Origin: Xanthobacteraceae bacterium
GTDB taxonomy: Bacteria; Pseudomonadota; Alphaproteobacteria; Rhizobiales; Xanthobacteraceae
Assembly: GCA_050010715.1 (NCBI GenBank)
Contig: JBEKKM010000005.1
Span: 18,687 to 82,686, forward strand
DNA length: 64,000 nt
Direction: 5' to 3'
The position numbers and the translations under genes were made by a program. The notes under the pieces were generated by a model. It was not told where the DNA came from. It was given only the letters and a program-made list of their open reading frames with translations, and ran no database searches. Position 1 is the stretch's first letter; each line of letters opens with the position of its first letter. Shown here piece after piece: positions 1 to 64,000 of this stretch.

Positions 1-122
1 TGGGCGCGCTGCAGAAGAACGTCGACATGACCAAAGAGCTCGGCTACGCCAGCGCGAGCTTCGACGTCAAAGCCTATTCCGATCTCAGCATGGTCGAAGA
101 GGCCGGCAAGCGGCTGAAGTGA
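1..122 (+). CDS. ABC transporter substrate-binding protein, C-terminal fragment (gene begins upstream of window)
   Basis: Frame from nt 3 reads GALQKNVDMTKELGYASASFDVKAYSDLSMVEEAGKRLK, stop TGA 120-122. Closely matches the C-terminus of the 263-1261 product (ALQKNVDMTKDLGFVKASFDVKAHSDLSLIEEAAKRLK). Confidence 0.8.
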   Translation, partial: GALQKNVDMTKELGYASASFDVKAYSDLSMVEEAGKRLK

Positions 123-136
123 TCACCTTAAGCCCC

Positions 137-236
137 GTCATCCTGAGGTGGCCGCGAAGCGGCCCTCGAAGGATGTCGGCCGAGGCGCTGCGGCCGTCGC
201 CCTTCGAGGCTCGCTTCGCTCGCACCTCAGGGTGAC
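137..236. repeat. REP-like nested palindromic element bounded by GTCAT...GTGAC
   Basis: Outer inverted repeat CCGTCATCCTGAGGTG (135-150) / CACCTCAGGGTGACGG (223-238). Inner hairpins GCCGC-GAA-GCGGC and CCTCGAAGG...CCTTCGAGG. Intergenic between two paralogous SBP genes. Confidence 0.75.
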
Positions 237-262
237 GGAACATCAATCGGAGAAATAAAAAG

Positions 263-1261
263 ATGAGTGCCACGAAATTTGCATTGGCGAGCCTCTGCGT
301 CATCACCATTGCCGGCGCAGCCCAAGCAGAGCCGCTGAAAATCCGCGGCTCCTGGGTGGCGCCGGTGGCCAACTGGGCCTCGATCTGGCTGGAGAAAAAG
401 GATCTCGCCGTTCACTTCGGCCAATCCTACGTGTTCGAGAGCGCCCGCTATGCCGGCACGCCGCCGATGATCACGGCACTGGCCAATAACGAGCTGGAAA
501 TCGGCGATCTTGCCTATTCGACCTTGCCGATCGCGATCGAGAACGCCGGCATGGACGACCTGCGCGTCGTCGCCGACGAGTTCCAAGACGGCGCGCCGGG
601 CTATCGCGCCGACGATTTCCAGGTGCTCGCCGACGGTCCCATCCAGAAAGTCGAGGACCTCAAGGGGAAGGTGATCGCCACCAACGCCGCCGGCAGCGGC
701 GTCGACGTCGCCTCGCGCGCCATGCTGCGCAAGCATGGCCTGGAGGCCAATCGGGACTACACCGTCGTCGAGGCGCCGTTCCCCGCCATGCGGGCGATGC
801 TGGCGGAGAAGAAAGTCGACATCATTCCGACCGTGTTGCCGTTCGCGCTCGATCCCGAACTAAAGAAGATCGCGCATCCGCTGTTCTCCATCACCGACGC
901 GATCGGCGTGTCGCAATTCGCCATGTGGGCGATGCGCAAGCCGTTCATCGACAAGAACCGCGCGGCCATCGTCGATTTCATGGAAGACTCCATGCGCATC
1001 GAGCGCTGGTATCTCGACCCCAAGAACCACGACGAAGTCGCGCAGATCGCGTCGCGGATCACCAAGCAGCCGCCGGAGCGGTTCGGCTGGCTGTTCACCA
1101 AGGCCGATTATTACCGCAATCCCGACATGCGGCCCGATCTCGATGCCTTGCAGAAGAACGTCGACATGACGAAGGATCTGGGCTTCGTCAAAGCGAGCTT
1201 CGACGTCAAGGCGCATTCCGATCTCAGCTTGATCGAAGAGGCGGCGAAGCGGCTGAAATAA
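263..1261 (+). CDS. ABC transporter substrate-binding protein (NMT1/NitT-TauT-like), with signal peptide
   Basis: 332-aa ORF. N-terminal signal-like MSATKFALASLCVITIAGAAQA. Family-like body. Adjacent to permease/ATPase genes. Confidence 0.85.
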   Translation: MSATKFALASLCVITIAGAAQAEPLKIRGSWVAPVANWASIWLEKKDLAVHFGQSYVFESARYAGTPPMITALANNELEIGDLAYSTLPIAIENAGMDDLRVVADEFQDGAPGYRADDFQVLADGPIQKVEDLKGKVIATNAAGSGVDVASRAMLRKHGLEANRDYTVVEAPFPAMRAMLAEKKVDIIPTVLPFALDPELKKIAHPLFSITDAIGVSQFAMWAMRKPFIDKNRAAIVDFMEDSMRIERWYLDPKNHDEVAQIASRITKQPPERFGWLFTKADYYRNPDMRPDLDALQKNVDMTKDLGFVKASFDVKAHSDLSLIEEAAKRLK

Positions 1262-1276
1262 GCCGCCGCATCGCCG

Positions 1277-2050
1277 TCAATGCATCGACTTGCCGCCATC
1301 GACGTTGATGGTCTGGCCGGTCATGAAATCGCTCGCCGGGGAAGATAAAAACATCACCGCGCCGACCAGGTCGGCCGGTACCTGCACCCGCTCGATGGCA
1401 CGGCCGGCGACGCGCGAGGCGAGGTAATTGCCGGACGACGACGCGACCTGCGTCTCGCTCTGCGTCATGCCCGGCGTAAGCGCGTTGATGGTGATGCCGA
1501 ACTCGCCGACTTCGCGCGCAAGCGCCCGGGTGAAGCCGATGACCCCGGCTTTCGACGTGGTGTAGTGCAGCCGGTTCGGCGCGCCTTCCCACACCCGCGA
1601 CGACGAAATGTTGACGATCTTGCCGCGCTGTTGCGCCTTCATCGCCGGGAACGCGGCGCGGCAGGACAAAAACATGCCGCGCAGATTGACCGCCATCACC
1701 CGATCCCACTCCTCGACCGGAATTTCCAGCCAGGAGCGGCGCGGCAACACGCTCATCAGCGAGGCATTGTTGATCAGGACGTCGACTGTGCCGAAGCGGT
1801 CGAGCGTCGCCTGCACCATGGCCTCGGTCGAATCCTCGCTCGCAATATCGACGCCGAGCCCGAGCGCTTCGAAGCCGGCCTGCCGCAGCGCGGCGGCGAC
1901 ATTCTCCGCGGCAACCGCATCGATATCGGCAGCGACCACGCTGGCGCCAACCTTGGCGAATTCCTCGGCATAGACCTTGCCGATGCCCTTGCCGCCGCCG
2001 GTGATGACGACGCTGCGCCCGGAAAAATCGAAACGCTCATTCACGGCCAT
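1277..2050 (-). CDS. SDR family oxidoreductase
   Basis: 257 aa. Cofactor motif ITGGGKGIGK. Catalytic YTTSKAGVIGF (YxxxK). NNAS motif. Confidence 0.9.
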   Translation of the reverse strand: MAVNERFDFSGRSVVITGGGKGIGKVYAEEFAKVGASVVAADIDAVAAENVAAALRQAGFEALGLGVDIASEDSTEAMVQATLDRFGTVDVLINNASLMSVLPRRSWLEIPVEEWDRVMAVNLRGMFLSCRAAFPAMKAQQRGKIVNISSSRVWEGAPNRLHYTTSKAGVIGFTRALAREVGEFGITINALTPGMTQSETQVASSSGNYLASRVAGRAIERVQVPADLVGAVMFLSSPASDFMTGQTINVDGGKSMH

Positions 2051-2074
2051 TGCTTTTGCCTTTATCGTAAAGGG

Positions 2075-2842
2075 ATGAATTTCGAACGGTTGTTGATCGG
2101 CGGCGGCACGCTGGTAGTGTTCCTGCTCGTCTGGGAGTTGTGCGCCGATTCTGACGCAATCAATCCGCTATTCATTTCCTCGCCGTCCCGCATCGTCCAT
2201 GCCGGCTCGGCCTTGATGACCGATCCGGATTTCTGGAACGACGTCAGGGTCAGCGCCAACGAATTCATCTTCGGTTACATCGCCGCCATCGTGATCGGCG
2301 TTCCGCTTGGGCTGTTGATGGGCACCTCGCGGCGCCTGTCCTACATCTTTGCGCCCTTTGTCGATACCCTCAATGCCGTGCCACGCGTAACCTTGCTGCC
2401 GCTGCTGATCATCTGGTTCGGCATCGGCATCTGGTCGAAGGTCGCGGTGGTGTTTCTCGGCGCGGTCATTCCCATCGTCATCAGCGCGCTCTCCGGTGTG
2501 AAGACCAACGAGGCGCGTTTTCTCACCATGGCGCGAAGCTTTTCGGCATCGCGAACGAGGATATTCGCCAGCATCATCCTGCCGGGAACGGTGCCATACA
2601 TCTTCACCGGCCTGAAATACGCCGCCGGGCGCGCCCTGCTCGGTGTCGTCGTCGGCGAGCTCTACGCCTCGACCGCCGGCCTCGGCCATATGATCGCCGA
2701 CGCCGGCAATATGTTTCAGACCGATACGCTGTTCTTCGGCGTTCTGATCTTCACCGCCACCGGCCTCGTGGTCGTCGCACTGCTCGATCGCCTGGAGCGA
2801 CGTTTCGAGCGTTGGCGGCCGAACGTCGGAGCGGCGACGTGA
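2075..2842 (+). CDS. ABC transporter permease (NitT/TauT family)
   Basis: In-frame ATG at 2075 (MNFERLLIGGGTLVVFLLVWELC) within ORF 1565-2842. The upstream part of that ORF is antisense to the SDR gene. Multi-TM protein with an EAA-like loop (RSFSASRTRIFASIILPGTVPYIFTGLK). Confidence 0.85.
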   Translation: MNFERLLIGGGTLVVFLLVWELCADSDAINPLFISSPSRIVHAGSALMTDPDFWNDVRVSANEFIFGYIAAIVIGVPLGLLMGTSRRLSYIFAPFVDTLNAVPRVTLLPLLIIWFGIGIWSKVAVVFLGAVIPIVISALSGVKTNEARFLTMARSFSASRTRIFASIILPGTVPYIFTGLKYAAGRALLGVVVGELYASTAGLGHMIADAGNMFQTDTLFFGVLIFTATGLVVVALLDRLERRFERWRPNVGAAT

Positions 2843-3666
2843 AGCGCTTTTATCTGGCGCATGAACGCGCCATCCTCGGCGCCATAGGTGTCGTTCTCTT
2901 CCTTATGCTGTGGGAAGGATTTGAGCGCGGCTGGTGGGCTGAGCTGCTGCAGCCGCCGCTCGGTCCGCAAGCAGCACGATTCCAGCTCAAGCCGATCTTC
3001 ATTTCATCGCCGACGCGGATCGCCCGCATGGCATTCGACATGTTCTTTATCACCGGCGCGATCTGGAAAGATATTGGCTGGAGCAGTCTCGAATTCGCGC
3101 TGGGGATTGCGCTGGCGTTCGCGATCGGCATTCCGCTCGGGCTGGCCGCCGGTTGGTATCGTCGCCTTAACTATGCGGTTGAGCCGTTTCTCGCGGCGCT
3201 GAATGCAACGCCGCAGGTGGCGTTCCTGCCGCTGCTGATCCTCTGGGTGGGAACCGGGCTCGCCTCCCGCGTGATGATCATCGTGCTGCTCGCGGTGCTG
3301 CCGATCGCCATCAGCGCGCTGGCCGCGGTGCGCACCGTCGATGCGCGGCTGGTCCGCGTTGCGCGAAGCTTTTCCGCCGGCGACGCGCTGTTGTTCCGCA
3401 GCATCATCCTGCCCAGCGCGGTGCCGTTCCTCCTTGCCGGCGCGCGGCTAGCCGTCGGGCGCGGCATGATCGGCATCGTGGTCGGCGAGATTTACGGCTC
3501 ATCGGCCGGCATTGGCGCGATGATCAGCCAAGCCGGCTCGCGCTTCGAGACCGACAAGGTGTTCGTCGGCGTGCTGACCATTGCGACGGCGGGCGTGGCA
3601 CTGGTCGAGCTGATCCGCCGCATCGAGCGCCGCGTCGACGTGTGGCGTCCGCAGGTTGCGGCATGA
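2839..3666 (+). CDS. ABC transporter permease (second subunit)
   Basis: ORF 2812-3666. GTG at 2839 overlaps the upstream stop (GTGA); ATG 2812 is an alternative start. Paralogous to the preceding permease (ARSFSAGDALLFRSIILPSAVPFLLAG). Confidence 0.85.
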   Translation: MKRFYLAHERAILGAIGVVLFLMLWEGFERGWWAELLQPPLGPQAARFQLKPIFISSPTRIARMAFDMFFITGAIWKDIGWSSLEFALGIALAFAIGIPLGLAAGWYRRLNYAVEPFLAALNATPQVAFLPLLILWVGTGLASRVMIIVLLAVLPIAISALAAVRTVDARLVRVARSFSAGDALLFRSIILPSAVPFLLAGARLAVGRGMIGIVVGEIYGSSAGIGAMISQAGSRFETDKVFVGVLTIATAGVALVELIRRIERRVDVWRPQVAA

Positions 3667-4457
3667 CGCCCAAACTCGAAGCCCAGGACATCCGGCTTAG
3701 CTATTCGCAGCCGCGCAGCGGCACGCAGCTTGTCGCGATCGACGGCGTCAGTCTGCAAGTGATGGACGGCGAGTTCGTCGCTATCGTCGGTCCATCGGGC
3801 TGCGGCAAGACGACGTTTCTGTCCGTGGTCGATGGCCTGATTGCCGCGACCGGCGGCCGCGTGCTGGTCGACGGCGAGGTGGTGACGCGGCCCGGTCCGG
3901 ACCGCACCGTAGTGTTCCAGGATGCGTCCTTGCTGCCGTGGCGCACCGTGCTCGGCAATGTGCGTTACGGCCTCGAATGCCTTGGCGTCGGCACCCGCGA
4001 GGCGGACGCGCGCGCGGAAAAACTCATCGCGCTGGTCGGGCTTTCGGGCTTCGAGCATCACTATCCGCACGAACTCTCCGGCGGCATGCAGCAGCGGGTG
4101 AACCTCGCCCGCGCGCTCGTGGTCGATCCGAAAATCCTACTGATGGACGAGCCGTTCGCTTCGCTGGATGCGCAGACCCGCGAGCTGATGCAGGAAGAGC
4201 TCACCCGTATCTGGGCGCAGGCGCGCAAGACCGTGCTGTTCATCACCCACCAGATCGACGAGGCGATCTATCTCGCCGACCGCGTGGTGGTTTTTTCGGG
4301 CCGCCCCGGCAAGGTCAAGGACAGCATCGCGGTCGATATCGAGCGACCGCGGCCGATCGGCGTGAAGCGCCAGGCGCGCTTCCATGCACTCGAAGATCGA
4401 ATCTGGGGGTTGATCGACGAGGACGTTAAGACGAAAGCGCGAGTCAAACCATCATGA
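3663..4457 (+). CDS. ABC transporter ATP-binding protein
   Basis: Walker A GPSGCGKTT, signature LSGGMQQR, Walker B LLMDEPF. ATG 3663 overlaps the preceding stop (ATGA); ORF-track start is 3642. Confidence 0.92.
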   Translation: MTPKLEAQDIRLSYSQPRSGTQLVAIDGVSLQVMDGEFVAIVGPSGCGKTTFLSVVDGLIAATGGRVLVDGEVVTRPGPDRTVVFQDASLLPWRTVLGNVRYGLECLGVGTREADARAEKLIALVGLSGFEHHYPHELSGGMQQRVNLARALVVDPKILLMDEPFASLDAQTRELMQEELTRIWAQARKTVLFITHQIDEAIYLADRVVVFSGRPGKVKDSIAVDIERPRPIGVKRQARFHALEDRIWGLIDEDVKTKARVKPS

Positions 4458-4458
4458 T

Positions 4459-4490
4459 CGTCACCCCCGGGCTTGACCCGGGGGTCCATG
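4459..4490 (+). repeat. 32-nt hairpin repeat unit (GTCA - 9-bp stem - CTTGA loop - stem - TCCATG)
   Basis: CGTCACCCCCGGGCTTGACCCGGGGGTCCATG lies directly after the ATPase stop. Stem 4463-4471 pairs with 4477-4485. A near-identical copy is at 31504-31535 on the other strand. Confidence 0.8.
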
Positions 4491-4533
4491 CTGCGCTTCA
4501 GCTTGCGGTAATGACAACACGAGGGAGAGCGTC

Positions 4534-5535
4534 ATGCAGGCCTTGAGCCGCTGGTCGATTCTGGCGGCAGCGGTGCTCATCGCGCCGATGGCGCGCGCCG
4601 ACGACCTCGCCCCATTCAAGATCGGCATTTCCGCGCCCGTCGTGACCATCTTCCCGGTCTGGATGGCGCAAGCGGCCGGTCTTGACGCCAAGGAAGGGCT
4701 GAAGGTGGAATCCATCAGCATGGAAGGCGGCAGCCGCGGCGTGCAGGTGCTGTTGTCCGGCGAAATCCAGGCCATGCATGTCGGGCTGGCGCCGGTGGTG
4801 CAGGCCAACAAGCAGGGCGCCGACCTCCGCCTCGTCACCTCGACCGCCAACACCATCCCGATCACGATCTTCGCCTCGCCGGCGATCAAGACCGCGGCCG
4901 ACCTCAAGGGCAAGACCATCGGCATCAGCACGTTCGGCTCGGAAACCGACGTGGCGGTGAGCATCGCGCTGCAACGCCTCGGGCTCAAGCGCGACGATGT
5001 CACCGTGTCGCAGATCGGCGGCTCATCGCAGCGCTTCGGTGCGCTGATTGCTGGCCGCATCGATGCCGCGCCGCTGCTCGAGCCCACCATCACCGCGGCG
5101 AAGGAAAAAGGCTTTACGCCGCTGCTCGATCTCGCCGCCGCCAACACGCCGTGGATCTTTGATGGTGTGGTAGTGACCAACGCCTACCTGAAAGCGCACC
5201 GCGACGCGCTCACGCATTTCGTGCGCGCGTATATTGCCGGCGCCTACCTGGCGCTGTCCGACGTCGACAAGGCGAAGGCGCTGATCGCGCAAAAATACAA
5301 GACCAGCGATCCAACGGTGATCGACGCCACCTATAACGACTTCAAGCGGCTGATGCCGCACGATGCCGCGCCGTCCATCCCTGGCGCCAACAATGTCATT
5401 GCCCAGCTTCAGGCCATCGGCATCGAGGTCAGCAACAAGAACATCAGCGACTATGTCGATCTCGGCATCATCGAAGGCCTGAAGAAGGACGGCTACTTTG
5501 AGCAGATGGCGAAGGCCTATCCCGTAAAACAATGA
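4534..5535 (+). CDS. ABC transporter substrate-binding protein (NMT1-like), with signal peptide
   Basis: 333 aa. Signal-like MQALSRWSILAAAVLIAPMARA. Stop overlaps the hyuB start (ATGA at 5532-5535). Confidence 0.85.
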   Translation: MQALSRWSILAAAVLIAPMARADDLAPFKIGISAPVVTIFPVWMAQAAGLDAKEGLKVESISMEGGSRGVQVLLSGEIQAMHVGLAPVVQANKQGADLRLVTSTANTIPITIFASPAIKTAADLKGKTIGISTFGSETDVAVSIALQRLGLKRDDVTVSQIGGSSQRFGALIAGRIDAAPLLEPTITAAKEKGFTPLLDLAAANTPWIFDGVVVTNAYLKAHRDALTHFVRAYIAGAYLALSDVDKAKALIAQKYKTSDPTVIDATYNDFKRLMPHDAAPSIPGANNVIAQLQAIGIEVSNKNISDYVDLGIIEGLKKDGYFEQMAKAYPVKQ

Positions 5536-7304
5536 ACGCCATCGATCTCGAAGTCATCTACCAGTCCACCTTGCAGATCGCGCGCGAGCTGACGCTCAAC
5601 ATGTTGCGCACCGGCTATTCCACCATCATCAAGGAAAGCCAGGATTTCACTTTCGCCATCTTCGACGCGCAAGGCCGCATGGTGGCGCAAGGCATCCCGC
5701 AGCCGCTGCATATCGGGCCGCTCGCCGCCCAGGTAAACGAAATCCGCCGCCGTTTTCCTGATGCCGCGCCTGGCGACGCCTTCATCGTCAATCATCCCTA
5801 TCAGGCCTGCCAAAACCATTCGACCGACGTCTGCATTATCACGCCGATGTTCGTCGACGGCCGCCTCGTCGGCTATATCGGCAACACTGCGCACAAGCCC
5901 GATCTCGGCGGCAAGGTGCCGGGCACAAATGCGGGCGACGCCACTGACCTCTTTCAGGAAGGCTTGCTCATACCGCCGCTGCGCATCCTGCGGCGCGGCG
6001 AGTTGCTCAGCGATATCGAGCGGGTGATCTGCGCCAATACCCGCACGCCGGAAGTCACCTGGGGCGACATTACCGCGCAGGTAAATACCAACACCTATGG
6101 CCTCACGCGGTTCGCCGAGCTGTTCGGCAAATATGGCACCGACAAAGTGCTCGCCTGCTGGCAGAGCTGGATGGATATTTGCGAAACCGCATTGCGCAAG
6201 GAAATCGCCAAGGTGCCCGATGGGCTTTACGGCCCGGAGAGCGATTACCTCGACGACGACGGCATCGATCTGAACAAATCCTACCGCATCTCGGCGACCC
6301 TCGAAGTCAAGGGCGACATCCTGCACTTTATCCTGGACAGCGATGCGCAGGCGCGCGGGCCGATCAACCTGCGCCCTTGCGTGTCGAAGAATTTTATCCA
6401 GTGCCTGGTCAAGATGGTGTTCATCCCGAACCTGCCGGTGAACGATGGGCTATCGCGGCCGGTGCAGGTGTCCTATCCGCCGGAAGGCTCGCTGCTCAAT
6501 CCGCGCTTCCCGGCGCCGGTGAACATGTATGTGCGCCCGAGCCAGGTCACGACCTCGGTCGCGATCCGCGCCCTGGCGCGCGCCGTGCCCGGCAGGGTGC
6601 CGGCGCCGGGCAGCGCCGCCGGCGGCTCGATCTCCAGCGCCGGGCGGCATCCGCAAACCGGCCGCTGGTATTCGCAATACGAGATCTTGAGCGGCGGCAC
6701 CGGCGCGCGGCCCGACGGCGACGGCGTCAGCGCCATGGATGAGCTGGTCGTCAATGTGATGAACACGCCGGTCGAGGCGGTCGAAAGCGAATTTCCGGTG
6801 CGCGTCGAACGCTACGAGCTGGCGCAGGATTCCGGCGGCCCCGGCACCTTCCGCGGCGGTCTCGGCGTGCGGCGGCAATGGCGCATTCTCGGCGACGAGT
6901 CGGTCATCAACTTGCGCACCGACCGTTTCAAGTTCTCCTCGCTGGGAATCTTTGGCGCCAAGCCGGCGCATGTCTCGGCCGCCTCCCTCAAATCCGTCGG
7001 CGAAGCAGCGCGGCCGCTAACCTCCAAGGTCGCCGGCTTGCGGCTGAAAAAGGACGATGTGCTGTCGATGGAATTCGCCGGCGGCGGCGGCTGGGGCGAT
7101 CCGCACCAACGCGCGGCGGAGCGTGTGCGCGACGACGTGGTGCGCGGCTATGTCTCGCGCGGGGCGGCGCGCGACGATTACGGCGTCGCCTTCAAGGATG
7201 ACTTGAGTGTGGATGCCGATGCGACCGCAAAACTGCGGGCCAAGTCCGAGGCCAAGTCTGAGGCCAAGTCTGAGACCAAGCCCGCGTCCAAGGCCGCCTC
7301 ATGA
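5532..7304 (+). CDS. hyuB: Hydantoinase B/oxoprolinase family protein
   Basis: 590 aa. N-terminus DLEVIYQSTLQIARELTLNMLRTGYSTIIKESQDFTFAIFDAQGRMVAQ is typical of HyuB. Translationally coupled to hyuA (ATGA 7301-7304). Confidence 0.9.
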   Translation: MNAIDLEVIYQSTLQIARELTLNMLRTGYSTIIKESQDFTFAIFDAQGRMVAQGIPQPLHIGPLAAQVNEIRRRFPDAAPGDAFIVNHPYQACQNHSTDVCIITPMFVDGRLVGYIGNTAHKPDLGGKVPGTNAGDATDLFQEGLLIPPLRILRRGELLSDIERVICANTRTPEVTWGDITAQVNTNTYGLTRFAELFGKYGTDKVLACWQSWMDICETALRKEIAKVPDGLYGPESDYLDDDGIDLNKSYRISATLEVKGDILHFILDSDAQARGPINLRPCVSKNFIQCLVKMVFIPNLPVNDGLSRPVQVSYPPEGSLLNPRFPAPVNMYVRPSQVTTSVAIRALARAVPGRVPAPGSAAGGSISSAGRHPQTGRWYSQYEILSGGTGARPDGDGVSAMDELVVNVMNTPVEAVESEFPVRVERYELAQDSGGPGTFRGGLGVRRQWRILGDESVINLRTDRFKFSSLGIFGAKPAHVSAASLKSVGEAARPLTSKVAGLRLKKDDVLSMEFAGGGGWGDPHQRAAERVRDDVVRGYVSRGAARDDYGVAFKDDLSVDADATAKLRAKSEAKSEAKSETKPASKAAS

Positions 7305-9352
7305 AATTGCGTATCGGCATCGACGTCGGCGGCACCTTCACCGACGTCACCGCCTTCGACGAAGATGCGGCGGCGCTGGTCGCCGTCCGCAAATACACCT
7401 CCAATCCGACGCAGCCCGCCGCGGTGATGCAGGACATCACCCGCGACCTCGCCGCCGAATTCGGCGCCGACGCGGTATCGCTGATCCTGCACGGCTCGAC
7501 CGCGGCGCTCAACACCATGCTGGAGGGCAAAGGCGCAAGGGTCGGCCTGATCACCACCCGCGGCTTCCGCGACGTCTACGAGATCGGCCGGCAATGGCGC
7601 GGCGACGAGGTGTTCAACATCTTTGCGCCGGCGCCGAAAATGCTGCTGACCCGCGACCGCATCCACGAGGTGCGCGAGCGCCTCGATTTCACCGGCAAGG
7701 TGATCGAGCCGCTCGATGCCGGCGACGTTGCCGCTGCCGCCCGCAAGCTGATCGCGCAAGGCGTCGAGGCCGTCGCGGTGTGCTTTCTGTTCGCCTACGC
7801 CAATCCGGCCCATGAGCAGGCGGCGGCAAAGATCATCCGCGATATCGCGCCAGACCTCTATGTGTCGCTGTCGCATGAGGTCAATCCGGAATGGCGCGAA
7901 TACGAGCGCACCGCTTCCACCGTCGCCAATGCCTATATCGGGCCGCCGGTGTCGCGCTATCTGCGCGAGCTGGAAGCGCTGTCGCTGCGGCGCTTCCCGC
8001 GCTCGCGCGCGCTGATGATGAAGTCCGACGGCGGCGCCGCTAGCGCCCGCATGCTGGCGTCCACCCCGATCGAGACCGTGATGTCCGGCCCGGTCGCTGG
8101 CGTCATCGGCGGCCGTCACCTCGGCGATATCAAGGGCATCGACAACATCATCACCTTCGACACCGGCGGTACCTCGTCCGACATGGCGGTGCTGCCGGGC
8201 CGGCCGCTGTTCAAGTCGGAAGTCACGGTGGCGCAGCATCCCTTGCGCACCCACACCGTGGATATCGAGACCATCGGCGCCGGCGGCGGCAGCATCGCGT
8301 CGGTCGATCTCGGCGTGCTCAAGGTCGGGCCGCAAAGCGCCGGCGCCAATCCGGGGCCAGCCTGCTACGGCCGCGGCGGCGTTGCGCCGACGCTGACCGA
8401 CGCGCTGGTCGTGCTTGGCCATCTCAGCCCAAGCGCGCTGCTCGAAGGCGCCATGCCGATTTCGAGCGCGAAGGCGCACGAGGCGGTGGCGGCGCGGCTC
8501 GCGGCGCCGCTCGGGTTGACGCCGGTCGAAGCGGCCTGGGGCATCCTCACCGTGCTCGCAACCAACGTCACCATGGCGATGCGCACCATCACCATCGAGC
8601 GTGGCTACGACCCGCGCGAATTTACTTTGGTGCCATTCGGCGGCATGGGCCCGACCATCGCCGGCCGTATCATCGGCGAGCTCGGCATCGGTCGCATTCT
8701 CATCCCGCGCGACCCCGGCACGTTCAGCGCCTTCGGCATGCTGGTCACCGACGTGCACCAGACCCGAAGCTTTACCCGCATCACTCGGCTCGACGCGGCC
8801 AAGCCCGCGGAGCTGGAACATATATTTGCCGGCATGGAAGTCGCCGCGCTGGCGGACTTGATGAAGGAGCAATTCACGCGGGAGCAACTGACGACGCTAC
8901 GCAGCGCCGGCATGCGTTACCGCGGGCAGTCATACGAAGTCAGCGTTCCGGTGGCCGGACTGAACAGCGACGCCGATCTTGCGACACTCGGCAAGCGTTT
9001 CCACGAGGCGCACCGGCGCCGATACGGCCACATGGCGGAAACCGAAGCCGTCGAAATTGTCAATTTCCAGGTCACGGCGGTCGGAGCGATTCCGAAACCG
9101 CAGTTCGGCGCAATCGCGGCGCCCGAAATATTGCGATCGCCGGCGCCGCACGAGAAGCGCGCGGCCTATTTCAGTCCAGCCGACCCGATCGAAGTGCCGG
9201 TGTTCCGCCGCTCCGCGCTTTCAGCGGGCGCCGTCATCGACGGCCCCGCCGTGATCGAGGAGAAAACCTCGACCACGGTGCTCTATCCGGGTCAGCGCGC
9301 CGAAATCGACGGCTACCTGAACATGGCGATTACACCCGCCGGCGCCTTATGA
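7301..9352 (+). CDS. hyuA: Hydantoinase A/oxoprolinase family protein
   Basis: 683 aa. MKLRIGIDVGGTFTDV N-terminus and a second ATPase-fold motif FDTGGTSSD. Confidence 0.9.
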   Translation: MKLRIGIDVGGTFTDVTAFDEDAAALVAVRKYTSNPTQPAAVMQDITRDLAAEFGADAVSLILHGSTAALNTMLEGKGARVGLITTRGFRDVYEIGRQWRGDEVFNIFAPAPKMLLTRDRIHEVRERLDFTGKVIEPLDAGDVAAAARKLIAQGVEAVAVCFLFAYANPAHEQAAAKIIRDIAPDLYVSLSHEVNPEWREYERTASTVANAYIGPPVSRYLRELEALSLRRFPRSRALMMKSDGGAASARMLASTPIETVMSGPVAGVIGGRHLGDIKGIDNIITFDTGGTSSDMAVLPGRPLFKSEVTVAQHPLRTHTVDIETIGAGGGSIASVDLGVLKVGPQSAGANPGPACYGRGGVAPTLTDALVVLGHLSPSALLEGAMPISSAKAHEAVAARLAAPLGLTPVEAAWGILTVLATNVTMAMRTITIERGYDPREFTLVPFGGMGPTIAGRIIGELGIGRILIPRDPGTFSAFGMLVTDVHQTRSFTRITRLDAAKPAELEHIFAGMEVAALADLMKEQFTREQLTTLRSAGMRYRGQSYEVSVPVAGLNSDADLATLGKRFHEAHRRRYGHMAETEAVEIVNFQVTAVGAIPKPQFGAIAAPEILRSPAPHEKRAAYFSPADPIEVPVFRRSALSAGAVIDGPAVIEEKTSTTVLYPGQRAEIDGYLNMAITPAGAL

Positions 9353-9385
9353 ATGCGCGGCCCGGAGGCGCCGGACCGCTCATCA

Positions 9386-10816
9386 TCAGCTCACCAGCAC
9401 GTTGCTGAACTGCCAGGGGTCTTTGCTGTCCACCGTTTCGGGGAACAGGCGGTTGCGGCCCTTCAGCGGCGTCCAGTCGGTGTAGCGGCCGATCACCGGC
9501 CCGAGATAGGGCCGCTGGATTTCTAGGCAGCGGCGAGAATCCATCTCGTCGGCCTCGACGATGCCGCGGTCCGGGTTCTCCAGCATCCACACGATGCCGG
9601 CGAGCACCGCCGAGGTCACCTGGAGTCCGGTCGCGTTCTGATAGGGCGCGAGCTTGCGGGTCTCCTCGATCGAAAGCTGCGAGCCGTACCAATACGCGTT
9701 CTTGGCATGGCCGTAGAGCAGCACGCCGAGCTCGTCGATGCCGTCGACGATGTCGTCCTCGCTGAGGATGTGCCAGGACTGCTGCGGCTTCCATTCCGCG
9801 CCGGCCAATTCGTGCAGCGACAGCACGGCGTCGTCGCACGGATGGTAGGCGTAATGGCAAGTCGGCCGGTAAACCACCTTGCCGTTATCACACAGCGTGA
9901 AGTAGTCGGCGATCGAGATCGACTCGTTGTGGGTGATCATCCAGGCCTGTTGGGCGCCGGCGGTCGGCGTCCACGAGCGCACCCGCGTGCCGGCGCCGGG
10001 CCGCGTCAGGTAGATCGCGGCATCGCAGCCGAAATCGTGGCGCTGCCCGCCGGGCGGCAGCGTCTTCTCGTGGGTGCCCCAGCCGAGCTCCGACGGCTGC
10101 GAGCCTTCGGCGATAAAGCCCTCGACCGACCAGGTATTGATGAATTTTCCGCGCGGCTTGGGCGCGGACGCCCGCTGGGTATCCCGCTCGGCGATATGGA
10201 TGCCCTTGACGCCGGCGCGCTGCATCAGCCGCGCCCAATCCTCGCGCGAGGCCGGCGCGGCAAAGTCGAGTTTCAGCTCGGCGGCGACGTCGGTCAGCGC
10301 CTGCTTGACCATCCAGGACACCATGCCCGGATTGGCGCCGCAGCAGCTCACGGCGGTGATGCCGCCCGGCCGCCGGCGACGCAGGTCGAGCACGCCTTCG
10401 CGCAGCGCGTAGTTCGAGCGCTCCGAGATCGAACGGCGGCTGTCGGTGTAGAGGCCGGGCCACGGCTCGACCACGGTGTCGATGTAGAAGGCGTCGATGT
10501 CCTTGGCGAACTCCATCAGATCGACCGAGGAGGTGTCGACCGACAGGTTGACCATCATGCCGCGGCCCGGGCCGGCGGTGAGCAATGGCTTGAGCACGTC
10601 GCGATAGTTTTCGCGGGTGATCGCCTGATGCAGGAATTTGATCTGGCGCTCGTCGAGCAGCGCCCGGTCGCGGTCGTCGGGTGCGATGACGGTGAATTTC
10701 GCGTGGTCGAACGCGACGTGCCGCTCGATCAGCGGCAAGGTACCCTTGCCGATCGAGCCGAAGCCGATCATCACGATGGGGCCGTCGAAGCGGGCGAGCA
10801 GCTGGGAGTCCTTCAT
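9386..10816 (-). CDS. hss: Homospermidine synthase
   Basis: From the internal ATG at 10816 the product is 476 aa. It starts MKDSQLLARFDGPIVMIGFGSIGKGTLPLIERH, matching the bacterial Hss N-terminus as I remember it. The 505-aa ORF-track version has an unlikely N-terminal extension. Confidence 0.88.
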   Translation of the reverse strand: MKDSQLLARFDGPIVMIGFGSIGKGTLPLIERHVAFDHAKFTVIAPDDRDRALLDERQIKFLHQAITRENYRDVLKPLLTAGPGRGMMVNLSVDTSSVDLMEFAKDIDAFYIDTVVEPWPGLYTDSRRSISERSNYALREGVLDLRRRRPGGITAVSCCGANPGMVSWMVKQALTDVAAELKLDFAAPASREDWARLMQRAGVKGIHIAERDTQRASAPKPRGKFINTWSVEGFIAEGSQPSELGWGTHEKTLPPGGQRHDFGCDAAIYLTRPGAGTRVRSWTPTAGAQQAWMITHNESISIADYFTLCDNGKVVYRPTCHYAYHPCDDAVLSLHELAGAEWKPQQSWHILSEDDIVDGIDELGVLLYGHAKNAYWYGSQLSIEETRKLAPYQNATGLQVTSAVLAGIVWMLENPDRGIVEADEMDSRRCLEIQRPYLGPVIGRYTDWTPLKGRNRLFPETVDSKDPWQFSNVLVS

Positions 10817-10853
10817 TGGCGTCGCTCCAGTTGAATGGTTGTCTTGACGACGG

Positions 10854-11435
10854 TCAAGCGGCGCGTTGCACGCGCGCCCGCCGCGGGCGCCGATCGCCGT
10901 CATTGGCGGCGATCAGCATGTTGAGGTCGGGCTTCGGCGCGAACGCACCGGTCGCGGCGATCAGGCCGCGCGCGCCGGCAAGCGTGTCCGGACGCAGCTC
11001 AAGCGCCAACAGCCGGTCGCGCTCGTAGCGGCCGGGCATCCACAATTCGGCGGTCGGCGCGGCGGTGAAGCCGAATCGGTTGTAATAGGCCGCGTCGCCG
11101 ACCAGCACGATGGCGCGATGGCCGGCGAGACGCGCACGCGCAATGGCGCGGCGCATCAGTGCCGTGCCGATGCCGCGATTACGATGCGCCGGATCGACCG
11201 CGAGCGGCCCCAACAGCAGCGCCGCACGCCCAGGCCCCGCGATGACGTGCCAAAGCCGAACGGTGCCGACAATCCGGCCGTGATCGACCGCGACCAGCGA
11301 CAGCCCGTCGGCCGGCAGCCGGCCTTCGCGCAGCCGCTCGGACGTCTTGGCAATACGGCTCGCGCCGTAAGCCGCATCGAGCAGAGCTTCGCGCGCCGCG
11401 ATGTCGGCGATGTTTTCTTCGCGAATGGTGACCAT
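10854..11435 (-). CDS. GNAT family N-acetyltransferase
   Basis: 193 aa. Acetyl-CoA motif region HRNRGIGTALMRRAI. Lies between odc and hss on the same strand. Confidence 0.85.
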   Translation of the reverse strand: MVTIREENIADIAAREALLDAAYGASRIAKTSERLREGRLPADGLSLVAVDHGRIVGTVRLWHVIAGPGRAALLLGPLAVDPAHRNRGIGTALMRRAIARARLAGHRAIVLVGDAAYYNRFGFTAAPTAELWMPGRYERDRLLALELRPDTLAGARGLIAATGAFAPKPDLNMLIAANDGDRRPRRARVQRAA

Positions 11436-11517
11436 GATCCTCTCCTTTCCGACCGCCGCACCCCGGCGCCCCTTCCCTAAAAGGAGTGGAGCGCCGGAGC
11501 CGGAGGTCTCACCGTCG

Positions 11518-12660
11518 TCAGATGTGAAAGGTCCGCAGCGGGGCGATGCCGTTGAAGGCGACCGCTGCGTAGGTCGCGGTATAGGCCCCGGTGCCTTCGA
11601 TCAGCACCTTGTCGCCGATCTCGAGGCTGATCGGCAGATCGTAGGGCCGCTTCTCGTACAGCACATCGGCACTGTCGCAGGTCGGGCCGGCGAGCACGCA
11701 AGGTCCGACCTCGCCGCCGTCGCGCGGCGTCTTGATCGGATAGCGGATCGACTCGCCCATGGTCTCGGCGAGACCGCCGAATTTGCCGATGTCGAGATAG
11801 ACCCAGCGCACATGGTCGTGCTCGCTCTTGTTGGAGACCAGCACGACCTCGGCTTCGATCACGCCGGCATTGCCGACCATGCCGCGGCCCGGCTCGATGA
11901 TGGTCTCCGGGATGCGGTTGCCGAAATGCTTGCGCAGCGCCCGGAAGATGGAGCGGCCATAGGCCTCCACCGCCGGCACGTCGCGCAGGTACTTGGTCGG
12001 AAACCCGCCGCCGAGATTGACCATGGTGAGGCCGATGCCGCGGTCGGCGCAGGCGCGGAAGATCGCCGCCGCCGACTTCAACGCTTCGTCCCAGGCCGCG
12101 GTGCGGCGCTGCTGCGAGCCGACATGAAACGACACGCCGGCCGCCTCGAGCCCGAGCTTGTGCGCGTGCTCGAGCACCTCGACCGCCATCTCCGGGTCGC
12201 AGCCGAACTTCCGCGACAGCGGCCATTCGGCACCGGCGCAGCCGAACAGGAACCGGCAGAACACCTTGGCGCCGGGCGCGGCGCGGCCGATCTTCTCCAC
12301 CTCGGCCTTGCAATCGACAGCAAAGAGCCGGACGCCGAGCGCGTAGGCGCGCGCGATGTCGCGTTCCTTCTTGATCGTGTTGCCGAAGGAAATGCGCTCG
12401 GCCGCGGCGCCGGCCGCGAGCACCATCTCGATCTCGGCGACCGAGGCGGTGTCGAAGCAGGAGCCCAGTCCGGCCAAGAGCTTCAGCAGCTCCGGCGCCG
12501 GGTTCGCCTTGACGGCGTAGAACACCCGGCTGTCCGGCAGTGCCTTGGCAAAGGCGCCGTAGTTGTCGCGCACGACGTCGAGATCGACGACCAGGCACGG
12601 ACCATCGTCCAGCCCCTCGTCGCGGCGGCGGCGCAGGAAGTCGTGGATGCGCTCGGTCAT
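11518..12660 (-). CDS. Ornithine/lysine decarboxylase (PLP-dependent, Orn/DAP/Arg decarboxylase group IV fold)
   Basis: PLP-lysine motif YAVKANP and GGGFP motif. Start ATG at 12660 has AAGGAG 7 nt upstream. ORF-track start 12678 is less likely. Confidence 0.9.
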   Translation of the reverse strand: MTERIHDFLRRRRDEGLDDGPCLVVDLDVVRDNYGAFAKALPDSRVFYAVKANPAPELLKLLAGLGSCFDTASVAEIEMVLAAGAAAERISFGNTIKKERDIARAYALGVRLFAVDCKAEVEKIGRAAPGAKVFCRFLFGCAGAEWPLSRKFGCDPEMAVEVLEHAHKLGLEAAGVSFHVGSQQRRTAAWDEALKSAAAIFRACADRGIGLTMVNLGGGFPTKYLRDVPAVEAYGRSIFRALRKHFGNRIPETIIEPGRGMVGNAGVIEAEVVLVSNKSEHDHVRWVYLDIGKFGGLAETMGESIRYPIKTPRDGGEVGPCVLAGPTCDSADVLYEKRPYDLPISLEIGDKVLIEGTGAYTATYAAVAFNGIAPLRTFHI

Positions 12661-13150
12661 GGGCGCGCTCCTTCTCAAGGTTCAAGAGGCCAAGCGGCAA
12701 GCGCCGCCAGACCCGCGTTGATGTTCAGCCACGCGCGCTTTCGGCGCGCACGACCGGCGTCAGCGGCCGAAATCGCTTGGCGCCGAGCCGTGCGTTGGGG
12801 ACACGGGGTTGGCGCGGCGCTTTCGCCGAGATGCTGCCTTGGATTGGAGCGGGAGACCCGTTCCGCACGGCCGGCAAGACAAGATGGACAAGCCTCTTCG
12901 GTGTTGACGTTTGGACCGCCAACGAGACCAAAAAAGCCCGCTCCGTCGTTGCTTTAAGCCGCGTCCCCCGTTGAGCGCGGGGTGCGCCGGTTTCGCCTCC
13001 GGCTGCCGATCACGTAGTGAGGTCCTAAACTTTGAAACCTCAGGCGACTGTCCGGCCTCTTGTCCGGATGCCTACCGATCGACACACGGCCACAGGCACG
13101 TGCGAATTTGGGCGAACGGCACATAGTCGCAACGGACAGGCATTGCAAGA
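12661..13150 (-). promoter_or_regulatory. Long structured 5' leader of the decarboxylase operon; candidate speF-type RNA element
   Basis: About 600 nt without a credible ORF upstream of odc. Dense nested helices, e.g. GCGCC..CCGTG...CACGG..GGCGC (12781-12820), GCGCGC-TTTCG-GCGCGC (12733-12749) and long-range GGAGCGGG (12846-12853) / CCCGCTCC (12939-12946). The speF motif is described upstream of alphaproteobacterial ornithine decarboxylase genes. Confidence 0.4.
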
Positions 13151-13268
13151 AAAAAACGACAGCGCGGCAGAAAATTTCCGCTGGCGACTGCTCTGCGTTC
13201 GTCGCCGGCCGGCTCGCCGCCGCCTCGGATGACGCGTGCGGGTGCGTGTGTGATACTGCGGCTCCCGC

Positions 13269-14270
13269 GTGAACATCCTCATGGTGCCTTCAATGTCTGG
13301 TCTGCCGATCACCTTCGCCTGCGGCCTCTACGATCGCATGCTCGCGCTCTACACCGGCGACGTCAAAGCCGACGGCGTCGATCTCAATTTCCTGGTCATG
13401 GACAATCCGCGCGAGATTTTCGACCGCATGTCCAACCGGCTGGAATTCGACGCCTGCGAAATGTCGAGCTCGGAGTTCATCACCCGCTATGCCGCCAAGA
13501 AGCTGCCGTTCGTGGCGCTGCCGGTGTTCGCCTCGCGGGTATTCCGCCACAGCTTCATCATCGTCAACCGCAAGCACATCAAATCGGCCAAGGATTTCGC
13601 CGGCAAGCGCGTCGGCGTGCCGCTCTACACCCAGACCGCCGCCATCTTCGTCCGCGGCCTGATGCAGCACGACCTCGGCATCGATCTCGACGAGATCGAA
13701 TGGATCCAGGGCGCCATCAACGAGCCCGGCCTCTACGGCAATCCGTCGGTCATGCCGATGCTCAAGCCGGTCAACCTCAAACAGAACACCAGCGGCAAGT
13801 CGCTGAGCGATCTGCTGGAGGCCGGCAAAATCCATGCCATCATCGGCTCCAACATGCCCCGCGCTTTCGGCCGCAATCCCGACGTGGTGCGGCTCATTCC
13901 CGATTATCGCGCGCAGGAGAAGGACTATGTCCGACGCACGAGAATCTTTCCGATCATGCATCTCGTCGTCATCCGCAACGACGTCTATGAGAAGAACCCG
14001 TTCGTGGCGACGAGCCTGTACGATGCATTCAACGCGGCCAAGGACTGGGCGCGGGAAAAGATGCGCTATTCCGGAACGCTGCGCTACATGCTGCCGTGGC
14101 TGCCCGACGACATGCAGGAGATCGACGAATTGTTCGGCGGCGATTGCTGGCCATACGGCGTTGAGCCGAACCGGCCGACGCTGGAAGCGCTGGTCAACTA
14201 TATGGCCGAGCAGGGTTTGATCCCGGAGCCTATTCCGATCGAAAAGCTGTTCGTGCCGACGTTCGGTTAG
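13269..14270 (+). CDS. 4,5-dihydroxyphthalate decarboxylase-like (PhtD/NMT1-fold) protein
   Basis: 333 aa. Family-typical segments DGVDLNFLVMDNPREIFDRM, EFDACEMSSSEF, LPVFASRVFRHSFIIVN and GKRVGVPLYTQTAAIFVRG. The start could be the internal ATG at 13293. Confidence 0.75.
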   Translation: MNILMVPSMSGLPITFACGLYDRMLALYTGDVKADGVDLNFLVMDNPREIFDRMSNRLEFDACEMSSSEFITRYAAKKLPFVALPVFASRVFRHSFIIVNRKHIKSAKDFAGKRVGVPLYTQTAAIFVRGLMQHDLGIDLDEIEWIQGAINEPGLYGNPSVMPMLKPVNLKQNTSGKSLSDLLEAGKIHAIIGSNMPRAFGRNPDVVRLIPDYRAQEKDYVRRTRIFPIMHLVVIRNDVYEKNPFVATSLYDAFNAAKDWAREKMRYSGTLRYMLPWLPDDMQEIDELFGGDCWPYGVEPNRPTLEALVNYMAEQGLIPEPIPIEKLFVPTFG

Positions 14271-14295
14271 CGGCGCAAAAAATGGGGAGGAGGCC

Positions 14296-15264
14296 ATGCG
14301 CGTTCTGATCACAGGCGGCATGGGCGTCATCGGCGCGGAAGCGAGCCGCAAATTTGTCCGCGAAGGCCATCGGCCGGTGCTCTATTCGCGCCACCGCGAT
14401 GAATCGCTGATCCGCGATATCGTCGACAAAGTGGATATCGAGCTCGGCTCCATTCTCGACCGCGCACGGCTTGCCGAAGTGATCAAATCTCGCGGTATTA
14501 CCCACGTGGTGCACACTGCCGCCTATATCAGCGCGCTGTCGGCCAAGCATCCGGCCGAGAGCGTCGAGATCAATGTGATGGGCACGGTCAATGTGCTGGA
14601 AGCCGCGCGGTCGGCGAACGTCGAGCGCGTCGTCTATACCAGCGCCAAGGGCGTCTACGGCCCGTTCCTCGGCGACTACGGCGCCCCGACCTATAAGCGC
14701 ATCACCGAGGATCAACCGAAGGAACCGAAGCGCATCTACGATTCCGCCAAGCTCATGGGCGAGAACGCGACGCTCTATTGGGGCACGCTCGGCCTCGACG
14801 TCGTGGTGTTGCGATTTGCCACCACCTACGGCCCCGGCAAGACCGCGCGCCACGGCAACATGGGCGTGACCAGCCAGATCATCGAGCGGCCGGCCAGCGG
14901 CCAGCCGTTCCACCTCGCTCAAGGCGGCGATGAGAAGGACGACTTCATTTACAACAAGGATTCCGCGCTCGGCATCTATCTCGCGACGACGGCAAAAAGC
15001 CTCACGAGCCGCGTGTTCAATATCGGCACCGGCGTCGGCGTCACGCTCAAAGATGTCGCCGCCATTTTACGAAGACACTTGCCGAACGCCGTGATCGAGG
15101 TCGGGCCGGGACTGAACTTCCTCGGGGCAGCCTACCCGATGTACGGAATCTACGACATCTCCCGCGCCCGCAATGAGCTCGGCTACCGGCCGGAATTCGA
15201 TCTCGAGCGCGGCGTCGCCGATTATCTGGAAAGCCTGCAGCGGCTGAAGCTGCAAGCGGCGTAA
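14296..15264 (+). CDS. NAD-dependent epimerase/dehydratase family protein
   Basis: MRVLITGGMGVIGAEA Rossmann motif. YDSAK catalytic YxxxK. Confidence 0.88.
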   Translation: MRVLITGGMGVIGAEASRKFVREGHRPVLYSRHRDESLIRDIVDKVDIELGSILDRARLAEVIKSRGITHVVHTAAYISALSAKHPAESVEINVMGTVNVLEAARSANVERVVYTSAKGVYGPFLGDYGAPTYKRITEDQPKEPKRIYDSAKLMGENATLYWGTLGLDVVVLRFATTYGPGKTARHGNMGVTSQIIERPASGQPFHLAQGGDEKDDFIYNKDSALGIYLATTAKSLTSRVFNIGTGVGVTLKDVAAILRRHLPNAVIEVGPGLNFLGAAYPMYGIYDISRARNELGYRPEFDLERGVADYLESLQRLKLQAA

Positions 15265-15274
15265 CGGGGCCATC

Positions 15275-16498
15275 ATGCGTGCAACTCTCGAACTCCCTCG
15301 ACTTTCGCTGCGCGAGCGCGACCGGCGCTGGGCCGCGGTGCGCAAGGACATGGCGGCGCGCGATCTCGATTGCCTGGTGCTGTGGGGCTGGCCGCTGATG
15401 TGGGATTTTTGCATCGCCAATGCGCGCTATCTCTGCCCGGTCGGCGGCAACGCCGAATTCAACGTGCTGGTGTTCCCACGCGAGGGCGATCCGACTTGCT
15501 TCGTGCTGATGCCGACCTTCCTCGAAGGCTGGCGCAGCGCGCAGGATTGGGTCGGCGACATCCGCGCCCGCAAGGGCACTTGGGCGGACTCGGTCGCCGA
15601 GCGCATCAAGGAGCTGAAACTCGAGCGCGGCCGCATCGGCATGGATGGGCTCGCCGGCCCGCTCGATCCCGACGGCTGGCTGCCGCACAGCGTTTATCTG
15701 CGCCTGCAGGAGCTTTTGTCCGGCGCCAAGCTCGTTGCTCTCGACGACATGCTGGAGAAGGTGCGCACCATCAAGAGCGACGAGGAGCTCGGCATGCTCG
15801 CCAAGGCAGCAGAGCTCGGCGACCTGATGCTGGCGGCCTGCCGCGACACCGCGCGGCCCGGCGTCAAGGAATGCGAGGTCTACGGCCGCATGGTGGAGAC
15901 CATGCTGGCCCATGGCGGCGAGGAGCCGACCTTGTTCCTGTGGGCCTGCGACCGTTATCCCTATCCGCATCCGTTCCGCGTGCCGACGACGCGCAAGCTC
16001 GAACGCGGCGACCTCATCATCTGTGAGCTGCATCCGAAGATCGGCGGCTATTTCACCCATGTCGAGCGCACGTTCTGCCTCGGCGAGCCGGAGGCCAAGC
16101 AGCGCGAGATCTATGACGGCTGCGTCGCCGCCTACGAGCGTGGGCTGAAAGAGTTCGGGCCGGGCCGCAAAATCTCAGAGGCGATGGGCGCGGTGAAGCA
16201 GACCATCGAGGAGCGGAAGCTCGCGATCTGCGAAACCGGCATCCACGGCCACGGCCTCGCCTCGCTGGAATATCCGCGCTACCGCTTTCACGCGTTGCGT
16301 GCCGACCAGGACGCGCTGAAGGTCGTCGGCGACGAATTCCGCCCCGGCATGGTGTTCGCCTTCAACATCGACCTCTACGATCCGGCCTGGCGCAACGGCG
16401 AAACCGGCTGCGTGTTTGCCGAAACGGTGCGTATCACGGCAACCGGCGCCGAGCGCATGCACGGCTTTTCGACCAAGTTTCAGGCGATTCCGGTCTGA
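15275..16498 (+). CDS. M24 family metallopeptidase (Xaa-Pro peptidase/creatinase-like)
   Basis: 407 aa. Creatinase-like N-domain plus pita-bread fold segments (GDLIICELHPKIGGYFTHVERTF, GIHGHGL, FNIDLY..GCVFAETVRIT). Confidence 0.8.
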   Translation: MRATLELPRLSLRERDRRWAAVRKDMAARDLDCLVLWGWPLMWDFCIANARYLCPVGGNAEFNVLVFPREGDPTCFVLMPTFLEGWRSAQDWVGDIRARKGTWADSVAERIKELKLERGRIGMDGLAGPLDPDGWLPHSVYLRLQELLSGAKLVALDDMLEKVRTIKSDEELGMLAKAAELGDLMLAACRDTARPGVKECEVYGRMVETMLAHGGEEPTLFLWACDRYPYPHPFRVPTTRKLERGDLIICELHPKIGGYFTHVERTFCLGEPEAKQREIYDGCVAAYERGLKEFGPGRKISEAMGAVKQTIEERKLAICETGIHGHGLASLEYPRYRFHALRADQDALKVVGDEFRPGMVFAFNIDLYDPAWRNGETGCVFAETVRITATGAERMHGFSTKFQAIPV

Positions 16499-16503
16499 GC
16501 CCT

Positions 16504-17034
16504 CTATACCGCTTTCAGGTGCGCATCCCGGCGCTTGTATAGCTCACTGTCGGAATAACCCATGGGATCGGGCCGGCCGCGGCCGAGCATGATCTGTACG
16601 TAAACCGGCGCCAGCGAATCGTTCTGATAGCCGTGGATCACGCCGGCCGGACAGGCGATGCATTCCCAGGGACCGAGTCGCGTGGTGACCCTGTTGCCGC
16701 TTTCGTCCTCGACGAAGACGTCGAGAATGCCCTGCAGCACGAAGAAGCACTCCTCGACCTCGTGGGTATGCGCGGCATTGCCTTGGCCGGGATTCACATA
16801 GACGATCGACAGCGTGAAATTGCCCGCCGGAATGATGTTCGGATCGTCGTGCTTGCCGGAACCGCCGGCGCCGATGAAGCGGTGCTGGGCGCGCTTGTAG
16901 CCCTCGATCTTGGCGTCCTCGAAGGCGGCCCAGTCCGGCTTCTTGTCCTTGAAGCGGCCGACGTATTTTTTCATGATCTCTTCGAGCGGAACACCTTCGA
17001 GTTCCTTCGGGCGCGGATGACGGGCGACGGCCAT
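16504..17034 (-). CDS. Cupin domain protein
   Basis: Cupin motifs GNAAHTHEVEECFFVLQG and PAGVIHGYQN. ATG at 17034 has AGGAG upstream. The ORF-track extension to 17094 runs into a REP element. Confidence 0.8.
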   Translation of the reverse strand: MAVARHPRPKELEGVPLEEIMKKYVGRFKDKKPDWAAFEDAKIEGYKRAQHRFIGAGGSGKHDDPNIIPAGNFTLSIVYVNPGQGNAAHTHEVEECFFVLQGILDVFVEDESGNRVTTRLGPWECIACPAGVIHGYQNDSLAPVYVQIMLGRGRPDPMGYSDSELYKRRDAHLKAV

Positions 17035-17093
17035 GGCTTGCTCCTGAACGTGCGTGTTGAGCTTGAATCTATTCCAAGCCCCCATCAATGTCA

Positions 17094-17177
17094 TGCCCCG
17101 CGCAGGCGGGGCACCCAGTAGTCACTGACATTGCCAGCAGGATCGTGACTACTGGATCATCCGCTTTCGCGGATGAT
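17094..17177. repeat. REP-like triple-hairpin element
   Basis: Three hairpins: TGCCCCGC-GCAG-GCGGGGCA (17094-17113), CCAGTAGTCAC...GTGACTACTGG (17115-17155) and ATCATCCGC-TTTC-GCGGATGAT (17156-17177). Preceded by GTCA and followed by TGAC. Confidence 0.75.
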
Positions 17178-17191
17178 GACGCGCGAGCGCG

Positions 17192-19468
17192 TTACTTGCG
17201 CGCGTCTTGCACGAGCTGCCACACCCGCGACGGTGACAGCGGCAGATCGCGCGGCTCGACGCCGAACGAGCTCAGCGCATCGGCGACCGCATTGGCGATG
17301 ACGCCGCCGACCGAGATGATGCCGCCCTCGCCGGCGCCCTTGGCGCCGAGCGGGTTGATCGGCGAGGGATGCGACTCCATCACAAAACCGCGGATTTTTG
17401 GAAAGTCGCTCGCGGTCGGGATGAGATAATCGGCGAGCGAGCCGGTCAGCAGCTGGCCGTTGTCGTCATAGGCGAGATGCTCCATGAACGCGCCGCCAAG
17501 GCCCTGCACCACGGCGCCGACCAGCTGGCCCTTGAGCGTCAGCGGATTGATCATGCGGCCGCAATTCTCCACGGCCACGTAATCGATGAGCGCGACGGCG
17601 CCGGTTTTTGGATCGACCGCGACATGGGCGGCATGCGCGCCGTAAGCCCAGGTGTGCTTGTGGTTGGAAAACGCACCTTCGACCGACAGCGGCTCCGGCG
17701 CCAGCTCCGCCCACGACACCGATTTGCCGTCGGGCGCCGTGGCCCGGCCGTCGGCGAGCACGACCTCGGCGGAGCCGCAGTTGAGCCGCCGTGCCGCTTC
17801 CGCGCTCATGGCCGCCCGCAGTTTTGCCGCCGCGTCGAGCACGGCCGAACCGCCCATGACGATCGAGCGCGAGTGGTAGGAGCCGTAGCCGTCGCTGACG
17901 TAAGCCGTCGAGCCGTGGAACACGTGATTGATGCGATCCATCGGCATGTCCATGGCGTCGGCGGCGATTTGCGCGAATGCCGTCTCCAGTCCCTGGCCGA
18001 CGCCGGACGAGCCCATATAGACCGTGAGCGTGCCATCGGTTTCCAGCACCAGACGCGCACTTTCCTTCGGGCCGGCGGCGCCGCCTTCGATAAAGCAGCA
18101 CACAGCGAGGCCGTGGTAGCGGCCGTCGATGAGCTTGCCTTTTAGTTTTCCCTTTTCGGCCCAGCCGAATTCGGCGAGACAGCGCTCCAGCGTGACCTGA
18201 TAATCGCCGCTGTCGAGCTCGTCCTTGCTTTCGAACGGCGCGATGGTCGCGACCCGATACGGCATTTCGGCTTCGCGCACGAGATTGCGCCTGCGGAATT
18301 CGACTTGGTCGATGCCGAGATCGCGCGCCGCCATGTCGAGCAGGCGCTCGCGGAAAAAATCGGTCTCGAAGCGGCCCGGCCCGCGATAGGTGCCGACCGG
18401 TGTCTTGTTGGTCAGGAGCAGCGAAACGTCGAGATCGATATTGGGAACGCGATACGGCCCCGACATGAACTGCGCGATGTTGCGCGCGCCGACGGCGCCG
18501 TTGGTGCGCATATAGGCGCCCATGTCGACGAAGCCGTGGCCGCGCAGCCCGAGGATGGTGCCGTCGCGGGCGCAGGCGATCTCGACGTCGCATGCCGCCT
18601 CGCGGGCGTGGTTCATGGTCATCAGGTGCTCGCGGCGGTCCTCGGTCCATTTCACCGGCCGGCCGACGTGGCGCGCCGCGAACGGAATCAGAAAATCCTC
18701 CGGATAGAATTCGCCGCGCGCGCCAAAGCTGCCGCCGACGTCGTACTCGACCATGTCGATGGCATCGACGGCAAGACCGAGCTGCTTTGCGAGGATGCGG
18801 CGGTTGGCGAACAGCACCTTTGCGGCGCCCGACAGCGTCAGCCGGCCGCTCGCCGCATCCCATTCGGCAAGCAGGCCGCGCGGCTCCATGGGCAGCGCAG
18901 TGTGGCGCTGGGTGCTGAAGCGCTCGCGCCGCGTATAAGGCGCGTTTTTGAACGCCGCGTCGGCGTCGCCAAGCGTGGCGCGGAATTTCATCGTGACATT
19001 GCTGCCCTTGTGCTCGAACAGCAGCGTTTCGTTCTTCGCCGCGCTCTGCCAGTTGGCAATGGCCGGCAGCGGCTCGATGTCGACTTCGATGGTGCCGAGC
19101 GCATCCTCGGCAACGCCGGCGCTGTCGGCCAGCACCATGGCCAGCGCCTCGCCGACATAGCGCACCTTGTCGAGCGCCATGACCGGCTGGCCGAAGGCCT
19201 CAAACTCCGGCATCGGCTGCAGCCGCATCGGCACCAGCGGAATGCGATCGCCAAGATCGGCCGCGGTGATGACGGCATGCACGCCGGCGACTTTTTTCGC
19301 CCGCGACACGTCGATAGCGCGGATGCGGCCATGGGCGACCGCGCTGCGCAGGATCGCCGCATGCAACATATCCTTACGGGCAAGATCGTCGACATATTGG
19401 CCGCGGCCGCGGACGAAGCGAAAATCTTCCAACCGTTCGATCGGCTGGCCGACGAACGCTGTCCTCAT
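17192..19468 (-). CDS. Xanthine dehydrogenase family molybdopterin-binding (large) subunit, CoxL-like but not a CO dehydrogenase
   Basis: 758 aa. N-terminus VGQPIERLEDFRFVRGRGQYVDD. Active-site loop GTYRGPGRFETDF. Overlaps the FeS subunit gene (19465-19468). Confidence 0.9.
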   Translation of the reverse strand: MRTAFVGQPIERLEDFRFVRGRGQYVDDLARKDMLHAAILRSAVAHGRIRAIDVSRAKKVAGVHAVITAADLGDRIPLVPMRLQPMPEFEAFGQPVMALDKVRYVGEALAMVLADSAGVAEDALGTIEVDIEPLPAIANWQSAAKNETLLFEHKGSNVTMKFRATLGDADAAFKNAPYTRRERFSTQRHTALPMEPRGLLAEWDAASGRLTLSGAAKVLFANRRILAKQLGLAVDAIDMVEYDVGGSFGARGEFYPEDFLIPFAARHVGRPVKWTEDRREHLMTMNHAREAACDVEIACARDGTILGLRGHGFVDMGAYMRTNGAVGARNIAQFMSGPYRVPNIDLDVSLLLTNKTPVGTYRGPGRFETDFFRERLLDMAARDLGIDQVEFRRRNLVREAEMPYRVATIAPFESKDELDSGDYQVTLERCLAEFGWAEKGKLKGKLIDGRYHGLAVCCFIEGGAAGPKESARLVLETDGTLTVYMGSSGVGQGLETAFAQIAADAMDMPMDRINHVFHGSTAYVSDGYGSYHSRSIVMGGSAVLDAAAKLRAAMSAEAARRLNCGSAEVVLADGRATAPDGKSVSWAELAPEPLSVEGAFSNHKHTWAYGAHAAHVAVDPKTGAVALIDYVAVENCGRMINPLTLKGQLVGAVVQGLGGAFMEHLAYDDNGQLLTGSLADYLIPTASDFPKIRGFVMESHPSPINPLGAKGAGEGGIISVGGVIANAVADALSSFGVEPRDLPLSPSRVWQLVQDARK

Positions 19469-19944
19469 GCGCCGTTCCCGTCGCGCTTATAGGCCGCGCG
19501 CGCGTCGAGCACCGCTTCGACGATGGAAATATAACCGGTGCAGCGACACAGATTGCCGGACAGCACTTCGCGAACCCGATCGGCGTCGCAGTCGGGCTCC
19601 TCGCTGAGCAATGCATGCGCGGTGGTGATCATGCCCGGCGTGCAGAAGCCGCATTGCAGGGCGTGATGCTTGCGGAACGACGCCTGCAGCGGCGTCAAGC
19701 CTTCCTCGAGCGACAGGCCCTCGACGGTCACCACCTTGGCGCCATCGGCCTGCACCGCGAGCAACAGGCACGAGCGCACCGCCGCACCGTCGACCAGCAC
19801 GGTGCAGGAGCCGCACACACCGTGCTCGCAGCCGACATGGGTGCCGGTGAGCCGCAAATGATGGCGCAGGCAATCGGCCAGCGTCAGCCGTGGCTCGACT
19901 TCGACCTCGACCGGCTTGCCGTTGACTTCGAATTTTACCGGCAT
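19465..19944 (-). CDS. (2Fe-2S)-binding small subunit of molybdenum hydroxylase (CoxS-like)
   Basis: 159 aa. Cys motifs [11 protein letters not shown] and CGFCTPG..C..C. Confidence 0.92.
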
Positions 19945-19955
19945 GGTTTTGATCG

Positions 19956-20810
19956 CTACGCCGCCGCGCTTTTGAGCGCGCGCTCGACCATGACGCCGAT
20001 CAGCGCTTTGCGATAGGCGCCGCCGGCGTGGATATCGTCATGGGGATCGACCGACGCCGATGCCGCGGCTTCGGCCTTGGCGATGACGGCCTCGTCGATC
20101 TTGTTGCCGTTAAGGACTTGCTCGACGGCGGGAAGCCGCAACGGCCGGTCGGCGACGCCGATGGCACCGACATGTGCGTTGCTCACCTTCCCGCCGTCCT
20201 CGTCGTAGAACAGCATCGCCGCGGCCAGCGCAAAATCGCCGCGGCGGCGGGCGAATTCCTGAAAGCCGAAGCGGCGCTCGGCCGGCCATGCCGCCAGACG
20301 GATTTCGGTGATGATCTCGTCGGGCTTGAGCGCGGTCATCAGCGGGCCCTGGAAAAAATTCTCCGCCTCGATCACCCGCGCACCGGATTTGCCGACGACG
20401 GCGATCTTCGCCTCGCAGGTCACGACGATGCCCGGCATCTCGGCGGCGGGATCAGCGTGGGCGATGCTGCCACCGACGGTGCCGCGGTTGCGGATTTGAT
20501 AATGCGCGACGTGTTCGACGGCCGCGACCAGCAGCGGCTGCGCCGTGCGCAAGCGCGCATCGTCGAGGATGTCGCGCCAGCGCACCATGGCGCCAAGCGT
20601 GACGCCGTCGTCAGCGATTTTGATCTGTCGCAGCTCGGCAAGCTTGCGCAAATCGACCAGCAGCGATGGCGAAGCGACGCGGAACGCCAGCATCGGCACC
20701 AGACTCTGGCCGCCGGCCAGCGGCTTGGCCTCACCGTCATGCGACGCCAAGAGCGCCACTGCTTCGTCGATTGTGGTCGGGCAGGCATATTCGAAGGGCG
20801 GTAATTTCAT
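19956..20810 (-). CDS. FAD-binding medium subunit of molybdenum hydroxylase (CoxM-like)
   Basis: 284 aa. GGQSLVPML and TVGGSIAHADPAAE FAD-binding motifs. Confidence 0.9.
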   Translation of the reverse strand: MKLPPFEYACPTTIDEAVALLASHDGEAKPLAGGQSLVPMLAFRVASPSLLVDLRKLAELRQIKIADDGVTLGAMVRWRDILDDARLRTAQPLLVAAVEHVAHYQIRNRGTVGGSIAHADPAAEMPGIVVTCEAKIAVVGKSGARVIEAENFFQGPLMTALKPDEIITEIRLAAWPAERRFGFQEFARRRGDFALAAAMLFYDEDGGKVSNAHVGAIGVADRPLRLPAVEQVLNGNKIDEAVIAKAEAAASASVDPHDDIHAGGAYRKALIGVMVERALKSAAA

Positions 20811-20903
20811 ATCCCGGCACGCTTCCTTCGAACCGCCGAAACAGGCGCATTTTCAGCCATTTTCTAGCATCGCCGCCCACACTCGGTCAACGCGCCGCGG
20901 CCA

Positions 20904-21143
20904 TTACGACGTGTCGTCGTCACGCTTGTTGGCGTCGGACAGCACCTTCCACAGCGCGACCCCGTAGTTCACGATGTGCTCTTCCTGGCAATGCTCACAG
21001 CGGTAGGTCCGCATGTCGTCGCCCGACATCGTGCTCTTATCTATCATGTCCATTTCCCGGCCGCATTTGGGACAATCCGTCAGCGACGGCGGCCGCACTG
21101 GTTTGCGGCTGTATATGCGTTTGATCCAAGAGGGCAGCTTCAT
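20904..21143 (-). CDS. Small zinc-ribbon protein (hypothetical)
   Basis: 79 aa from ATG 21143 (AAGGAAA upstream): MKLPSWIKRIYSRKPVRPPSLTDCPKCGREMDM...YRCEHCQEEH. Two CxxC pairs. Sits between the two hydroxylase gene sets. Confidence 0.55.
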   Translation of the reverse strand: MKLPSWIKRIYSRKPVRPPSLTDCPKCGREMDMIDKSTMSGDDMRTYRCEHCQEEHIVNYGVALWKVLSDANKRDDDTS

Positions 21144-21166
21144 TGAAATTTCCTTCGAAGCTGGAA

Positions 21167-23479
21167 TTAAGAACGCACTCCTGCCCTTGATTGCCGCGCG
21201 GTTTGGATCATCTCCCATACCCGCGGCGGCGTCAGCGGCAATTCGCGAAGCGAGACACCAAGCGAACCCAGCGCCGCAGCGACAGCATTGGCAACGACAC
21301 CGCCGACCGGAATGATGCCGCCCTCGCCCGCACCCTTGGCGCCGAGTGGATTGAGCGGTGACGGTTTCTGCTCCAGCGCCACCGCGCGAATGCTCGGGAA
21401 ATCGCTCGCCGTCGGCATCAGGTAATCGGCGAACGAGCCGGTGAGGAATTGGCCATTTTCGTCATAGATGAAGTGTTCGAGCAACGCGCCGCCCAGGCCC
21501 TGCACGACGGCGCCGACGCATTGGCCGTGCAATGTCAGCGGATTGACGATGCGGCCGACGTCTTCGACGGCGACGTAATCGATCAATTCGACGCGGCCGG
21601 TTTTGGGATCGACCGTCACATATGCGGCGTGCGCGCCGTAGGAATAAGTCCGCTTGTTGCTCGCATGCGTGCCGTCGGCGGCAAGGCCGGCGAACTCCTT
21701 GAGTTCGAGCATGGCGCGGTCTGGTCCGACCACCATCTCGTTGTCGAATGAAATTTCGTTCGCCGCGCAGCCGAGCCGCTGCGCGGCTGCCTCACGCATG
21801 AGCGCGCGCAGCCGATTGGCGGCGTCGACGATGGCGTTGCCGCCCATGACGATGGAGCGCGACGAGAACGAGCCAAAACCTTCGGTGACATAATCGGTCG
21901 AGCCGTGGAACACATTGTTGATGCGCTCCATCGGCAGTTCGAGCGCATCGGCGGCGATCTGCGAAAATACCGTTTCGACGCCTTGCCCGACCGACGACGA
22001 GCCGACGAACACCGAGATCTTGCCGTCGGCCTCGATGAGGAGCCGCGCATTTTCCCGCGGCCCGGTCCCGCCGCCTTCGAGATAGCAGCCGATGGCGATG
22101 CCGTGGTAGCGGCCGTCGATCAGCCCGCCCTGCAGCTTCGACCGCTCGGCCCAATTGAATTCGGCGAGGCAGCGGTCGAGCGTCATCTGATAATCGCCGC
22201 TGTCGCATTCGCTGACGATGTCGAGTACCTGCACTTTCGCCAGCGCATAGGGCATGTCGGCTTCGGCGATTAGATTGCGGCGGCGGAATTCGACCCGATC
22301 GATGCCGAGATCGGCCGCCACCATGTCGAACAGCCGTTCGCGGCAGAAATCCGACTCGAAGCGACCTGGCCCGCGATAGGTGCCCGACGGCGTCTTGTTG
22401 GTCACCACCATGGTCACGTCCATGCGCACGTGGGGGATGCGATAGGGCCCGGACATGATTTGCGAAATATTGCGCGACGCGGTGGCGCCGTTGGTGCGCA
22501 CATAGGCGCCGAGATCGGTATAAGCGTGGCCACGCAAGGCGAGAATGTTGCCGTCGCGAGTGCAGGCGATTTCGAGATCGCATGCGGCATCGCGCGCGTG
22601 GCTGAGCGATATCAAATTCTCGCGCCGGTCCTCGGTCCACTTCACCGGACGACCGACGACACGCGCCGCGAATGGAATCAAAAAATCCTCCGGATAAAAC
22701 TCGCCGCGCGCGCCGAAACCGCCGCCGACGTCGTATTCAAGCATCCGCACTGAAGCCTCGGGGAGCTTCATCATCTGTGCCAGCGCGCGGCGGTTGTTGA
22801 ACGGCACTTTGCAGACGCCGGACACCGTCACGCGTAGTTTCGCGGCGTCCCAGTCGGCGACCAGCCCGCGCGGCTCCATCGGCACCGCGCCGTGGCGTTG
22901 CACCTTGAAATGCTCGCGGCGGACGTAAGGCGCATTTTTGAAGGCCGCATCGGTGTCGCCAAGCGTGGCCGTGATGGTGCCTGCGATGTTGCTGCCGGTT
23001 TCTTCGAACAGGAAGACATCGTCCTTGCGCGCGGCATCACGGTCGACCACCGCGGCAAGCGGCTCGATATCGACGCCGATCGCCTCCAATGCGTCTTCGG
23101 CCAGCGCGACGCTATCGGCGACCACGACGGCGATCGGCTCACCGACAAAGCGGACTTTGTCGGCGGCAATGATCGGCTGCACGTAACGCTTGGACGACGG
23201 CAGCGGATCGTGCCGCAATGGAATCGTCGGTATCTCCCCGATATCGGCCGCGGTGATCACGGCATGGACGCCGGGCCGCGCCCGGGCCGCCGCGGTGTCG
23301 ATCGAGCGGATGCGGCCGTGCGCGACGGAGCTGCGCAGGATCACCGCATGCAGCATTGTTTCGCCGGCGAGATCGTCGGTGTATTGGCCGCGCCCGGTGA
23401 GGAAGCGCAAATCCTCGAGCCGCTCGATCGGGCTACCGATGAAGGCGTTGGTGGCGCGGCGCGTTGTCGGGGCGGTCAT
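21167..23479 (-). CDS. Second xanthine dehydrogenase family molybdopterin-binding large subunit (paralogue of 17192-19468)
   Basis: 770 aa. IGSPIERLEDLRFLTGRGQYTDD. Same loop GTYRGPGRFESDF. No adjacent FeS/FAD genes of its own. Confidence 0.9.
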   Translation of the reverse strand: MTAPTTRRATNAFIGSPIERLEDLRFLTGRGQYTDDLAGETMLHAVILRSSVAHGRIRSIDTAAARARPGVHAVITAADIGEIPTIPLRHDPLPSSKRYVQPIIAADKVRFVGEPIAVVVADSVALAEDALEAIGVDIEPLAAVVDRDAARKDDVFLFEETGSNIAGTITATLGDTDAAFKNAPYVRREHFKVQRHGAVPMEPRGLVADWDAAKLRVTVSGVCKVPFNNRRALAQMMKLPEASVRMLEYDVGGGFGARGEFYPEDFLIPFAARVVGRPVKWTEDRRENLISLSHARDAACDLEIACTRDGNILALRGHAYTDLGAYVRTNGATASRNISQIMSGPYRIPHVRMDVTMVVTNKTPSGTYRGPGRFESDFCRERLFDMVAADLGIDRVEFRRRNLIAEADMPYALAKVQVLDIVSECDSGDYQMTLDRCLAEFNWAERSKLQGGLIDGRYHGIAIGCYLEGGGTGPRENARLLIEADGKISVFVGSSSVGQGVETVFSQIAADALELPMERINNVFHGSTDYVTEGFGSFSSRSIVMGGNAIVDAANRLRALMREAAAQRLGCAANEISFDNEMVVGPDRAMLELKEFAGLAADGTHASNKRTYSYGAHAAYVTVDPKTGRVELIDYVAVEDVGRIVNPLTLHGQCVGAVVQGLGGALLEHFIYDENGQFLTGSFADYLMPTASDFPSIRAVALEQKPSPLNPLGAKGAGEGGIIPVGGVVANAVAAALGSLGVSLRELPLTPPRVWEMIQTARQSRAGVRS

Positions 23480-24276
23480 ATGACGATTGTAGCATCCAGA
23501 TTGATCAGCGCACGGGCGACGCTGAGCGCCGCCAGCGCCGAGGTTTTGGGGTTGCTGCGCGACGGCTTGCCTTGCAGCTGGATGGCGAAACGCCCGGCGG
23601 CGCCTTCGGCTTCGATCTCGTGCACGTTGCCGGGCGCGTCGGGATCGGCGACTAGCTCGACCTCGGTTTTGTCAAAACCCAGGCCGGCGAGCGCCACCGC
23701 GGCGGCGACGTTGGCGTTCTGCGGATAAAGCAGCGCCGCCTCGCCGGCGGTGCCGCGGTAGAGCACGGTACGGCCGGCCAACTTGTCGAGATCCGCGACC
23801 TTTTCAGCCGGCGAGCCGCGCCACGCCGCTGGCGGCTTGCGCGAGCGGTAGCGCACCGAACCGAGCCCGCCGAGGCGCATCGCCGCAATGGCATCAATAC
23901 CGCCGATGGCGCCGGCCGGCAGCAGCATGCGGCTTTTGCCTTCGCGCGCCGCTGTCTTGAGGCGATCGAGCAGCGCCGATTCGGCGAGCGCCCCGACGGA
24001 AATTATTAGGAGATCATAACCGCGGCGCAACACTTCTGGCCCATGCTCCGCCAACGCTGGCTGCCCGGCGACTTCGGCGATGATGGCCGGGCGCAACGCC
24101 AGCAAATCGGCCAGCGATTCCACGACAGCGACGCCGCCGAGCGCGGCGCGCGCTTTCGCCGTCCGTCCTGGCCGGCACAACGCGCCGACAATCTTGGCGC
24201 CGCCGCCGGCCGCGCGCAGCGCTGCGACCACGTCCTGGGCGATACCGCCGTAGCCGATCAATCCGATCGAGGTCAT
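23476..24276 (-). CDS. Aspartate dehydrogenase domain protein (NadX-like)
   Basis: 266 aa. MTSIGLIGYGGIAQDV Rossmann start and GAIGGIDAIAA motif. Stop overlaps the start of the downstream large-subunit gene. Confidence 0.75.
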   Translation of the reverse strand: MTSIGLIGYGGIAQDVVAALRAAGGGAKIVGALCRPGRTAKARAALGGVAVVESLADLLALRPAIIAEVAGQPALAEHGPEVLRRGYDLLIISVGALAESALLDRLKTAAREGKSRMLLPAGAIGGIDAIAAMRLGGLGSVRYRSRKPPAAWRGSPAEKVADLDKLAGRTVLYRGTAGEAALLYPQNANVAAAVALAGLGFDKTEVELVADPDAPGNVHEIEAEGAAGRFAIQLQGKPSRSNPKTSALAALSVARALINLDATIVI

Positions 24277-24301
24277 AAATTTTCGTGTCCGGCTTTGCTC
24301 A

Positions 24302-25285
24302 TCAATTCACATCGATATGCACGCCGGCTGCCTTGACCACGTCCCGCCATTTCGGCCGTTCGGCGGCGATGAAGGCCGCAAAGGCGTCGGGAGTCATCGG
24401 CGCCGGCTCGCCGCCGACTTTGGTCAACGCCGCGACCACGTCGGGCGCCTCGAAAACGTGCTTCACCTCGGCTGCGAGTTTTTCCACGATCGGGCGCGGC
24501 GTGCCCGCGGGCGCAAACAGGCCCTGCCAGCCCGTGACCGAGAAACCCTTTATGGTCTCGCCGATGGTCGGCAGGTCCGGCGCGCTGGCGAGGCGTTCCG
24601 CGCTGGTCACAGCCAGCGCACGTACCGCGCCGGCCTGCGCCTGCGGCCACAGCGTGGTCATGCTGTCGATGGCGAGATCGACATTGCCGCTCATCATGGC
24701 GGTCAACTCGTCGGTCGTGCTGCGGAACGGCACGTGCGTCATATGCGTGCCGGTGGCGAGCGCGAACATCACGACGGAAAGCTGCGACGAGGTGCCGATG
24801 CCGGAGGAGCCGTAGTTGAGCTTGCCGTCATTGACCTTCAGATAAGCGATCAATTCCGGCACGGTTTTCACTGGAACTTTTTGATTGACGACCAGCAGGT
24901 TGGGCAGGTGCACCAGAAGCGAGATCGGCTGAAAATCGCGCTCCGGATCGTAGGGCAATTTGCTGAAGACGAATTCGTTGAGCACGATGCCGCTGAGCGT
25001 GCCGAGCAGCAACGTGTAACCGTCGTTCGGCGCTTTCGCCACGTAAGCCGTGCCCACGCTGCCGCCGGCGCCGGAACGGTTCTCAACCACGAACGGCGAA
25101 TGGAAATCCGCTTCCATGTGCTGCTGCAGGATGCGCGCCAGCAAGTCCGCCGAGCCGCCGGCCTGGAACGGCACCACGATCGTCACCGGTCGCTGCGGCC
25201 ACGCCTCCTCGGCCCACGCCGGCGCCGCGATGGCGAGCAAAATGGCCGTGACCAATGCCAATGCAAAACGCATAAAACGTCTCAC
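24302..25285 (-). CDS. Bug family (TctC-like) tripartite tricarboxylate transporter substrate-binding protein
   Basis: 327 aa. Signal peptide, then WPQRPVTIVVPFQAGGSADLLARIL and VENRSGAGG, typical of Bug proteins. Confidence 0.88.
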   Translation of the reverse strand: MRRFMRFALALVTAILLAIAAPAWAEEAWPQRPVTIVVPFQAGGSADLLARILQQHMEADFHSPFVVENRSGAGGSVGTAYVAKAPNDGYTLLLGTLSGIVLNEFVFSKLPYDPERDFQPISLLVHLPNLLVVNQKVPVKTVPELIAYLKVNDGKLNYGSSGIGTSSQLSVVMFALATGTHMTHVPFRSTTDELTAMMSGNVDLAIDSMTTLWPQAQAGAVRALAVTSAERLASAPDLPTIGETIKGFSVTGWQGLFAPAGTPRPIVEKLAAEVKHVFEAPDVVAALTKVGGEPAPMTPDAFAAFIAAERPKWRDVVKAAGVHIDVN

Positions 25286-26157
25286 TTGGCGCGCGGTTTC
25301 GATTTCGGCCCCATCGGTTCGGGATGGAACGGGCCGTCGCGCGCTTCCAGATAGGCCTTCAGTCCACCGGTGCGTTGCGCGTCGAACAGCCGCTGGCGAT
25401 CCTCGTTGTGCGACGAATGCGCCAGCGCGCTCAGCGCGCCTTCGAGCAGCAGCGCCGCATGCACGCCCGACGCCTGCAGCCCCTGCATGGCGATCGCCTT
25501 GTTGAGCCGGACCGACGGCTCCGGCACCAGGGCGATGCGGTTGGCCAGCGCGCGGGCGCGTGGCATCAGCTCGTCATGGGGCACCACCTCGTTGACCATG
25601 CCGATGCGCAGCGCCTCCTGGGCGTCGAAGTGATCGCCGGTCAGCGCCCAGCGGTTGGCCGCCTTCCAGCCGCACAAGGCCGTGAGCAGATAGCTGGTAT
25701 TGGACACCTGGCGCACTTCCGGCTGCGCGAACGTCGCTTTGTCGGAAGCGATCGTGATGTCGGCGGCAAGCTGGTACCAGAAGCCGCCGCCCATAGCCCA
25801 GCCGTTGACCGCGGCGATCACCGGCTTGCCCAGGCTCCACATGTGCTCCCAATGCTGCACGCGGCTGCCGTCGAGGCGTTGCCAATGCTCGATATATTCG
25901 GCGTGGCTCTTGCCCTGCGGATCGAGCGGCCGCACGCCGGAAGCCGGCGCCGCCTGCTGGTCGTAGCCGGCGGAAAACGCCGCGCCGTTGCCGGTGAGGA
26001 TGATGGCCCGCACATTGCGGTCGGCATCGGCCTCGTCGAGCGCGCGGTGGATTTCCGCCTCGAGATTGCGCGACAGCGCGTTCATGCGGTCGGGCCGGTT
26101 CAGCGTGATGGTCGCGACCTTGCCGTCGATGCTGTAAAGCAAATCCTGGTAGCTCAT
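25282..26157 (-). CDS. Enoyl-CoA hydratase/isomerase family protein
   Basis: ATG at 26157 (GGGAGGG upstream) gives MSYQDLLYSIDGKVATITLNRPDRMNAL and GNGAAFSAGYD. The ORF-track N-extension was rejected. Confidence 0.88.
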   Translation of the reverse strand: MSYQDLLYSIDGKVATITLNRPDRMNALSRNLEAEIHRALDEADADRNVRAIILTGNGAAFSAGYDQQAAPASGVRPLDPQGKSHAEYIEHWQRLDGSRVQHWEHMWSLGKPVIAAVNGWAMGGGFWYQLAADITIASDKATFAQPEVRQVSNTSYLLTALCGWKAANRWALTGDHFDAQEALRIGMVNEVVPHDELMPRARALANRIALVPEPSVRLNKAIAMQGLQASGVHAALLLEGALSALAHSSHNEDRQRLFDAQRTGGLKAYLEARDGPFHPEPMGPKSKPRAK

Positions 26158-26376
26158 AGTCCCTCCCGCGTTCGTGGCCGCAAAGCTACACTGCGGCGCG
26201 CGCCGATGGGAGGCCGCGCCCGGACGTTTCGGCATGGCTGGTCCGGGCAACCGGCGGTAGTTCGGGGCAAATTGCCGTGTCCATCGCGGGCGAATGCTGC
26301 TAGCTTTCCTGCAGATTGCAATGGCCGTGACTCACGGGCCCGATCATAAAAGCCGCGCCTAGGGTGGAGGACATCG

Positions 26377-27660
26377 ATGCTGACCAAAACGCCGCGCAAC
26401 GGAAAAAACGGCAAAGGCCTTTCGCGCGTCACCGAGCTGCCGAAGATCAGCACCTCGACCGACACCCGCGAGATTCTCGCTCACGCCGCCAAGGAAGCCC
26501 GGCAAGACAATTATTTCATCGTCGACGTCGACGCCCACGTCACCGAAACGGCGTTCTGGTCGGACGTCGTCGATCGCATGGAAAGCGACGTCTACAGGCA
26601 GATGGCGCGCGCTTTCAAGGAGCGTGGCAACGCGCCCGGCTTGATGAACTCGACGCCCGGCATGCTGTACCAAGACGTATTCGGCCGCATTCCGCATCAG
26701 CAGCGTCTCGGCGAAGCCGTTCCGGGCGGCCAAACCCACGCCCAGGTGACGCTGGTGCGGCGCGCCATGGACTCCATGGGCATCGACTACATGGTGGTGT
26801 TCCCGACGCCGATGCTGGTGCTGGGCATGCATCCGCAGGTCGAGATGGAGGTCGTGATCGGCAACGCCTTCAACAAATGGCTGACGGAAGAAGTGCTGCC
26901 GCAGGATACCCGCATCAAGGCGATGCTGTACCTGCCGTTCAACCATCCTGAAGCGTCGCTGAAGGCGGTCGAGATGTACGCCGACAATCCGAGCGTCATC
27001 GGCTTTTCGGTCACTTCGACGCGCTTCCGCGCCGTCAATCACGACAGCTATATGCCGCTCTATTCCGCCATCCAGGCGACCGGCAAGCCGCTGTCATTCC
27101 ACTCCGGCTTCCACTGGGGCGACCAGTCGATGCAGCAGTGCAATAAGTTTATTTCCATGCACGCCATCTCGTTCGTCTATTACAACATCATCCACATGAC
27201 GAACTGGATTATGAACGGCCTGCCGGAACGCTTCCCCAAGCTCAAGGTGGTGTGGATCGAAAGCGGGCTCGCCTGGATACCGTTCCTGATGCAGCGGCTC
27301 GATTCCGAATACATGATGCGCTCCTCGGAAGCGCCGCTGCTCAAGCGCAAGCCGAGCGAATACATGCGCGAGATGTTTTATTCGAGCCAGCCTCTGGAAC
27401 GCTCCAACATCGACCTCACCGAGGCGACATTCAAGGCGATGAAGGCCGAGACGCAGCTTCTATTCGCGTCGGATTGGCCGCACTGGGATTTCGACCTGCC
27501 GAATTCGATCACCACCCTGCCGTTCCTCGACGAGAAGGCCAAGCGCAACATTTTGGGCTTCAACTCGGCGCGGCTGTTCAATCTCGAAGTGCCCAAGCAC
27601 AAGCAGCTCAAGACCAAGCCGGGCAAGGCGCCGGCGCGGCGCGAGCCGGTGACGGCTTGA
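26377..27660 (+). CDS. Amidohydrolase family protein (amidohydrolase_2/ACMSD-like metal-dependent hydrolase or decarboxylase)
   Basis: 427 aa. FIVDVDAHVTE metal-ligand motif, later FHSGFHWG and FASDWPHWD. Confidence 0.8.
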   Translation: MLTKTPRNGKNGKGLSRVTELPKISTSTDTREILAHAAKEARQDNYFIVDVDAHVTETAFWSDVVDRMESDVYRQMARAFKERGNAPGLMNSTPGMLYQDVFGRIPHQQRLGEAVPGGQTHAQVTLVRRAMDSMGIDYMVVFPTPMLVLGMHPQVEMEVVIGNAFNKWLTEEVLPQDTRIKAMLYLPFNHPEASLKAVEMYADNPSVIGFSVTSTRFRAVNHDSYMPLYSAIQATGKPLSFHSGFHWGDQSMQQCNKFISMHAISFVYYNIIHMTNWIMNGLPERFPKLKVVWIESGLAWIPFLMQRLDSEYMMRSSEAPLLKRKPSEYMREMFYSSQPLERSNIDLTEATFKAMKAETQLLFASDWPHWDFDLPNSITTLPFLDEKAKRNILGFNSARLFNLEVPKHKQLKTKPGKAPARREPVTA

Positions 27661-27670
27661 GTTGAAATAA

Positions 27671-28018
27671 ATGCCGAAAGCGGTGCAACGCAAAGCAGCC
27701 AAGCGGGGCGGCAAGCCAAGCCGTCGCGCGGTGCGCAATGGTGCGAAGCCCGCGGATTTCTGCGCCGCCGCGCGCGACGCGCTCAAGCGCGGCGAGCCTG
27801 ACGCGATCTCCGACAAGACGTTGCAGCAGGTGCTGACCGCCGCGGTGAAGGTCTATGCGGCGAAAGTGGAGCGGCGCGGCCACGACGTCCTGCCCTTCCC
27901 GCAACACGCGGTGACGGCGACCGAAACAGTGGTGGCGGCCTGCGCCATGATCCGCGCCGCCGATCTCAACATGTTCGACGTGGCGATCTGGTTTCATCGC
28001 CCGCCGGGGATTGAATAA
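27671..28018 (+). CDS. Hypothetical protein with Lys/Arg-rich N-terminus
   Basis: 115-aa ORF tightly packed between the amidohydrolase (10-nt gap) and Rieske (13-nt gap) genes. No motif recognised. Confidence 0.55.
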   Translation: MPKAVQRKAAKRGGKPSRRAVRNGAKPADFCAAARDALKRGEPDAISDKTLQQVLTAAVKVYAAKVERRGHDVLPFPQHAVTATETVVAACAMIRAADLNMFDVAIWFHRPPGIE

Positions 28019-28031
28019 AGAGGGGTAAGAG

Positions 28032-28400
28032 ATGGACGAAATCGCAGTAGGCAAGCTGGCTGACATCGCCGACGGCGATTATCGGGTATTCGCCGTGGAA
28101 GAGCTCGAAGTCGGCATCTTCCGCACCGGCAGCAAGGTGCTGGCCTACGAAAACGTCTGCCCGCATGCCGGCGGCCCGGTCTGCCAGGGCAAGATCTTCC
28201 ATCAGGTCGAGGAAATCATCACCCCCGACAAGAAGAGCGCGGGGCTGCGCTTCGGCAAGCAGCGCCACATCGTCTGCCCCTGGCACGGCTACGAATTCGA
28301 CCTCGCCACCGGCTGCCACCCGGGCGACGCCTCGGTGCGGCTGACGCCAGTGAAAGTCGCCGTGCGCGACGGGCAGATCTACGTCAGCGTGCCGCGCTAA
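28032..28400 (+). CDS. Rieske (2Fe-2S) domain protein
   Basis: 122 aa. CPHAGGPV...CPWHGYEF (CxH...CxxH). Confidence 0.9.
   Translation: MDEIAVGKLADIADGDYRVFAVEELEVGIFRTGSKVLAYENVCPHAGGPVCQGKIFHQVEEIITPDKKSAGLRFGKQRHIVCPWHGYEFDLATGCHPGDASVRLTPVKVAVRDGQIYVSVPR
28353..28394 (+). repeat. Direct repeat, left copy (3' end of Rieske gene)
   Basis: AAAGTCGCCGTGCGCGACGGGCAGATCTACGTCAGCGTGCCG; 40/42 identical to 29699-29740. Confidence 0.95.
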
Positions 28401-28411
28401 GCTGCTGCGTT

Positions 28412-29635
28412 TCAGGCTTCCCTTTCACGCCGCATATAGGCCCGGACCTCGCCATCGAGGTCCAACGTCGCGCAGACGGCAATCAAAAGCGACACGGCGC
28501 CAATAGGGAGCGGCGCCGGGAAACGGGCCGCAAACATTTCCCAAGTCACCATGACGATCACAAGATAGCAGGCGCCGGCCAGCATGGTGCGCGAGAGAAC
28601 GCGGTCAATATATGCCGCGGTCGCCTCACTCGGCTCCAGCTTCGCAATCGATCCGCCATATTTTCTCAGGCCGTCGGCCATCTCCTCCGGATCGAACAGC
28701 AAGGCGGTGTAGAGAATTGCGCAGCCAAAGAGCAGCAGCGCATAGACGATCAAGTGCAAAGGCCGGCCGTATCGCAGAGAGACGGCGATGACAGTCGCCC
28801 AAGATGCGCCCTGCGCGACAGCGAAATTCAACAGCGCGACCACCGCGCTCATGATCCACGACGCCAGTAGGACGGGGATGATGCCCGCGCCGTTGAGCTT
28901 CAACGGCAGATCCACCGTTTGCGCGGCGAAAGTCCGCGCCCCGATCCGGTGCTCGGGATAGTCGATACGAATGAATCGCCGCGCCCGCTCTATCAACACG
29001 ACGAAAACGGCAAGGCCGACGACGAACAACACCAGCGTATTGATCCGGTCGCTCGACATCACGCCCTGACGGCCGGCCTCGAACACGTCAGCGACTCTGT
29101 TCGGCAACGCAGTGACGATGGGCACAAGAAGCAGCAGGACAAGGCCGTTGCCGACGCCGCGCAGGGTGATTTGTTCGCTCAGCCAAACCAGGAACAGTGT
29201 GCCGCCGATCAACGTAAGGGTGGTCGAGAGTGTGAACAGCCAAGACGGTGCGGCCACGATGCCGGGCACACTCTCAAGCCCGATTGCGACTCCCGAGGCC
29301 TGCCCAGCCGCGAGCAACACTGTGAGAACGCGTGTCATTCGATCGATGGTACGGCGGCCCCGAGCGCCGCTCTGCTTCAGCGCTCTCAGTCGTCCCGACA
29401 CCAGCGTAAGAAGCTGAAGGATGATCGCCGCCCAAACATAGGGAAGAATGCCAAGCGCGAAGATCGCCAGGCGATGGATGCCATTAGGGCTGCCGCGGTA
29501 AAGCTCCTCCAAAGCCGCTGGATCGAGGCCCGGCAATGGCACAAAAGTGCCGAACCGATAAACAAGGAGCGCGCCGACGGTGAACGCAATCCGCCATGCA
29601 AACTCTATCATGGTGCGCTCCCAACCCGCGACCAT
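28412..29635 (-). CDS. Divergent SecY-like protein-conducting channel paralogue
   Basis: 407 aa, collinear with SecY across TM1-TM10. Matching segments: FTVGALLVYRFGTFVPLPGLD, IFALGILPYVWAAIILQLL, GGTLFLVWLSEQITLRGVGNGLVLLL, LPLKLNGAGIIPVLLASWI and FDPEEMADGLRKYGG. Not in a ribosomal-protein operon context. An alternative start is ATG 29611. Confidence 0.8.
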   Translation of the reverse strand: MVAGWERTMIEFAWRIAFTVGALLVYRFGTFVPLPGLDPAALEELYRGSPNGIHRLAIFALGILPYVWAAIILQLLTLVSGRLRALKQSGARGRRTIDRMTRVLTVLLAAGQASGVAIGLESVPGIVAAPSWLFTLSTTLTLIGGTLFLVWLSEQITLRGVGNGLVLLLLVPIVTALPNRVADVFEAGRQGVMSSDRINTLVLFVVGLAVFVVLIERARRFIRIDYPEHRIGARTFAAQTVDLPLKLNGAGIIPVLLASWIMSAVVALLNFAVAQGASWATVIAVSLRYGRPLHLIVYALLLFGCAILYTALLFDPEEMADGLRKYGGSIAKLEPSEATAAYIDRVLSRTMLAGACYLVIVMVTWEMFAARFPAPLPIGAVSLLIAVCATLDLDGEVRAYMRREREA

Positions 29636-29698
29636 GTTAATGCCAGCCCGCGATCCGCGGCAAGACAGAAGCGGTGTCTGTATAGGATGGACGCCGAC

Positions 29699-29740
29699 AA
29701 GGTCGCCGTGCGCGACAGGCAGATCTACGTCAGCGTGCCG
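29699..29740 (+). repeat. Direct repeat, right copy (overlaps 3' end of GMC oxidoreductase gene on the other strand)
   Basis: AAGGTCGCCGTGCGCGACAGGCAGATCTACGTCAGCGTGCCG followed by AAGTAG. Encodes KVAVRDRQIYVSVPK-stop in an otherwise non-coding plus frame. Confidence 0.95.
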
Positions 29741-31433
29741 AAGTAGCGGAGATTTCGCGCAGCATCGCGTCGGCGAGTTTTTCCGCGACCATAATGGTCG
29801 GAATATTGGTGTTGCCGCGCGGGATCGTCGGCATAATCGAGGCGTCGATGACGCGCAAACCGTCGACGCCGTGAACGCGGCCGGCCGGATCGGTCACGGC
29901 GTCGCGATCGCCGGATGCGCCCATGCGGCAGGTTCCGACCGGATGGAACGTGCCGCCGACGTTGTCGCGAATGTAATCGGCCAGCGCGGCGTCGTCTTTG
30001 GCCAATGCCGCAAGATCGACGCGCCGGTCGGCCAGCGTGGCAAAAACCGGCGCCGCGAGCGGCGGCACCATGTCGATCAGCGCCGCGATCGCCGCGCTCT
30101 TGATCCGGTTGGCCGGCGTGATGCGATTGAGCCGCCGCAGCCGGTCGTTGAATTTGACCGGGAAGGTCAGCCGCGTCATGGCCCGCACCGCATCGTGGGC
30201 CAGAATGTCGATACAGAGGCGAAAGCCCTGCATGAAGCGTTTCAGGTCGAGCTCGTGGCCGGTGAAATTGAATTCAACGCGCGGATAGATCGCGGCATTG
30301 GCCGAGACCAACGACACGCGGCCGCGCGCCATCGGCTTGAGCAGTGACGGCGCCAGATTGGCGACCTGGCGGCCGAGCGGACTCCACGACGTCTTGCACT
30401 GCACGTTGAGATACATGTCGGCCGCCGCCGCGCCGGGCAGGCCGGAGGAATAGCGAAACGCCGACATCGGATGCGGCCGGATATTTTTCGCTTGCCGCTG
30501 GCCGGGCTTCTGTAGCAAGCCGATGAAGACGATGGCGTGGTTGGAGAGGTTTTCGCCGACGCCCGGAAGATCTGAGCGCACGGCAATGCCGAGGTCACGC
30601 AGCGCCGCCGCCGGGCCAAGTCCCGCGCGCATAAGAAATGCCGGCGAATGGATGCCGCCGAGCGCGATGATGATCTGGCGTCCGTAGAACGCTTTCTCCT
30701 CGCCGCCGATCCTGGCCGTGACACCGGTGGCACGACGCCCCTCGAACATAAGGCCGGTCACCAAGGCGTCGGTGCGGATCGTAAGATTGGCGCGGCGGCG
30801 GACATCGGCACCGAGATAGCAGATCGCCGCCGAGGCGCGTTTTTGCGGCCAATTGCTCATCGGCACCGCGCCATAGCCGTCGCGAAAATCGGCATTCATG
30901 TCGGCGATGAACGGCATCTGCCGCTCTTGTGCAAAAGCGTGCACTGCCTTCGCCAGCGGCGCCCAATCGTCGGTCGTGGTGCGGCGGATCGGCACCGGCC
31001 CATCCTTGCCGTGCAGCGCGCCGTCGAAATCGAAATCGTTCTCGAGCTTGCAGTAATAGGGCAGCACGTCGTCCCAACCCCAACCGGCCGCACCAAGCGC
31101 CTGCCATTCGGCATAATCGTCGGGCGTGCCGCGATAGGCGACCATGCCCATCACAGAACCGCCGCCACCCATGATGCGGCCTTGAGAAAATCCGACAAGC
31201 GGCGAGTTGTCCTTGCGCCGCCAGTGCACCTTCAGCTCGGGCCAAAAATAGGCGTCGTTGTAGTAGGACTGCGGATAGCTATCGAGCACATCGGCCGGCT
31301 CGGCGCCCGGCGGCGTGTCGCGGCCGGCTTCGAGCAACAGCACGTTCAAGCCCGAGCGCGCCGACAACCGGTTCGCCAGCACGCAACCCGCCGCGCCGGC
31401 GCCGACGATGATGATGTCGAAGGTCTCGGTCAC
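29730..31433 (-). CDS. GMC family oxidoreductase (choline dehydrogenase-like)
   Basis: 567 aa. FDIIIVGAGAAGCVLANRLS FAD motif. C-terminal GTCRMG...HGVDGLRVIDASIMP. Confidence 0.92.
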   Translation of the reverse strand: MTETFDIIIVGAGAAGCVLANRLSARSGLNVLLLEAGRDTPPGAEPADVLDSYPQSYYNDAYFWPELKVHWRRKDNSPLVGFSQGRIMGGGGSVMGMVAYRGTPDDYAEWQALGAAGWGWDDVLPYYCKLENDFDFDGALHGKDGPVPIRRTTTDDWAPLAKAVHAFAQERQMPFIADMNADFRDGYGAVPMSNWPQKRASAAICYLGADVRRRANLTIRTDALVTGLMFEGRRATGVTARIGGEEKAFYGRQIIIALGGIHSPAFLMRAGLGPAAALRDLGIAVRSDLPGVGENLSNHAIVFIGLLQKPGQRQAKNIRPHPMSAFRYSSGLPGAAAADMYLNVQCKTSWSPLGRQVANLAPSLLKPMARGRVSLVSANAAIYPRVEFNFTGHELDLKRFMQGFRLCIDILAHDAVRAMTRLTFPVKFNDRLRRLNRITPANRIKSAAIAALIDMVPPLAAPVFATLADRRVDLAALAKDDAALADYIRDNVGGTFHPVGTCRMGASGDRDAVTDPAGRVHGVDGLRVIDASIMPTIPRGNTNIPTIMVAEKLADAMLREISATSAR

Positions 31434-31444
31434 TATTTCCCCTG

Positions 31445-31534
31445 GTCATTGCCGGACTTGATCCGGCAATCCATAGGGCACCGCAGATCGTTTGGCGATT
31501 CAGCATGGACCACCGGGTCAAGCCCGGTGGTGAC
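31445..31534. repeat. Composite palindromic repeat: two CTTGA-loop hairpin units in inverted orientation
   Basis: Plus-orientation unit GTCATTGCCGGACTTGATCCGGCAATCCAT (31445-31474). Inverted unit CATGGACCACCGGGTCAAGCCCGGTGGTGACG (31504-31535). Confidence 0.85.
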
Positions 31535-31545
31535 GACCAAAGAAA

Positions 31546-33351
31546 TCACACATCCACCTTCAACGCCGCAATAAACGCCTCCTGCGGAATATCGACCTTG
31601 CCGAACTGGCGCATGCGCTTCTTGCCTTCCTTCTGCTTGTCTAAGAGCTTGCGCTTGCGCGATACGTCGCCGCCGTAGCATTTCGCGGTAACGTCCTTGC
31701 GGAAGGCGCGCACGGTTTCGCGCGCGATGATCTTGCCGCCGATCGCGGCCTGGATCGGCACCTGGAACATATGCGGCGGGATCAGCTCTTTCAGTTTCTC
31801 CGCCATGGCGCGACCACGCTGCTCGGCACGGGTGCGATGCACCAGCATGGCCAGCGCGTCGACCGGCTCGGCGTTGACCAGCATCTGCAGCTTGACCAGG
31901 TCGGAGGGGCGGTAATCGGTAAGGTGATAGTCGAACGAGGCATAGCCGCGCGACACCGATTTGAGCCGGTCGTAGAAATCGAACACCACTTCGTTGAGCG
32001 GCAAATTGTATTTCACCAGCGCCCGATTGCCCACATAGGTGAGCTCCTTCTGCTCGCCGCGGCGGTCCTGGCACAGTTTTAGCACCGCGCCGAGATATTC
32101 GTCCGGCGTCAGGATCGTCGCCTCGATCCACGGCTCCTGCATTTCCTCGATGTGGTTAGGGTCGGGCATGTCGACCGGATTGTGGATTTCTAGCTCCTGG
32201 CCGGTGCGCAATTTGATCTTGTAGATTACCGACGGCGCCGTCGCGATCAGGTTGAGATTGAATTCGCGCTCGAGCCGCTCCTGGATGATTTCCAGATGCA
32301 ATAGCCCGAGAAAGCCGCAGCGGAAGCCGAAGCCGAGCGCGGCCGAGGTTTCCATCTCATAGGAGAAGCTCGCGTCGTTGAGGCGAAGCTTGCCCATCGC
32401 CGCGCGCAAATTCTCGAAATCGGCGGCGTCGACCGGAAACAGGCCGCAGAACACCACCGGGATCGCCGGGCGGAAGCCGGGCAGCGGCGCAGCGACCGGC
32501 TTCTTCTCGTCGGTGATGGTGTCGCCGACCCTGGTGTCGGCCACTTCCTTGATCGAGGCGGTGAGAAAGCCGATCTCGCCGGGGCCGAGCTCGTTGAGCT
32601 CGACTCTCTTGGGCGTGAACACGCCGACCCGATCGACCTCATAGGCCGCGTCGGTGCCCATCATGCGGATGCGCTGGCCCTTCTTCAGCACGCCGTCGAC
32701 GACGCGAAACAGAACGACCACGCCGAGATAGGAATCGTACCAGCTGTCGACGAGGAGCGCCTTCAGCGGCGCCGCGGCGTCGCCCTTGGGCGGCGGCAGC
32801 CGGTGCACGATGGCTTCAAGCACTTCCGCAATGTTCTCGCCGGTCTTGGCCGAGATCAGGATCGCGTTCGAGGCATCGAGCCCGATCACGTCCTCGATCT
32901 GCTGTTTTACTTTTTCAGGCTCGGCGGCCGGCAGGTCGACCTTGTTGAGCACCGGCACGATCTCGTGATTGTTGTCGAGCGCCTGGTAGACATTGGCCAG
33001 CGTCTGCGCCTCGACGCCCTGGCTGGCGTCGACCACCAGGAGCGAGCCCTCGCAGGCGGCGAGGCTGCGGTTGACCTCATAGGCGAAATCGACGTGGCCG
33101 GGCGTGTCGATCAGGTTAAGGATGTAATCCTTGCCGTCGCGGGCGCGGTAATTGAGCCGCACCGTCTGCGCCTTGATGGTGATGCCGCGTTCGCGCTCGA
33201 TATCCATGGAATCGAGCACCTGCTCGACCATTTCGCGCGCTTCGAGCCCGCCGGTGAGCTGGATCAGCCGGTCGGCCAACGTCGACTTGCCGTGGTCGAT
33301 ATGGGCGATGATCGCGAAATTGCGGATGTTTTGGATGGGCGTCGAGGGCAT
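31546..33351 (-). CDS. lepA: Translation elongation factor 4
   Basis: 601 aa. [33 protein letters not shown] and a LepA-specific C-terminal domain. Confidence 0.97.
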
Positions 33352-33398
33352 GCGGCGCAGATAACACCCGCCTCGACTAGCGGCAAGGCGTGAAAGCG

Positions 33399-33558
33399 GT
33401 CATTCCGGGCGCCAACGATGTCGGGTTTACCCGACTCGTCACTTGAATATCCAAGTCGGCAATAGCCGACTTGGTTGGCGGCGAGCCCGGAATCCATATT
33501 CGCTGACCTGTGGTTATGGATTCCGGGTTCGCGGGCTATGCCCGCGCCCCGGAATGAC
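33399..33558. repeat. Large composite REP-like palindromic element bounded by GTCATTCCGGG...CCCGGAATGAC
   Basis: Terminal inverted repeat plus internal hairpins CCAAGTCGGC-AATA-GCCGACTTGG, CCCGGAATCCAT...ATGGATTCCGGG and CGCGGGC-TAT-GCCCGCG. Lies between lepA and ahcY. Confidence 0.8.
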
Positions 33559-33563
33559 GAGAA

Positions 33564-34988
33564 TCAATACCGATAATGATCCGCCTTGAACGGTCCGTCT
33601 TGCGGCACGCCGATATAGGTCGACTGCTTGTCGGACAACTTCGTCAGCTTGACGCCGATTTTTTCGAGATGCAGCCGCGCGACTTTTTCATCCAAATGCT
33701 TGGGCAGCGTGTAGACCTTCTTCTCGTACTTGCCGGGATTGGTCCACAGCTCGATCTGCGCCAGGGTCTGGTTGGTGAACGACGACGACATGACGAAGCT
33801 CGGATGCCCCATGGCGTTGCCGAGATTGACCAGGCGGCCTTCGGACAACAGGATGATGCGCTTGCCGTCGGGGAATTCGATCTCGTCGACCTGCGGCTTG
33901 ACGTTGTTCCATTTCAGGTTCTTCAGCGCGTGCACCTGAATCTCGCTGTCGAAATGGCCGATATTGCAGACGATGGCGCGGTCTTTCATCTTGCGCATGT
34001 GCTCGATGGTGATGACGTCGACGTTACCGGTCGCGGTGCAGAAGATGTCGGCGCGCGACGCCGCGTCCTCCATGGTCGTCACTTCGTAGCCTTCCATCGC
34101 CGCCTGCAGCGCGCAGATCGGATCGACCTCCGAGACCATGACGCGGCAGCCGGCCTGGCGCAGCGAGGCCGCCGAGCCTTTGCCGACGTCGCCGAAGCCT
34201 GCGACCATCGCCACCTTGCCGGCCATCATCACGTCGGTGCCGCGGCGGATGCCGTCGACCAGGGACTCGCGGCAGCCGTAGAGATTGTCGAACTTGGATT
34301 TGGTGACGCTGTCGTTGACGTTGATGGCGGGGAACAGCAGCCGGCCTTCCTTGGCCATCTGATAAAGCCGGTGCACGCCGGTGGTGGTCTCCTCGGTGAC
34401 GCCCTTCACGTTCTTGGCGGTCTTGGTGTACCAGCCGGGCTGTTCCTTCAGCCGCTTCTTGATGGCGGCGAACAGCACTTCCTCTTCCTCGTTGCCCGGA
34501 TGTTTGAGCACATCCGCATTGCTCTCGGCCTGCATGCCGAGATGCAACAGCAGCGTGGCGTCGCCGCCGTCGTCGAGGATCATGTTCGGGCCGCCGCCGT
34601 CGGACCATTCGAAGATGCGGTGAGTGTAGTCCCAATATTCGGTCAGGCTCTCGCCCTTGACCGCAAACACCGGCGTGCCGCCGGCGGCGATCGCGGCGGC
34701 AGCGTGATCCTGGGTCGAATAAATGTTGCAGGACGCCCAGCGCACGTCGGCGCCGAGCGCCGTCAACGTCTCGATCAGCACCGCGGTCTGGATGGTCATG
34801 TGCAGCGAGCCGGCGATGCGGGCGCCGCGCAGCACCTGCTTGGCCCCGAACTCCTCGCGCGTCGCCATCAGGCCCGGCATCTCGGTTTCGGCAATGGAGA
34901 TTTCCTTGCGCCCCCACTCGGCGAGGCCGATGTCCTTGACGACGTAGTCGGCGGCAGGCGCGGTTTTGGGCTTGGTCGAGGTGCTCAT
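33564..34988 (-). CDS. ahcY: Adenosylhomocysteinase
   Basis: 474 aa. [31 protein letters not shown] motif [11 protein letters not shown] and C-terminal KADHYRY. Confidence 0.97.
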
Positions 34989-35078
34989 GGCGATCCTTGG
35001 TTGGTCTTAGGCGTGGGGCGGCCTTGGGGCCGGCGGCGTGCGCAGGGCTATAGCAGGTCAAGCCGGCCCCGGCAATAA

Positions 35079-35102
35079 AGACATAAAGATACCTTTATGT
35101 CT
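35079..35102. promoter_or_regulatory. Perfect 10-bp inverted repeat in the ahcY/udgX divergent intergenic region (candidate operator)
   Basis: AGACATAAAG-ATAC-CTTTATGTCT. An AT-rich island in a GC-rich spacer, 19 nt upstream of ATG 35121 and about 90 nt upstream of ahcY. Confidence 0.35.
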
Positions 35103-35120
35103 CTTTTTTGAACGAAAACG

Positions 35121-35750
35121 GTGCGGCGGTATTCTGCAGCTATGGATCAAACCCCCTCACCGATCACATCGCTCGCAAAACTGGCGCAAGCTGAGGCCGA
35201 TTGCAGGCGCTGCCCGCTGTATCGCGATGCGACCCAGGTGGTACCGGGCGAAGGGCCGAAGCAGGCCACATTTATGCTGGTCGGCGAACAGCCGGGCGAC
35301 AAGGAAGATTTGGCCGGCAAGCCCTTCGTCGGCCCGGCCGGACGCGTTCTCGACCGGGCGCTGGCGGATGCCGGCATCGAACGGGAGGCAACATTCGTCA
35401 CCAACGCGGTGAAGCATTTCAAGCATGAGATGCGCGGCAAACGCCGGCTGCATAAGCGGCCAAACAATGATGAGATCGAGCGCTGCAATATCTGGCTCGA
35501 CGAGGAGCGCAGGCTGGTCGGGCCTGAGGTGATCATCGCGCTTGGTGTCACCGCGGCGCGCGCCCTGACTGGAAAAACGGTGACAATCGCAAAGCTGCGC
35601 GGCAAGCCGCTCGACCTAGCGGACGCCACCCGGCTTTTCATCACCGTGCATCCATCCGCGCTGTTGCGCATCGAGGATGACGACGACAAGCGCGCGGCGT
35701 ATCAGCAATTCGTCGCCGATCTCAAGGCGGCGGCCAAGTCACTCCGATAA
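35121..35750 (+). CDS. udgX: UdgX-type uracil-DNA glycosylase family protein
   Basis: 209 aa. Motif A GEQPGDKEDLAGKPFVGPAGR. VTNAVKHFK followed by the inserted loop GKRRLHK (UdgX KRRIH-type). Motif B VHPSALLR. N-terminal CRRC. The start may be ATG 35142. Confidence 0.8.
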   Translation: MRRYSAAMDQTPSPITSLAKLAQAEADCRRCPLYRDATQVVPGEGPKQATFMLVGEQPGDKEDLAGKPFVGPAGRVLDRALADAGIEREATFVTNAVKHFKHEMRGKRRLHKRPNNDEIERCNIWLDEERRLVGPEVIIALGVTAARALTGKTVTIAKLRGKPLDLADATRLFITVHPSALLRIEDDDDKRAAYQQFVADLKAAAKSLR

Positions 35751-35759
35751 GAAATTCGC

Positions 35760-36104
35760 TTAGGTGCCCGGCCGCGACGCCGGCTTTGCGGCGCCGGATT
35801 GCGCGAGCGCGGTGGCGACCTGCTGCATGCGGTTGATGAGATCGATCGCCGCCGCGGGCGACAGCGCCAGGCGGCACGCCGGATAGCGGCGGCCGCTGAT
35901 CGGCGCATTGGGCTTGATCTCGTCAAACCGCGTCACGGCGAATTCCATGCGTAAGGTCTGGCCGTCGTAGAGCAGGCCGGTCACGCTGTCGGCGAAAACC
36001 TCGTCGATTTCCGGACGGTCGATATAGCGGATGGTCGCGGTGCGCTGCTCGTTCGGAGCCGTTGCGGCCGGACTGGTTGCCGCTGTTGTTTTGTCGTCTG
36101 CCAT
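35760..36104 (-). CDS. Hypothetical protein
   Basis: 114-aa ORF downstream of HPr on the same strand. No motif recognised. Composition is coding-like. Confidence 0.5.
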   Translation of the reverse strand: MADDKTTAATSPAATAPNEQRTATIRYIDRPEIDEVFADSVTGLLYDGQTLRMEFAVTRFDEIKPNAPISGRRYPACRLALSPAAAIDLINRMQQVATALAQSGAAKPASRPGT

Positions 36105-36165
36105 TGGGCGGCTCCTTTGAACTGAATGAGGCGAAAATTGATCAGCCGAAAAGCCGATCGATCGA

Positions 36166-36498
36166 TCAATCCTGCTCGCCGAAACGCGATTCGATGAGCG
36201 CCGCCAAAGCCGCGATGACTTCGGCGGCTTCCTTGCCGGTCGCCTCGACGGTGATGGTGGTGCCGGGCGATGCCGCGAGCATCATCAGGCCCATGATCGA
36301 AGTGCCGCCGACGATCTCGCCGCAACGCATGACGCGCACGTCGGCGTCGAATTTTTCGACCGTTTGCACAAAGCGGGCGGAGGCCCGCGCGTGCAGCCCT
36401 TTCTTGTTGCAGATGGTCAGCACGCGGACGACGGCGCCCTCGCGCAACGGCGGCTTATCGCCCGTGCATTGGTCGGCGCCGGGCGAAGCCTCGTTCAT
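36166..36498 (-). CDS. ptsH: HPr/NPr family phosphocarrier protein
   Basis: ATG 36498 overlaps the upstream stop (ATGA). His site KKGLHARASARF. Ser46-region GTSIMGLMMLAA. Confidence 0.88.
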   Translation of the reverse strand: MNEASPGADQCTGDKPPLREGAVVRVLTICNKKGLHARASARFVQTVEKFDADVRVMRCGEIVGGTSIMGLMMLAASPGTTITVEATGKEAAEVIAALAALIESRFGEQD

Positions 36499-36896
36499 TT
36501 GCCGTTGAGCACCCGGCTGGCGATGGTGACGTATTTGCGCCCGGCTTCCTGGGCGGCGGCGACCGCTTCGGCCAGCGGGCACTCGTCGCGAACTTTTGCG
36601 AGCTTGACCAGCATCGGCAGATTGATGCCGGCGAGCACTTCAACCTTGGGCCGGCTCATCACCGAGATGGCGAGATTGGACGGGGTGCCGCCGAACATAT
36701 CGGTCAGGATGGCGACGCCGTCGCCGCTGTCGACCCGTTTGACCGCTTCGATGATATCCTTGCGGCGCTCCTCGACGTCGTCGTCGGGACCGATAGTGAC
36801 GGCTTCGATCTGGCCCTGCGGGCCGACCACGTGTTCCAATGCCGAGCGGAACTCAACAGCCAGCCGCCCGTGGGTCACAAGCACAACGCCGATCAT
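36495..36896 (-). CDS. manX: PTS EIIA component, mannose family
   Basis: 133 aa from ATG 36896 (GGGGAG upstream). MIGVVLVTHGRLAVEF with the phospho-His. Confidence 0.88.
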   Translation of the reverse strand: MIGVVLVTHGRLAVEFRSALEHVVGPQGQIEAVTIGPDDDVEERRKDIIEAVKRVDSGDGVAILTDMFGGTPSNLAISVMSRPKVEVLAGINLPMLVKLAKVRDECPLAEAVAAAQEAGRKYVTIASRVLNGK

Positions 36897-37122
36897 GAAA
36901 CTCCCCGCGGGCGCGTCCCGGTTGCACCGCACGAAAGGGTGCTCATCTTGACCATCCAAAGCCCCAGCGCAAGGGGCATTATCGCTGATTTTTGGCGATT
37001 GTTGCATTGCAGTAGCAAACGCCGAATCGGCCACGGAGTCGCGTAGCGAAGCAGCGGCCGAGTGTAGCGGCGTTAAGGTTACCAATCTCCAACCAAATGC
37101 TGTTCCGGGCGGCCTGAAATGC

Positions 37123-37608
37123 TCATGAAGCCCGCCCAAGGCCCAAAACGGCGCCTTCGAGCCCGGCTGACGTAAGGACCGCCAGGACCGCCGGCAAGGC
37201 CTCATCGCCGGCTGCGATAGCGAGTCGCGGTAAGTTTATCCCGGCGATAACGGCGTGTTGCCTTTCGGTTTCCGGCAATCGTTCGGCGTCCGCGGCGGCG
37301 AGATCGACTACCAGGCCGACCACGGCGCTTGGCTCGTGATCGATCTGCCGGATGCCGACGCCACGGATCTCGATCAGGCCGGCCAAAGGCTCGGCCGGGC
37401 GCACCAGCAACCGCCCGTTGGCCGGTTCGAGATGAACGCGGTCGTCGCCGACCAGCCTGGCAAAGCGCAAAGTCCCCGTGCGTGCCGCCTCGATGAGCGC
37501 CAGCGCCAGACGCGACTTGCCCGCGCCGGACGGCCCGCGGATCAAAACCGCGCGCGCGCCGACCAGCACCGCCGAAGCGTGCACCGTCGTTGCCCGTTGC
37601 GCCATCAC
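37123..37608 (-). CDS. hprK: HPr kinase/phosphorylase, short alphaproteobacterial form (C-terminal domain only)
   Basis: 161 aa. HASAVLVGARAVLIRGPSGAGKS P-loop and LIEIRGVGI. Start overlaps the chvG stop. Confidence 0.85.
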   Translation of the reverse strand: MMAQRATTVHASAVLVGARAVLIRGPSGAGKSRLALALIEAARTGTLRFARLVGDDRVHLEPANGRLLVRPAEPLAGLIEIRGVGIRQIDHEPSAVVGLVVDLAAADAERLPETERQHAVIAGINLPRLAIAAGDEALPAVLAVLTSAGLEGAVLGLGRAS

Positions 37609-39518
37609 ATCGCCGGCAAGCGCACGACGAAGCGCGCGCCGAGCACTGTGGGCGTACCATCGGCGTCCGGCGGCCCGGTGCGGTTTTCCACCCAGATGGT
37701 GCCGCCATGGGCTTCGGCGATCTGCTTGGAGATGGACAGGCCGAGGCCGGAGTTCTGGCCAAAGCCCTGGTGCGGGCGATCGGTGTAAAAACGCTCGAAG
37801 ATTTTATCCAGCACGTCGGGCCGCACGCCCGGGCCGTCGTCATCGACGGAAATCTCGACGTTGTTTTTCACCCGCCGGCAGGTGACGCGCACCGTGCCGT
37901 TCGGCGGCGAGAACGAGCGTGCGTTCTCGATCAGATTGTCGACGATCTGGCCGAGTCGCGAATCGTGCCCCGGCACCAAGAATGCCCGGCCGCCGCCGCC
38001 TTCGAACCGAAGCGTGACCGTGACGCCGTCGTCGCGCTTCACCTCGTTGGCGACCGCGACCAGCGTGCTCAACAGCTTGGCGAAATCGACCGGTGCCGCT
38101 TCCTGGCGCTGCAGCTCGGCGTCGAGGCGGCTGGCGTCGGAAATGTCGGAAATCAGCCGATCGAGCCGGCGGACGTCGTGCTGGATGATGGCGAGCAGCC
38201 GCGCCCGGCTTTCGTCGGTCTTGGCGAGCGGCAGCGTTTCCACCGCCGAGCGCAGCGAGGTCAGCGGATTTTTCAGTTCGTGCGACACGTCGGCGGCAAA
38301 GCTTTCGATCGCCTCGATCCGGCTATAGAGCGCATTGGTCATGTCGCGGAACGCGCCGGAGAGGTGTCCGATCTCGTCGTGGCGGCGCGTGAAATCCGGA
38401 ATTTCGACGCGCGAACGGATGCGGCGGCGCACGCTTTCGGCGGCTTCCGCCAGCCGCCGCACCGGCTCGGCGATGGTTCCGGCGAGCAGGATCGACAGCA
38501 GCACCATGACGGCCGTGGCGATCAAAAACACCTTGAGAATGGCGAGCCGCTCGGCTTCCACCATGTCGTCGATATCGGCGCCTTGCGTCGACAGCATCAG
38601 CGCGCCGCGCACCGCGCGGAAGCGCTGTACCGGGACCGCGACCGAAACGATGACGTCGCCGCGGTCGTTGATGCGGACCATGCTGGAATCCTGGCCGCTC
38701 AAGGCCTGGTCGACTTCGGGATAGCCCTTGCCGTTTTCGGCGCCGAGCTCGCGGTAAAGCGGCAGGTCGCCGCGGCCGAGCCAGCGCCGGACCGCGAGGA
38801 AAGCGCGTTCGAATACACCCGGCTTTTCGGCGGTGGGCGGCGGTAGATCGAAGCGCAGCACGTCGCCGCGTCCGAACAGGTTGCGGCTGTCGACCAAGAG
38901 CACGCCGTCGCGATCGTAAATCCGCGCCCGCGTCTTGGTCGGCGAAATCAGTCGCCGCAAGAGCGGCGCCACGCGCTCGGGATTGATCGGAAAATCGATA
39001 CCGTACAGCGCGTCCTCGGACGGGCCGTAGCTTTGCCCTGGCTGCAGATTGAGCAGCGTGTCCGGATTGATGGTGATCGATGAGTCGGTCTCGACCGTCG
39101 CCGAGGCGGCGATGGCGCCGGCGATGATTTGGCTCTGCACCAACAAACTTTGCACGCGCGCGTCGATCAGCCCGGCGCGGAATTGCGACAGATAGATGAT
39201 ACCGATCGACAGTGCGAGCAGGCCGAAGACATTGAGCGTGACGATACGGCGGGTGACGCTCGACGAGCTCTGCTCGGTGAAAAACTGGAGAGCACGCCGC
39301 AGCCAATCGCCGACCCGGCGCAGCCGGCGCCAGCGCACGCGCACGCGCGGCAGCGCTTCGCCGCGACCGTCGGCCTCAATGAGAGCCTCGGCTTCGTCCG
39401 GTGCATGGGCCTCATCGGCCCCCGCGGTTTTTGCTAGTCGATCAAGCACGTCGTCTGCCGGGGTTTCGATCAGCTCCGCCCTCCACTTACAGGGAGGGTA
39501 CGGCGAGCCAAACGCCAT
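37605..39518 (-). CDS. chvG: Sensor histidine kinase ChvG/ExoS-like
   Basis: 637 aa. Two TM segments, HAMP, H-box FAADVSHELKNPLTS, N/G boxes DDDGPGV and GLGLSISKQI. Directly downstream of chvI. Confidence 0.88.
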   Translation of the reverse strand: MAFGSPYPPCKWRAELIETPADDVLDRLAKTAGADEAHAPDEAEALIEADGRGEALPRVRVRWRRLRRVGDWLRRALQFFTEQSSSSVTRRIVTLNVFGLLALSIGIIYLSQFRAGLIDARVQSLLVQSQIIAGAIAASATVETDSSITINPDTLLNLQPGQSYGPSEDALYGIDFPINPERVAPLLRRLISPTKTRARIYDRDGVLLVDSRNLFGRGDVLRFDLPPPTAEKPGVFERAFLAVRRWLGRGDLPLYRELGAENGKGYPEVDQALSGQDSSMVRINDRGDVIVSVAVPVQRFRAVRGALMLSTQGADIDDMVEAERLAILKVFLIATAVMVLLSILLAGTIAEPVRRLAEAAESVRRRIRSRVEIPDFTRRHDEIGHLSGAFRDMTNALYSRIEAIESFAADVSHELKNPLTSLRSAVETLPLAKTDESRARLLAIIQHDVRRLDRLISDISDASRLDAELQRQEAAPVDFAKLLSTLVAVANEVKRDDGVTVTLRFEGGGGRAFLVPGHDSRLGQIVDNLIENARSFSPPNGTVRVTCRRVKNNVEISVDDDGPGVRPDVLDKIFERFYTDRPHQGFGQNSGLGLSISKQIAEAHGGTIWVENRTGPPDADGTPTVLGARFVVRLPAM

Positions 39519-39608
39519 TACTACCGCACGCCAGCCGCCCGGTCAGGGGCCATGATTCTCCAGTCTAAGGACCGGCAGTTCCTGGCCTGTCGCGCCAATG
39601 TCCGCGCG

Positions 39609-40304
39609 TTATTCCTTGAAACGATAACCTACGCCGTACAAGGTCTCGATCATATCGAATTCGTCGTCGCTGGCCTTGAACTTCTTGCGCAGCCGCTTGA
39701 TGTGGCTGTCGATGGTCCGGTCGTCGACATAGACTTGGTCGTCATAGGCCGCATCCATCAGCGCGTTACGGCTTTTCACCACGCCAGGCCGGCTGGCCAG
39801 CGCCTGCAAGATGAGAAATTCGGTGACGGTGAGCGTCACCGGCTCGTTCTTCCAGGTGCAGGTGTGGCGCTCGGGATCCATGCGCAGGAGCCCGCGCTCC
39901 AGCACTTTGCTGTCGGCCTCCTTCGGAGCGGCGCCGTCTTTGGGCGAAGCGCGGCGCAGCACGGCCTTGACCCGCTCGACCAGAAGGCGCTGCGAAAACG
40001 GCTTCCGGATGAAGTCGTCGGCGCCCATTTTCAGGCCGAACAATTCGTCGATCTCTTCGTCCTTCGAGGTGAGGAAGATCACCGGCAGGTCGGATTTTTG
40101 ACGGAGCCGCCGCAGCGTCTCCATGCCGTCCATGCGCGGCATCTTGATGTCGAGGATGGCGAGGTCGGGCAACGTGGTCTTGAAACCGTCCAGCGCCGAA
40201 GCGCCGTCGGTATAGGTCGTGATGCGATAGCCTTCCGCCTCGAGCGCGATTGAGACCGAGGTGAGGATATTGCGGTCGTCGTCCACCAGAGCGATTGTCG
40301 GCAT
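39609..40304 (-). CDS. chvI: OmpR-family response regulator ChvI
   Basis: 231 aa. [39 protein letters not shown], winged-helix C-terminus YGVGYRF. Confidence 0.9.
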
Positions 40305-40435
40305 GACGGCCTTCTAGCATGAGTCGGCCGCAGCATCACACCTGCCCGGCCCCACCTAACGTTCAAACCCCATGTGGGGGCGGAAGTGTGACTAGACAAG
40401 GCAAAATCGGGGCAATTGCCGTGAGATAGAGAGAC

Positions 40436-41272
40436 ATGGGAAAGGAACCGGAAAGGACAAACATGGCTGAGAACGGCGGCATTGGCCCGTTGGGAGCTCC
40501 ATTGCCGGGCGCCATGCCAAACCGCCTTCCTGAAAACGCCCCGGCACCGGATTTCGACCCGAAAGCGGTGGCCAAGAGCCTGCTGCGGGCCACGCGGGCC
40601 GGCGCGCTTGCGACCATCGACCGCAATACCGGCCATCCCTTCGCGTCATTGGTTAACGTGGCGACCGATATCGACGGCTCGCCGCTGATCCTGGTCTCCC
40701 GGCTTTCCACCCACACCGCCAATCTTGAAGTCGACGGCCGCGCCTCGCTCTTGCTGGCGTCGGCCGGCAAAGGCGACCCGCTGGCCCATCCGCGCCTGAC
40801 GCTGCTCGGCAGTTTTGAGCAAATCGCCCGCGATGATCCGGAATTGCCGCGCCTGCGGCGCCGCTTCCTCGCCCGCCATCCGAAATCGGAGCTTTATGCC
40901 AGCTTCGGCGATTTCTCGTTCTGGCGCCTGAAGACTGTCTCAGCCCACCTTAACGGCGGCTTCGCCCGCGCCGCCGATCTCAAAGCCGCCGATGTGATGA
41001 CCGATATTGCCGATGCCGGAAACCTGATCGACACCGAAGAGGGTGCGGTCGCGCATATGAACGACGACCACGCCGAAGCGGTGCGCCTCTACGCCACCAA
41101 GCTACTCGGCGCCGAAGACGGGCGATGGCGGCTCACCGGGCTCGACCCCGACGGCCTCGACTTGGCGCGCGGCGACGCCACCTTGCGCCTGCCATTTCCG
41201 CAGCGTGTCACAAACGCCGAGCAGTTGCGCAGGATGGTGGTGGAATTGGCCGCCAAGGCGCGAGCCGGCTAG
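40436..41272 (+). CDS. HugZ-like / pyridoxamine 5'-phosphate oxidase-related FMN-binding protein with DUF2470-type C-terminal domain
   Basis: 278 aa. LATIDRNTGHPFASLVNVATDIDGSPLILVSRLSTHTANL is typical of this family. The start may be ATG 40463. Confidence 0.75.
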   Translation: MGKEPERTNMAENGGIGPLGAPLPGAMPNRLPENAPAPDFDPKAVAKSLLRATRAGALATIDRNTGHPFASLVNVATDIDGSPLILVSRLSTHTANLEVDGRASLLLASAGKGDPLAHPRLTLLGSFEQIARDDPELPRLRRRFLARHPKSELYASFGDFSFWRLKTVSAHLNGGFARAADLKAADVMTDIADAGNLIDTEEGAVAHMNDDHAEAVRLYATKLLGAEDGRWRLTGLDPDGLDLARGDATLRLPFPQRVTNAEQLRRMVVELAAKARAG

Positions 41273-41568
41273 GCATTCTCTGCCAAAAAGCGCCGGTAAT
41301 GGAACGTAACCACGCCACCCGGAAACACGCTGGCTCCGCTGCGTTGCAACACGGGAATGCGTGCAATCCTATCCGGTTAGCCTTGAGGTCGCCTCGGTCT
41401 TGGCAGAAGCTGTGAGGCTCGATATAGGGTCGCACGCTTGCCGGCGGGCGGGTTAACATTCGGCATCGTAAATCGGCGGCCAAGACGTTGGCGACGAAGG
41501 CTCGGCGCAATTGGCGGAAGTATCGATACGATCGGGCCAAGAGATCGAGCCAAGAGGCGGAGGCTTAG

Positions 41569-43188
41569 GTGAAGGAAACGGGTTCGAGGAACGGCGCTCA
41601 CGGCGCCGACAAATTCGGCTTCAAAGATCTCGCCGGCGTCCATTGGAATTTGCCCGACACCGTCCTGGTCGAGCACGCCATCGCCAACCGCGAAGGCTCA
41701 CTGGTGCAAGGCGGCGCGTTCTGCGCCGAAACCGGCCATCACACCGGCCGCTCGCCGAAAGACAAACATACCGTGGTCGACGCGACGACCGAGAACACCG
41801 TGTGGTGGGACGGCAATCGCAAGCAGAGCAAAGAACAGTTCGACAATCTGCTTCACGATTTCATCGCCCATGCCAAGGGCAGAACCCTGTTCGCGCAGGA
41901 CCTCTATGGCGGCGCCGATCCGCAATACCGCATCAAGGCGCGGGTCTTTACCGAGCTCGCCTGGCATTCGCTGTTCATCCGTCAGCTGCTGATCCGTCCC
42001 GAAGCGGCGGAGCTTGCGAGCTACGTTCCCGACATGACGATCGTCGACATGCCGTCGTTTCGGCCGGACGCCAAGCGGCACGGCGGCCGCGAAAACTCCG
42101 ACACCATGGTGGCGATCGACTTCACCCGCAAGATCGTCCTGATCTGCGGCTCGTCCTATGCCGGCGAGATAAAGAAGGCGGTGTTCACGACATTGAATTT
42201 CTACCTGCCGGCGCAGGGCGTGATGCCGATGCATTGCTCGGCCAATGTCGGCAAGCACGATGACGTCGCGCTGTTCTTCGGCTTGTCGGGCACCGGCAAG
42301 ACCACGCTGTCGGCCGATCCGAACCGCACCTTGATCGGCGACGACGAGCACGGCTGGAGCGAGAACGGCGTGTTCAATTTCGAGGGCGGCTGCTACGCCA
42401 AGTGCATCAGGCTGTCGAAGGAAGCCGAGCCGGAAATCTACGCCGCGACCAACCGCTTCGGCGCGGTGCTGGAGAACGTCGTCTTCGATCCCGCAACCCG
42501 CGTCTGCGATTTCGACAGCGACAAGCTCACGGAAAATACCCGCTCGGCCTATCCGATCGAGTTCATGCCGCTGGCGTCGAAAACCGGCCACGCCGGCCAG
42601 CCGAAGAACATCGTCTTCCTCACCGCCGACGCCTTCGGCGTCATGCCGCCGATCGCGAAACTCACGCCGGCGCAGGCGATGTACCACTTCCTGTCCGGCT
42701 ACACCGCCAAGGTCGCCGGCACCGAAAAAGGCCTGGTCGGCGTCGAGCCGGAATTCTCCACCTGCTTCGCCGCGCCGTTCCTGCCGCGGCCGCCGGCCGA
42801 ATACGGCAATTTGCTGCGCGACCTGATCAAGAAACACAATGTCGATTGCTGGCTGGTCAATTCCGGCTGGACCGGCGGCATCTACGGCACCGGCCGCCGC
42901 ATGCCGATCAAGGCGACGCGCGCCCTGGTCACCGGCGCGCTCGACGGCTCGCTCAAGAACGCGAGCTACCGCACCGATCCGTACTTTGGTTTCGCCGTGC
43001 CGACCTCGGTGCCCGGCGTCGAGCCGCACCTGCTCTATCCGATGAAGACCTGGAAGGACAAAGCCGCGTTCGACGAGACCGCGCGGAAACTCGTGCGCAT
43101 GTTCCAGGACAATTTCGTCAAATACGAAAAGCACGTCGACGCCGACGTCCGCGCCGCCGCGCCGGAAGTGCGGCTCGCGGCGGAGTGA
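41569..43188 (+). CDS. pckA: Phosphoenolpyruvate carboxykinase (ATP)
   Basis: 539 aa. GTG start with GGCGGAGG upstream. Kinase-1a GLSGTGKTT and RSPKDK motif. Confidence 0.96.
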
Positions 43189-43220
43189 CGTTGCTTCCCA
43201 GTCGGGCGGTCTTTACAAAC

Positions 43221-43245
43221 GGCGGTCGCGAGACCGCCGTTTTTC
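43221..43245 (+). terminator. Rho-independent terminator of pckA
   Basis: GGCGGTC-GCGA-GACCGCC followed by GTTTTTCATTT. Confidence 0.8.
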
Positions 43246-43295
43246 ATTTCAGGTGAGGCAGCGATGCAAAAAATCCAGCTCGGCCGCAACGGTCC

Positions 43296-44261
43296 ATGGT
43301 CTCCGCCTACGGCCTCGGCTGCATGGGCATGTCAGGCGGCTATGGGCCGGCCGACGAGAAGGAGTGCATCGCCACCATCCACGCCGCGCTCGAGGCCGGT
43401 ATCACCATGCTCGATACCGGCGATTTTTACGGCATGGGCCAGAACGAAATGCTCATCCGCGAAGCGCTCAAGGGCGGCAAGCGCGAGCGTGCCTTCATCG
43501 CGGTGAAATACGGTTCGATGCGCGGGCCGGATCTAAGAATCCTCGGCGACGACGGCCGGCCGAGCGCGACCAAGAATTTTCTCGCCTATTCGCTGCGCCG
43601 GCTCGGCACCGATTATGTCGATCTCTATCAACCCTCGCGCGTCGATCCCGACGTGCCCTTCGAGGATACGATCGGCGCCATCGCCGACATGGTCAAGGCC
43701 GGCTATGTGCGCCACATCGGCGTGTCGGAAACCTCCGCCAAGAGCGTGCGGCGCGCTCACGCCGTGCATCCGATCGCCGCGCTGCAGATCGAATATTCGC
43801 TGTTTTCCCGCGGCATCGAGCGTGACATTCTGCCGACCTTGCGCGAGCTCGGCATCGCGCTGGTTGCCTATGGCGTGCTGTCGGGCGGCCTGATCAGCGA
43901 CCGCGCCGAGGCGGCGCGGACCGCGGCGAGCGAGATCCGCACCCGCAAGCCGCGCTTTTTCAAAGAGAACTTCGACAAGAACATCGCGCTGGTCGAGGCG
44001 CTCGGCAACATCGCGCGCGAGAAGAATGCCACCACGGCGCAGCTTGCCTTTGCCTGGGTGAAATCGCGCGGCGACGATGTCGTGCCGCTGATCGGCGCCC
44101 GCCGCCGCGACCAGATTAAAGAAGCGCTCGGCGCGCTCGACGTGACACTATCGCCGGACGATCTCGCGCGTATCGAGCGGGCGGTGCCGGCCTGCGCCGT
44201 CGCCGGCACGCGTTACCTGCCGGCCATCCTCGCGCATATGGACAGCGAGCACGCCGGCTAA
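43296..44261 (+). CDS. Aldo/keto reductase (5' end apparently frameshifted, see findings)
   Basis: 321 aa. VSAYGLGCMGMSGGYG, DTGDFYG, catalytic-region motifs. The canonical N-terminal MQKIQLGRNGP is encoded from 43264 in another frame behind a good SD. Confidence 0.8.
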   Translation: MVSAYGLGCMGMSGGYGPADEKECIATIHAALEAGITMLDTGDFYGMGQNEMLIREALKGGKRERAFIAVKYGSMRGPDLRILGDDGRPSATKNFLAYSLRRLGTDYVDLYQPSRVDPDVPFEDTIGAIADMVKAGYVRHIGVSETSAKSVRRAHAVHPIAALQIEYSLFSRGIERDILPTLRELGIALVAYGVLSGGLISDRAEAARTAASEIRTRKPRFFKENFDKNIALVEALGNIAREKNATTAQLAFAWVKSRGDDVVPLIGARRRDQIKEALGALDVTLSPDDLARIERAVPACAVAGTRYLPAILAHMDSEHAG

Positions 44262-44269
44262 AATCTTCT

Positions 44270-45235
44270 TTACATCGGGTTGATGCCGAGCTCTTTGGCG
44301 AAGGCGGCGACCTTGGCGCGCTGCTCGTCGACCGATTTGCCGAACTCTTCCGGCCCGCCGATATTGGTGAGCTGTCCGGTGGTGGTCAGGCGATCCTCGA
44401 TGGTCGGATCGACCACCGCGCGGATATCGGCGGTGATGTGCTGGCGCAGCTCGAGCGGCATTCCCGTCGGCCCAAACAATCCAACTAGGCCGTCGATGGT
44501 CAGCGCTGGATAGCCCGCTTCCGCGACCGTGGGCAGGTTCGGCTCGGTCGGCGCGCGCACCGAATTGGTCACGGCCAACAGCTTGATCTTGCCGGACTGA
44601 AGCTGCGGCCGCACGATCGCCAGCGCCGACTCGTAGACCTGCACGCGGCCTTCGGCGAGATCGTTGGCGGCATCGACGGGATTGCGGTACGGCACTTTGT
44701 TGATGTTCAAGCCCTCCTGCTTGAGCCAACCGGCAAAGATGAAATCCAGCGCGCCAGTAACGCCCGCCCAATTCAGCTTGCCCGGCTCGGCGCGCGCCGT
44801 CGCCGCGAGCTCTTTCAGCGAACCGACGTTCAAGCTCGACGGGACCGAAATGGTGATGATGGTGTTGGACACCCGTGTGATCGGCACCAAATCGCTCGGC
44901 TGATAGGGCAGGTTGTCGTGCAGGAACGGGTGCGCCGTGAACGAGGATGACGGCGCGAACAGCAGCACGTGATCGTCGTGCCCCGTGACGAAGGCATTGA
45001 TGGCGACGAGGCCATCGCCGCCGGGGCGGTTTTCGACCACGACCGGCTGGCCCCAGCGCTGGCTGAGACGGTCTGCCAACAGCCGCGCCCCGATGTCGGA
45101 GCCGCTGCCGGCGCCAAGCGTGAGGATGAAGCGAACCGGCCGGGTCGGCCATTTCGTCTCGGCCGCGGCCATGAAGGTGCCCGCCGCGACGGCGATCAGC
45201 GCCACGGCTAGCGCAAACAGATGACGCAGGCGCAT
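44270..45235 (-). CDS. Bug family (TctC-like) substrate-binding protein
   Basis: ATG 45235 gives MRLRHLFALAVALIAVAAG signal, then WPTRPVRFILTLGAGSGSDIGARLL and VENRPGGDG. The ORF-track N-extension to 45727 was rejected. Confidence 0.85.
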   Translation of the reverse strand: MRLRHLFALAVALIAVAAGTFMAAAETKWPTRPVRFILTLGAGSGSDIGARLLADRLSQRWGQPVVVENRPGGDGLVAINAFVTGHDDHVLLFAPSSSFTAHPFLHDNLPYQPSDLVPITRVSNTIITISVPSSLNVGSLKELAATARAEPGKLNWAGVTGALDFIFAGWLKQEGLNINKVPYRNPVDAANDLAEGRVQVYESALAIVRPQLQSGKIKLLAVTNSVRAPTEPNLPTVAEAGYPALTIDGLVGLFGPTGMPLELRQHITADIRAVVDPTIEDRLTTTGQLTNIGGPEEFGKSVDEQRAKVAAFAKELGINPM

Positions 45236-45342
45236 TGGACTCCCCCCGTTCACATTCGTGGCGTTGCGAATGTTCGCAGGATACCGAAAAGCCGCGGCCC
45301 AGTTTAGCTCGGCCGCGAATGTCATATTGCCGCGTAGCGACG

Positions 45343-46080
45343 CTAGGCCTCCGCCTGCATCTCGCGCCCGGCGCGGCGCGCCCAATTCTCCCAGGCGCGG
45401 TTGAGGGTGTAGGGTGTGACCCGGCCGATGATCTTGTCGACCTCGCCGGGGGTGAGGAATTTGATCTCGCCCATCTCGCCCAAAGACATGGCCATCGCCT
45501 GCATCTGCAGCTTGGCGCCGAGCTCGAGATAGACCGAGACAAACACGGCGTGGCGCACCGAGCGGCCGACCACGGTGGCGCCGTGACCGCGCATCAGCGC
45601 CGTCGGCTTGGCGTCGATGAGCTTGGCGAGGTCGCGGCCCATGGCCATGTCGCTGACAAGGAGCGCGGTGTCGCCGAACTTGTCGTGGGAATCCCAGACC
45701 GGCACTTCGTGGCCGATCGAGGCGCACATGTGTAAGAGCGGCTTGAGTTTCTTCGCGGTGACGCCGAACGGGATTGTGCTCGGCGAATGATTATGGACGA
45801 CGGCGTGCACGTCCGGCCGCGCCTCGTAGATCGCGCCGTGGATGAAGCGCTCCAGATAAGGCGCGCGGCCGCGCTCGTCGATTGCGGTGCCGTCGAAAGT
45901 ATATTCGACGATGTCGTCGCGCTCGATGCGCTCGGGCGCGCGCGCCCGCGACAACAGATAATGTTGCGGATTGTCGGGGTGGCGAGCGCTGACATGGCCG
46001 AATGAATCGACGATGCCCTCGTTGGCCAGGATGCGATTGGCCGTCACCACTTCTTCGAGAATGAAATCGAGCTTGCTCAT
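45343..46080 (-). CDS. Class II aldolase/adducin family protein
   Basis: ATG 46080 (GGGAGAG upstream). MSKLDFILEEVVTANRILANEGIVDSFGHVSARH and HNHSPS metal-ligand region. Confidence 0.85.
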   Translation of the reverse strand: MSKLDFILEEVVTANRILANEGIVDSFGHVSARHPDNPQHYLLSRARAPERIERDDIVEYTFDGTAIDERGRAPYLERFIHGAIYEARPDVHAVVHNHSPSTIPFGVTAKKLKPLLHMCASIGHEVPVWDSHDKFGDTALLVSDMAMGRDLAKLIDAKPTALMRGHGATVVGRSVRHAVFVSVYLELGAKLQMQAMAMSLGEMGEIKFLTPGEVDKIIGRVTPYTLNRAWENWARRAGREMQAEA

Positions 46081-46241
46081 TGCGCGCCTCTCCCTTGTCG
46101 GGCGCGATCCTATGGGTGAGCGCCTGGTTTGTGAACCGCCGTTCGGCAATACCGTTATGCACTAGACCGCTATGCGCTGGGGCGGCAGTGCGTCGCGGGA
46201 CGACGCCGCCGATCTGCGCTATGCCATGACATTGCTATGCG

Positions 46242-47261
46242 ATGAGCCGGGCCATGCGCCGGGTTTTGGGAGCTTCCGCCATGTTGAGACGTCCTGTCGT
46301 GATCGCCGCTTTTGGTTGCGTGCTCGGTTGCGTGCTTGCGGCCGCCGCCGGCGCGCAGGACAGCAAATTCCCCGACCATCCGGTCCGGGTTATCGTCTCG
46401 GTGCCGGCGGGCGGCGGGGTCGACACTGTCACCCGGATCGTCGCCGCCAAGATGAGCGCCGTATTGGGTCAGCCGATGCCGGTCGAGAACAAGAGCGGCG
46501 CCGCCGGCGGCATCGCAGCCGATGCGGTGTTCCACGCCGATGCCGACGGGTACACCTTGCTGGCTTCGCAACCAGCGCCGATCACGACCAATCCCTTCCT
46601 CTACAAATCGCTCAATTACGATCCGATGCAGCTCACGCCCGTCGTGATCATGTCGCATGTCCCGAACGTGCTTCTGGTGCGGCCCGACTTCCCGGCCAAC
46701 ACCGTGCAAGAGCTGATCGCCTACGCCAAGGCCAATCCGGGCAAGCTCAATTATGGCTCGCAGGGCATCGGCACCACTTCGCATCTGACCACGGAACTGT
46801 TCGAGACAATCACGCATACCCAACTCGTTCACGTGCCGTACAAGGGCACCGCGCCGGCGCTCAACGATCTGATCGCGAGCCACGTCGATCTGATGTTCAA
46901 CGAGCTCGCCAGCTCGATCGAGCTCAACAAGGCCGGTAAGGTGAAAATCCTCGCCGTCGCGACCAAGCAGCGGGTCGCGGCGATCCCCGACGTGCCGACA
47001 CTGGAAGAGGCCGGCGTGTCGGGGTGCGAATCCGACACCTGGAACGCCCTGACCGCGCCGCCGAAGACACCGGCCGGCGCCGTCGCCAAGCTCAACGACG
47101 CGGCCAATCAGGTGATGAAGGATCCGGAGTTGCTCGACCGTTACAAACAACTCAGCCTGTCGCCCGGCGGCGGCACGGTCGCGCAGATGAGCGATTTTCT
47201 CAAAGCAGAGACGCTGCGCTGGGGCGCAGTCATCAAAGCTGCCGGTATTCAGCCGGAATAA
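46242..47261 (+). CDS. Bug family (TctC-like) substrate-binding protein
   Basis: 339 aa. Signal peptide, FPDHPVRVIVSVPAGGGVDTVTRIV and VENKSGAAG. Confidence 0.85.
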   Translation: MSRAMRRVLGASAMLRRPVVIAAFGCVLGCVLAAAAGAQDSKFPDHPVRVIVSVPAGGGVDTVTRIVAAKMSAVLGQPMPVENKSGAAGGIAADAVFHADADGYTLLASQPAPITTNPFLYKSLNYDPMQLTPVVIMSHVPNVLLVRPDFPANTVQELIAYAKANPGKLNYGSQGIGTTSHLTTELFETITHTQLVHVPYKGTAPALNDLIASHVDLMFNELASSIELNKAGKVKILAVATKQRVAAIPDVPTLEEAGVSGCESDTWNALTAPPKTPAGAVAKLNDAANQVMKDPELLDRYKQLSLSPGGGTVAQMSDFLKAETLRWGAVIKAAGIQPE

Positions 47262-47401
47262 TCGGCGATCGCGGCCGTGGCGTCTGCGCTATATACTGAT
47301 ATGACGATTACATAACTTTCGCTCACGCGCTCTTGCGGCCTCATGAGCGGCGTCGTATCGATACGCTACCGCTCGCACCGGGGCGTCGTGCCGATACGAT
47401 C

Positions 47402-48469
47402 ATGCGTAAAACCTTATTCGGATTGTTCAACGATCAGGATTCCGCGCTTGGCGGCAAGCTCGTCGGCATTTATGGCCTGCTGATCGCCGCCAATGTTCTC
47501 GCGTGGGTTTGGGCGCTGATCGCGTTTCGCGATTATCCGGTGCTGGTTGGCACCGCCTTCCTGGCCTATGCGTTCGGTCTGCGCCACGCCGTCGATGCCG
47601 ACCATATCGCGGCGATCGACAACGTGACGCGCAAGCTGATGCAGGAAGGCAAGCGGCCGATCGGCGTCGGCTTCTTCTTCTCGCTCGGCCATTCGACCGT
47701 CGTCGTCCTCACCTCCGCCGTTATCGCGCTGACCACCAGCGCGCTCGAAGGCCGCTTCGACGGGCTCAAGCTCGTCGGCGGCACCATCGGCACGCTGGTC
47801 TCGGCGATTTTTCTGTTTCTCGTTGCCGCCGCCAATTTCATCATCCTGTTGTCGGTCTATCGCACTTTCCAAGAAGTGCGCCGCGGCGGCGCCTTCGTCG
47901 AGGAAGACCTCAATCATCTGTTGGCGCAGCGCGGCGTCCTCGGCCGCCTGTTTCGGCCGATGTTCCGGCTGATCTCGCGCAGCTGGCACATGTATCCGCT
48001 GGGCTTTTTGTTCGGGCTGGGCTTCGATACCGCGACCGAGATCGGCGTGCTCGGCATTGCCGCGGCGCAAGCCTCGAAAGGCTTGCCGATCTGGTCGATC
48101 ATGGTTTTTCCGGCGCTGTTCACCGCGGGCATGTCACTCGTCGACACCACCGACGGCGTGCTGATGCTCGGCGCCTATGGCTGGGCCTTCACCAAGCCGA
48201 TCCGCAAGCTCTACTACAACCTGACGATCACGTTTGTTTCTGTGCTGGTAGCCGTGCTGATCGGCGGCATCGAAGCGCTCGGCCTGTTGGCCGATCGATT
48301 GAATCTCGACGGGGCGTTCTGGCTCTATATCGGCAGGCTGAATGAGAACTTCGGCAGCCTCGGCTATCTCATCATCGCGATCTTCGTCGTGAGCTGGCTC
48401 GTCTCGATCGCCGTCTACCGGCTGGCGCGGTTCGACCGCATCGAAAGCCGCGTCAACGCCAGCGCCTGA
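47402..48469 (+). CDS. NiCoT family (HoxN/HupN/NixA) nickel/cobalt transporter
   Basis: Signature RHAVDADHIAAIDN (HX4DH), then FFFSLGHS and GLGFDTATE. ATG 47402 (MRKTLFGLF) is preferred over ORF-track start 47333. Confidence 0.88.
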   Translation: MRKTLFGLFNDQDSALGGKLVGIYGLLIAANVLAWVWALIAFRDYPVLVGTAFLAYAFGLRHAVDADHIAAIDNVTRKLMQEGKRPIGVGFFFSLGHSTVVVLTSAVIALTTSALEGRFDGLKLVGGTIGTLVSAIFLFLVAAANFIILLSVYRTFQEVRRGGAFVEEDLNHLLAQRGVLGRLFRPMFRLISRSWHMYPLGFLFGLGFDTATEIGVLGIAAAQASKGLPIWSIMVFPALFTAGMSLVDTTDGVLMLGAYGWAFTKPIRKLYYNLTITFVSVLVAVLIGGIEALGLLADRLNLDGAFWLYIGRLNENFGSLGYLIIAIFVVSWLVSIAVYRLARFDRIESRVNASA

Positions 48470-48506
48470 GGCGTGTAGTCCGGCATGCGCAGCGGCAAAG
48501 CGCCGC

Positions 48507-48884
48507 TTGTGGCCGCGTCGCCGAAACCTAGATAAAGTCCCCCGCCCACAACGCATGAGCGGCCCGATGGCGAACGATCAGGATCAGCCGGAACTGCCTC
48601 GGGTAGAGCCCGAGATCATTCCACCAGACCGCCAAGAACGCGGACCAGGACGCGGCGCCGACTGGCGGCGCGCGGCTTGGCGCCCCTATGGACCGAACGA
48701 AACGGCCGGCATGCATCGCGTCTATGTCGGGCGGATCGGGCCGTTCGGCTTCGCCATGCTGACCTTGGCGTTCGCCATTCTTGCCGCGGCAATTTTGTTG
48801 GTGTTCGCCGGCGCTATACTGCTTTGGCTTCCGGTGGTCGCCTTGCTGATCGTCGTCGGCGCCATTGTCCGCTTTTTGCGCTGA
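48507..48884 (+). CDS. Hypothetical small membrane protein
   Basis: ORF with a charged N-terminal half and two C-terminal hydrophobic helices (FGFAMLTLAFAILAAAILLVFAGAILLWLPVVALLIVVGAIV). The start is uncertain (48555 or 48567 also possible). Confidence 0.5.
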   Translation: MWPRRRNLDKVPRPQRMSGPMANDQDQPELPRVEPEIIPPDRQERGPGRGADWRRAAWRPYGPNETAGMHRVYVGRIGPFGFAMLTLAFAILAAAILLVFAGAILLWLPVVALLIVVGAIVRFLR

Positions 48885-49090
48885 CCGGTCGGCCGCGCGG
48901 CGAGCCGTTATTTTGACGGCCGCGCACGCCGAATACACGCGACGTTAACCTTAAGCCTTTATGAATTGATTAACCATATCGCGTTGCGTGGTTGTGCCAC
49001 AGTGGCGTGACCTTGCTGGCGCATGTGGCGGGTCACCATGTACGCGGCCGGCCGGCCGCGGTGTCGAGATTGGCGTCGAGATTAGCGTGA

Positions 49091-51238
49091 ATGTTTGAAG
49101 CGTCGAGTCATATGCCGTCGACGGTGGTCTCAAGGCGCGATCTGAGCCTGGGCTTCGCATCGCTTCCCCCGATCGACGTCCAGAAAATCTGGTCCGTCCT
49201 GTGGCGGGGCAAAATCACGATCCTGCTGTCAACGCTGGTTGCAGTCGCCCTGGCCGCGGCCTTCGTGCTGCTGGTGCCGCACAAATACACCGCGACGACG
49301 CAGATCCTCATCGATCCGATGGATTTGCGCGGCGCCCAGAACGACATCTCTCCGGCCATTCCGCAAAGCGATGCCGCCGTGCTCCAGGTTGAGAGTCAGG
49401 CCCGCGTCATCGCTTCCGACAATGTGCTGAGCCGCGTCGTCGCTTCGGAAGGCCTCGACCACGACCCGGAATTCATGCGCGGCGCGTTGGCGGAAAAATA
49501 CGGTCCCCTCGCCGCGCTGAACGAGCTCGAAAAACGCGTCCAGGTGAAGCGCCCCGAGCGCACCTATGTGGTCGAGGTCAGCGTCACCAGCGAAGACCCG
49601 GCAAAAGCCGCGCGCATCGCCAATGCCATCGCGCAAACCTATCTCACCGAGCAGACCGAGGTGCGGTCCAGCGCCGCCCGCCAGATTTCTCAATCGCTGA
49701 CGGCGCGGCTCAACGAGCTCAAGGACCGTGTGCGCGACGCCGAGCAGAAGGTCGAGGCCTACAAGGCAAGCCACAATATCGTCGGCGCCAACGGCGAGCT
49801 GGTCAACGAGCAGCAGCTGACCAACTTGAACTCCCAGCTCAGCACCGCGCGCGCGCGCACGTCGGAGGCGAAGGCGCGCCTCGACCAGGTTGAAAGCGTA
49901 CTGCAATCGAAAACTCCGATCGGCGCTTTCCCGGAGGCGGTGCAGTCGCAGACCATCACTATGTTGCGCAGCCAATATGCCGAGATCATGCGCCGCGACG
50001 CTGAGCAGAAGTCCTCGCTCGGCGAACGTCACCCCGCGGTCATCGAGATCGAGGCGCAAGGGGCGCGGCTGCAGAAGCTGATCGAAGACGAGGTCAGCCG
50101 CATCGCGCAGTCCGACCGCGCCGAATACGAGCGCGCCAAAGCCGACGAGGACATGCTGTCGCGCCAGGTCGATGCGCTCAAGAACACCGCGGTCAGCACC
50201 AATGAATCGCTGGTCGGCTTGCGCGAGCTTGAGCGCGACGTGCAGGCGAACCGCACGGTCTATGAATCGTTTCTGGTCCGCTCCCGCGAAACCGGCGAGC
50301 AGGAGCAGGTCGATACCAAGAACATTCGCATCATCTCCAAGGCCGACCCGCCGATGTACCGCAGCTCGCCGCCGCCGAGCCTCGTTCTCGGCTTGGCCGC
50401 GGCGTTGCTCGGCTTCGCTTCGGGCGTCGGCATCGTCATCATGCAAGGGGCGGCCGAAGACGCGGCGCCCCGGCCGGCCAAACCGCGAGCAAAGGCACAA
50501 GCAAACACACCGGCCAGTTTCGGCAGACTGGGCGCGTTCGCCAAGAAATTATGGGAGGCGCCGGAACCGCCGCGCACCATTATGGTGCTGGCGACATTGC
50601 CCAATGTCGATATCGCGTTCGGCCTGGAAGCGGTGGAAGACCCGCATTCGCGCTTCGCCCGCGAAATCCAGAAAGTGTACGAGGCCGTGCGCGCCAGCCA
50701 CAAAAAGCGCGGTAATCCGAGCGTTCTGGTTGTCGCCGCCGACGATGAGGACGACACCGCATCGGTGGCGCTGATGCTCGCCGCGGCGGCCGCGGCAACC
50801 CAGCGCGTGCTGCTGATCGATACCGACCTCAAGCGCCGCACGCTGTCGGCGATCGACGCCGACGACGGCGACGCCGGCCTGGTCGACGTCGCCGTCGGCC
50901 GCCGCGAGCTCTCCGAGGTGATCGTTCGCGACCGCGACACCAACGTCAATCTGCTGCCGTTCGTGTCGCCGAACAGCCGCCGCGATCGCCGCATCAGCGA
51001 CGCCGACATCAAAGAGGCCTTCGACAAGACCAAACGCTTCGACATGGTGATCGTCGCCGCGGTCGACGTGGCCCGCGATCCGAGCGCCCGGTTCTTTGCC
51101 GGGCTCGTCGATCATATCGTGCTGGTCGCCAGAGCCGACGAGCGCGACGACGACGCCGTCGAACTGTTCGTCGCGCGGCTGGGCGCCGATGCGCAAAAAG
51201 TCCTGGGCGCGGTGCTGACCGGCGTCGAAGCAGCCTGA
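49091..51238 (+). CDS. Polysaccharide co-polymerase (Wzz/GumC/ExoP-like) with degenerate BY-kinase-like C-terminal domain
   Basis: 715 aa. Wzz-type N-terminus (IDVQKIWSVLWRGKITILLSTLVAVALAAAF), long coiled-coil periplasmic region, second TM, then a P-loop-NTPase-like domain lacking Walker A. Confidence 0.85.
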   Translation: MFEASSHMPSTVVSRRDLSLGFASLPPIDVQKIWSVLWRGKITILLSTLVAVALAAAFVLLVPHKYTATTQILIDPMDLRGAQNDISPAIPQSDAAVLQVESQARVIASDNVLSRVVASEGLDHDPEFMRGALAEKYGPLAALNELEKRVQVKRPERTYVVEVSVTSEDPAKAARIANAIAQTYLTEQTEVRSSAARQISQSLTARLNELKDRVRDAEQKVEAYKASHNIVGANGELVNEQQLTNLNSQLSTARARTSEAKARLDQVESVLQSKTPIGAFPEAVQSQTITMLRSQYAEIMRRDAEQKSSLGERHPAVIEIEAQGARLQKLIEDEVSRIAQSDRAEYERAKADEDMLSRQVDALKNTAVSTNESLVGLRELERDVQANRTVYESFLVRSRETGEQEQVDTKNIRIISKADPPMYRSSPPPSLVLGLAAALLGFASGVGIVIMQGAAEDAAPRPAKPRAKAQANTPASFGRLGAFAKKLWEAPEPPRTIMVLATLPNVDIAFGLEAVEDPHSRFAREIQKVYEAVRASHKKRGNPSVLVVAADDEDDTASVALMLAAAAAATQRVLLIDTDLKRRTLSAIDADDGDAGLVDVAVGRRELSEVIVRDRDTNVNLLPFVSPNSRRDRRISDADIKEAFDKTKRFDMVIVAAVDVARDPSARFFAGLVDHIVLVARADERDDDAVELFVARLGADAQKVLGAVLTGVEAA

Positions 51239-51273
51239 AGGCCGGCGCGGCCGCGCCAGCGAGGAAAGTCGTC

Positions 51274-52572
51274 GTGGCGAATATCGGCTATCTTCCGCGG
51301 CAGGATTTTGCGGTCCAAAGGACCAGTCCCGCCGATATTCTGATCCGCAGCGTGCTGATCGCGGCGGTGTTTCTGTCGCTGTGGATTTCGTTCCATCCTT
51401 TTCCAGCTCTGGATGAGCCGATCGAAGTCACCGAGGCCGGCAACCTTGCCAATCAACTCGGCTATTCGACCTTGTTCGTCCTGCTTCTCGCATGGAACCT
51501 TCTTCACCAGCCGCAGCGGCTGCTGCTTCTGGTACGGCCGGTTCTTATCGCGACATTGCTTTGGTTCGCTCTGACCGTCGTCACGTCGTGGGATCCTGCA
51601 CTGTCCGCTCGCCGTTTGGCCTTTGCCCTGGTGACCATCGGCATCGCCGGCATGGTGCTGTTGGTGCCGAAGAATCCGCGGCATTTCGCCGATGTGATGG
51701 CCGTGGTGGTGCTGATCGTGCTCGCCGCCTGTTATCTCGGCGTCGCCTTGGCGCCGCAGCTGACGATCCACCAGGCTTCGGATGTGATCGAGCCCGAGCT
51801 TGCCGGCGATTGGCGCGGCGTGTTCGGCCACAAGAACGAGGCCAGCGTGGTGATGGTGTTATTCGTTTTCATCGGCATGTTCATCGCCCGCGTGCGCAGT
51901 CTCGGCCTCGGCGCCGTCATCGTCATGCTGGCGCTGCCGTTTCTTTTTTTCACCAATTCGAAAACCGCGATGGCGGCGCTGCCGCTGGCGCTGATCGTTT
52001 CCGTCATCATGGCGCGCGCGGCGAAACCGGCCAACGGTGTCGGCGTCGCGCTAGGGCTGCTACTCGCCCTGAATCTTCTCTCGATCGGATCGATCTATAT
52101 CGCGCCGATCCACGCCCTGGTCGAAGCGATCATGCCGGACGCAACCTTTACCGGCCGCACCGACATCTGGAAATTCGCCATTGATCACATAGCGCAACGC
52201 CCGATCACCGGCTATGGCTTTGCCACGTTCTGGGGCACCGAACAGGTCGTTTACGGCATGACCGGCGCGACCTGGGCCAATACCGCAAGCCATGCCCACA
52301 ACGGCTTCGTCGACCTGGCGCTGACCATCGGCATTCCCGGCTCGGCACTGATGACGTTGTGGCTCGTGGTGCTGCCGCTGTTCGACTATTACCGGGCGCC
52401 GGACGAGCCGGAGAGCGCAGCACTGAAAATGCTGTTCTTGCGCATCTGCCTCTTCGCGGCTTTCGAATCCTGCTTCGAAACCCTGTTTACCCAAGTGGGC
52501 GCGCTATGGCTGATCCTCATCGCAGCCGCCTTTGGGCTGCGCCTCGTGGCGGTCGCGCCCGTATCGCGCTAA
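51274..52572 (+). CDS. O-antigen ligase/Wzy-like polysaccharide polymerase family membrane protein
   Basis: 432 aa, about 10-12 TM. Wzy_C-like segment RSLGLGAVIVML...FTNSKTA and loop GYGFATFWG...HAHNGFVDLALTIGIPG. Confidence 0.8.
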   Translation: MANIGYLPRQDFAVQRTSPADILIRSVLIAAVFLSLWISFHPFPALDEPIEVTEAGNLANQLGYSTLFVLLLAWNLLHQPQRLLLLVRPVLIATLLWFALTVVTSWDPALSARRLAFALVTIGIAGMVLLVPKNPRHFADVMAVVVLIVLAACYLGVALAPQLTIHQASDVIEPELAGDWRGVFGHKNEASVVMVLFVFIGMFIARVRSLGLGAVIVMLALPFLFFTNSKTAMAALPLALIVSVIMARAAKPANGVGVALGLLLALNLLSIGSIYIAPIHALVEAIMPDATFTGRTDIWKFAIDHIAQRPITGYGFATFWGTEQVVYGMTGATWANTASHAHNGFVDLALTIGIPGSALMTLWLVVLPLFDYYRAPDEPESAALKMLFLRICLFAAFESCFETLFTQVGALWLILIAAAFGLRLVAVAPVSR

Positions 52573-52657
52573 AGCTGCATCAGACGCTGCCGAAGCCTTA
52601 AGCCTAATTTCCAATTAACCTTTATTTTCCATAGCTTAGCGCATAACTAAAGGGCCC

Positions 52658-53530
52658 GTGGAGGGTAGCGCCATGCCGGCACAAACCGGCTTTCTTTGCT
52701 TTGACGCCACGACCGAACCGAAGTGGGACGTGCCGGTCGCCACGATAGGCGGGCTGCCCATTGCTGTGATCGACCGTGCGCGGTCAGCCGCCATGATGGT
52801 CGATACGGCGCTCTCCCGGCGCGACACCGCGCAGCCCCCGCTGGTCTTCACCTCCGCCAACGGCCAGGTGCTCTCGATGTGCGCCCGCGACGCGCGGATC
52901 CGCGATCTCTTCCTCGACGCCGATCTCATCCACGCCGACGGCATGCCGCTGGTCTTTGTCTCGCGCCTTTTCAGCAAGACGCCGCTGCCGGAGCGCGTCG
53001 CCACCACCGACCTGTTTCACGACACCGCGCTTGTCGCGCAAGAGCGCGGCGCCAGCATTTATCTGCTCGGCGCGACCAAGGCCGTCGTCGATCAGGCGGT
53101 GCGCCGCACCCGGGAGCTTTATCCCGCGCTCAAGATCGCCGGATACAACAGTGGCTATTTGCGCCGCGACGGCGACGAGGCGCGGATCATCGCCGATATC
53201 AATCAAGCCAAGCCGGACATTCTGTGGCTCGGGCTCGGCGCGCCGGCCGAACAATCGTTCGCCGCGCGCAATCGCGACCGGCTGCGCGGCGTCGGGCTGA
53301 TCAAGACTTCCGGCGGTCTGTTCGATTTCGTCTCCGGCAAGAATTCGCGGGCGCCGGCCTGGATGCAACGGCTCGGGCTGGAATGGGCCTATCGCATCTA
53401 TCTCGAGCCGCGGCGTCTCGCCGGCCGCTATCTCATGACCAATCCGCACGCGATTTTTCTGTTGCTGACGCGCACCGGACGAAACGGCAGCACTCCGATG
53501 ACGATGACACGGAGCGTCTCCGCGCCATGA
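52658..53530 (+). CDS. WecB/TagA/CpsF family glycosyltransferase
   Basis: 290 aa. HADGMPLVF, IYLLGA, ILWLGLGAPAEQSF, GVGLIKTSGGLFDF. Confidence 0.88.
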   Translation: MEGSAMPAQTGFLCFDATTEPKWDVPVATIGGLPIAVIDRARSAAMMVDTALSRRDTAQPPLVFTSANGQVLSMCARDARIRDLFLDADLIHADGMPLVFVSRLFSKTPLPERVATTDLFHDTALVAQERGASIYLLGATKAVVDQAVRRTRELYPALKIAGYNSGYLRRDGDEARIIADINQAKPDILWLGLGAPAEQSFAARNRDRLRGVGLIKTSGGLFDFVSGKNSRAPAWMQRLGLEWAYRIYLEPRRLAGRYLMTNPHAIFLLLTRTGRNGSTPMTMTRSVSAP

Positions 53531-54456
53531 CCGAGTCGCCGGCGCCTCATGTCTGTCTATGCGTGCCGACGTTCCGCCGCCCCGAGGGCTTGCGCAAGCT
53601 GCTCCCCCATGTCGAACGGCTGAATTACGCCGGCCCGATCGATGTCATCGTCGTCGACAACGATGCCGAACGCCGCGACGGCGCGGCGGTCGTCGGGGAG
53701 TTCGCGCGCACGTTCCGTCTGCCGCTGACCTGCATCGTCGAGCCGCGCCGCGGCCAGACCTACGCCTATAACCGCGCCTTCGCGCAGGCCTGCCGCGCGA
53801 CGCCGGCGCCCGATTACGTGGCCGTGCTCGACGATGACGAATATCCCGATCCGAACTGGCTCGCGGAAATGATCCGGGTCGCGCGGCAATACGGCGCCGA
53901 TATCGTCGGCGGGCCGGTTTTTCCGGTGTTTGACAATCCCGACCATTGGCTGGCCAAGAGCGGCTTCTATGCGCCGAGCCGCAATGCCACCGGTCCGGTG
54001 TCGATGATCTACGGCGCCGGCAACATGCTGATCCGGCGCGGCGTGCTGGAACAGTATCTCGACGAGCCCTTCGCGCACGTATACGCATTCACCGGCGGCA
54101 GCGACTATGATTTCTTCTGGCGCTGCCGCAACGACGGCCGCAGCTTTGCCTGGGCCGACGATGCCCAGGTGTTCGAGACCACGCCGCCGTCGCGCACCAC
54201 CGTCGGCTATGTGCTGCGCCGCAAGTTCCGCAACGGCACCGAGGCGACCCGCCTGGAGCGCAAGTTCCTGGGGACCGTCGCCGGCACGCTGCGCCGCTGG
54301 TGCATCGGCCTTGGCCTCATCGGCCTCGGCATTGCCTCGCTGCCGCTCGCCGCGCTGCGCGGCCGCCGCGCCATCATGGCTAGCCTGATCCGCGCGGCGC
54401 GCGGCGCCGGCCGCCTCGCCGCGGAATTCGACCTGCATTACGAGCAGTACCGCTAG
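53527..54456 (+). CDS. Glycosyltransferase family 2
   Basis: ATG 53527 overlaps the preceding stop (ATGA). VCLCVPTFRRPEGLRKLL, VVDND, VLDDDE. Confidence 0.88.
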   Translation: MTESPAPHVCLCVPTFRRPEGLRKLLPHVERLNYAGPIDVIVVDNDAERRDGAAVVGEFARTFRLPLTCIVEPRRGQTYAYNRAFAQACRATPAPDYVAVLDDDEYPDPNWLAEMIRVARQYGADIVGGPVFPVFDNPDHWLAKSGFYAPSRNATGPVSMIYGAGNMLIRRGVLEQYLDEPFAHVYAFTGGSDYDFFWRCRNDGRSFAWADDAQVFETTPPSRTTVGYVLRRKFRNGTEATRLERKFLGTVAGTLRRWCIGLGLIGLGIASLPLAALRGRRAIMASLIRAARGAGRLAAEFDLHYEQYR

Positions 54457-54656
54457 CCGCGAAAACGCCGGGCGCTTCGCGCGGCGGCGTTGCCGCCGTT
54501 GACGGCACGCGGCACAGCGTTAACGCGGGCGCGCAATTAGGATTAACGATTTACGACGATCGGTGAACGATCGCTGAATCGCAAACACGCGATGGACGGA
54601 TAAGCGTACAGGCACTTATATCTTTCAGGGGCTCCTGAAATGGCAATGTCGCAGGC

Positions 54657-55517
54657 ATGAACCGGACACAACAACAATCCAGCTTGCCTATTTCCGAAGA
54701 CTTCACCGCGCCGATCACGCTGCCGCGCATGCCCGGCTTCGCCGAGGCGCCATATCAAATGTTGGCCGGAAAGCTCACGCGGCTCCTGGCGCGCAACGTG
54801 GCGACAAAAAAGCTGACGATGCGCAACCCGCGGCCCCTGGTCTCGTTCACGTTCGACGACGCGGCGGCGACGGCGTGCACCACGGGCGCCGCGCTGCTCG
54901 AGCAATTTCACGCCCGCGGCACCTTCTATGTCTCCGGCGAGAAATGCGGCAAGCCCAGTCCCACCGGACGGCTTGCGACCATCGAGCAGTTGAAAGCGCT
55001 GCATGCCAACGGGCACGAGATCGCGTGTCACACCTTTTCGCACATGCCGGTCGTCGGCATCAGCCGACAAGCTCTGGCGAGCGACCTCGACCGCAATCGC
55101 TTCTTCCTGCAAAGCATTCTCGGCCAAATTCCGATCGGCAACTTCGCCTATCCGTATGGCGACATATCGTTCGCCACCAAGCGCTATCTCGGCGGGCGCT
55201 ATGATTCCTGCCGCGCGACGACGCCCGGCGTGAACGCCGATATCGCCGATCTTGGCGTGTTGAAATCCAACGCGCTGGAACAGGCGTCGATGAGCCGCCA
55301 AGGCGTTACGCATCTCATTACCGAGACGGTGCGGCGTAACGGTTGGCTGCTATTCGCCAGCCACGACGTCAACGACACGCCGAGCCAGTACGGTGTGCGG
55401 CCCGAGCTCCTCACCTTCGCATTGCGCGGCGCGCTGGCCGCCGGATGCCGGCTTGTCAACGTCGCGCAAGCGCTTCGCATCCTGCGCGGCGAAGAGCCGA
55501 ATGGGGAGGCGGCGTGA
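54657..55517 (+). CDS. Polysaccharide deacetylase family protein
   Basis: 286 aa. VSFTFDDAAATACTTGAALLEQFHARGTFYV and HEIACHTFSH (NodB-type motifs). Confidence 0.85.
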   Translation: MNRTQQQSSLPISEDFTAPITLPRMPGFAEAPYQMLAGKLTRLLARNVATKKLTMRNPRPLVSFTFDDAAATACTTGAALLEQFHARGTFYVSGEKCGKPSPTGRLATIEQLKALHANGHEIACHTFSHMPVVGISRQALASDLDRNRFFLQSILGQIPIGNFAYPYGDISFATKRYLGGRYDSCRATTPGVNADIADLGVLKSNALEQASMSRQGVTHLITETVRRNGWLLFASHDVNDTPSQYGVRPELLTFALRGALAAGCRLVNVAQALRILRGEEPNGEAA

Positions 55518-55518
55518 C

Positions 55519-56475
55519 ATGAACACGGTCGCCCTGATAACGCCGACCTATTCGCACGATCTGGAGCGCTGCTCGCTGTTGTGCGAGAGCATCGATCGCC
55601 ACGTCAGCGGTTTTGCCAATCACTATCTCATCGTTCCGGACGATGAGCTGGCGCTGTTCGCCAAGTTCGATAACAGCCGGCGCCAGGTGCTGACACTGTC
55701 GCAACTGCTGCCGTCCTGGCTCAAGCCGCTGCCGCGCTTCATCCGCCGTCACAACCGGCAATATTGGTGGGCGATGCGCGGCAAGCCGGTCAACGGCTGG
55801 CACATGCAGCAATTCGCCAAGATCGCGACCGCCCATATGGTGCCGGAGACCGTGAGCTGCATGCTCGATTCCGACGTGGTGTTCTTCCGGCCGTTCGACC
55901 TGGCGGAGATGGCGCTGCCCAGCCTGATGCCGCTCTATATCAGGCAGCGCGAAGTGACCGCGGCAATGGCCAATCATTGCGACTGGGTGCGATCGAGCCA
56001 TCGGCTGCTCGGTCTGCAACGGCCTACGTTCCCGGCCGACGATTTCATCGGCCACATCATCTTCTGGAATCAGCAAGCCGTGCGGGCGATGACCGCGCGC
56101 ATCGAAGAGGTGACGGGGCTCGGATGGATCGACGCGCTTTACCGCGCCCACGCCATCTCCGAATACATGCTGTACGGCTTTGCCGTCTGCAGCGATGCCG
56201 AATTGCTGCGTCGCCATCGCTGCACGACGCAATCGCCGTGTTTCAGCTATTGGGACCGGGAACCGCTCGACGCCGCCGCCCTCGACACCATGCTCAAGGC
56301 GGTGCCCGAGCATTGCGTGGCGTTCTCGTCGGCGTCCATCAATGGCACCTCCGTGCATGACGTTCGCGCGGCGGTCGAGCGGTTAACCAATCCGCAACGT
56401 GCACTGAGCGGCGCCATGGCGCCGCCGGTAGCCCCGGCGCGGACGCTTGAACATCAAGTTAATAATTTGTTTTGA
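55519..56475 (+). CDS. Hypothetical GT-A-like protein (DUF6492-like), putative glycosyltransferase
   Basis: ATG 55519 is 1 nt after the preceding stop. MNTVALITPTYSHDLERCSLLCESIDRH and DxD-like MLDSDVVFF. Confidence 0.65.
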   Translation: MNTVALITPTYSHDLERCSLLCESIDRHVSGFANHYLIVPDDELALFAKFDNSRRQVLTLSQLLPSWLKPLPRFIRRHNRQYWWAMRGKPVNGWHMQQFAKIATAHMVPETVSCMLDSDVVFFRPFDLAEMALPSLMPLYIRQREVTAAMANHCDWVRSSHRLLGLQRPTFPADDFIGHIIFWNQQAVRAMTARIEEVTGLGWIDALYRAHAISEYMLYGFAVCSDAELLRRHRCTTQSPCFSYWDREPLDAAALDTMLKAVPEHCVAFSSASINGTSVHDVRAAVERLTNPQRALSGAMAPPVAPARTLEHQVNNLF

Positions 56476-56521
56476 CGCCAAAAAGCCGGGGTTAAGAAAC
56501 CCGGGCTATAGAACCTAAGCC

Positions 56522-57952
56522 ATGCTTGTCGGACAGACCGCGGTCAATTTCGCAGCCAATGTCATTTCGGCTGTCTTTGGCCTTATCAACGTCATGGTGT
56601 TCACGCGGCTGTTCGCACCGGCCGAGTTCGGCACCTACGTGCTTGGCGCCGGATTCGCCACCATCGCCAGCGCATTCATGAGCAACTGGCTGCGCCTTCC
56701 CATCATGCGCGAACAGGCGCGCGGCGATGGCACCGATATTCGCGGCATCCTGCTGCCGGGACTCATGCTGTCGTGCCTGTTGGCGCCGCTTGCCTATGTG
56801 GTCGCAGTTTTGGCGGGCATCGGCAGCGGGCCGGCGCTCGCCGCCGCCGGGCTGGCGCTCGCGGTCGGATTTTTCGAAATCGGCCAGGACCTGATGCGGG
56901 CGCGCCTGAAGGTCTTCACGGTGATGAAGGCAACGGTGGTACGCGCGGTTCTGGTTTCGGTCTTTGGCATCACGGTTTCGATCGCTGGGCATACCGGCGT
57001 CCTGCTGTTGATGTCGTCGGCCTTCGCCTATCTCTTGGCTGCGCTCGCCTTCGCCCCCGGGGTGTGGGCAGGGACCGTCATCAGCCACAACCGCGCCCGG
57101 CTCCTCGCGCTGGCAAAAGCCGGAATTCCGTTCACGGCGTCGCTCACCATCTATTCGCTGTCGAGCGTGATCGACCGCTTCATCATCGCCCATCTGATCG
57201 GTCCGGCCGCCGCCGGGCAATACAGCGCCGGTGCCGACCTTGTCCGGCAGGCCTTGATCATTCCCGCCATCAGCGCGGCGGCCGCTTTTTGCCCGCTCGC
57301 GGTGCGGATCTACGCCAATCAAGGACGCGACGCCGTTCGCTCTCATCTCGAAGAGTGCTTCGAGTTCCTGCTCGCGATGGTGCTGCCTGCCTCGGTAGGC
57401 TTCGCGGTCGTGTCGACCCAAATCGCCGATGTGGTGTTCGGCCCCGATTTCAGAATCATGGCGGCGGCGGCGATGCCGATCGTGTCGATCGCCGTCATCT
57501 TCCAGATCATGAGCTATCAATACCTGCACATCGGCTTTCTGTTGTCGGAACGCAATTCCTTCTATTTCTGGAACACGTCGCTGGTGCTGGTCGTCAATCT
57601 GGCCGTCAGCTACGTCTTGATTCAACAGATGGGCGCGGTCGGCGCGGCCTGGGGCCGGCTTGTTGCGGAGATTTTCGGCTTTGCCAGCGCGCTGGTGCTG
57701 ACGCGGTGGGCGTTTCCGATGCCGGTGCCGTTTCTCCGCATGACCCGGGTGCTGCTTGCCACGCTGGTCATGGCGTTCGTACTGCGCAGCCTTGAGCTTA
57801 CATTCGATCTGACCGGCAAGGATGCGCTGGCCATTCTGCTGCCGGCCGGCATCGCGACCTATTTGACGATGTGCTGGCTGCTCAACGTCGCCAAAGGCCG
57901 CGATCACCTCAACCGCGGCCTACTGATCGTGCGCAACGCCCTCGCACGCTGA
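56522..57952 (+). CDS. Oligosaccharide flippase (Wzx, MOP superfamily)
   Basis: 476 aa, about 12-14 TM. Typical polysaccharide-biosynthesis-protein N-terminus (NFAANVISAVFGLINVMVFTRLFAPAEFG). Confidence 0.85.
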   Translation: MLVGQTAVNFAANVISAVFGLINVMVFTRLFAPAEFGTYVLGAGFATIASAFMSNWLRLPIMREQARGDGTDIRGILLPGLMLSCLLAPLAYVVAVLAGIGSGPALAAAGLALAVGFFEIGQDLMRARLKVFTVMKATVVRAVLVSVFGITVSIAGHTGVLLLMSSAFAYLLAALAFAPGVWAGTVISHNRARLLALAKAGIPFTASLTIYSLSSVIDRFIIAHLIGPAAAGQYSAGADLVRQALIIPAISAAAAFCPLAVRIYANQGRDAVRSHLEECFEFLLAMVLPASVGFAVVSTQIADVVFGPDFRIMAAAAMPIVSIAVIFQIMSYQYLHIGFLLSERNSFYFWNTSLVLVVNLAVSYVLIQQMGAVGAAWGRLVAEIFGFASALVLTRWAFPMPVPFLRMTRVLLATLVMAFVLRSLELTFDLTGKDALAILLPAGIATYLTMCWLLNVAKGRDHLNRGLLIVRNALAR

Positions 57953-57996
57953 TAAGTTTGCAAGAACGAATTGCACCCGGCCGCGATGCGGTCCGG

Positions 57997-60222
57997 TCAG
58001 TCCTTCACTCTGCGGAACCAGAAGGAGCCGACATATGGATCGGGGCCGCGTTCGGCGAGGACCGGAAACGCGCGCTTGAACTGCGCCAAGTCCAAACGCA
58101 TGAGGTGATTCAACGAGCCGATGATCTCGAATTCGTCGTTGAAGGACAGAAAAGCCTCGAGCAGATACTGCTCGTTCCAAAAGCGCCGCTCCACATTCAG
58201 CCATTGTGCCGGATAGTCCCGCGGCGAGAAGATGTCGTGGACCTGGACGATGACCCCCTTGGGCAGGTTCGGCAGAATATGCAAAAACTCGAACTCGACG
58301 TCGCCCATGGGTCTTAGCGCATGGGAGGAATCGATGAAGACGATGTCGCCGGGGGACAGCGAGCGAAACAAAGTCAAATCGCTCTTTTCGATCACTTCGC
58401 GCTTGACCTCCACGCCGAGGTCTTCCAGCCACGGATTTTCGTAGGGCTCATAACAAATCTGCCGGCACGAATAGCGGCTGTCCTGCGCCTTCAAGTCCTC
58501 GATGGCGAAATGCGCGACGACCGTGGATTGCCCGCAGCCGACCTCGACGATGGTGCGCGGCTTGAAATGCCTGATCATGCAGTAAAGCGCCTCTGCATCA
58601 CCCGGACCGCAATAACCGTTCGAATAGGAGAAAGTCCGCCCGTGACTGCGGCGCCCTTCGAGCGACCGTAGCGCCATGCCGAAGTCGAATTGCGCGAGCA
58701 ATTGCGTTTGGCCGTCGATATTCCAATCGATGCCGGCAAGCGACCGCGGCACATCCGGATCGCGGAAGATGTGCTCGGCGCCGTAAGTCGGCTCGTGGTA
58801 GTGATTTGCCAGGATCGTGACGCCCGCCCGATCGAGCAGCCCGCGGACGGCTGGCAATGTCGCGCGGCGCGGCGCGGCAAATTTCAAGAACGGCAGAGCC
58901 GGGACGAAGAGAACCAAGGCAACGCAATCCCGGATCATGTTCTTCAGCTTCGCGGCCAAGACCTTTACGGCAGTGGAGCCGGCCGTTTGCGGTTGTACGC
59001 CGCTCCGCCTGGAACCCGACAACGGCAGCGCCGATGCCGCCGCTTCTTCACGATTGGTCGTTGCCACCTTGTCCATCATCGCCGCACGGGTCGCCGCAGT
59101 GGTGGCGCGCCACCAGCCGTTCCAATCGATCGCCGGCACAGAACGCCTGCCTTGCTTGGCAACTTTCAGGAGCTGATCGGCAACGGCGTTGAGATCGGCC
59201 CGTTCCGGAACGAACGACAATATGCCGGCTTCGATCAGCTTGGTGAAACCCGCATGATGGGCGAACTCGGCCATCGAACGTGGCGCCGTGACCACGACCG
59301 GCCGATCCGATTGCAGGGTGTGAATGACGCTCGACCGGCGCGCGGTGAGGCCTTCGGGGAACAGGAACAGGAAGGCTCCAACTTCATCGAACAGCGTATA
59401 GAGCTCCGCTTCATCGGCAATGTAGCCGGTGACGATGACCTGATCGGCGATGCCGTATTCGGCCACCTTGGACCAGAACTGCTGCTCGTAGCCGTCGAGC
59501 GATTTCATGAAGCTGCCGATGAAAACGATGCCGGCGCGGATGCCGCTGTTGCGGAGATTTGCGCAGACGTCGAGCAGCGCGGTGGCGGCCTTGCCTTTAT
59601 AGATCGCGCCGAAATACCCGATCACCACATCGCAGCTTTTGGCGGCTTCGCGCACGCGCAAGACACGGTCCGTGACGCGCGGTTCGACGGGGCGGCGGAT
59701 GGTCGGAGCATTCGGCACCAGCCGGCATTTTCTCGCCGCGCCCATGAGCCATGGCGTGCCGGCGATCTCGCCGGCGATGAACGGCGACACCACGATGATG
59801 GTGTGGCTGAGCAGCACGAACGGCGCCAGCGCCAGCCGGCGCAGCCAGTGCAGCGCCGACCATTCGTGCATGAAGACATTGACCCGGCAGCACGCCATGC
59901 GCGCGAATACCAGGACCACCAGCGGCAGCAGCAGCAACCTTTTCCAAGCCACCAAGGGGAAGCTGAAAACGACCTGATCGGCGGCGGCGATCTTGCGGAA
60001 GACGGCAGGCAGATCGCGCCAGCGACTTGAGACCGCGAGCACTGCATAGCCATCGTCCGGATAGTCGTTCTGCAGCGCGCTGACCAGGAGGCGCGCGAAC
60101 GACTCGACGCCGCACTCTTCCTTGCTCGGCGTCAGCAGGAACAGGCAGCGCTGCTGCGCCCGCCCGCCGGCCGGCGCGAACACGCTGTCGCGAACCGCAT
60201 CGGTGTTGAATTGGACATTCAT
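57997..60222 (-). CDS. Fusion protein: N-terminal GT4-like glycosyltransferase plus C-terminal class I SAM-dependent methyltransferase
   Basis: 741 aa. GT-B C-half motif VIVTGYIADEAELYTLFDEVGAFLFLFPEGLTARRSSVIHTL. C-terminal IVEVGCGQST...IVFIDSSH...VIVQVHDIF (Methyltransf_24-like). Confidence 0.78.
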   Translation of the reverse strand: MNVQFNTDAVRDSVFAPAGGRAQQRCLFLLTPSKEECGVESFARLLVSALQNDYPDDGYAVLAVSSRWRDLPAVFRKIAAADQVVFSFPLVAWKRLLLLPLVVLVFARMACCRVNVFMHEWSALHWLRRLALAPFVLLSHTIIVVSPFIAGEIAGTPWLMGAARKCRLVPNAPTIRRPVEPRVTDRVLRVREAAKSCDVVIGYFGAIYKGKAATALLDVCANLRNSGIRAGIVFIGSFMKSLDGYEQQFWSKVAEYGIADQVIVTGYIADEAELYTLFDEVGAFLFLFPEGLTARRSSVIHTLQSDRPVVVTAPRSMAEFAHHAGFTKLIEAGILSFVPERADLNAVADQLLKVAKQGRRSVPAIDWNGWWRATTAATRAAMMDKVATTNREEAAASALPLSGSRRSGVQPQTAGSTAVKVLAAKLKNMIRDCVALVLFVPALPFLKFAAPRRATLPAVRGLLDRAGVTILANHYHEPTYGAEHIFRDPDVPRSLAGIDWNIDGQTQLLAQFDFGMALRSLEGRRSHGRTFSYSNGYCGPGDAEALYCMIRHFKPRTIVEVGCGQSTVVAHFAIEDLKAQDSRYSCRQICYEPYENPWLEDLGVEVKREVIEKSDLTLFRSLSPGDIVFIDSSHALRPMGDVEFEFLHILPNLPKGVIVQVHDIFSPRDYPAQWLNVERRFWNEQYLLEAFLSFNDEFEIIGSLNHLMRLDLAQFKRAFPVLAERGPDPYVGSFWFRRVKD

Positions 60223-60538
60223 GTCGGCGCAGTTTTACCCAGGCTGCGTTAATAAATCGCTTGGCAAGCGGCTGCGTTAGCGAATGGCCGGCGCGGCGCG
60301 AACGCCTAACAGCCGCAGAGCGCTACGTAATTTCCGGCAATCGCATCGGCCCGCCCGGCAATCCGGCGCAAAATTAACCAATGCCGCTTCGATGCCAGAA
60401 TGCGGCGCCGTAAGCGCTTTGGCGAGCCGGACCTGGGGGTAACGTTACTGGCACGATTCACGGCTGATCGGGGCCTCTTGCGTTAGAATTCGAACGGTCG
60501 GGTGGTGGCGTCGCGGCATTAAGCAAACGAGCGTAGGC

Positions 60539-61672
60539 GTGACTGTCATTGATCTACCACCGCGTGGACGCGTCGCCTCCTTCAAGGTCGAGCTTGTTGC
60601 CGGCGGCAACCTGGCCGCCGCCGATTGGCCCCCGATCGCGGACGACCGCGATCTGCGGATGTACATCTTTCAGTCGCGGGAATTCCTCGACATTTGGCTC
60701 GACACGATCGGCAAGGCGAGCCGCGTCGAGCCCTGCTTTGTCGTGGTCAAGGACTCCGACGGGCGGCCGGTTCTCTATCTGCCGCTCATCATCGAAACCA
60801 AATTCAATGTCCGGCTGCTCCGCTTCATGGATTGCGGTGTCGCCGACTACAACGCGCCGATCGTGGCCTCGGACCGCCCGCTGTCGCGCCAAGAATTTCA
60901 CCAGGTGTGGGCGGACGTGTTGGCGCTATTGCCCGCCTTCGACGTCATCGACTTGAAGAAGATCGCAAGCGACGTCGCCGGCGCCGTCAACCCGCTCACC
61001 TATCTCGACTGCGCGCCCTTTGGCGAAAGCGGGCACACGATCGCACTGACCCGGTTGCGCGACCAGACCGATACACGGCGTGCGATCGTGCGCGTGCGGC
61101 GCAAGCTGCAAAGCTACGCCAAGGGGCTCAGCCAAATCGGCGAGCCGCGCTTCATCGTCAATCCTGCCGCTGCCGAAGCGGCACGGCTCATGGAGCGGCT
61201 ATTCGAGCTCAAGCGCCGAAAATATGAGCGCACCTCGACGCCGGATTTCCTAGCGATGCCCGGCGTCGAGCGCTTTTATCGCGAGATGATGAGCCCGGCC
61301 CGGCTCGGCACGATCAGCCATCTTGCGGCGCTGACGATCGGCGATACCGTCGCGTCGGCGCATCTCGGCTTCATCGGGCGCGGCCGGTTCTATTATATTT
61401 TCCCGGCCTACGACACGCAGTTCGGCCGCTACCGCGTCGGCCATCTCTTGTTGCAGCACCTGATCGACCAATCGGTGGCACAGGATTTCGACACTTTCGA
61501 CCTCGGCTTCGGTGACGCCTCCTACAAGAACAAATGGGCGACCCACCACTTCGCCCTCCATAGCCATGAGCGCGCGGTAACAGCCGCGGGACGGGTTTAT
61601 TTGCAGATGCGGCGGGTCGGCCGTATCGTCAGCGCGAGCGGTATCCGGACCTGGTTCAAGACTGCGAGCTGA
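60539..61672 (+). CDS. CelD/BcsL-like (FemAB/GNAT-fold, Acetyltransf_6) acyltransferase
   Basis: 377 aa, GTG start. C-terminal FYYIFPAYDTQFGRYRVGHLLLQHLIDQSVAQDFDTFDLGFGDASYKNKWA is typical of the family. Confidence 0.75.
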   Translation: MTVIDLPPRGRVASFKVELVAGGNLAAADWPPIADDRDLRMYIFQSREFLDIWLDTIGKASRVEPCFVVVKDSDGRPVLYLPLIIETKFNVRLLRFMDCGVADYNAPIVASDRPLSRQEFHQVWADVLALLPAFDVIDLKKIASDVAGAVNPLTYLDCAPFGESGHTIALTRLRDQTDTRRAIVRVRRKLQSYAKGLSQIGEPRFIVNPAAAEAARLMERLFELKRRKYERTSTPDFLAMPGVERFYREMMSPARLGTISHLAALTIGDTVASAHLGFIGRGRFYYIFPAYDTQFGRYRVGHLLLQHLIDQSVAQDFDTFDLGFGDASYKNKWATHHFALHSHERAVTAAGRVYLQMRRVGRIVSASGIRTWFKTAS

Positions 61673-61708
61673 CGGCCGGTTTTGGCCTTAGCCGAAATCC
61701 GTGCTTAT

Positions 61709-61842
61709 CGTTCGCGGGCCTGCCTCTGCCCTGGGCAGCGACGCATAAACTGGAAATTTATATGCGGACTTCCATTCGTGCGCGGGCCTGCCGCGGCCCC
61801 GGGCGGCCACGCATAAACTGGAATTTACATGTGGACTTCAAT
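61709..61842 (+). repeat. Tandem direct repeat, 2 x about 68 nt
   Basis: The CGCGGGCCTGCC...ACGCATAAACTGGAA(A)TTTA(T/C)ATG(C/T)GGACTTC unit starts at 61713 and again at 61781. Intergenic between the celD-like gene and the RND adaptor gene. Confidence 0.9.
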
Positions 61843-61979
61843 AAAGTGCCGCCGCGGAACGGGCCGGGGCGACAATCACCTTAACGAACTTTAATGCGGC
61901 CGACATTGCGCCTTAAGGCCAACAGGGCATAGTCCGCGAAGAAGGGCCGTCACTGACAGGTGAGGTAGTGGAAAAGTAA

Positions 61980-63212
61980 ATGCACTCCGGGCTTGAGCGA
62001 GGTGGAACGCAGAACCGAGTTGATTGGGTCGGACCTTTGAAAACTGGTCATCGGTCCCGGCGGCTGGTTATTTTTTCCGTGATAGGCGTCGCGGCATTGG
62101 CTGTGATTGCCGCGATCGTGATCTGGCGCCACGGCAAAACCACGCAGGTTGCCGGCCCGCCGATGGTGCCGGTCACGGTCGCCGAATCGTCGCAGCACGA
62201 CGTCCCGATCTATTACGACGCGCTCGGCACCGTGGCGGCCTACAACACCGTCGCCATCCGCGCCCAGGTCACCGGCCAACTGATTTCCGTCGACTTCCGC
62301 CAGGGCCAGGAGGTCCACCATGGCGACGTGCTGGCGAAGATCGACCCGGCGCCGCTCCAAGCCGTCCTCGATCAGGCCTTAGCCAAGAACGCCGACGATC
62401 AAGCGCAATTGATCGACGCCCAGAAGGATTTTACGCGGTTCACCACCCTGCAGGCCAAGAATTTCGATACGCAGCAGAACGTCGACCTGCAGCAAGCCAA
62501 GGTCGATCATTTCAAAGCCTCGATCGACGCCGATCAGGGCGCCATCGAGGCGGCGCAGACCCAGCTCGGCTTCACCACGATCACGGCGCCGATCGACGGC
62601 GTCGTCGGCTTTCGCCAGGTCGACGTCGGCAACATCATCCACACCACCGATGCCAATCCGCTCACGGTGCTGACTCAGATCAAGCCGTGCACGGTGATTT
62701 TCACGCTGCCGCAGAGCGATCTCGGCCCGGTGCGCGAGGCGATGCTGCACGGCAGCGTCTCCGTTCTCGCCTTCGATCAGAACGACAAGGAGCAGCTGGC
62801 CGAAGGCCACTTGCTGCTGATCGACAATCAGATCGACCAGACCACCAGCACGATCCGCCTGAAGGCCGAATTTCCCAACGAGGACGAGCGGCTGTGGCCG
62901 GGCGAATTCATCCGCATCCGCATCCTGATCACGACCCATAAGGATGCCGTGACCGTTCCGCCGGTCGCGGTGCAGCGCGGCCCGGACGGTTTCTATGTCT
63001 GGGTGGTCAAACCCGACAACACGGTGGAGCAACGTCCCATCGGCGCGCAGATGGTCAATGACGACATCGCGATCGCCAGCAAGGGCCTTGCCGCCGGCGA
63101 GCGGGTCGTGACCAACGGGCAATCGCGGCTCGACGTCGGCTCGCATGTCGTGATCAAGACTCCGCCGCCGGGCGGGCCACCGTCCGCGCAGCAGCAGGCG
63201 AACGAGAACTGA
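61980..63212 (+). CDS. Efflux RND transporter periplasmic adaptor subunit (MdtA-like)
   Basis: 410 aa. TM anchor, then VTVAESSQHDVPIYYDALGTVAAYNTVAIRAQVTGQL, ITAPIDGVVG and coiled-coil hairpin. The exact start is uncertain. Confidence 0.88.
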   Translation: MHSGLERGGTQNRVDWVGPLKTGHRSRRLVIFSVIGVAALAVIAAIVIWRHGKTTQVAGPPMVPVTVAESSQHDVPIYYDALGTVAAYNTVAIRAQVTGQLISVDFRQGQEVHHGDVLAKIDPAPLQAVLDQALAKNADDQAQLIDAQKDFTRFTTLQAKNFDTQQNVDLQQAKVDHFKASIDADQGAIEAAQTQLGFTTITAPIDGVVGFRQVDVGNIIHTTDANPLTVLTQIKPCTVIFTLPQSDLGPVREAMLHGSVSVLAFDQNDKEQLAEGHLLLIDNQIDQTTSTIRLKAEFPNEDERLWPGEFIRIRILITTHKDAVTVPPVAVQRGPDGFYVWVVKPDNTVEQRPIGAQMVNDDIAIASKGLAAGERVVTNGQSRLDVGSHVVIKTPPPGGPPSAQQQANEN

Positions 63213-64000
63213 TGAACATCTCGGAAGTCTTCATCCGCCGGCCGATCGCCACGTCGCTGTTGATGGCGGCGCTGGCGCTGGTCGGTATCGTGGCGTTTCC
63301 GCTGTTGCCGGTGGCGCCGCTGCCGCAGGTCGACTTCCCGACCATCCAGATCAGCGCGACGGTGCCCGGCGCCAGTCCCGAGACCATGGCGGCGACTGTT
63401 GCCACGCCGCTCGAGCGGCAGTTCGGCCAGATCGCCGGCGTGGCGCAGATGAGCTCGGTGAACTCGCTCGGCTCGACCGTGATCACGCTGCAATTCGATC
63501 TCAACCGCAACATCGACGGCGCCGCAACGGACGTGCAGGCCGCAATCACCGCGGCCGGGTCGAGCCTGCCGAAAAATCTGTCGACACCGCCGACCTATAA
63601 AAAGGTCAATCCGGCGGATTCGCCGATCCTGATCGTGTCGGCGAACTCGGACACGGTGCCGCTGCCCAAGGTCGACGACTTCGCCGAGAACGTCGTCGCC
63701 CAGCAGATCTCGCAGATTTCCGGCGTCGCCCAGGTCGCCATCGGCGGCCAGCAGAAACCGGCCATCCGCGTGCAGGTCGATCCGGCCAAATTGCAGGCGC
63801 GCCAGATCACGCTGGAGGACGTGCGCACGGCGCTCACCAATTCCACGACCGACGTGGCCAAGGGCACGCTGCTCGGCAAGGACCAGAGCTTCACAATCGT
63901 CGCCAACGATCAACTGACCGAGGCGGACGACTACAACAATGTCATCATCGCCTACCGCAACGGCGCGCCGGTTCACGTCCGCGACGTCGGCCAAGCCATC
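63212..64000 (+). CDS. RND efflux permease (MdtB/MdtC-like), N-terminal part; continues beyond window
   Basis: ATG 63212 overlaps the TGA of the adaptor gene by 1 nt. MNISEVFIRRPIATSLLMAALALVGIVAFPLLPVAPLPQVDFPTIQISATVPGASPETMA. The open frame runs to the window end. Confidence 0.9.
   Translation, partial: MNISEVFIRRPIATSLLMAALALVGIVAFPLLPVAPLPQVDFPTIQISATVPGASPETMAATVATPLERQFGQIAGVAQMSSVNSLGSTVITLQFDLNRNIDGAATDVQAAITAAGSSLPKNLSTPPTYKKVNPADSPILIVSANSDTVPLPKVDDFAENVVAQQISQISGVAQVAIGGQQKPAIRVQVDPAKLQARQITLEDVRTALTNSTTDVAKGTLLGKDQSFTIVANDQLTEADDYNNVIIAYRNGAPVHVRDVGQAI

Follow-up and report, generated by a model that had tools for sequence, protein, structure and literature searches.

Gene order at the locus

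The window analysed here is a 64-kb stretch of Xanthobacteraceae DNA in which the ORFs around one inserted gene are amidohydrolase, orf115, Rieske, SecY, GMC and LepA (Table 1). The Rieske gene is the final member of an amidohydrolase-orf115-Rieske unit, and its orthologues, 85-98% identical, were found in 44 loci. Between the GMC and Rieske genes, outside the ribosomal operon, lies a gene for a SecY-like protein; canonical secY sits in the rplO-secY-adk operon. A first-pass annotation of this DNA had placed the SecY-like stop codon 11 nt from that of the Rieske gene, which the ORF coordinates bear out, and the spacing is equally tight in the related loci L081, L084, L097, L098 and L099 but widened by REP-like elements in L093. 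The annotation had also put about 60 nt upstream of the SecY-like start. This was corrected to about 88 nt up to the repeat described below, with the ATG at 29611 (399 aa, GGGAG Shine-Dalgarno sequence) preferred as likelier than the ATG at 29635 (407 aa).

Table 1. Features of the Rieske-GMC interval (coordinates count from the first nucleotide of the window)
Feature	Coordinates	Strand	Basis or remark
Rieske [2Fe-2S] ferredoxin gene, 122 aa	28032-28400	+	ORF; Pfam Rieske E = 3e-12
Functional left copy of the duplicated Rieske tail	28343-28394 (42-nt core 28353-28394)	+	
11-nt gap separating the stops of the convergent Rieske and SecY-like genes	28401-28411	.	left edge of the inserted DNA
Inserted short SecY-family paralog, 399 aa	28412-29611	-	Pfam SecY 243 bits
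5' leader/upstream region of the SecY-like gene	29612-29689	-	upstream alignment; conserved across the clade; came with the insert
Very probable relic pseudo-3' end of the ancestral Rieske gene, old stop TAG 29744-29746	29690-29746 (core 29699-29740)	+	non-coding on the + strand
GMC-family FAD oxidoreductase, 567 aa	29730-31433	-	ORF; Pfam GMC_oxred_N/C

The Rieske tail is present twice

Comparison of the window sequence with itself reproduced exactly the 42-nt direct repeat (40/42 identical) of the first-pass annotation, and local alignment supported the weaker similarity that it had noted to the left: homology continues for about 10 nt with one 1-nt indel, so that the extended repeat of about 52 nt (47/52 identical) pairs the left copy with 29690-29740. 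A degenerate 42-mer search allowing up to 3 mismatches found only these two sites in the 64 kb and none in 100 shuffles. The 42-mer occurs once per related locus, always on the Rieske tail or on the second copy described here, and the reading of it as a dispersed repeat was ruled out. Nor is the repeat an assembly artefact, because the independent, separately assembled JGI metagenome contig L100, 99.65% identical to the locus over 2,308 nt, has both copies unchanged.

The two copies stand in very different contexts, as the annotation had proposed. The left one forms the end of the Rieske ORF (...KVAVRDGQIYVSVPR*), whose last codon and stop (CGC TAA) lie outside the repeat; the right one has AAG TAG instead. 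In the plus frame the right copy reads ...KVAVRDRQIYVSVPK*, in a frame that is otherwise only an antisense ORF within the SecY-like gene. On the minus strand it supplies the last three codons and the stop of the GMC gene (29730-29740, 11 nt; stop TCA at 29730-29732), and the former 17-nt overlap of GMC with the Rieske frame survives as 29730-29746. The GMC stop has the equivalent position in L084 and L085, and orthologous counterparts of the right copy were found in L084, L085, L093, L097, L098, L099 and L001. We consider it very probable that the Rieske gene originally ended in the right copy, which survives as a non-functional relic. The annotation had described the duplicated segment as the overlap of the two genes. 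Duplication did occur, but the copied segment comprises some 52 nt from the end of the Rieske gene, of which just 17 nt are overlap and 11 nt are GMC-coding.

Relatives retain the empty site

Both GMC and Rieske genes are present in 44 related Xanthobacteraceae genomes, and the SecY-like gene in none of them (0/44). The two genes are convergent with overlapping ends (4, 15 or 17 nt) in 10/44, are separated by a spacer of 27-125 nt in 21/44 and enclose other inserts in 13/44. The segment 29701-29800 of the window aligns unbroken with the junction of Rieske tail and GMC tail in L004, L006 and L009. L033 and L040 have the 17-nt overlap as reconstructed from the window relic, together with a homologous GMC C-terminus, and L027 has the LepA-GMC-Rieske-orf115-amidohydrolase context without the SecY-like gene. 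The ancestral state was thus an empty site, and the convergent, overlapping arrangement that the first-pass annotation had assumed is supported by these genomes. REP-like and MITE-like palindromic elements were observed at the junctions of relatives, with 0 copies in the window.

The insertion is old and its relic decays

The SecY-like clade (63-100% identity) is monophyletic, and its gene occupies one slot at all flanked loci, shared by the window and all 13 other clade loci (L081/82, L084-86, L092-94 and L096-100). A metagenome scan with the SecY-like protein returned only 5 loci; those long enough to judge occupy that one slot, and no alternative genomic context was found among them. The dS of the SecY-like gene against L081, L084 and L086 is 0.24, 0.31 and 0.43, and that of its neighbours matches. 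The empty sites all belong to outgroups with dS of at least 0.45, and dS within the SecY-like clade is at most 0.45. In a comparison of amidohydrolase and GMC dS over 39 loci, the outgroups radiate in a star-like pattern (dS 0.45-0.9), and these flanks gave no clear breakpoint assignable to the insertion event. The insertion had a single origin. It is old and has been inherited vertically within the clade, because the insert has the same dS as its flanks, occupies one slot and is accompanied by a relic that sister lineages show in decay or have lost. Inter-lineage mosaicism within the SecY-like gene was also seen, and it blurs the phylogeny.

The relics have shared derived characters, the 1-nt deletion and AAGTAG, and they decay from the best preserved copy in the window (47/52) through L084 (38/52), partial copies in L085, L093, L097 and L098, a truncated one in L081 and 16 nt in L099 to complete loss in L086, L092, L094 and L096. 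The GMC and SecY-like genes are intact in these last four loci, and the relic is therefore dispensable. The cargo itself has also changed: a methyltransferase replaces the SecY-like gene in L001, which keeps the orthologous relic, and MazE/PemK stands in its place in L069. In L081/82 the SecY-like gene lies beside the Rieske gene and GMC is reduced to an N-terminal stub, which proves a secondary deletion of GMC. Among the 13 other insert-bearing loci, a relic was found at the expected place in two, the orthologous one of L001 and an independent one in L010, where a GSDH/cytochrome-c gene insert stands beside a separate, roughly 45-nt duplication of the Rieske tail. Tail matches in L011 and L020 were rejected as relics, being distant from the junction and apparently due to chance in GC-rich sequence. 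Most of the relatives are MAGs, some of them long-read, and frameshifts (e.g. in L085) may be sequencing errors. A reading of the frameshifted SecY-like gene of L085 as a pseudogene was withdrawn because GMC is split on that contig too and several long-read MAG loci have split genes, so that sequencing error is equally likely.

The cargo is a short SecY paralog

The inserted gene encodes a SecY-family protein that far exceeds the PF00344 cut-off (243 bits versus 32), aligns with residues 12-418 of E. coli SecY and matches solved SecY structures (E = 5e-82), but passes the canonical model TIGR00967 only marginally (269.4 versus 253.6). It has Glu (...KLEPSE...) at the position of E. coli R357, which is the conserved loop-C5 arginine of SecY (motif PGIRPGE). 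The loop-C5 arginine is required in E. coli for SecA and ribosome coupling. All the 395-416-aa paralogs have E, A, D or T at this position, whereas the 443-aa canonical proteins retain R. The nearest homologues outside the SecY-like clade are at most 50% identical, and a second copy is absent from the window. Other short SecY paralogs are packed tightly behind DUF2339, an LplA-like gene or canonical secY, one of them in tandem with the latter. The cargo is a member of a widespread, uncharacterised short SecY paralog family of Xanthobacteraceae and Hyphomicrobiales, and a full-text literature search returned no account of SecY paralogs in this bacterial group. A known parallel, the Gram-positive SecA2/SecY2 (aSec) system, likewise has a second, shorter, divergent SecY paralog outside the ribosomal-protein operon. 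However, the SecY-like protein scores far below the SecY2 models (NF009082, 120.9 versus 353; TIGR02920, 114.9 versus 249.6), passes the canonical SecY model, if marginally, has no SecA2 or Asp neighbours and belongs to an alphaproteobacterial lineage.

Comparison of base composition, a check suggested by the first-pass annotation, gave a GC3 of 0.735 for the SecY-like gene versus 0.80-0.86 in the flanks. Its dN/dS is 0.23-0.53, and the paralog evolves under relaxed constraint. The 5' leader holds two small hairpins (CCGCG-ATC-CGCGG and AGACA...TGTCT), and neither a sigma-70-like promoter nor a terminator was predicted in the upstream region. A promoter and terminator scan of 28200-29900 gave no promoter-like site and four terminator-like hits; it is uninformative because these hits all lie within coding sequence and are near shuffle expectation. 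Transcription reading through from GMC probably serves the SecY-like gene today.

How the gene entered

Mobility genes are absent. No integrase or integrase remnant was found in the window, in the approximately 14 clade loci or in the 13 other insert-bearing loci, and no recombinase among the Pfam-annotated neighbours of L081, L084-86 and L097-99. The Pfam-annotated neighbours at every clade locus are LepA, GMC, Rieske, amidohydrolase, ECH and TctC. The insert contains no transposase, with the SecY-like gene as its sole ORF, and no inverted-repeat pair with arms in 28395-28411 and 29612-29698 was found. The first-pass annotation had seen no integrase, transposase or terminal inverted repeat, which we confirmed in the window and the clade loci; the same findings leave its suggestions of att-like recombination or a long target duplication without support. 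Transposons and IS elements do create direct target duplications around an insertion, but these usually measure 2-14 nt, against about 52 nt here. An integron cassette would resemble the insert in being a single, apparently promoterless ORF co-directional behind another gene, but attC, intI, attI and an array are all missing at the insert, where only 11 nt separate the SecY-like and Rieske stops.

Homology-facilitated illegitimate recombination, in which a one-sided homologous anchor is combined with an illegitimate join, is known in Acinetobacter, pneumococcus and Pseudomonas stutzeri. Such an event would set a foreign gene beside a conserved anchor, here the Rieske operon, without mobility genes, would leave a fragment of the recipient gene at the illegitimate joint, and would account for the different last codon and stop of the functional tail and the relic. 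On the other hand, it deletes recipient DNA more often than it duplicates it, and here there is a duplication. The homology-anchored version is further weakened in that the donor arrangement it calls for, a SecY paralog adjoining a Rieske tail outside the clade, occurs in no extant genome among the homologues examined. At the joint (about 29689/29690) divergence has gone too far for any microhomology to be recognised.

We propose that in the ancestor of one Xanthobacteraceae sub-clade the Rieske and GMC genes were convergent, with ends overlapping by 17 nt. A single short SecY paralog would have entered in the orientation of GMC, at a point about 52 nt ahead of the Rieske stop, and its insertion would have yielded two copies of the 52-nt Rieske tail. 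For the left copy the incoming DNA would have provided another last codon and stop, keeping the Rieske gene whole, and the right copy would have remained joined to GMC, whose stop still lies within it. Selection presumably retained only the product in which both flanking genes were whole. Thereafter the relic would have drifted neutrally save for the 11 nt used by GMC, and the SecY paralog would have been swapped for other cargo in some descendants. As a whole, this account is in our judgement very likely right. The entry step is probably best described as a one-off, non-site-specific illegitimate recombination, a homology-anchored join on one side and duplicative break repair being taken together. 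The opposite order, a tandem duplication before the insertion, is unlikely because a 52-nt copy within the gene would frameshift Rieske. Further observations count against the proposed account: the 52-nt duplication is three times the overlap that selection needs, the independent tail duplication of L010 could point to a systematic process, and the relic of the window is much better kept than its orthologues, unlike plain neutral decay.

Alternative explanations

Direct repeats of a target 3' end around foreign DNA, with the target kept whole, are a hallmark of integrative elements (prophages, ICEs and genomic islands in the 3' ends of tRNA, tmRNA and protein genes). The locus could accordingly be the remnant of a recombinase-bearing island in the Rieske 3' end, with attL and attR of about 52 nt, later pared to the SecY-like gene. 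The likeness is real: attL/attR-like repeats of tens of nt from the target 3' end stand at both insert boundaries, the target stays whole on a replacement end, identity stops sharply at the repeat edge (GTGCCG in both copies), the junction is a hotspot whose varied cargo extends to a toxin-antitoxin pair and a fragment of a DDE transposase, and L010 has its own tail duplication. We nevertheless consider this origin very unlikely, given that none of the loci examined has a recombinase and that two precise deletions would be needed to pare the island to one 1.2-kb gene, bordered by 11 nt at its Rieske end and by about 88 nt at its GMC end. The insert also lacks the presence/absence polymorphism of an excisable unit: clean empty sites occur in outgroups only, close relatives show replacement (L001, L069) or ragged deletion, and nothing points to excision or to further integration sites. 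Long vertical descent, during which one of the repeat copies decays in the manner of a pseudogene, is equally unlike att duplication. A dedicated capture site at the junction of Rieske tail and GMC stop, where unrecognised recombination would repeatedly add single promoterless genes downstream of GMC and regenerate the Rieske 3' end, is kept in consideration by two independent tail duplications of about 45-52 nt, in the SecY paralog clade and at the L010 insert, and seems to us a very improbable arrangement. Also in its favour, the short SecY paralogs may be mobile single-gene units, since they are tightly packed behind such unrelated genes as GMC, DUF2339, an LplA-like gene and canonical secY. 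A recent mobile cassette that targets this site and might recur elsewhere is extremely unlikely. The tight packing of one gene co-directional with its upstream neighbour, that of other family members and the GC3 below the flanks would suit it, but dS equal to that of the flanks, a single slot across the whole clade, the distance of the next homologues, the lack of a second copy in the window and the missing attC, terminal inverted repeat and recombinase do not.

The good preservation of the window relic raises the question of whether the right copy has been maintained in this lineage as a functional element, or has been kept alike by gene conversion from the functional copy. Candidate functions are a contribution to the promoter or 5' leader of the SecY-like gene, signalling at the GMC 3' end, and an antisense or pairing role towards the Rieske tail. 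All relics derive from one event, yet the orthologous ones are at most 73% identical or gone; both window copies have ATC where clade relatives have ATT, the Gly codon of the window relic has the window-type G where the relics of L084 and L001 keep C, and the relic is situated between the GMC and SecY-like cistrons. Its dispensability in the four loci that deleted or replaced it speaks against function, as do the unpredicted promoter and terminator. Conversion is backed by just 2-3 informative sites, and inter-lineage mosaicism offers another route to a less-decayed allele. On balance, maintenance of either kind is unlikely. The polarity could also be reversed, with SecY-like and Rieske as original neighbours and GMC arriving from an overlapping donor. 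The GMC 3' end overlaps the Rieske tail in most genomes, so a transferred GMC fragment would bring a piece of that tail along. This we find hardly credible, as GMC adjoins Rieske in 31/31 outgroup loci without large inserts, L027 has the wider gene context without the SecY-like gene, and the only loci with SecY-like beside Rieske and no complete GMC, L081/82, carry the stub that betrays secondary deletion.

Implications

The insertion and its relic, as we reconstruct them, are a tidy but ordinary evolutionary scar and not an active mobile element. They offer a clean, datable case of a gene wedged between convergent genes that shared their last bases, with neither broken, in which the spare copy of a duplicated gene tail decays and the few bases in use stay conserved. 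In MAG-rich lineages such relics can be used to polarise insertions and to judge their relative age, and gene-end junctions, once opened, turn into hotspots for accessory genes. They also advise caution, for a single gene flanked by repeats need not be a mobile cassette. Of greater promise is the cargo, the short SecY paralogs without the loop-C5 arginine. If functional, they would add to the Gram-negative translocon an accessory or regulatory form that has so far gone undescribed.

A duplicated Rieske gene end flanks the SecY-like gene

The SecY-like gene lies on the minus strand between the convergent Rieske and GMC oxidoreductase genes, where the first-pass annotation had claimed a 42-nt direct repeat. 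Both copies are present with 40 of 42 positions identical, and local alignment extends the similarity by about 10 nt further left with one 1-nt indel, giving a duplicated unit of about 52 nt. A degenerate search allowing up to three mismatches found these two sites alone in the 64 kb; 100 shuffles that preserve dinucleotide content gave no match. The left copy forms the end of the Rieske ORF. The right copy, hereafter the relic, translates on the plus strand as ...DADKVAVRDRQIYVSVPK followed by a stop and is scored by tblastn as a Rieske C-terminal fragment; the last three codons and the stop of the GMC ORF are drawn from it, as first read. Pfam models for Rieske, SecY (243 bits) and GMC_oxred_N/C recovered all three genes. 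An assembly artefact as the source of the repeat was excluded because L100, an independent JGI metagenome contig 99.65% identical over 2,308 nt, spans both copies unchanged.

The SecY-like gene probably starts at the ATG at 29611 (399 aa, GGGAG upstream), which is the start in most relatives' gene calls; in the related locus L085 an upstream alternative ATG meets a stop after three codons. An antisense ORF running through the gene and ending in the pseudo-Rieske peptide of the relic is almost certainly a high-GC artefact, not a gene.

Coordinates of the features in the window and in related loci (L numbers, from genome and metagenome scans)
Feature	Locus	Position (strand)	Remark
Rieske ORF	window	28032-28400	122 aa
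42-nt repeat, left copy	window	28353-28394	
42-nt repeat, right copy	window	29699-29740	
Duplicated unit, left	window	28343-28394	47/52 identical to right
Duplicated unit, right (relic)	window	29690-29740	
SecY-like gene	window	28412-29611 (-)	
Antisense ORF	window	28919-29746 (+)	275 aa
GMC oxidoreductase ORF	window	29730-31433 (-)	
Overlap rebuilt by relic	window	29730-29746	17 nt
Right copy plus GMC tail	window	29701-29800	
LepA-GMC intergenic region	window	31434-31545	112 nt, small palindromes
LepA-GMC variable region	L084	1068-4200	
LepA-GMC variable region	L098	1055-1894	
LepA-GMC variable region	L099	719-1152	
LepA-GMC variable region	L081	5257-5640	
Relic/GMC deletion	L081	5637-5980	
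Relic/GMC deletion	L082	5214-5560	
Short SecY paralog	L087	3681-4892	behind DUF2339
Short SecY paralog	L088	5001-6233	behind LplA-like gene
Short SecY paralog	L090	5001-6236	in tandem with canonical secY (62% identity), immediately following it within rplO-secY-secY'-adk
Slot	L010	9690-11760	
MITE-like element	L003	9693-9742	
REP-like palindromes	L021	~9690-9795	
REP-like palindromes	L086	~5925-6000	
REP-like palindromes	L093	2495-2590	
REP-like palindromes	L099	~2873-2990	
Split ORFs	L085	4178-5882, 6001-7225	long-read MAG

Relatives without the gene and the ancestral junction

A scan with the GMC protein, limited to one genome per species, yielded 80 loci, each belonging to a Xanthobacteraceae/Hyphomicrobiales MAG, and tblastn mapping placed both GMC and the amidohydrolase-orf115-Rieske unit in 44 of them. 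The predicted empty sites, in which Rieske and GMC converge without the SecY-like gene, do exist: the gene is present in 0/44 of these loci. Sorted by stop-to-stop distance, the two genes overlap in 10 loci (by 4 nt in six, 15 nt in two and 17 nt in two), are separated by a spacer of 27-125 nt in 21, and enclose an insert of 0.6-7.7 kb in 13. The right copy with the adjoining GMC tail of the window aligns contiguously (83-85%) to the overlapping junctions of L004, L006 and L009, and the positions aligned to the right copy there also match the left copy. The overlap rebuilt by the relic is the one found in L033 and L040, where the GMC C-terminus is homologous (ATPAN-stop vs ATSAR-stop in the window). 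Overlapping empty sites, contiguous alignment and this match together show that the Rieske and GMC genes were ancestrally convergent with overlapping ends.

Age and inheritance of the insertion

Homologues of the SecY-like protein at about 62-100% identity form one clade, the next-best proteins reaching at most 50%. Every clade member with enough flanking DNA (L081/82, L084, L085, L086, L092-94, L096, L097, L098, L099, L100) occupies the same slot, in the order GMC, SecY-like gene, convergent Rieske. In all three comparisons with the window, the SecY-like gene and its neighbours have equal Nei-Gojobori dS (0.24 against 0.24-0.27 for L081, 0.31 against 0.26-0.46 for L084, 0.43 against 0.29-0.56 for L086), therefore the gene co-diverged with its flanks. 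Empty-site genomes are all outgroups, with dS of at least 0.45 in both flanks, and the inner group consists of the loci bearing the gene plus L001 and L069. These sequence comparisons show the insertion to be old, of single origin and vertically inherited.

Identity profiles against the window give the SecY-like genes of L085 and L097 about 92% in the 3' half and about 80% in the 5' half, with the opposite pattern for L099. Such intragenic mosaicism within the clade indicates homologous recombination between lineages.

Decay of the right copy

Orthologous relics have derived characters in common, namely a 1-nt deletion after GACGCC and AAGTAG replacing the functional CGCTGA, and every stage of decay is represented among them. 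Against its own functional tail the relic matches at 47/52 positions in the window and L100 and at 38/52 in L084, while in L085, L093, L097 and L098 the right-hand ~35 nt alone align (28-29 of 35-36 positions). Only the last 16 nt are left in L099, followed by REP-like elements, and only the left ~20 nt in L081/82; nothing is recognisable in L086, L092, L094 and L096. The best-conserved stretch in all relics, GCGTCAGCGTGCC, still supplies the last codons and stop of GMC. The right copy is a decaying relic, and it shows what one would expect of a pseudogene fragment that a neighbouring gene has partly co-opted.

The deletion in L081/82 begins inside the relic and runs into GMC, most of which is gone; a 66-aa N-terminal stub is left, and the SecY-like gene is intact downstream of it. 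Split GMC, amidohydrolase or SecY-like ORFs in long-read MAG loci (L085, L026, L040, L058, L068, L080) were left out of the decay evidence because sequencing error, and not pseudogene formation, may lie behind the frameshifts.

Compared with its orthologues, the window relic has survived far better. ATC is common to both window copies where relatives have ATT, and a Gly codon of the window relic has the window-type G; the relics of L084 and L001 keep C there. Such sites hint at gene conversion of the window relic from the functional copy; they are few and confounded by the mosaicism between lineages.

The cargo belongs to a family of short SecY paralogs

The SecY-like protein passes the canonical SecY model marginally (269 vs a cut-off of 253.6 bits); model scores ruled out SecY2 of the accessory system. 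It aligns to E. coli SecY residues 12-418; relative to that protein, 12 residues are missing from the periplasmic loop ahead of the plug, and so are the tails at both termini. The position of E. coli R357 (loop C5) is occupied by Glu; among 117 homologues compared, every protein of 395-416 aa carries E, A, D or T there, and the ~443-aa canonical SecYs keep PGIRPGE. The shortened pre-plug loop and truncated termini were seen in the window copy and, to a lesser degree, in that of L090, the only two compared. The short paralogs are a large, fast-evolving family in varied, tightly packed contexts, and a full-text literature search found no description of them. The cargo is under relaxed constraint, with a dN/dS of 0.23-0.53 vs 0.03-0.27 for intact neighbours. 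Its GC3, a comparison proposed in the first-pass annotation, is 0.735 vs 0.80-0.86.

Turnover at the junction

Two relatives well inside the clade are without the SecY-like gene: the slot of L001 holds a class I methyltransferase, with the orthologous relic retained beside GMC, and that of L069 a MazE-like/PemK-type toxin-antitoxin pair. Outgroup cargo at the junction comprises modules of TonB-dependent receptor, PKHD hydroxylase and TonB, an ABC transporter accompanied by a receptor, a DDE transposase fragment and a CMD-family gene. In the outgroup L010 the slot carries a 629-aa GSDH/cytochrome-c gene that runs in the direction of GMC and shares 4 nt with the Rieske stop; a degraded copy of the locus's own (PVPV-type) Rieske tail (GGGTTCCGCCCGGCCGATTTACGTCAGC; 63% identity) is found at the GMC stop or within it. 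L010 thereby points, more tentatively than the SecY-like clade, to a second, independent tail-duplicating insertion. The duplicated length is 45-52 nt in both insertions, vs an overlap of only 4-17 nt.

In L002, L003, L016, L027, L030, L035, L039 and L051, a MITE-like palindromic element of 46-50 nt (GGAGCATGATC..TTTTCGGAAAACCGG..CCACTTTTCCGGATCATGCTC) lies precisely between the stop codons of Rieske and GMC. Its flanks are TAA on both sides in L003 and a CTAA/CTAG pair in L002, and it looks like an insertion into overlapping stops; the window has no copy. REP-like palindromes (GTAGCCCGGAT...ATCCGGGCTAC), single or paired, occur at the junction or beside the relic, and in L093 they part the Rieske stop from the SecY-like stop and alter the Rieske end to PK-stop. 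A second place that varies is the intergenic region of LepA and GMC, which in relatives holds a CHAT-domain gene cluster, a GIY-YIG protein, a BrnT-like/DUF2283 pair or a 127-aa ORF.

Route of entry

No mobility genes, terminal inverted repeats or attC sites were found in the loci examined. This absence, like the polarity, single origin, age and relic decay of the insertion, comes directly from the loci compared; the route of DNA entry we infer. Two of the routes first suggested fare poorly. A long target duplication is disfavoured by the 52-nt length, far outside transposase target duplications; att-like recombination fits that length, which lies in the size range of the att identity segments that integrative elements have, but recombinases and island remnants are missing from every locus. 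Had a tandem duplication preceded the insertion, it would have put the Rieske gene out of frame. For these reasons a one-off illegitimate event is favoured, after which selection would have retained only the product with both genes whole. Such an event might have paired a homology anchor in the Rieske operon with a joint made illegitimately within the tail of the recipient, which would explain the different ends of functional copy (PR-stop) and relic (PK-stop), and for which no donor arrangement is known; duplicative break repair could be another route. Prediction gave neither a promoter nor a terminator between GMC and the SecY-like gene; the simplest model of its expression would therefore be read-through from GMC.

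The observation is confirmed, and the initial reading, a one-gene insertion with a duplicated gene end, is supported. Insertion scars in which a duplicated gene end borders the inserted DNA are familiar; this one is ancient and is neither an active nor a novel mobile system. Its interest lies mostly in the way the junction acts as a hotspot and in the uncharacterised family of short SecY paralogs.

Follow-up and report, generated by a model that had tools for sequence, protein, structure and literature searches.

A divergent SecY paralogue family without the C5 switch arginine in soil Xanthobacteraceae-type Alphaproteobacteria: a candidate auxiliary, differently gated channel

We describe a second SecY, referred to here as SecY′, encoded on a 64,000-nucleotide stretch of DNA from a Xanthobacteraceae bacterium (the window). 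It belongs to what is apparently an undescribed and distinct family of SecY paralogues in soil Xanthobacteraceae-type Alphaproteobacteria. With a probability of about one half, the members of this family, apparently duplicated from the housekeeping gene, are auxiliary channels that the canonical SecA/ribosome switch no longer gates. An earlier sequence-only reading of this DNA was aware of no characterised orphan SecY paralogue in Rhizobiales, and no description of such a paralogue was found in the searchable open literature.

The secY′ reading frame (Table 1) is real, and every peptide quoted from it in the earlier reading is found in its translation. The second ATG, rather than the first ATG that gives 407 aa, is probably the true start; it yields a 399-aa product beginning MIEFAWRI, with GGGAG placed 6 nt upstream of the ATG. 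The start stretch with this Shine-Dalgarno sequence is kept in all syntenic loci, and the majority of gene calls in the clade are of 399 aa. At 407 (probably 399) aa, as against 443 aa for the housekeeping SecY of related bacteria, the protein is indeed shorter by roughly the 35 aa estimated before, owing to a 12-residue deletion in the plug core, a C-terminal tail with 11 instead of at least 24 residues beyond E. coli position 420, and a shorter N-terminus.

Table 1. Coordinates of secY′, its diagnostic regions and its flanking features in the window
Feature	Position	Strand	Description
secY′ ORF	28412..29635	-	407 aa from first ATG; stop codon 28412-28414; full-length SecY homologue, 10-TM
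Probable secY′ start	29609..29622	-	ATG 29611-29609; GGGAG Shine-Dalgarno 29622-29618
E334 codon	28634..28636	-	aligned to E. coli R357 in C5-loop 'RPG' motif; KLEPSE vs E. coli GIRPGE
TM7 signature	28841..28870	-	L256 (pore-ring 278), L257 (F279 lost), W260 (family Trp, 282), V265 (P287 lost)
TM10 signature	28454..28495	-	V381 (T404 lost), I385 (pore-ring 408), C388, A389, L391, D394
Shortened periplasmic TM1-TM2b segment	29459..29527	-	L37-F59; 23 residues vs 35 canonical
Truncated cytoplasmic C-terminal tail (C6)	28415..28453	-	13 residues, GEVRAYMRREREA
Rieske [2Fe-2S] small protein	28032..28400	+	122 aa; convergent with secY′; context, no Sec component
GMC-family oxidoreductase	29730..31433	-	567 aa; upstream flank, same strand as secY′
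Direct repeat copy 1	28353..28394	.	3' end of Rieske-like gene
Direct repeat copy 2	29699..29740	.	upstream of secY′, overlaps GMC oxidoreductase stop

Profile, sequence and structure evidence agree that the product is a divergent SecY paralogue, as had been proposed. The Pfam SecY profile PF00344 matched with an E-value of 6e-72 and 243 bits (cutoff 32.2), covering profile positions 2-304 of 306, and the NCBIfam model TIGR00967 for SecY was passed narrowly (269.3 bits vs a cutoff of 253.6). A phmmer search against PDB sequences aligned it collinearly with E. coli SecY (P0AGA2) at E = 5e-82 (query 11-402, E. coli 11-418). An AF2 model (pLDDT 88.8, pTM 0.84) supports the SecY fold. DSSP assigns to it the helices of the 10-TM architecture together with a hairpin at 220-245 (the C4 beta-hairpin), and its top Foldseek matches in the PDB are all SecY, with TM values of 0.73-0.83 when one low-resolution fitted model is excluded. 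A hint that the model may be 'open-like' comes from its TMt, 0.80-0.82 when compared with SecA-engaged structures and 0.74 with resting ones; a control model of canonical SecY, with a pLDDT of only 74, gives 0.83-0.86 and 0.83, respectively. At E. coli positions 82, 86, 187, 191, 278 and 408 the pore ring has I-V-L-L-L-I instead of the canonical I-I-I-I-I-I. The ring is aliphatic, and the core of the plug helix is deleted. The core motifs of TM2b (LAIFALGI.PY), TM5 and the N-terminal part of TM7 (LPLKLN) are kept, and 60 of the 157 canonical-invariant positions are retained.

The C5 'RPG' motif with its arginine, R357, is treated as an invariant switch that couples SecA and ribosomes to the activation of SecY/Sec61; R357 has been reported as wholly conserved across the three domains of life, and E. 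coli requires it for SecA-driven translocation (PMC4826270). The sequence-only reading had claimed that the C5 loop is altered and R357 replaced by Glu. Since phmmer places 'klePse' under 'giRPge', the change is real and no artefact of the alignment used in that reading. It is, however, a property of the whole SecY′ family and not peculiar to this gene: R357 is absent in 108 of 108 short paralogues (E in 61, A in 32, D in 9, T in 3 and Q, P and G in one each), whereas all 91 canonical SecYs examined keep it.

The family has lost 14 canonical-invariant positions, and eight residues are conserved only within it, including S175 (91 %), R241 (90 %), W282 (88 %) and C411 (96 %). The signature by which members are recognised comprises, in E. 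coli numbering, A89, S175, L191, R241, W282, a residue other than Arg at 357 and C411; it is matched in the window gene by A70, S153, L169, R219, W260, E334 and C388. Relative to housekeeping SecY, the protein lacks G175, F279, T404 and the canonical-invariant P287 of TM7 while gaining W282 and C411; in TM10, C388 is the family-specific Cys at 411 and D394 an acidic residue at 417. Specific prlA alleles, S282R for example, presumably coincide with positions of this signature.

The plug and the cytoplasmic face are remodelled as well. The window's SecY′ is without the plug-helix core, which spans G58-G70 in E. coli and reads GGILGMFNMFSGG in canonical relatives, and DSSP of the AF2 model finds a helix of four residues only, at 53-56, compared with a helix at 66-72 in the canonical control. 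Several independent SecY′ clusters have a shortened plug, which was not seen in full-length canonical SecYs; most family members retain a full-length plug segment, the core deletion being that of the window's clade. The family has lost the basic C-terminal tail, ...KRSKLRGRRR in canonical relatives; in the window's protein 11 residues remain past E. coli position 420, compared with 21 or more where the 3' end of a canonical secY is intact. The cytoplasmic face carries a net charge of +13.2±1.5 in canonical SecYs vs +7.5±2.2 in the paralogues (p = 4e-32) and +7 in the window's protein, and the summed charge of C4, C5 and C6 drops from +9.6 to +1.7. When identity to the canonical consensus is scaled to that of other canonical SecYs, the lowest values fall in C6 (0.16), TM7 (0.46), C2, C5 and C4. 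Divergence is centred on the cytoplasmic docking face together with TM7, TM10 and the plug. Conservation of TM1 and of the E238/A240/R242 region is an indirect indication that SecY′ might assemble with SecE(/SecG) and conduct polypeptides.

Laboratory mutants of SecY offer a frame in which these changes may be read. The substitution R357E/P358D/G359P ('EDP') abolishes SecA activation and translocation, a defect partly rescued by prlA4, which combines F286Y in TM7 with I408N in TM10; I284C/T404C is likewise activating, and prlA mutations are located in TM7, TM10 and the plug (PMC4826270). R357E holds the plug closed, although SecA binding is not abolished, and such E. coli channels stay shut with SecA and ATP (PMC6021171). 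SecY′ pairs a C5 change that is inactivating in E. coli with alterations in TM7, TM10 and plug, the regions to which the unlocking or suppressor mutations shown to rescue EDP map (PMC4826270; PMC6021171). Plug deletions (PDB 2YXQ/2YXR) are among the laboratory mutants as well. The residues themselves differ from those of the mutants (W282 and C411 present, P287 and T404 lost, I408 kept), a suppressing role for them is putative, and SecY′ additionally lacks the C6 tail.

In the reading that we prefer, SecY′ would still assemble into a channel in the membrane, stabilised by SecE and present alongside the housekeeping SecYEG, and the C5 'RPG' switch would no longer link its gating to SecA or the ribosome. 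By analogy with the mutants above, the changes in TM7, TM10 and plug may represent a natural prlA-type 'unlocking' that offsets the missing arginine, and the channel would open more easily, or be gated differently, and could serve a subset of substrates. Alternatively, SecY′ might have a canonical SecY copy at its side to supply the docking site. Work cited in PMC3432775 indicates that linkage to a wild-type copy can rescue a defective SecY, and E. coli can do without SecY oligomers (PMC3432775); the heterodimer variant is disfavoured because R357E is reported, in work that PMC6021171 cites, to disfavour SecY dimers. Only tentatively do we go further and regard SecY′ as a naturally 'unlocked' protein-conducting channel that would function with neither the R357 switch nor the C6 tail and, in the window's clade, with no plug. 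Such a channel could use a driver other than direct docking of SecA or the ribosome, or, in a SecY-SecY′ pair, it could do the conducting while the canonical partner provides motor docking.

About 100 members of the family have been sequenced. Their mutual identity is only 42-56 %, and around 40 clusters at 50 % identity bear the signature, nearly all of them metagenomic and Xanthobacteraceae-type. Databases annotate these proteins plainly as 'SecY', and the MAGs carry labels such as 'Xanthobacteraceae bacterium' or 'uncultured Alphaproteobacteria'. The window's protein is also on record as MGD0147382.1 from an NCBI MAG. Searching genome contigs with clade-specific peptide patterns returned one close relative, MAG CAWCSD01, and a metagenome search with generic patterns returned 79 canonical SecYs and one paralogue, the SecYs from this search being reused as a control panel. 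A neighbour-joining tree, which is exposed to long-branch attraction, recovered both the paralogue clade and the window's clade at 100/100 bootstraps and indicates that the SecY′ family is monophyletic relative to the sampled canonical SecYs. Members of the family co-occur with a canonical secY at six loci. The least diverged members are 58-65 % identical to Xanthobacteraceae-type canonical SecYs, as compared with 50-57 % to other alphaproteobacterial ones, which points to descent from an alphaproteobacterial secY, with an origin separate from that of the SecY2 lineage.

At the six loci, which belong to different sub-clades (L012, L014, L015, L096, L042 and L097), the gene order is rplO-secY-secY′-adk, and an ATGA stop/start overlap joins secY to secY′ in every case; in canonical loci secY is directly followed by adk in 49 of 50. 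Six family members thus have a canonical secY on the same contig, and because the two genes adjoin within the spc operon, secY′ evidently coexists with the housekeeping secY at these loci. The arrangement is most simply explained by tandem duplication of the housekeeping secY. Since SecY′ occurs within the spc operon in different sub-clades, the stand-alone copy of the window appears as a relocated derivative; gene order indicates that its orphan state is derived and that the usual home of the family is the spc operon, directly after secY. Copies at unrelated chromosomal sites are found in the window's clade and in at least three other lineages. Among the relocated copies examined there is no conserved neighbour that hints at a substrate; one of them overlaps the end of a gene for a large polytopic DUF2339 membrane protein.

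The window's secY′ is, as had been noted, without rplO and adk flanks, its neighbours being the Rieske ferredoxin-like and GMC oxidoreductase genes, the latter possibly co-transcribed with secY′. The reported absence of Sec partner genes nearby also held: genes for SecA/E/G/DF, YidC, Ffh or FtsY were detected neither in the 64 kb window, by a Pfam sweep based on a crude gene call (46 ORFs searched directly), nor in the annotation of the syntenic loci. A direct repeat of 42 nt, with copies 95 % identical, brackets a 1346-nt unit that holds secY′. The window, L001 and L005 carry copy 2, which is lacking in L002 and in L006, a 64 % relative; because it is missing from L006, the repeat may be secondary rather than the original insertion footprint. 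A scan for sigma-70 promoters found none, and terminator-like matches were at chance level.

It is conceivable, though in our estimate unlikely, that SecY′ does not itself conduct proteins and is a regulatory or decoy subunit. A regulator could act by titration of SecE/SecG, or by pairing with SecY and so tuning the number or activity of translocons; a decoy, or resistant target, could act against agents which make use of SecY, among them contact-dependent inhibition (CDI) toxins and phages. R357 and the C6 tail, the two best-known determinants of motor coupling, are gone and the docking face is largely neutralised; R357E channels of E. coli do not open with SecA and ATP (PMC6021171), and co-expression from the spc operon, probably with translational coupling, suits a stoichiometric modulator. 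Fast evolution, too, is common in conflict-related or low-constraint proteins, and SecY is a known entry route of CDI toxins (PMC7858069). However, the six pore-ring positions are all aliphatic throughout the family in spite of its low mutual identity, the TM2b and TM7 motifs are kept, and the newly conserved W282 and C411 sit in the channel interior. A mere SecE sponge is disfavoured because ring, motifs and interior residues would be needless to it, and in the contexts examined no toxin, immunity or phage genes stand beside secY′.

Conservation of the hydrophobic pore ring and of the lateral-gate motifs likewise makes it quite improbable that SecY′ has become a channel for non-polypeptides, be they ions, small molecules or lipids, or that it now serves membrane proteins as a chaperone or an insertase-like scaffold. 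Such a role would agree with the loss of the docking loops, with the overlap of one relocated copy with the DUF2339 gene, and with the missing plug core of the window's clade, as plug deletion compromises the membrane seal of SecY (PDB 2YXQ/2YXR). The plug segment is nevertheless of full length in most family members, leakiness would be a costly trait in a channel made from the spc operon, and no conserved tie to transport or metabolic partners is seen.

The narrow pass of the TIGR00967 cutoff and the database naming might suggest an equivalent spare or condition-specific housekeeping SecY, and the SecY2/SecA2 systems set a precedent for specialised second translocons beside the housekeeping channel (PMC5076819). 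We consider either identity very improbable, as every member is without the arginine that E. coli needs for translocation driven by SecA (PMC4826270). Gram-positive SecY2 identity was rejected on profile scores far under the cutoffs (NF009082, 121 vs 353; TIGR02920, 114.5 vs 249.6). No secA2, asp or glycosyltransferase/adhesin cluster was found in the window or in 10 distinct family contexts; SecY′ thus differs from SecY2 in having neither SecA2, Asp1-5 nor a serine-rich glycoprotein locus, as well as in its separate, alphaproteobacterial descent and its ancestral position inside the spc operon. Secondary secY copies on plasmids, such as those of about 440 kb in Paraburkholderia fungorum, resemble the window's gene as second proteobacterial secYs outside the spc operon; their product, of 444 aa, keeps R357 and the full plug, has an all-Ile ring, ends in a tail of 27 residues and bears no SecY′ signature, and the plasmid search returned only such canonical-type copies.

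Selection on the gene was assessed from dN/dS, which is 0.23-0.52 for secY′ (0 of 1000 bootstraps reach 1) and 0.04-0.27 for neighbouring genes, the secY′ values being 2-10 times those of the neighbours; SecY′ evolves several times faster than housekeeping SecY. GC3 of secY′ is 0.735 vs 0.829±0.028, below all 40 other window genes examined, GC1 exceeds that of the canonical partner, and changes of drift type are seen (I-to-L/V, K-to-R/E, F-to-L, S/T-to-A, N-to-D); this fits a view in which part of the divergence reflects relaxed constraint and GC-biased drift rather than adaptation. The substitution pattern nevertheless indicates purifying selection on a real, maintained second copy of secY. 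That SecY′ is a functionless duplicate becoming a pseudogene is hardly credible, even with its raised dN/dS, its low GC3 and the loss of residues essential in E. coli, given that dN/dS is significantly below 1 in every comparison, ORF lengths are 393-407 aa across 26 diverged clade members, about 100 diverged full-length members show no truncation and five translated syntenic genes no internal stop, family-specific residues are 88-96 % conserved, the exact ATGA junction is retained across sub-clades, and secY′ is intact at two loci (L002 and L003) where the adjacent GMC gene has shrunk to a 66-aa stub. The decaying copy named among the possible fates in the sequence-only reading is rejected because of this dN/dS, the intact frames and the family-specific conservation.

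The SecY′ family is under purifying selection, yet it is without a supposedly invariant switch and is altered in the regions where laboratory suppressors unlock the channel. It provides a natural set of variants for testing how cytoplasmic docking reaches gating, and it bears on the old and disputed question of cooperation between two SecY copies. It also adds a gene to rplO-secY-adk, among the most conserved operon ends in bacteria, and its naming as plain 'SecY' can mislead marker-gene phylogenies, estimates of MAG completeness and contamination based on single-copy genes, and metabolic reconstructions. If the reading as an unlocked channel is true, nature would supply in SecY′ a counter-example to the view that R357 is completely conserved over three domains of life, and the protein would represent a new mode of Sec-type transport, made alongside SecY from the spc operon in a large group of soil bacteria.

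An open reading frame on the minus strand of the window, claimed in the sequence-only reading as a divergent SecY paralogue of 407 aa, is present and its translation equals the quoted sequence; we call the gene secY′ and its family of short paralogues SecY′. The product covers the whole Pfam SecY model (E = 6e-72) and narrowly passes the NCBIfam SecY equivalog (269.3 bits, cutoff 253.6), and the two SecY2 models were missed by a wide margin, so that SecY2 identity was rejected. A phmmer search of PDB sequences found the protein collinear with E. coli SecY (E = 5e-82; residues 11-402 on E. coli 11-418), with 'KLEPSE' lying under 'GIRPGE', and the claimed replacement of R357 (E. coli numbering throughout) by Glu therefore stands. 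The proposed SecY fold was likewise borne out by an AlphaFold2 model computed from 88 homologues, which is confident (pLDDT 88.8, pTM 0.84) and whose best PDB matches are all SecY (TM-scores up to 0.83); its hint of an open-like conformation is weak. The second ATG is likely to be the start codon, giving a product of 399 aa; a GGGAG Shine-Dalgarno sequence lies 6 nt upstream of it and 399 aa is the length called for most relatives. SecY′ proteins are named plainly 'preprotein translocase subunit SecY' in databases, and the 90% cluster of the window protein contains a protein from an NCBI MAG with the label Xanthobacteraceae (order Hyphomicrobiales, alias Rhizobiales). Judged by sequence, the window protein belongs to the SecY superfamily but fails the housekeeping equivalog in R357, plug, basic tail and operon position, and SecY′ is distinct from Gram-positive SecY2.

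A search of 5.8 billion proteins recovered a tight clade of relatives (62-100% identity, 393-407 aa) and, at 42-50% identity, about 85 other short proteins resembling SecY (395-425 aa), intermixed with proteins of 443-454 aa, of which the 443-aa relatives are the housekeeping SecY of the spc operon (rplO-secY-adk). All sequences were aligned to E. coli SecY, and a metagenome scan supplied 79 canonical SecYs as added controls. R357 and G175 are present in 91/91 canonical SecYs, which also have a (near) all-Ile pore ring, the 35-residue plug segment (except one internally gapped sequence) and, where the 3' end is intact, at least 21 residues after position 420. R357 is absent from all 108 short proteins (E in 61, A in 32, D in 9, T in 3, and Q, P and G in one each), whose pore ring mixes I, V and L and whose tail is short, and the split in this alignment is absolute. 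Fourteen canonical-invariant positions are lost in SecY′ (Q118, M172, G175, S188, I191, K250, F279, T289, F327, N338, T342, N345, R357 and V412); the family has conserved residues of its own, including S175 (91%), R241 (90%), W282 (88%) and C411 (96%), despite pairwise identities of merely 42-56%. When 1.84 billion cluster representatives were searched exhaustively with a profile, the best 150 matches included about 40 clusters (at 50% identity) that bear the signature. Phylogeny was by neighbour joining only, and there the short proteins form one clade in 100/100 bootstraps, a grouping in which long-branch attraction is possible.

Divergence was measured as identity to the canonical consensus relative to that of other canonical SecYs, using approximate E. 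coli topology boundaries that we take to be those of UniProt P0AGA2. The lowest ratios were found in the cytoplasmic tail C6 (0.16), the N-terminus (0.35), TM7 (0.46), the cytoplasmic loops C2 (0.53), C5 (0.62) and C4 (0.63), and TM6/TM10 (0.64); TM1 (1.0) and TM9 (0.94) are retained. The cytoplasmic face has a net charge of +13.2±1.5 in canonical SecY and of +7.5±2.2 in SecY′ (p = 4e-32; +7 in the window protein), C4, C5 and C6 together going from about +9.6 to +1.7 and C2 increasing. In TM7, F279, L285, L286 and T289 are lost and W282 gained, and the invariant P287 drops from 100% to 29%, being V in the window protein; in TM10, T404 and V412 are lost, C411 and L414 are gained and position 417 is acidic. 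The window clade is without the 12-residue core of the plug helix, and several other SecY′ clusters have shortened plug segments, as no full-length canonical SecY does.

The stand-alone state claimed for the gene holds for the window, where secY′ lies outside the spc operon, and fails as a family norm, since six loci of different sub-clades carry rplO-secY-secY′-adk, with SecY′ after the canonical 443-aa secY; at these loci SecY′ therefore coexists with housekeeping SecY. The stop of secY and start of secY′ overlap as ATGA in these tandem loci, which points to tandem duplication with co-transcription, probably with translational coupling. The arrangement is lineage-specific: among the 50 canonical loci that extend far enough downstream, secY leads directly into adk in 49. 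The least diverged SecY′ proteins are 58-65% identical to Xanthobacteraceae-type canonical SecYs, against 50-57% to other alphaproteobacterial SecYs, and one is 62% identical to its adjoining canonical copy. Relocated copies occur at four unrelated sites. The window-type position is kept in relatives down to 64% identity (loci L001, L002/3, L005 and L006), and with the spc operon as the usual home of the family the stand-alone state is therefore derived, yet old within the clade.

Locations of secY′ and associated features
Feature	Location	Remarks
secY′ ORF	window 28412-29635 (-)	407 aa
Second ATG	window 29611	
secY′ from second ATG	window 28412-29611	GC3 0.735
Direct repeat copy 1	window 28353-28394	Rieske gene 3' end
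Direct repeat copy 2	window 29699-29740	upstream of secY′; overlaps GMC stop, supplies GMC last codons and stop
Hydantoinase and molybdoenzyme genes	window 5532-9352 and 17192-23479	
Sensor kinase region	window 37123-43188	
GMC stubs	L002:7637-7837; L003:5214-5414	66 aa, N-terminal
Insert after lepA	L005:3068-5592	
Tandem secY-secY′ loci	L012, L014, L015, L096, L042, L097	L012: Xanthobacteraceae MAG
Rearranged spc operon end	L097:1639-5507	
Relocated SecY′ sites	window clade; P0083; P0109; P0095	P0083 adjoins LplA-type gene; P0095 overlaps end of DUF2339 membrane-protein gene
P0095 secY′ gene	JGI 3300047160 contig, 3918-5126	
DUF2339 gene beside P0095	same contig, 1129-3921	930 aa, polytopic
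Plasmid secY (L098)	NZ_CP099644.1, 289653-290987	Paraburkholderia fungorum

At one tandem locus, L097, the operon end is rearranged: a 226-aa C-terminal fragment of canonical secY (R357 present, 90% identical to the canonical secY of L012) is followed by secY′, adk, rpsM, rpsT and dnaA, with an unrelated gene upstream on the opposite strand; possible explanations are a partial segmental duplication, a breakpoint or an assembly chimera. The gene of the relocated protein P0095 overlaps the DUF2339 gene by 4 nt, which suggests that in this lineage SecY′ is translationally coupled to another partner. An extra secY is also carried by plasmids of about 435-447 kb, beside a MerR regulator, lgt, a TolA-like gene, two DUF2933 genes and a heavy-metal P-type ATPase; unlike SecY′ this copy is canonical over its full length (444 aa, with R357 and an all-Ile pore ring) and represents an unrelated duplication.

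A decaying copy, one of the fates considered earlier, was rejected: dN/dS of secY′ is 0.23-0.52 across syntenic loci with 0/1000 codon bootstraps reaching 1, ORF length is held at 393-407 aa in 26 diverged clade members, and secY′ is intact at the two loci where the adjoining GMC gene is cut to a stub. The gene secY′ is therefore functional, but its rate of evolution is several times that of the genes around it (dN/dS of lepA 0.04-0.10, of the Rieske gene 0.05-0.11, of the GMC gene about 0.2). Its GC3 is below that of each of the 40 further window genes examined (0.829±0.028, z = -3.3), and wherever the two genes lie in tandem, GC3 is lower and GC1 higher in secY′ than in the adjoining canonical secY, which suggests weaker codon selection; GC-biased drift may be the source of part of the amino-acid change. 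A local AT-skew peak (0.193 at 28-30 kb) coincides with secY′ and may be due to the T-rich coding strand of this minus-strand gene.

On one side secY′ is flanked by genes for a small Rieske protein, a 115-aa protein without Pfam match and an amidohydrolase, and on the other by a GMC oxidoreductase gene and lepA. The rest of the window, scanned with Pfam on a crude gene call, holds catabolic, transport, polysaccharide and two-component genes; SecA/E/G/DF, YidC, Ffh and FtsY were not found there, in agreement with the earlier statement that Sec partner genes are missing nearby. Hydantoinase B/A genes and two xanthine-dehydrogenase-type molybdoenzyme subunit sets (MoCoBD, Fer2, FAD-binding) lie around secY′, which is therefore surrounded by catabolic genes rather than by genes of envelope biogenesis. 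Another region encodes a protein consisting only of an HPr-kinase C-terminal domain, a ChvG/ExoS-type sensor kinase (Stimulus_sens_1), its response regulator and a divergent pckA, with EIIA-Man and HPr also in the syntenic L002 counterpart, a layout resembling the chvI-chvG-hprK/pckA arrangement typical of Alphaproteobacteria. The gene is bracketed by a 42-nt direct repeat (copies 40/42 identical), which occurs in the window, L001 and L005 but not in L006 or L002 and may be either the footprint of an insertion or the result of a secondary rearrangement. In syntenic L005, an insert after lepA encodes a CHAT-domain protein and five small ORFs, and behind it lies a C-terminal piece of LepA of 41 aa; this duplicate of a gene 3' end is in the same style as the Rieske repeat.

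No description of an alphaproteobacterial SecY paralogue or tandem spc-operon secY was found in the open-access literature, in line with the earlier remark that no characterised orphan SecY paralogue is known from Rhizobiales; according to a 2008 review, the SecYEG complex of the Alphaproteobacteria analysed is equivalent to the one in other bacteria. Published work describes complete conservation of R357 across the three domains of life. In the R357E/P358D/G359P mutant SecA activation and translocation are abolished and affinity for SecA drops more than 10-fold, a defect partly rescued by prlA4 (F286Y in TM7, I408N in TM10), and I284C/T404C is also activating (PMC4826270). With R357E the plug stays closed but SecA binding is not abolished (PMC6021171), and the effect of R357E on ribosome binding is disputed (PMC3689939). 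Linkage to a wild-type copy can rescue defective SecY, although oligomers are not essential (PMC3432775).

The aliphatic pore ring, lateral-gate motifs and TM1 that are retained would fit continued polypeptide conduction and SecE binding. In SecY′ the R357 switch is gone, and altered along with it are exactly the regions from which the channel can be unlocked, TM7, TM10 and the plug, where prlA mutations map (PMC4826270). The reading with most support is therefore an auxiliary SecY-type channel whose gating would no longer be coupled to the canonical SecA/ribosome switch and would have been re-tuned internally. Such a channel would operate beside housekeeping SecYEG, or possibly jointly with it.
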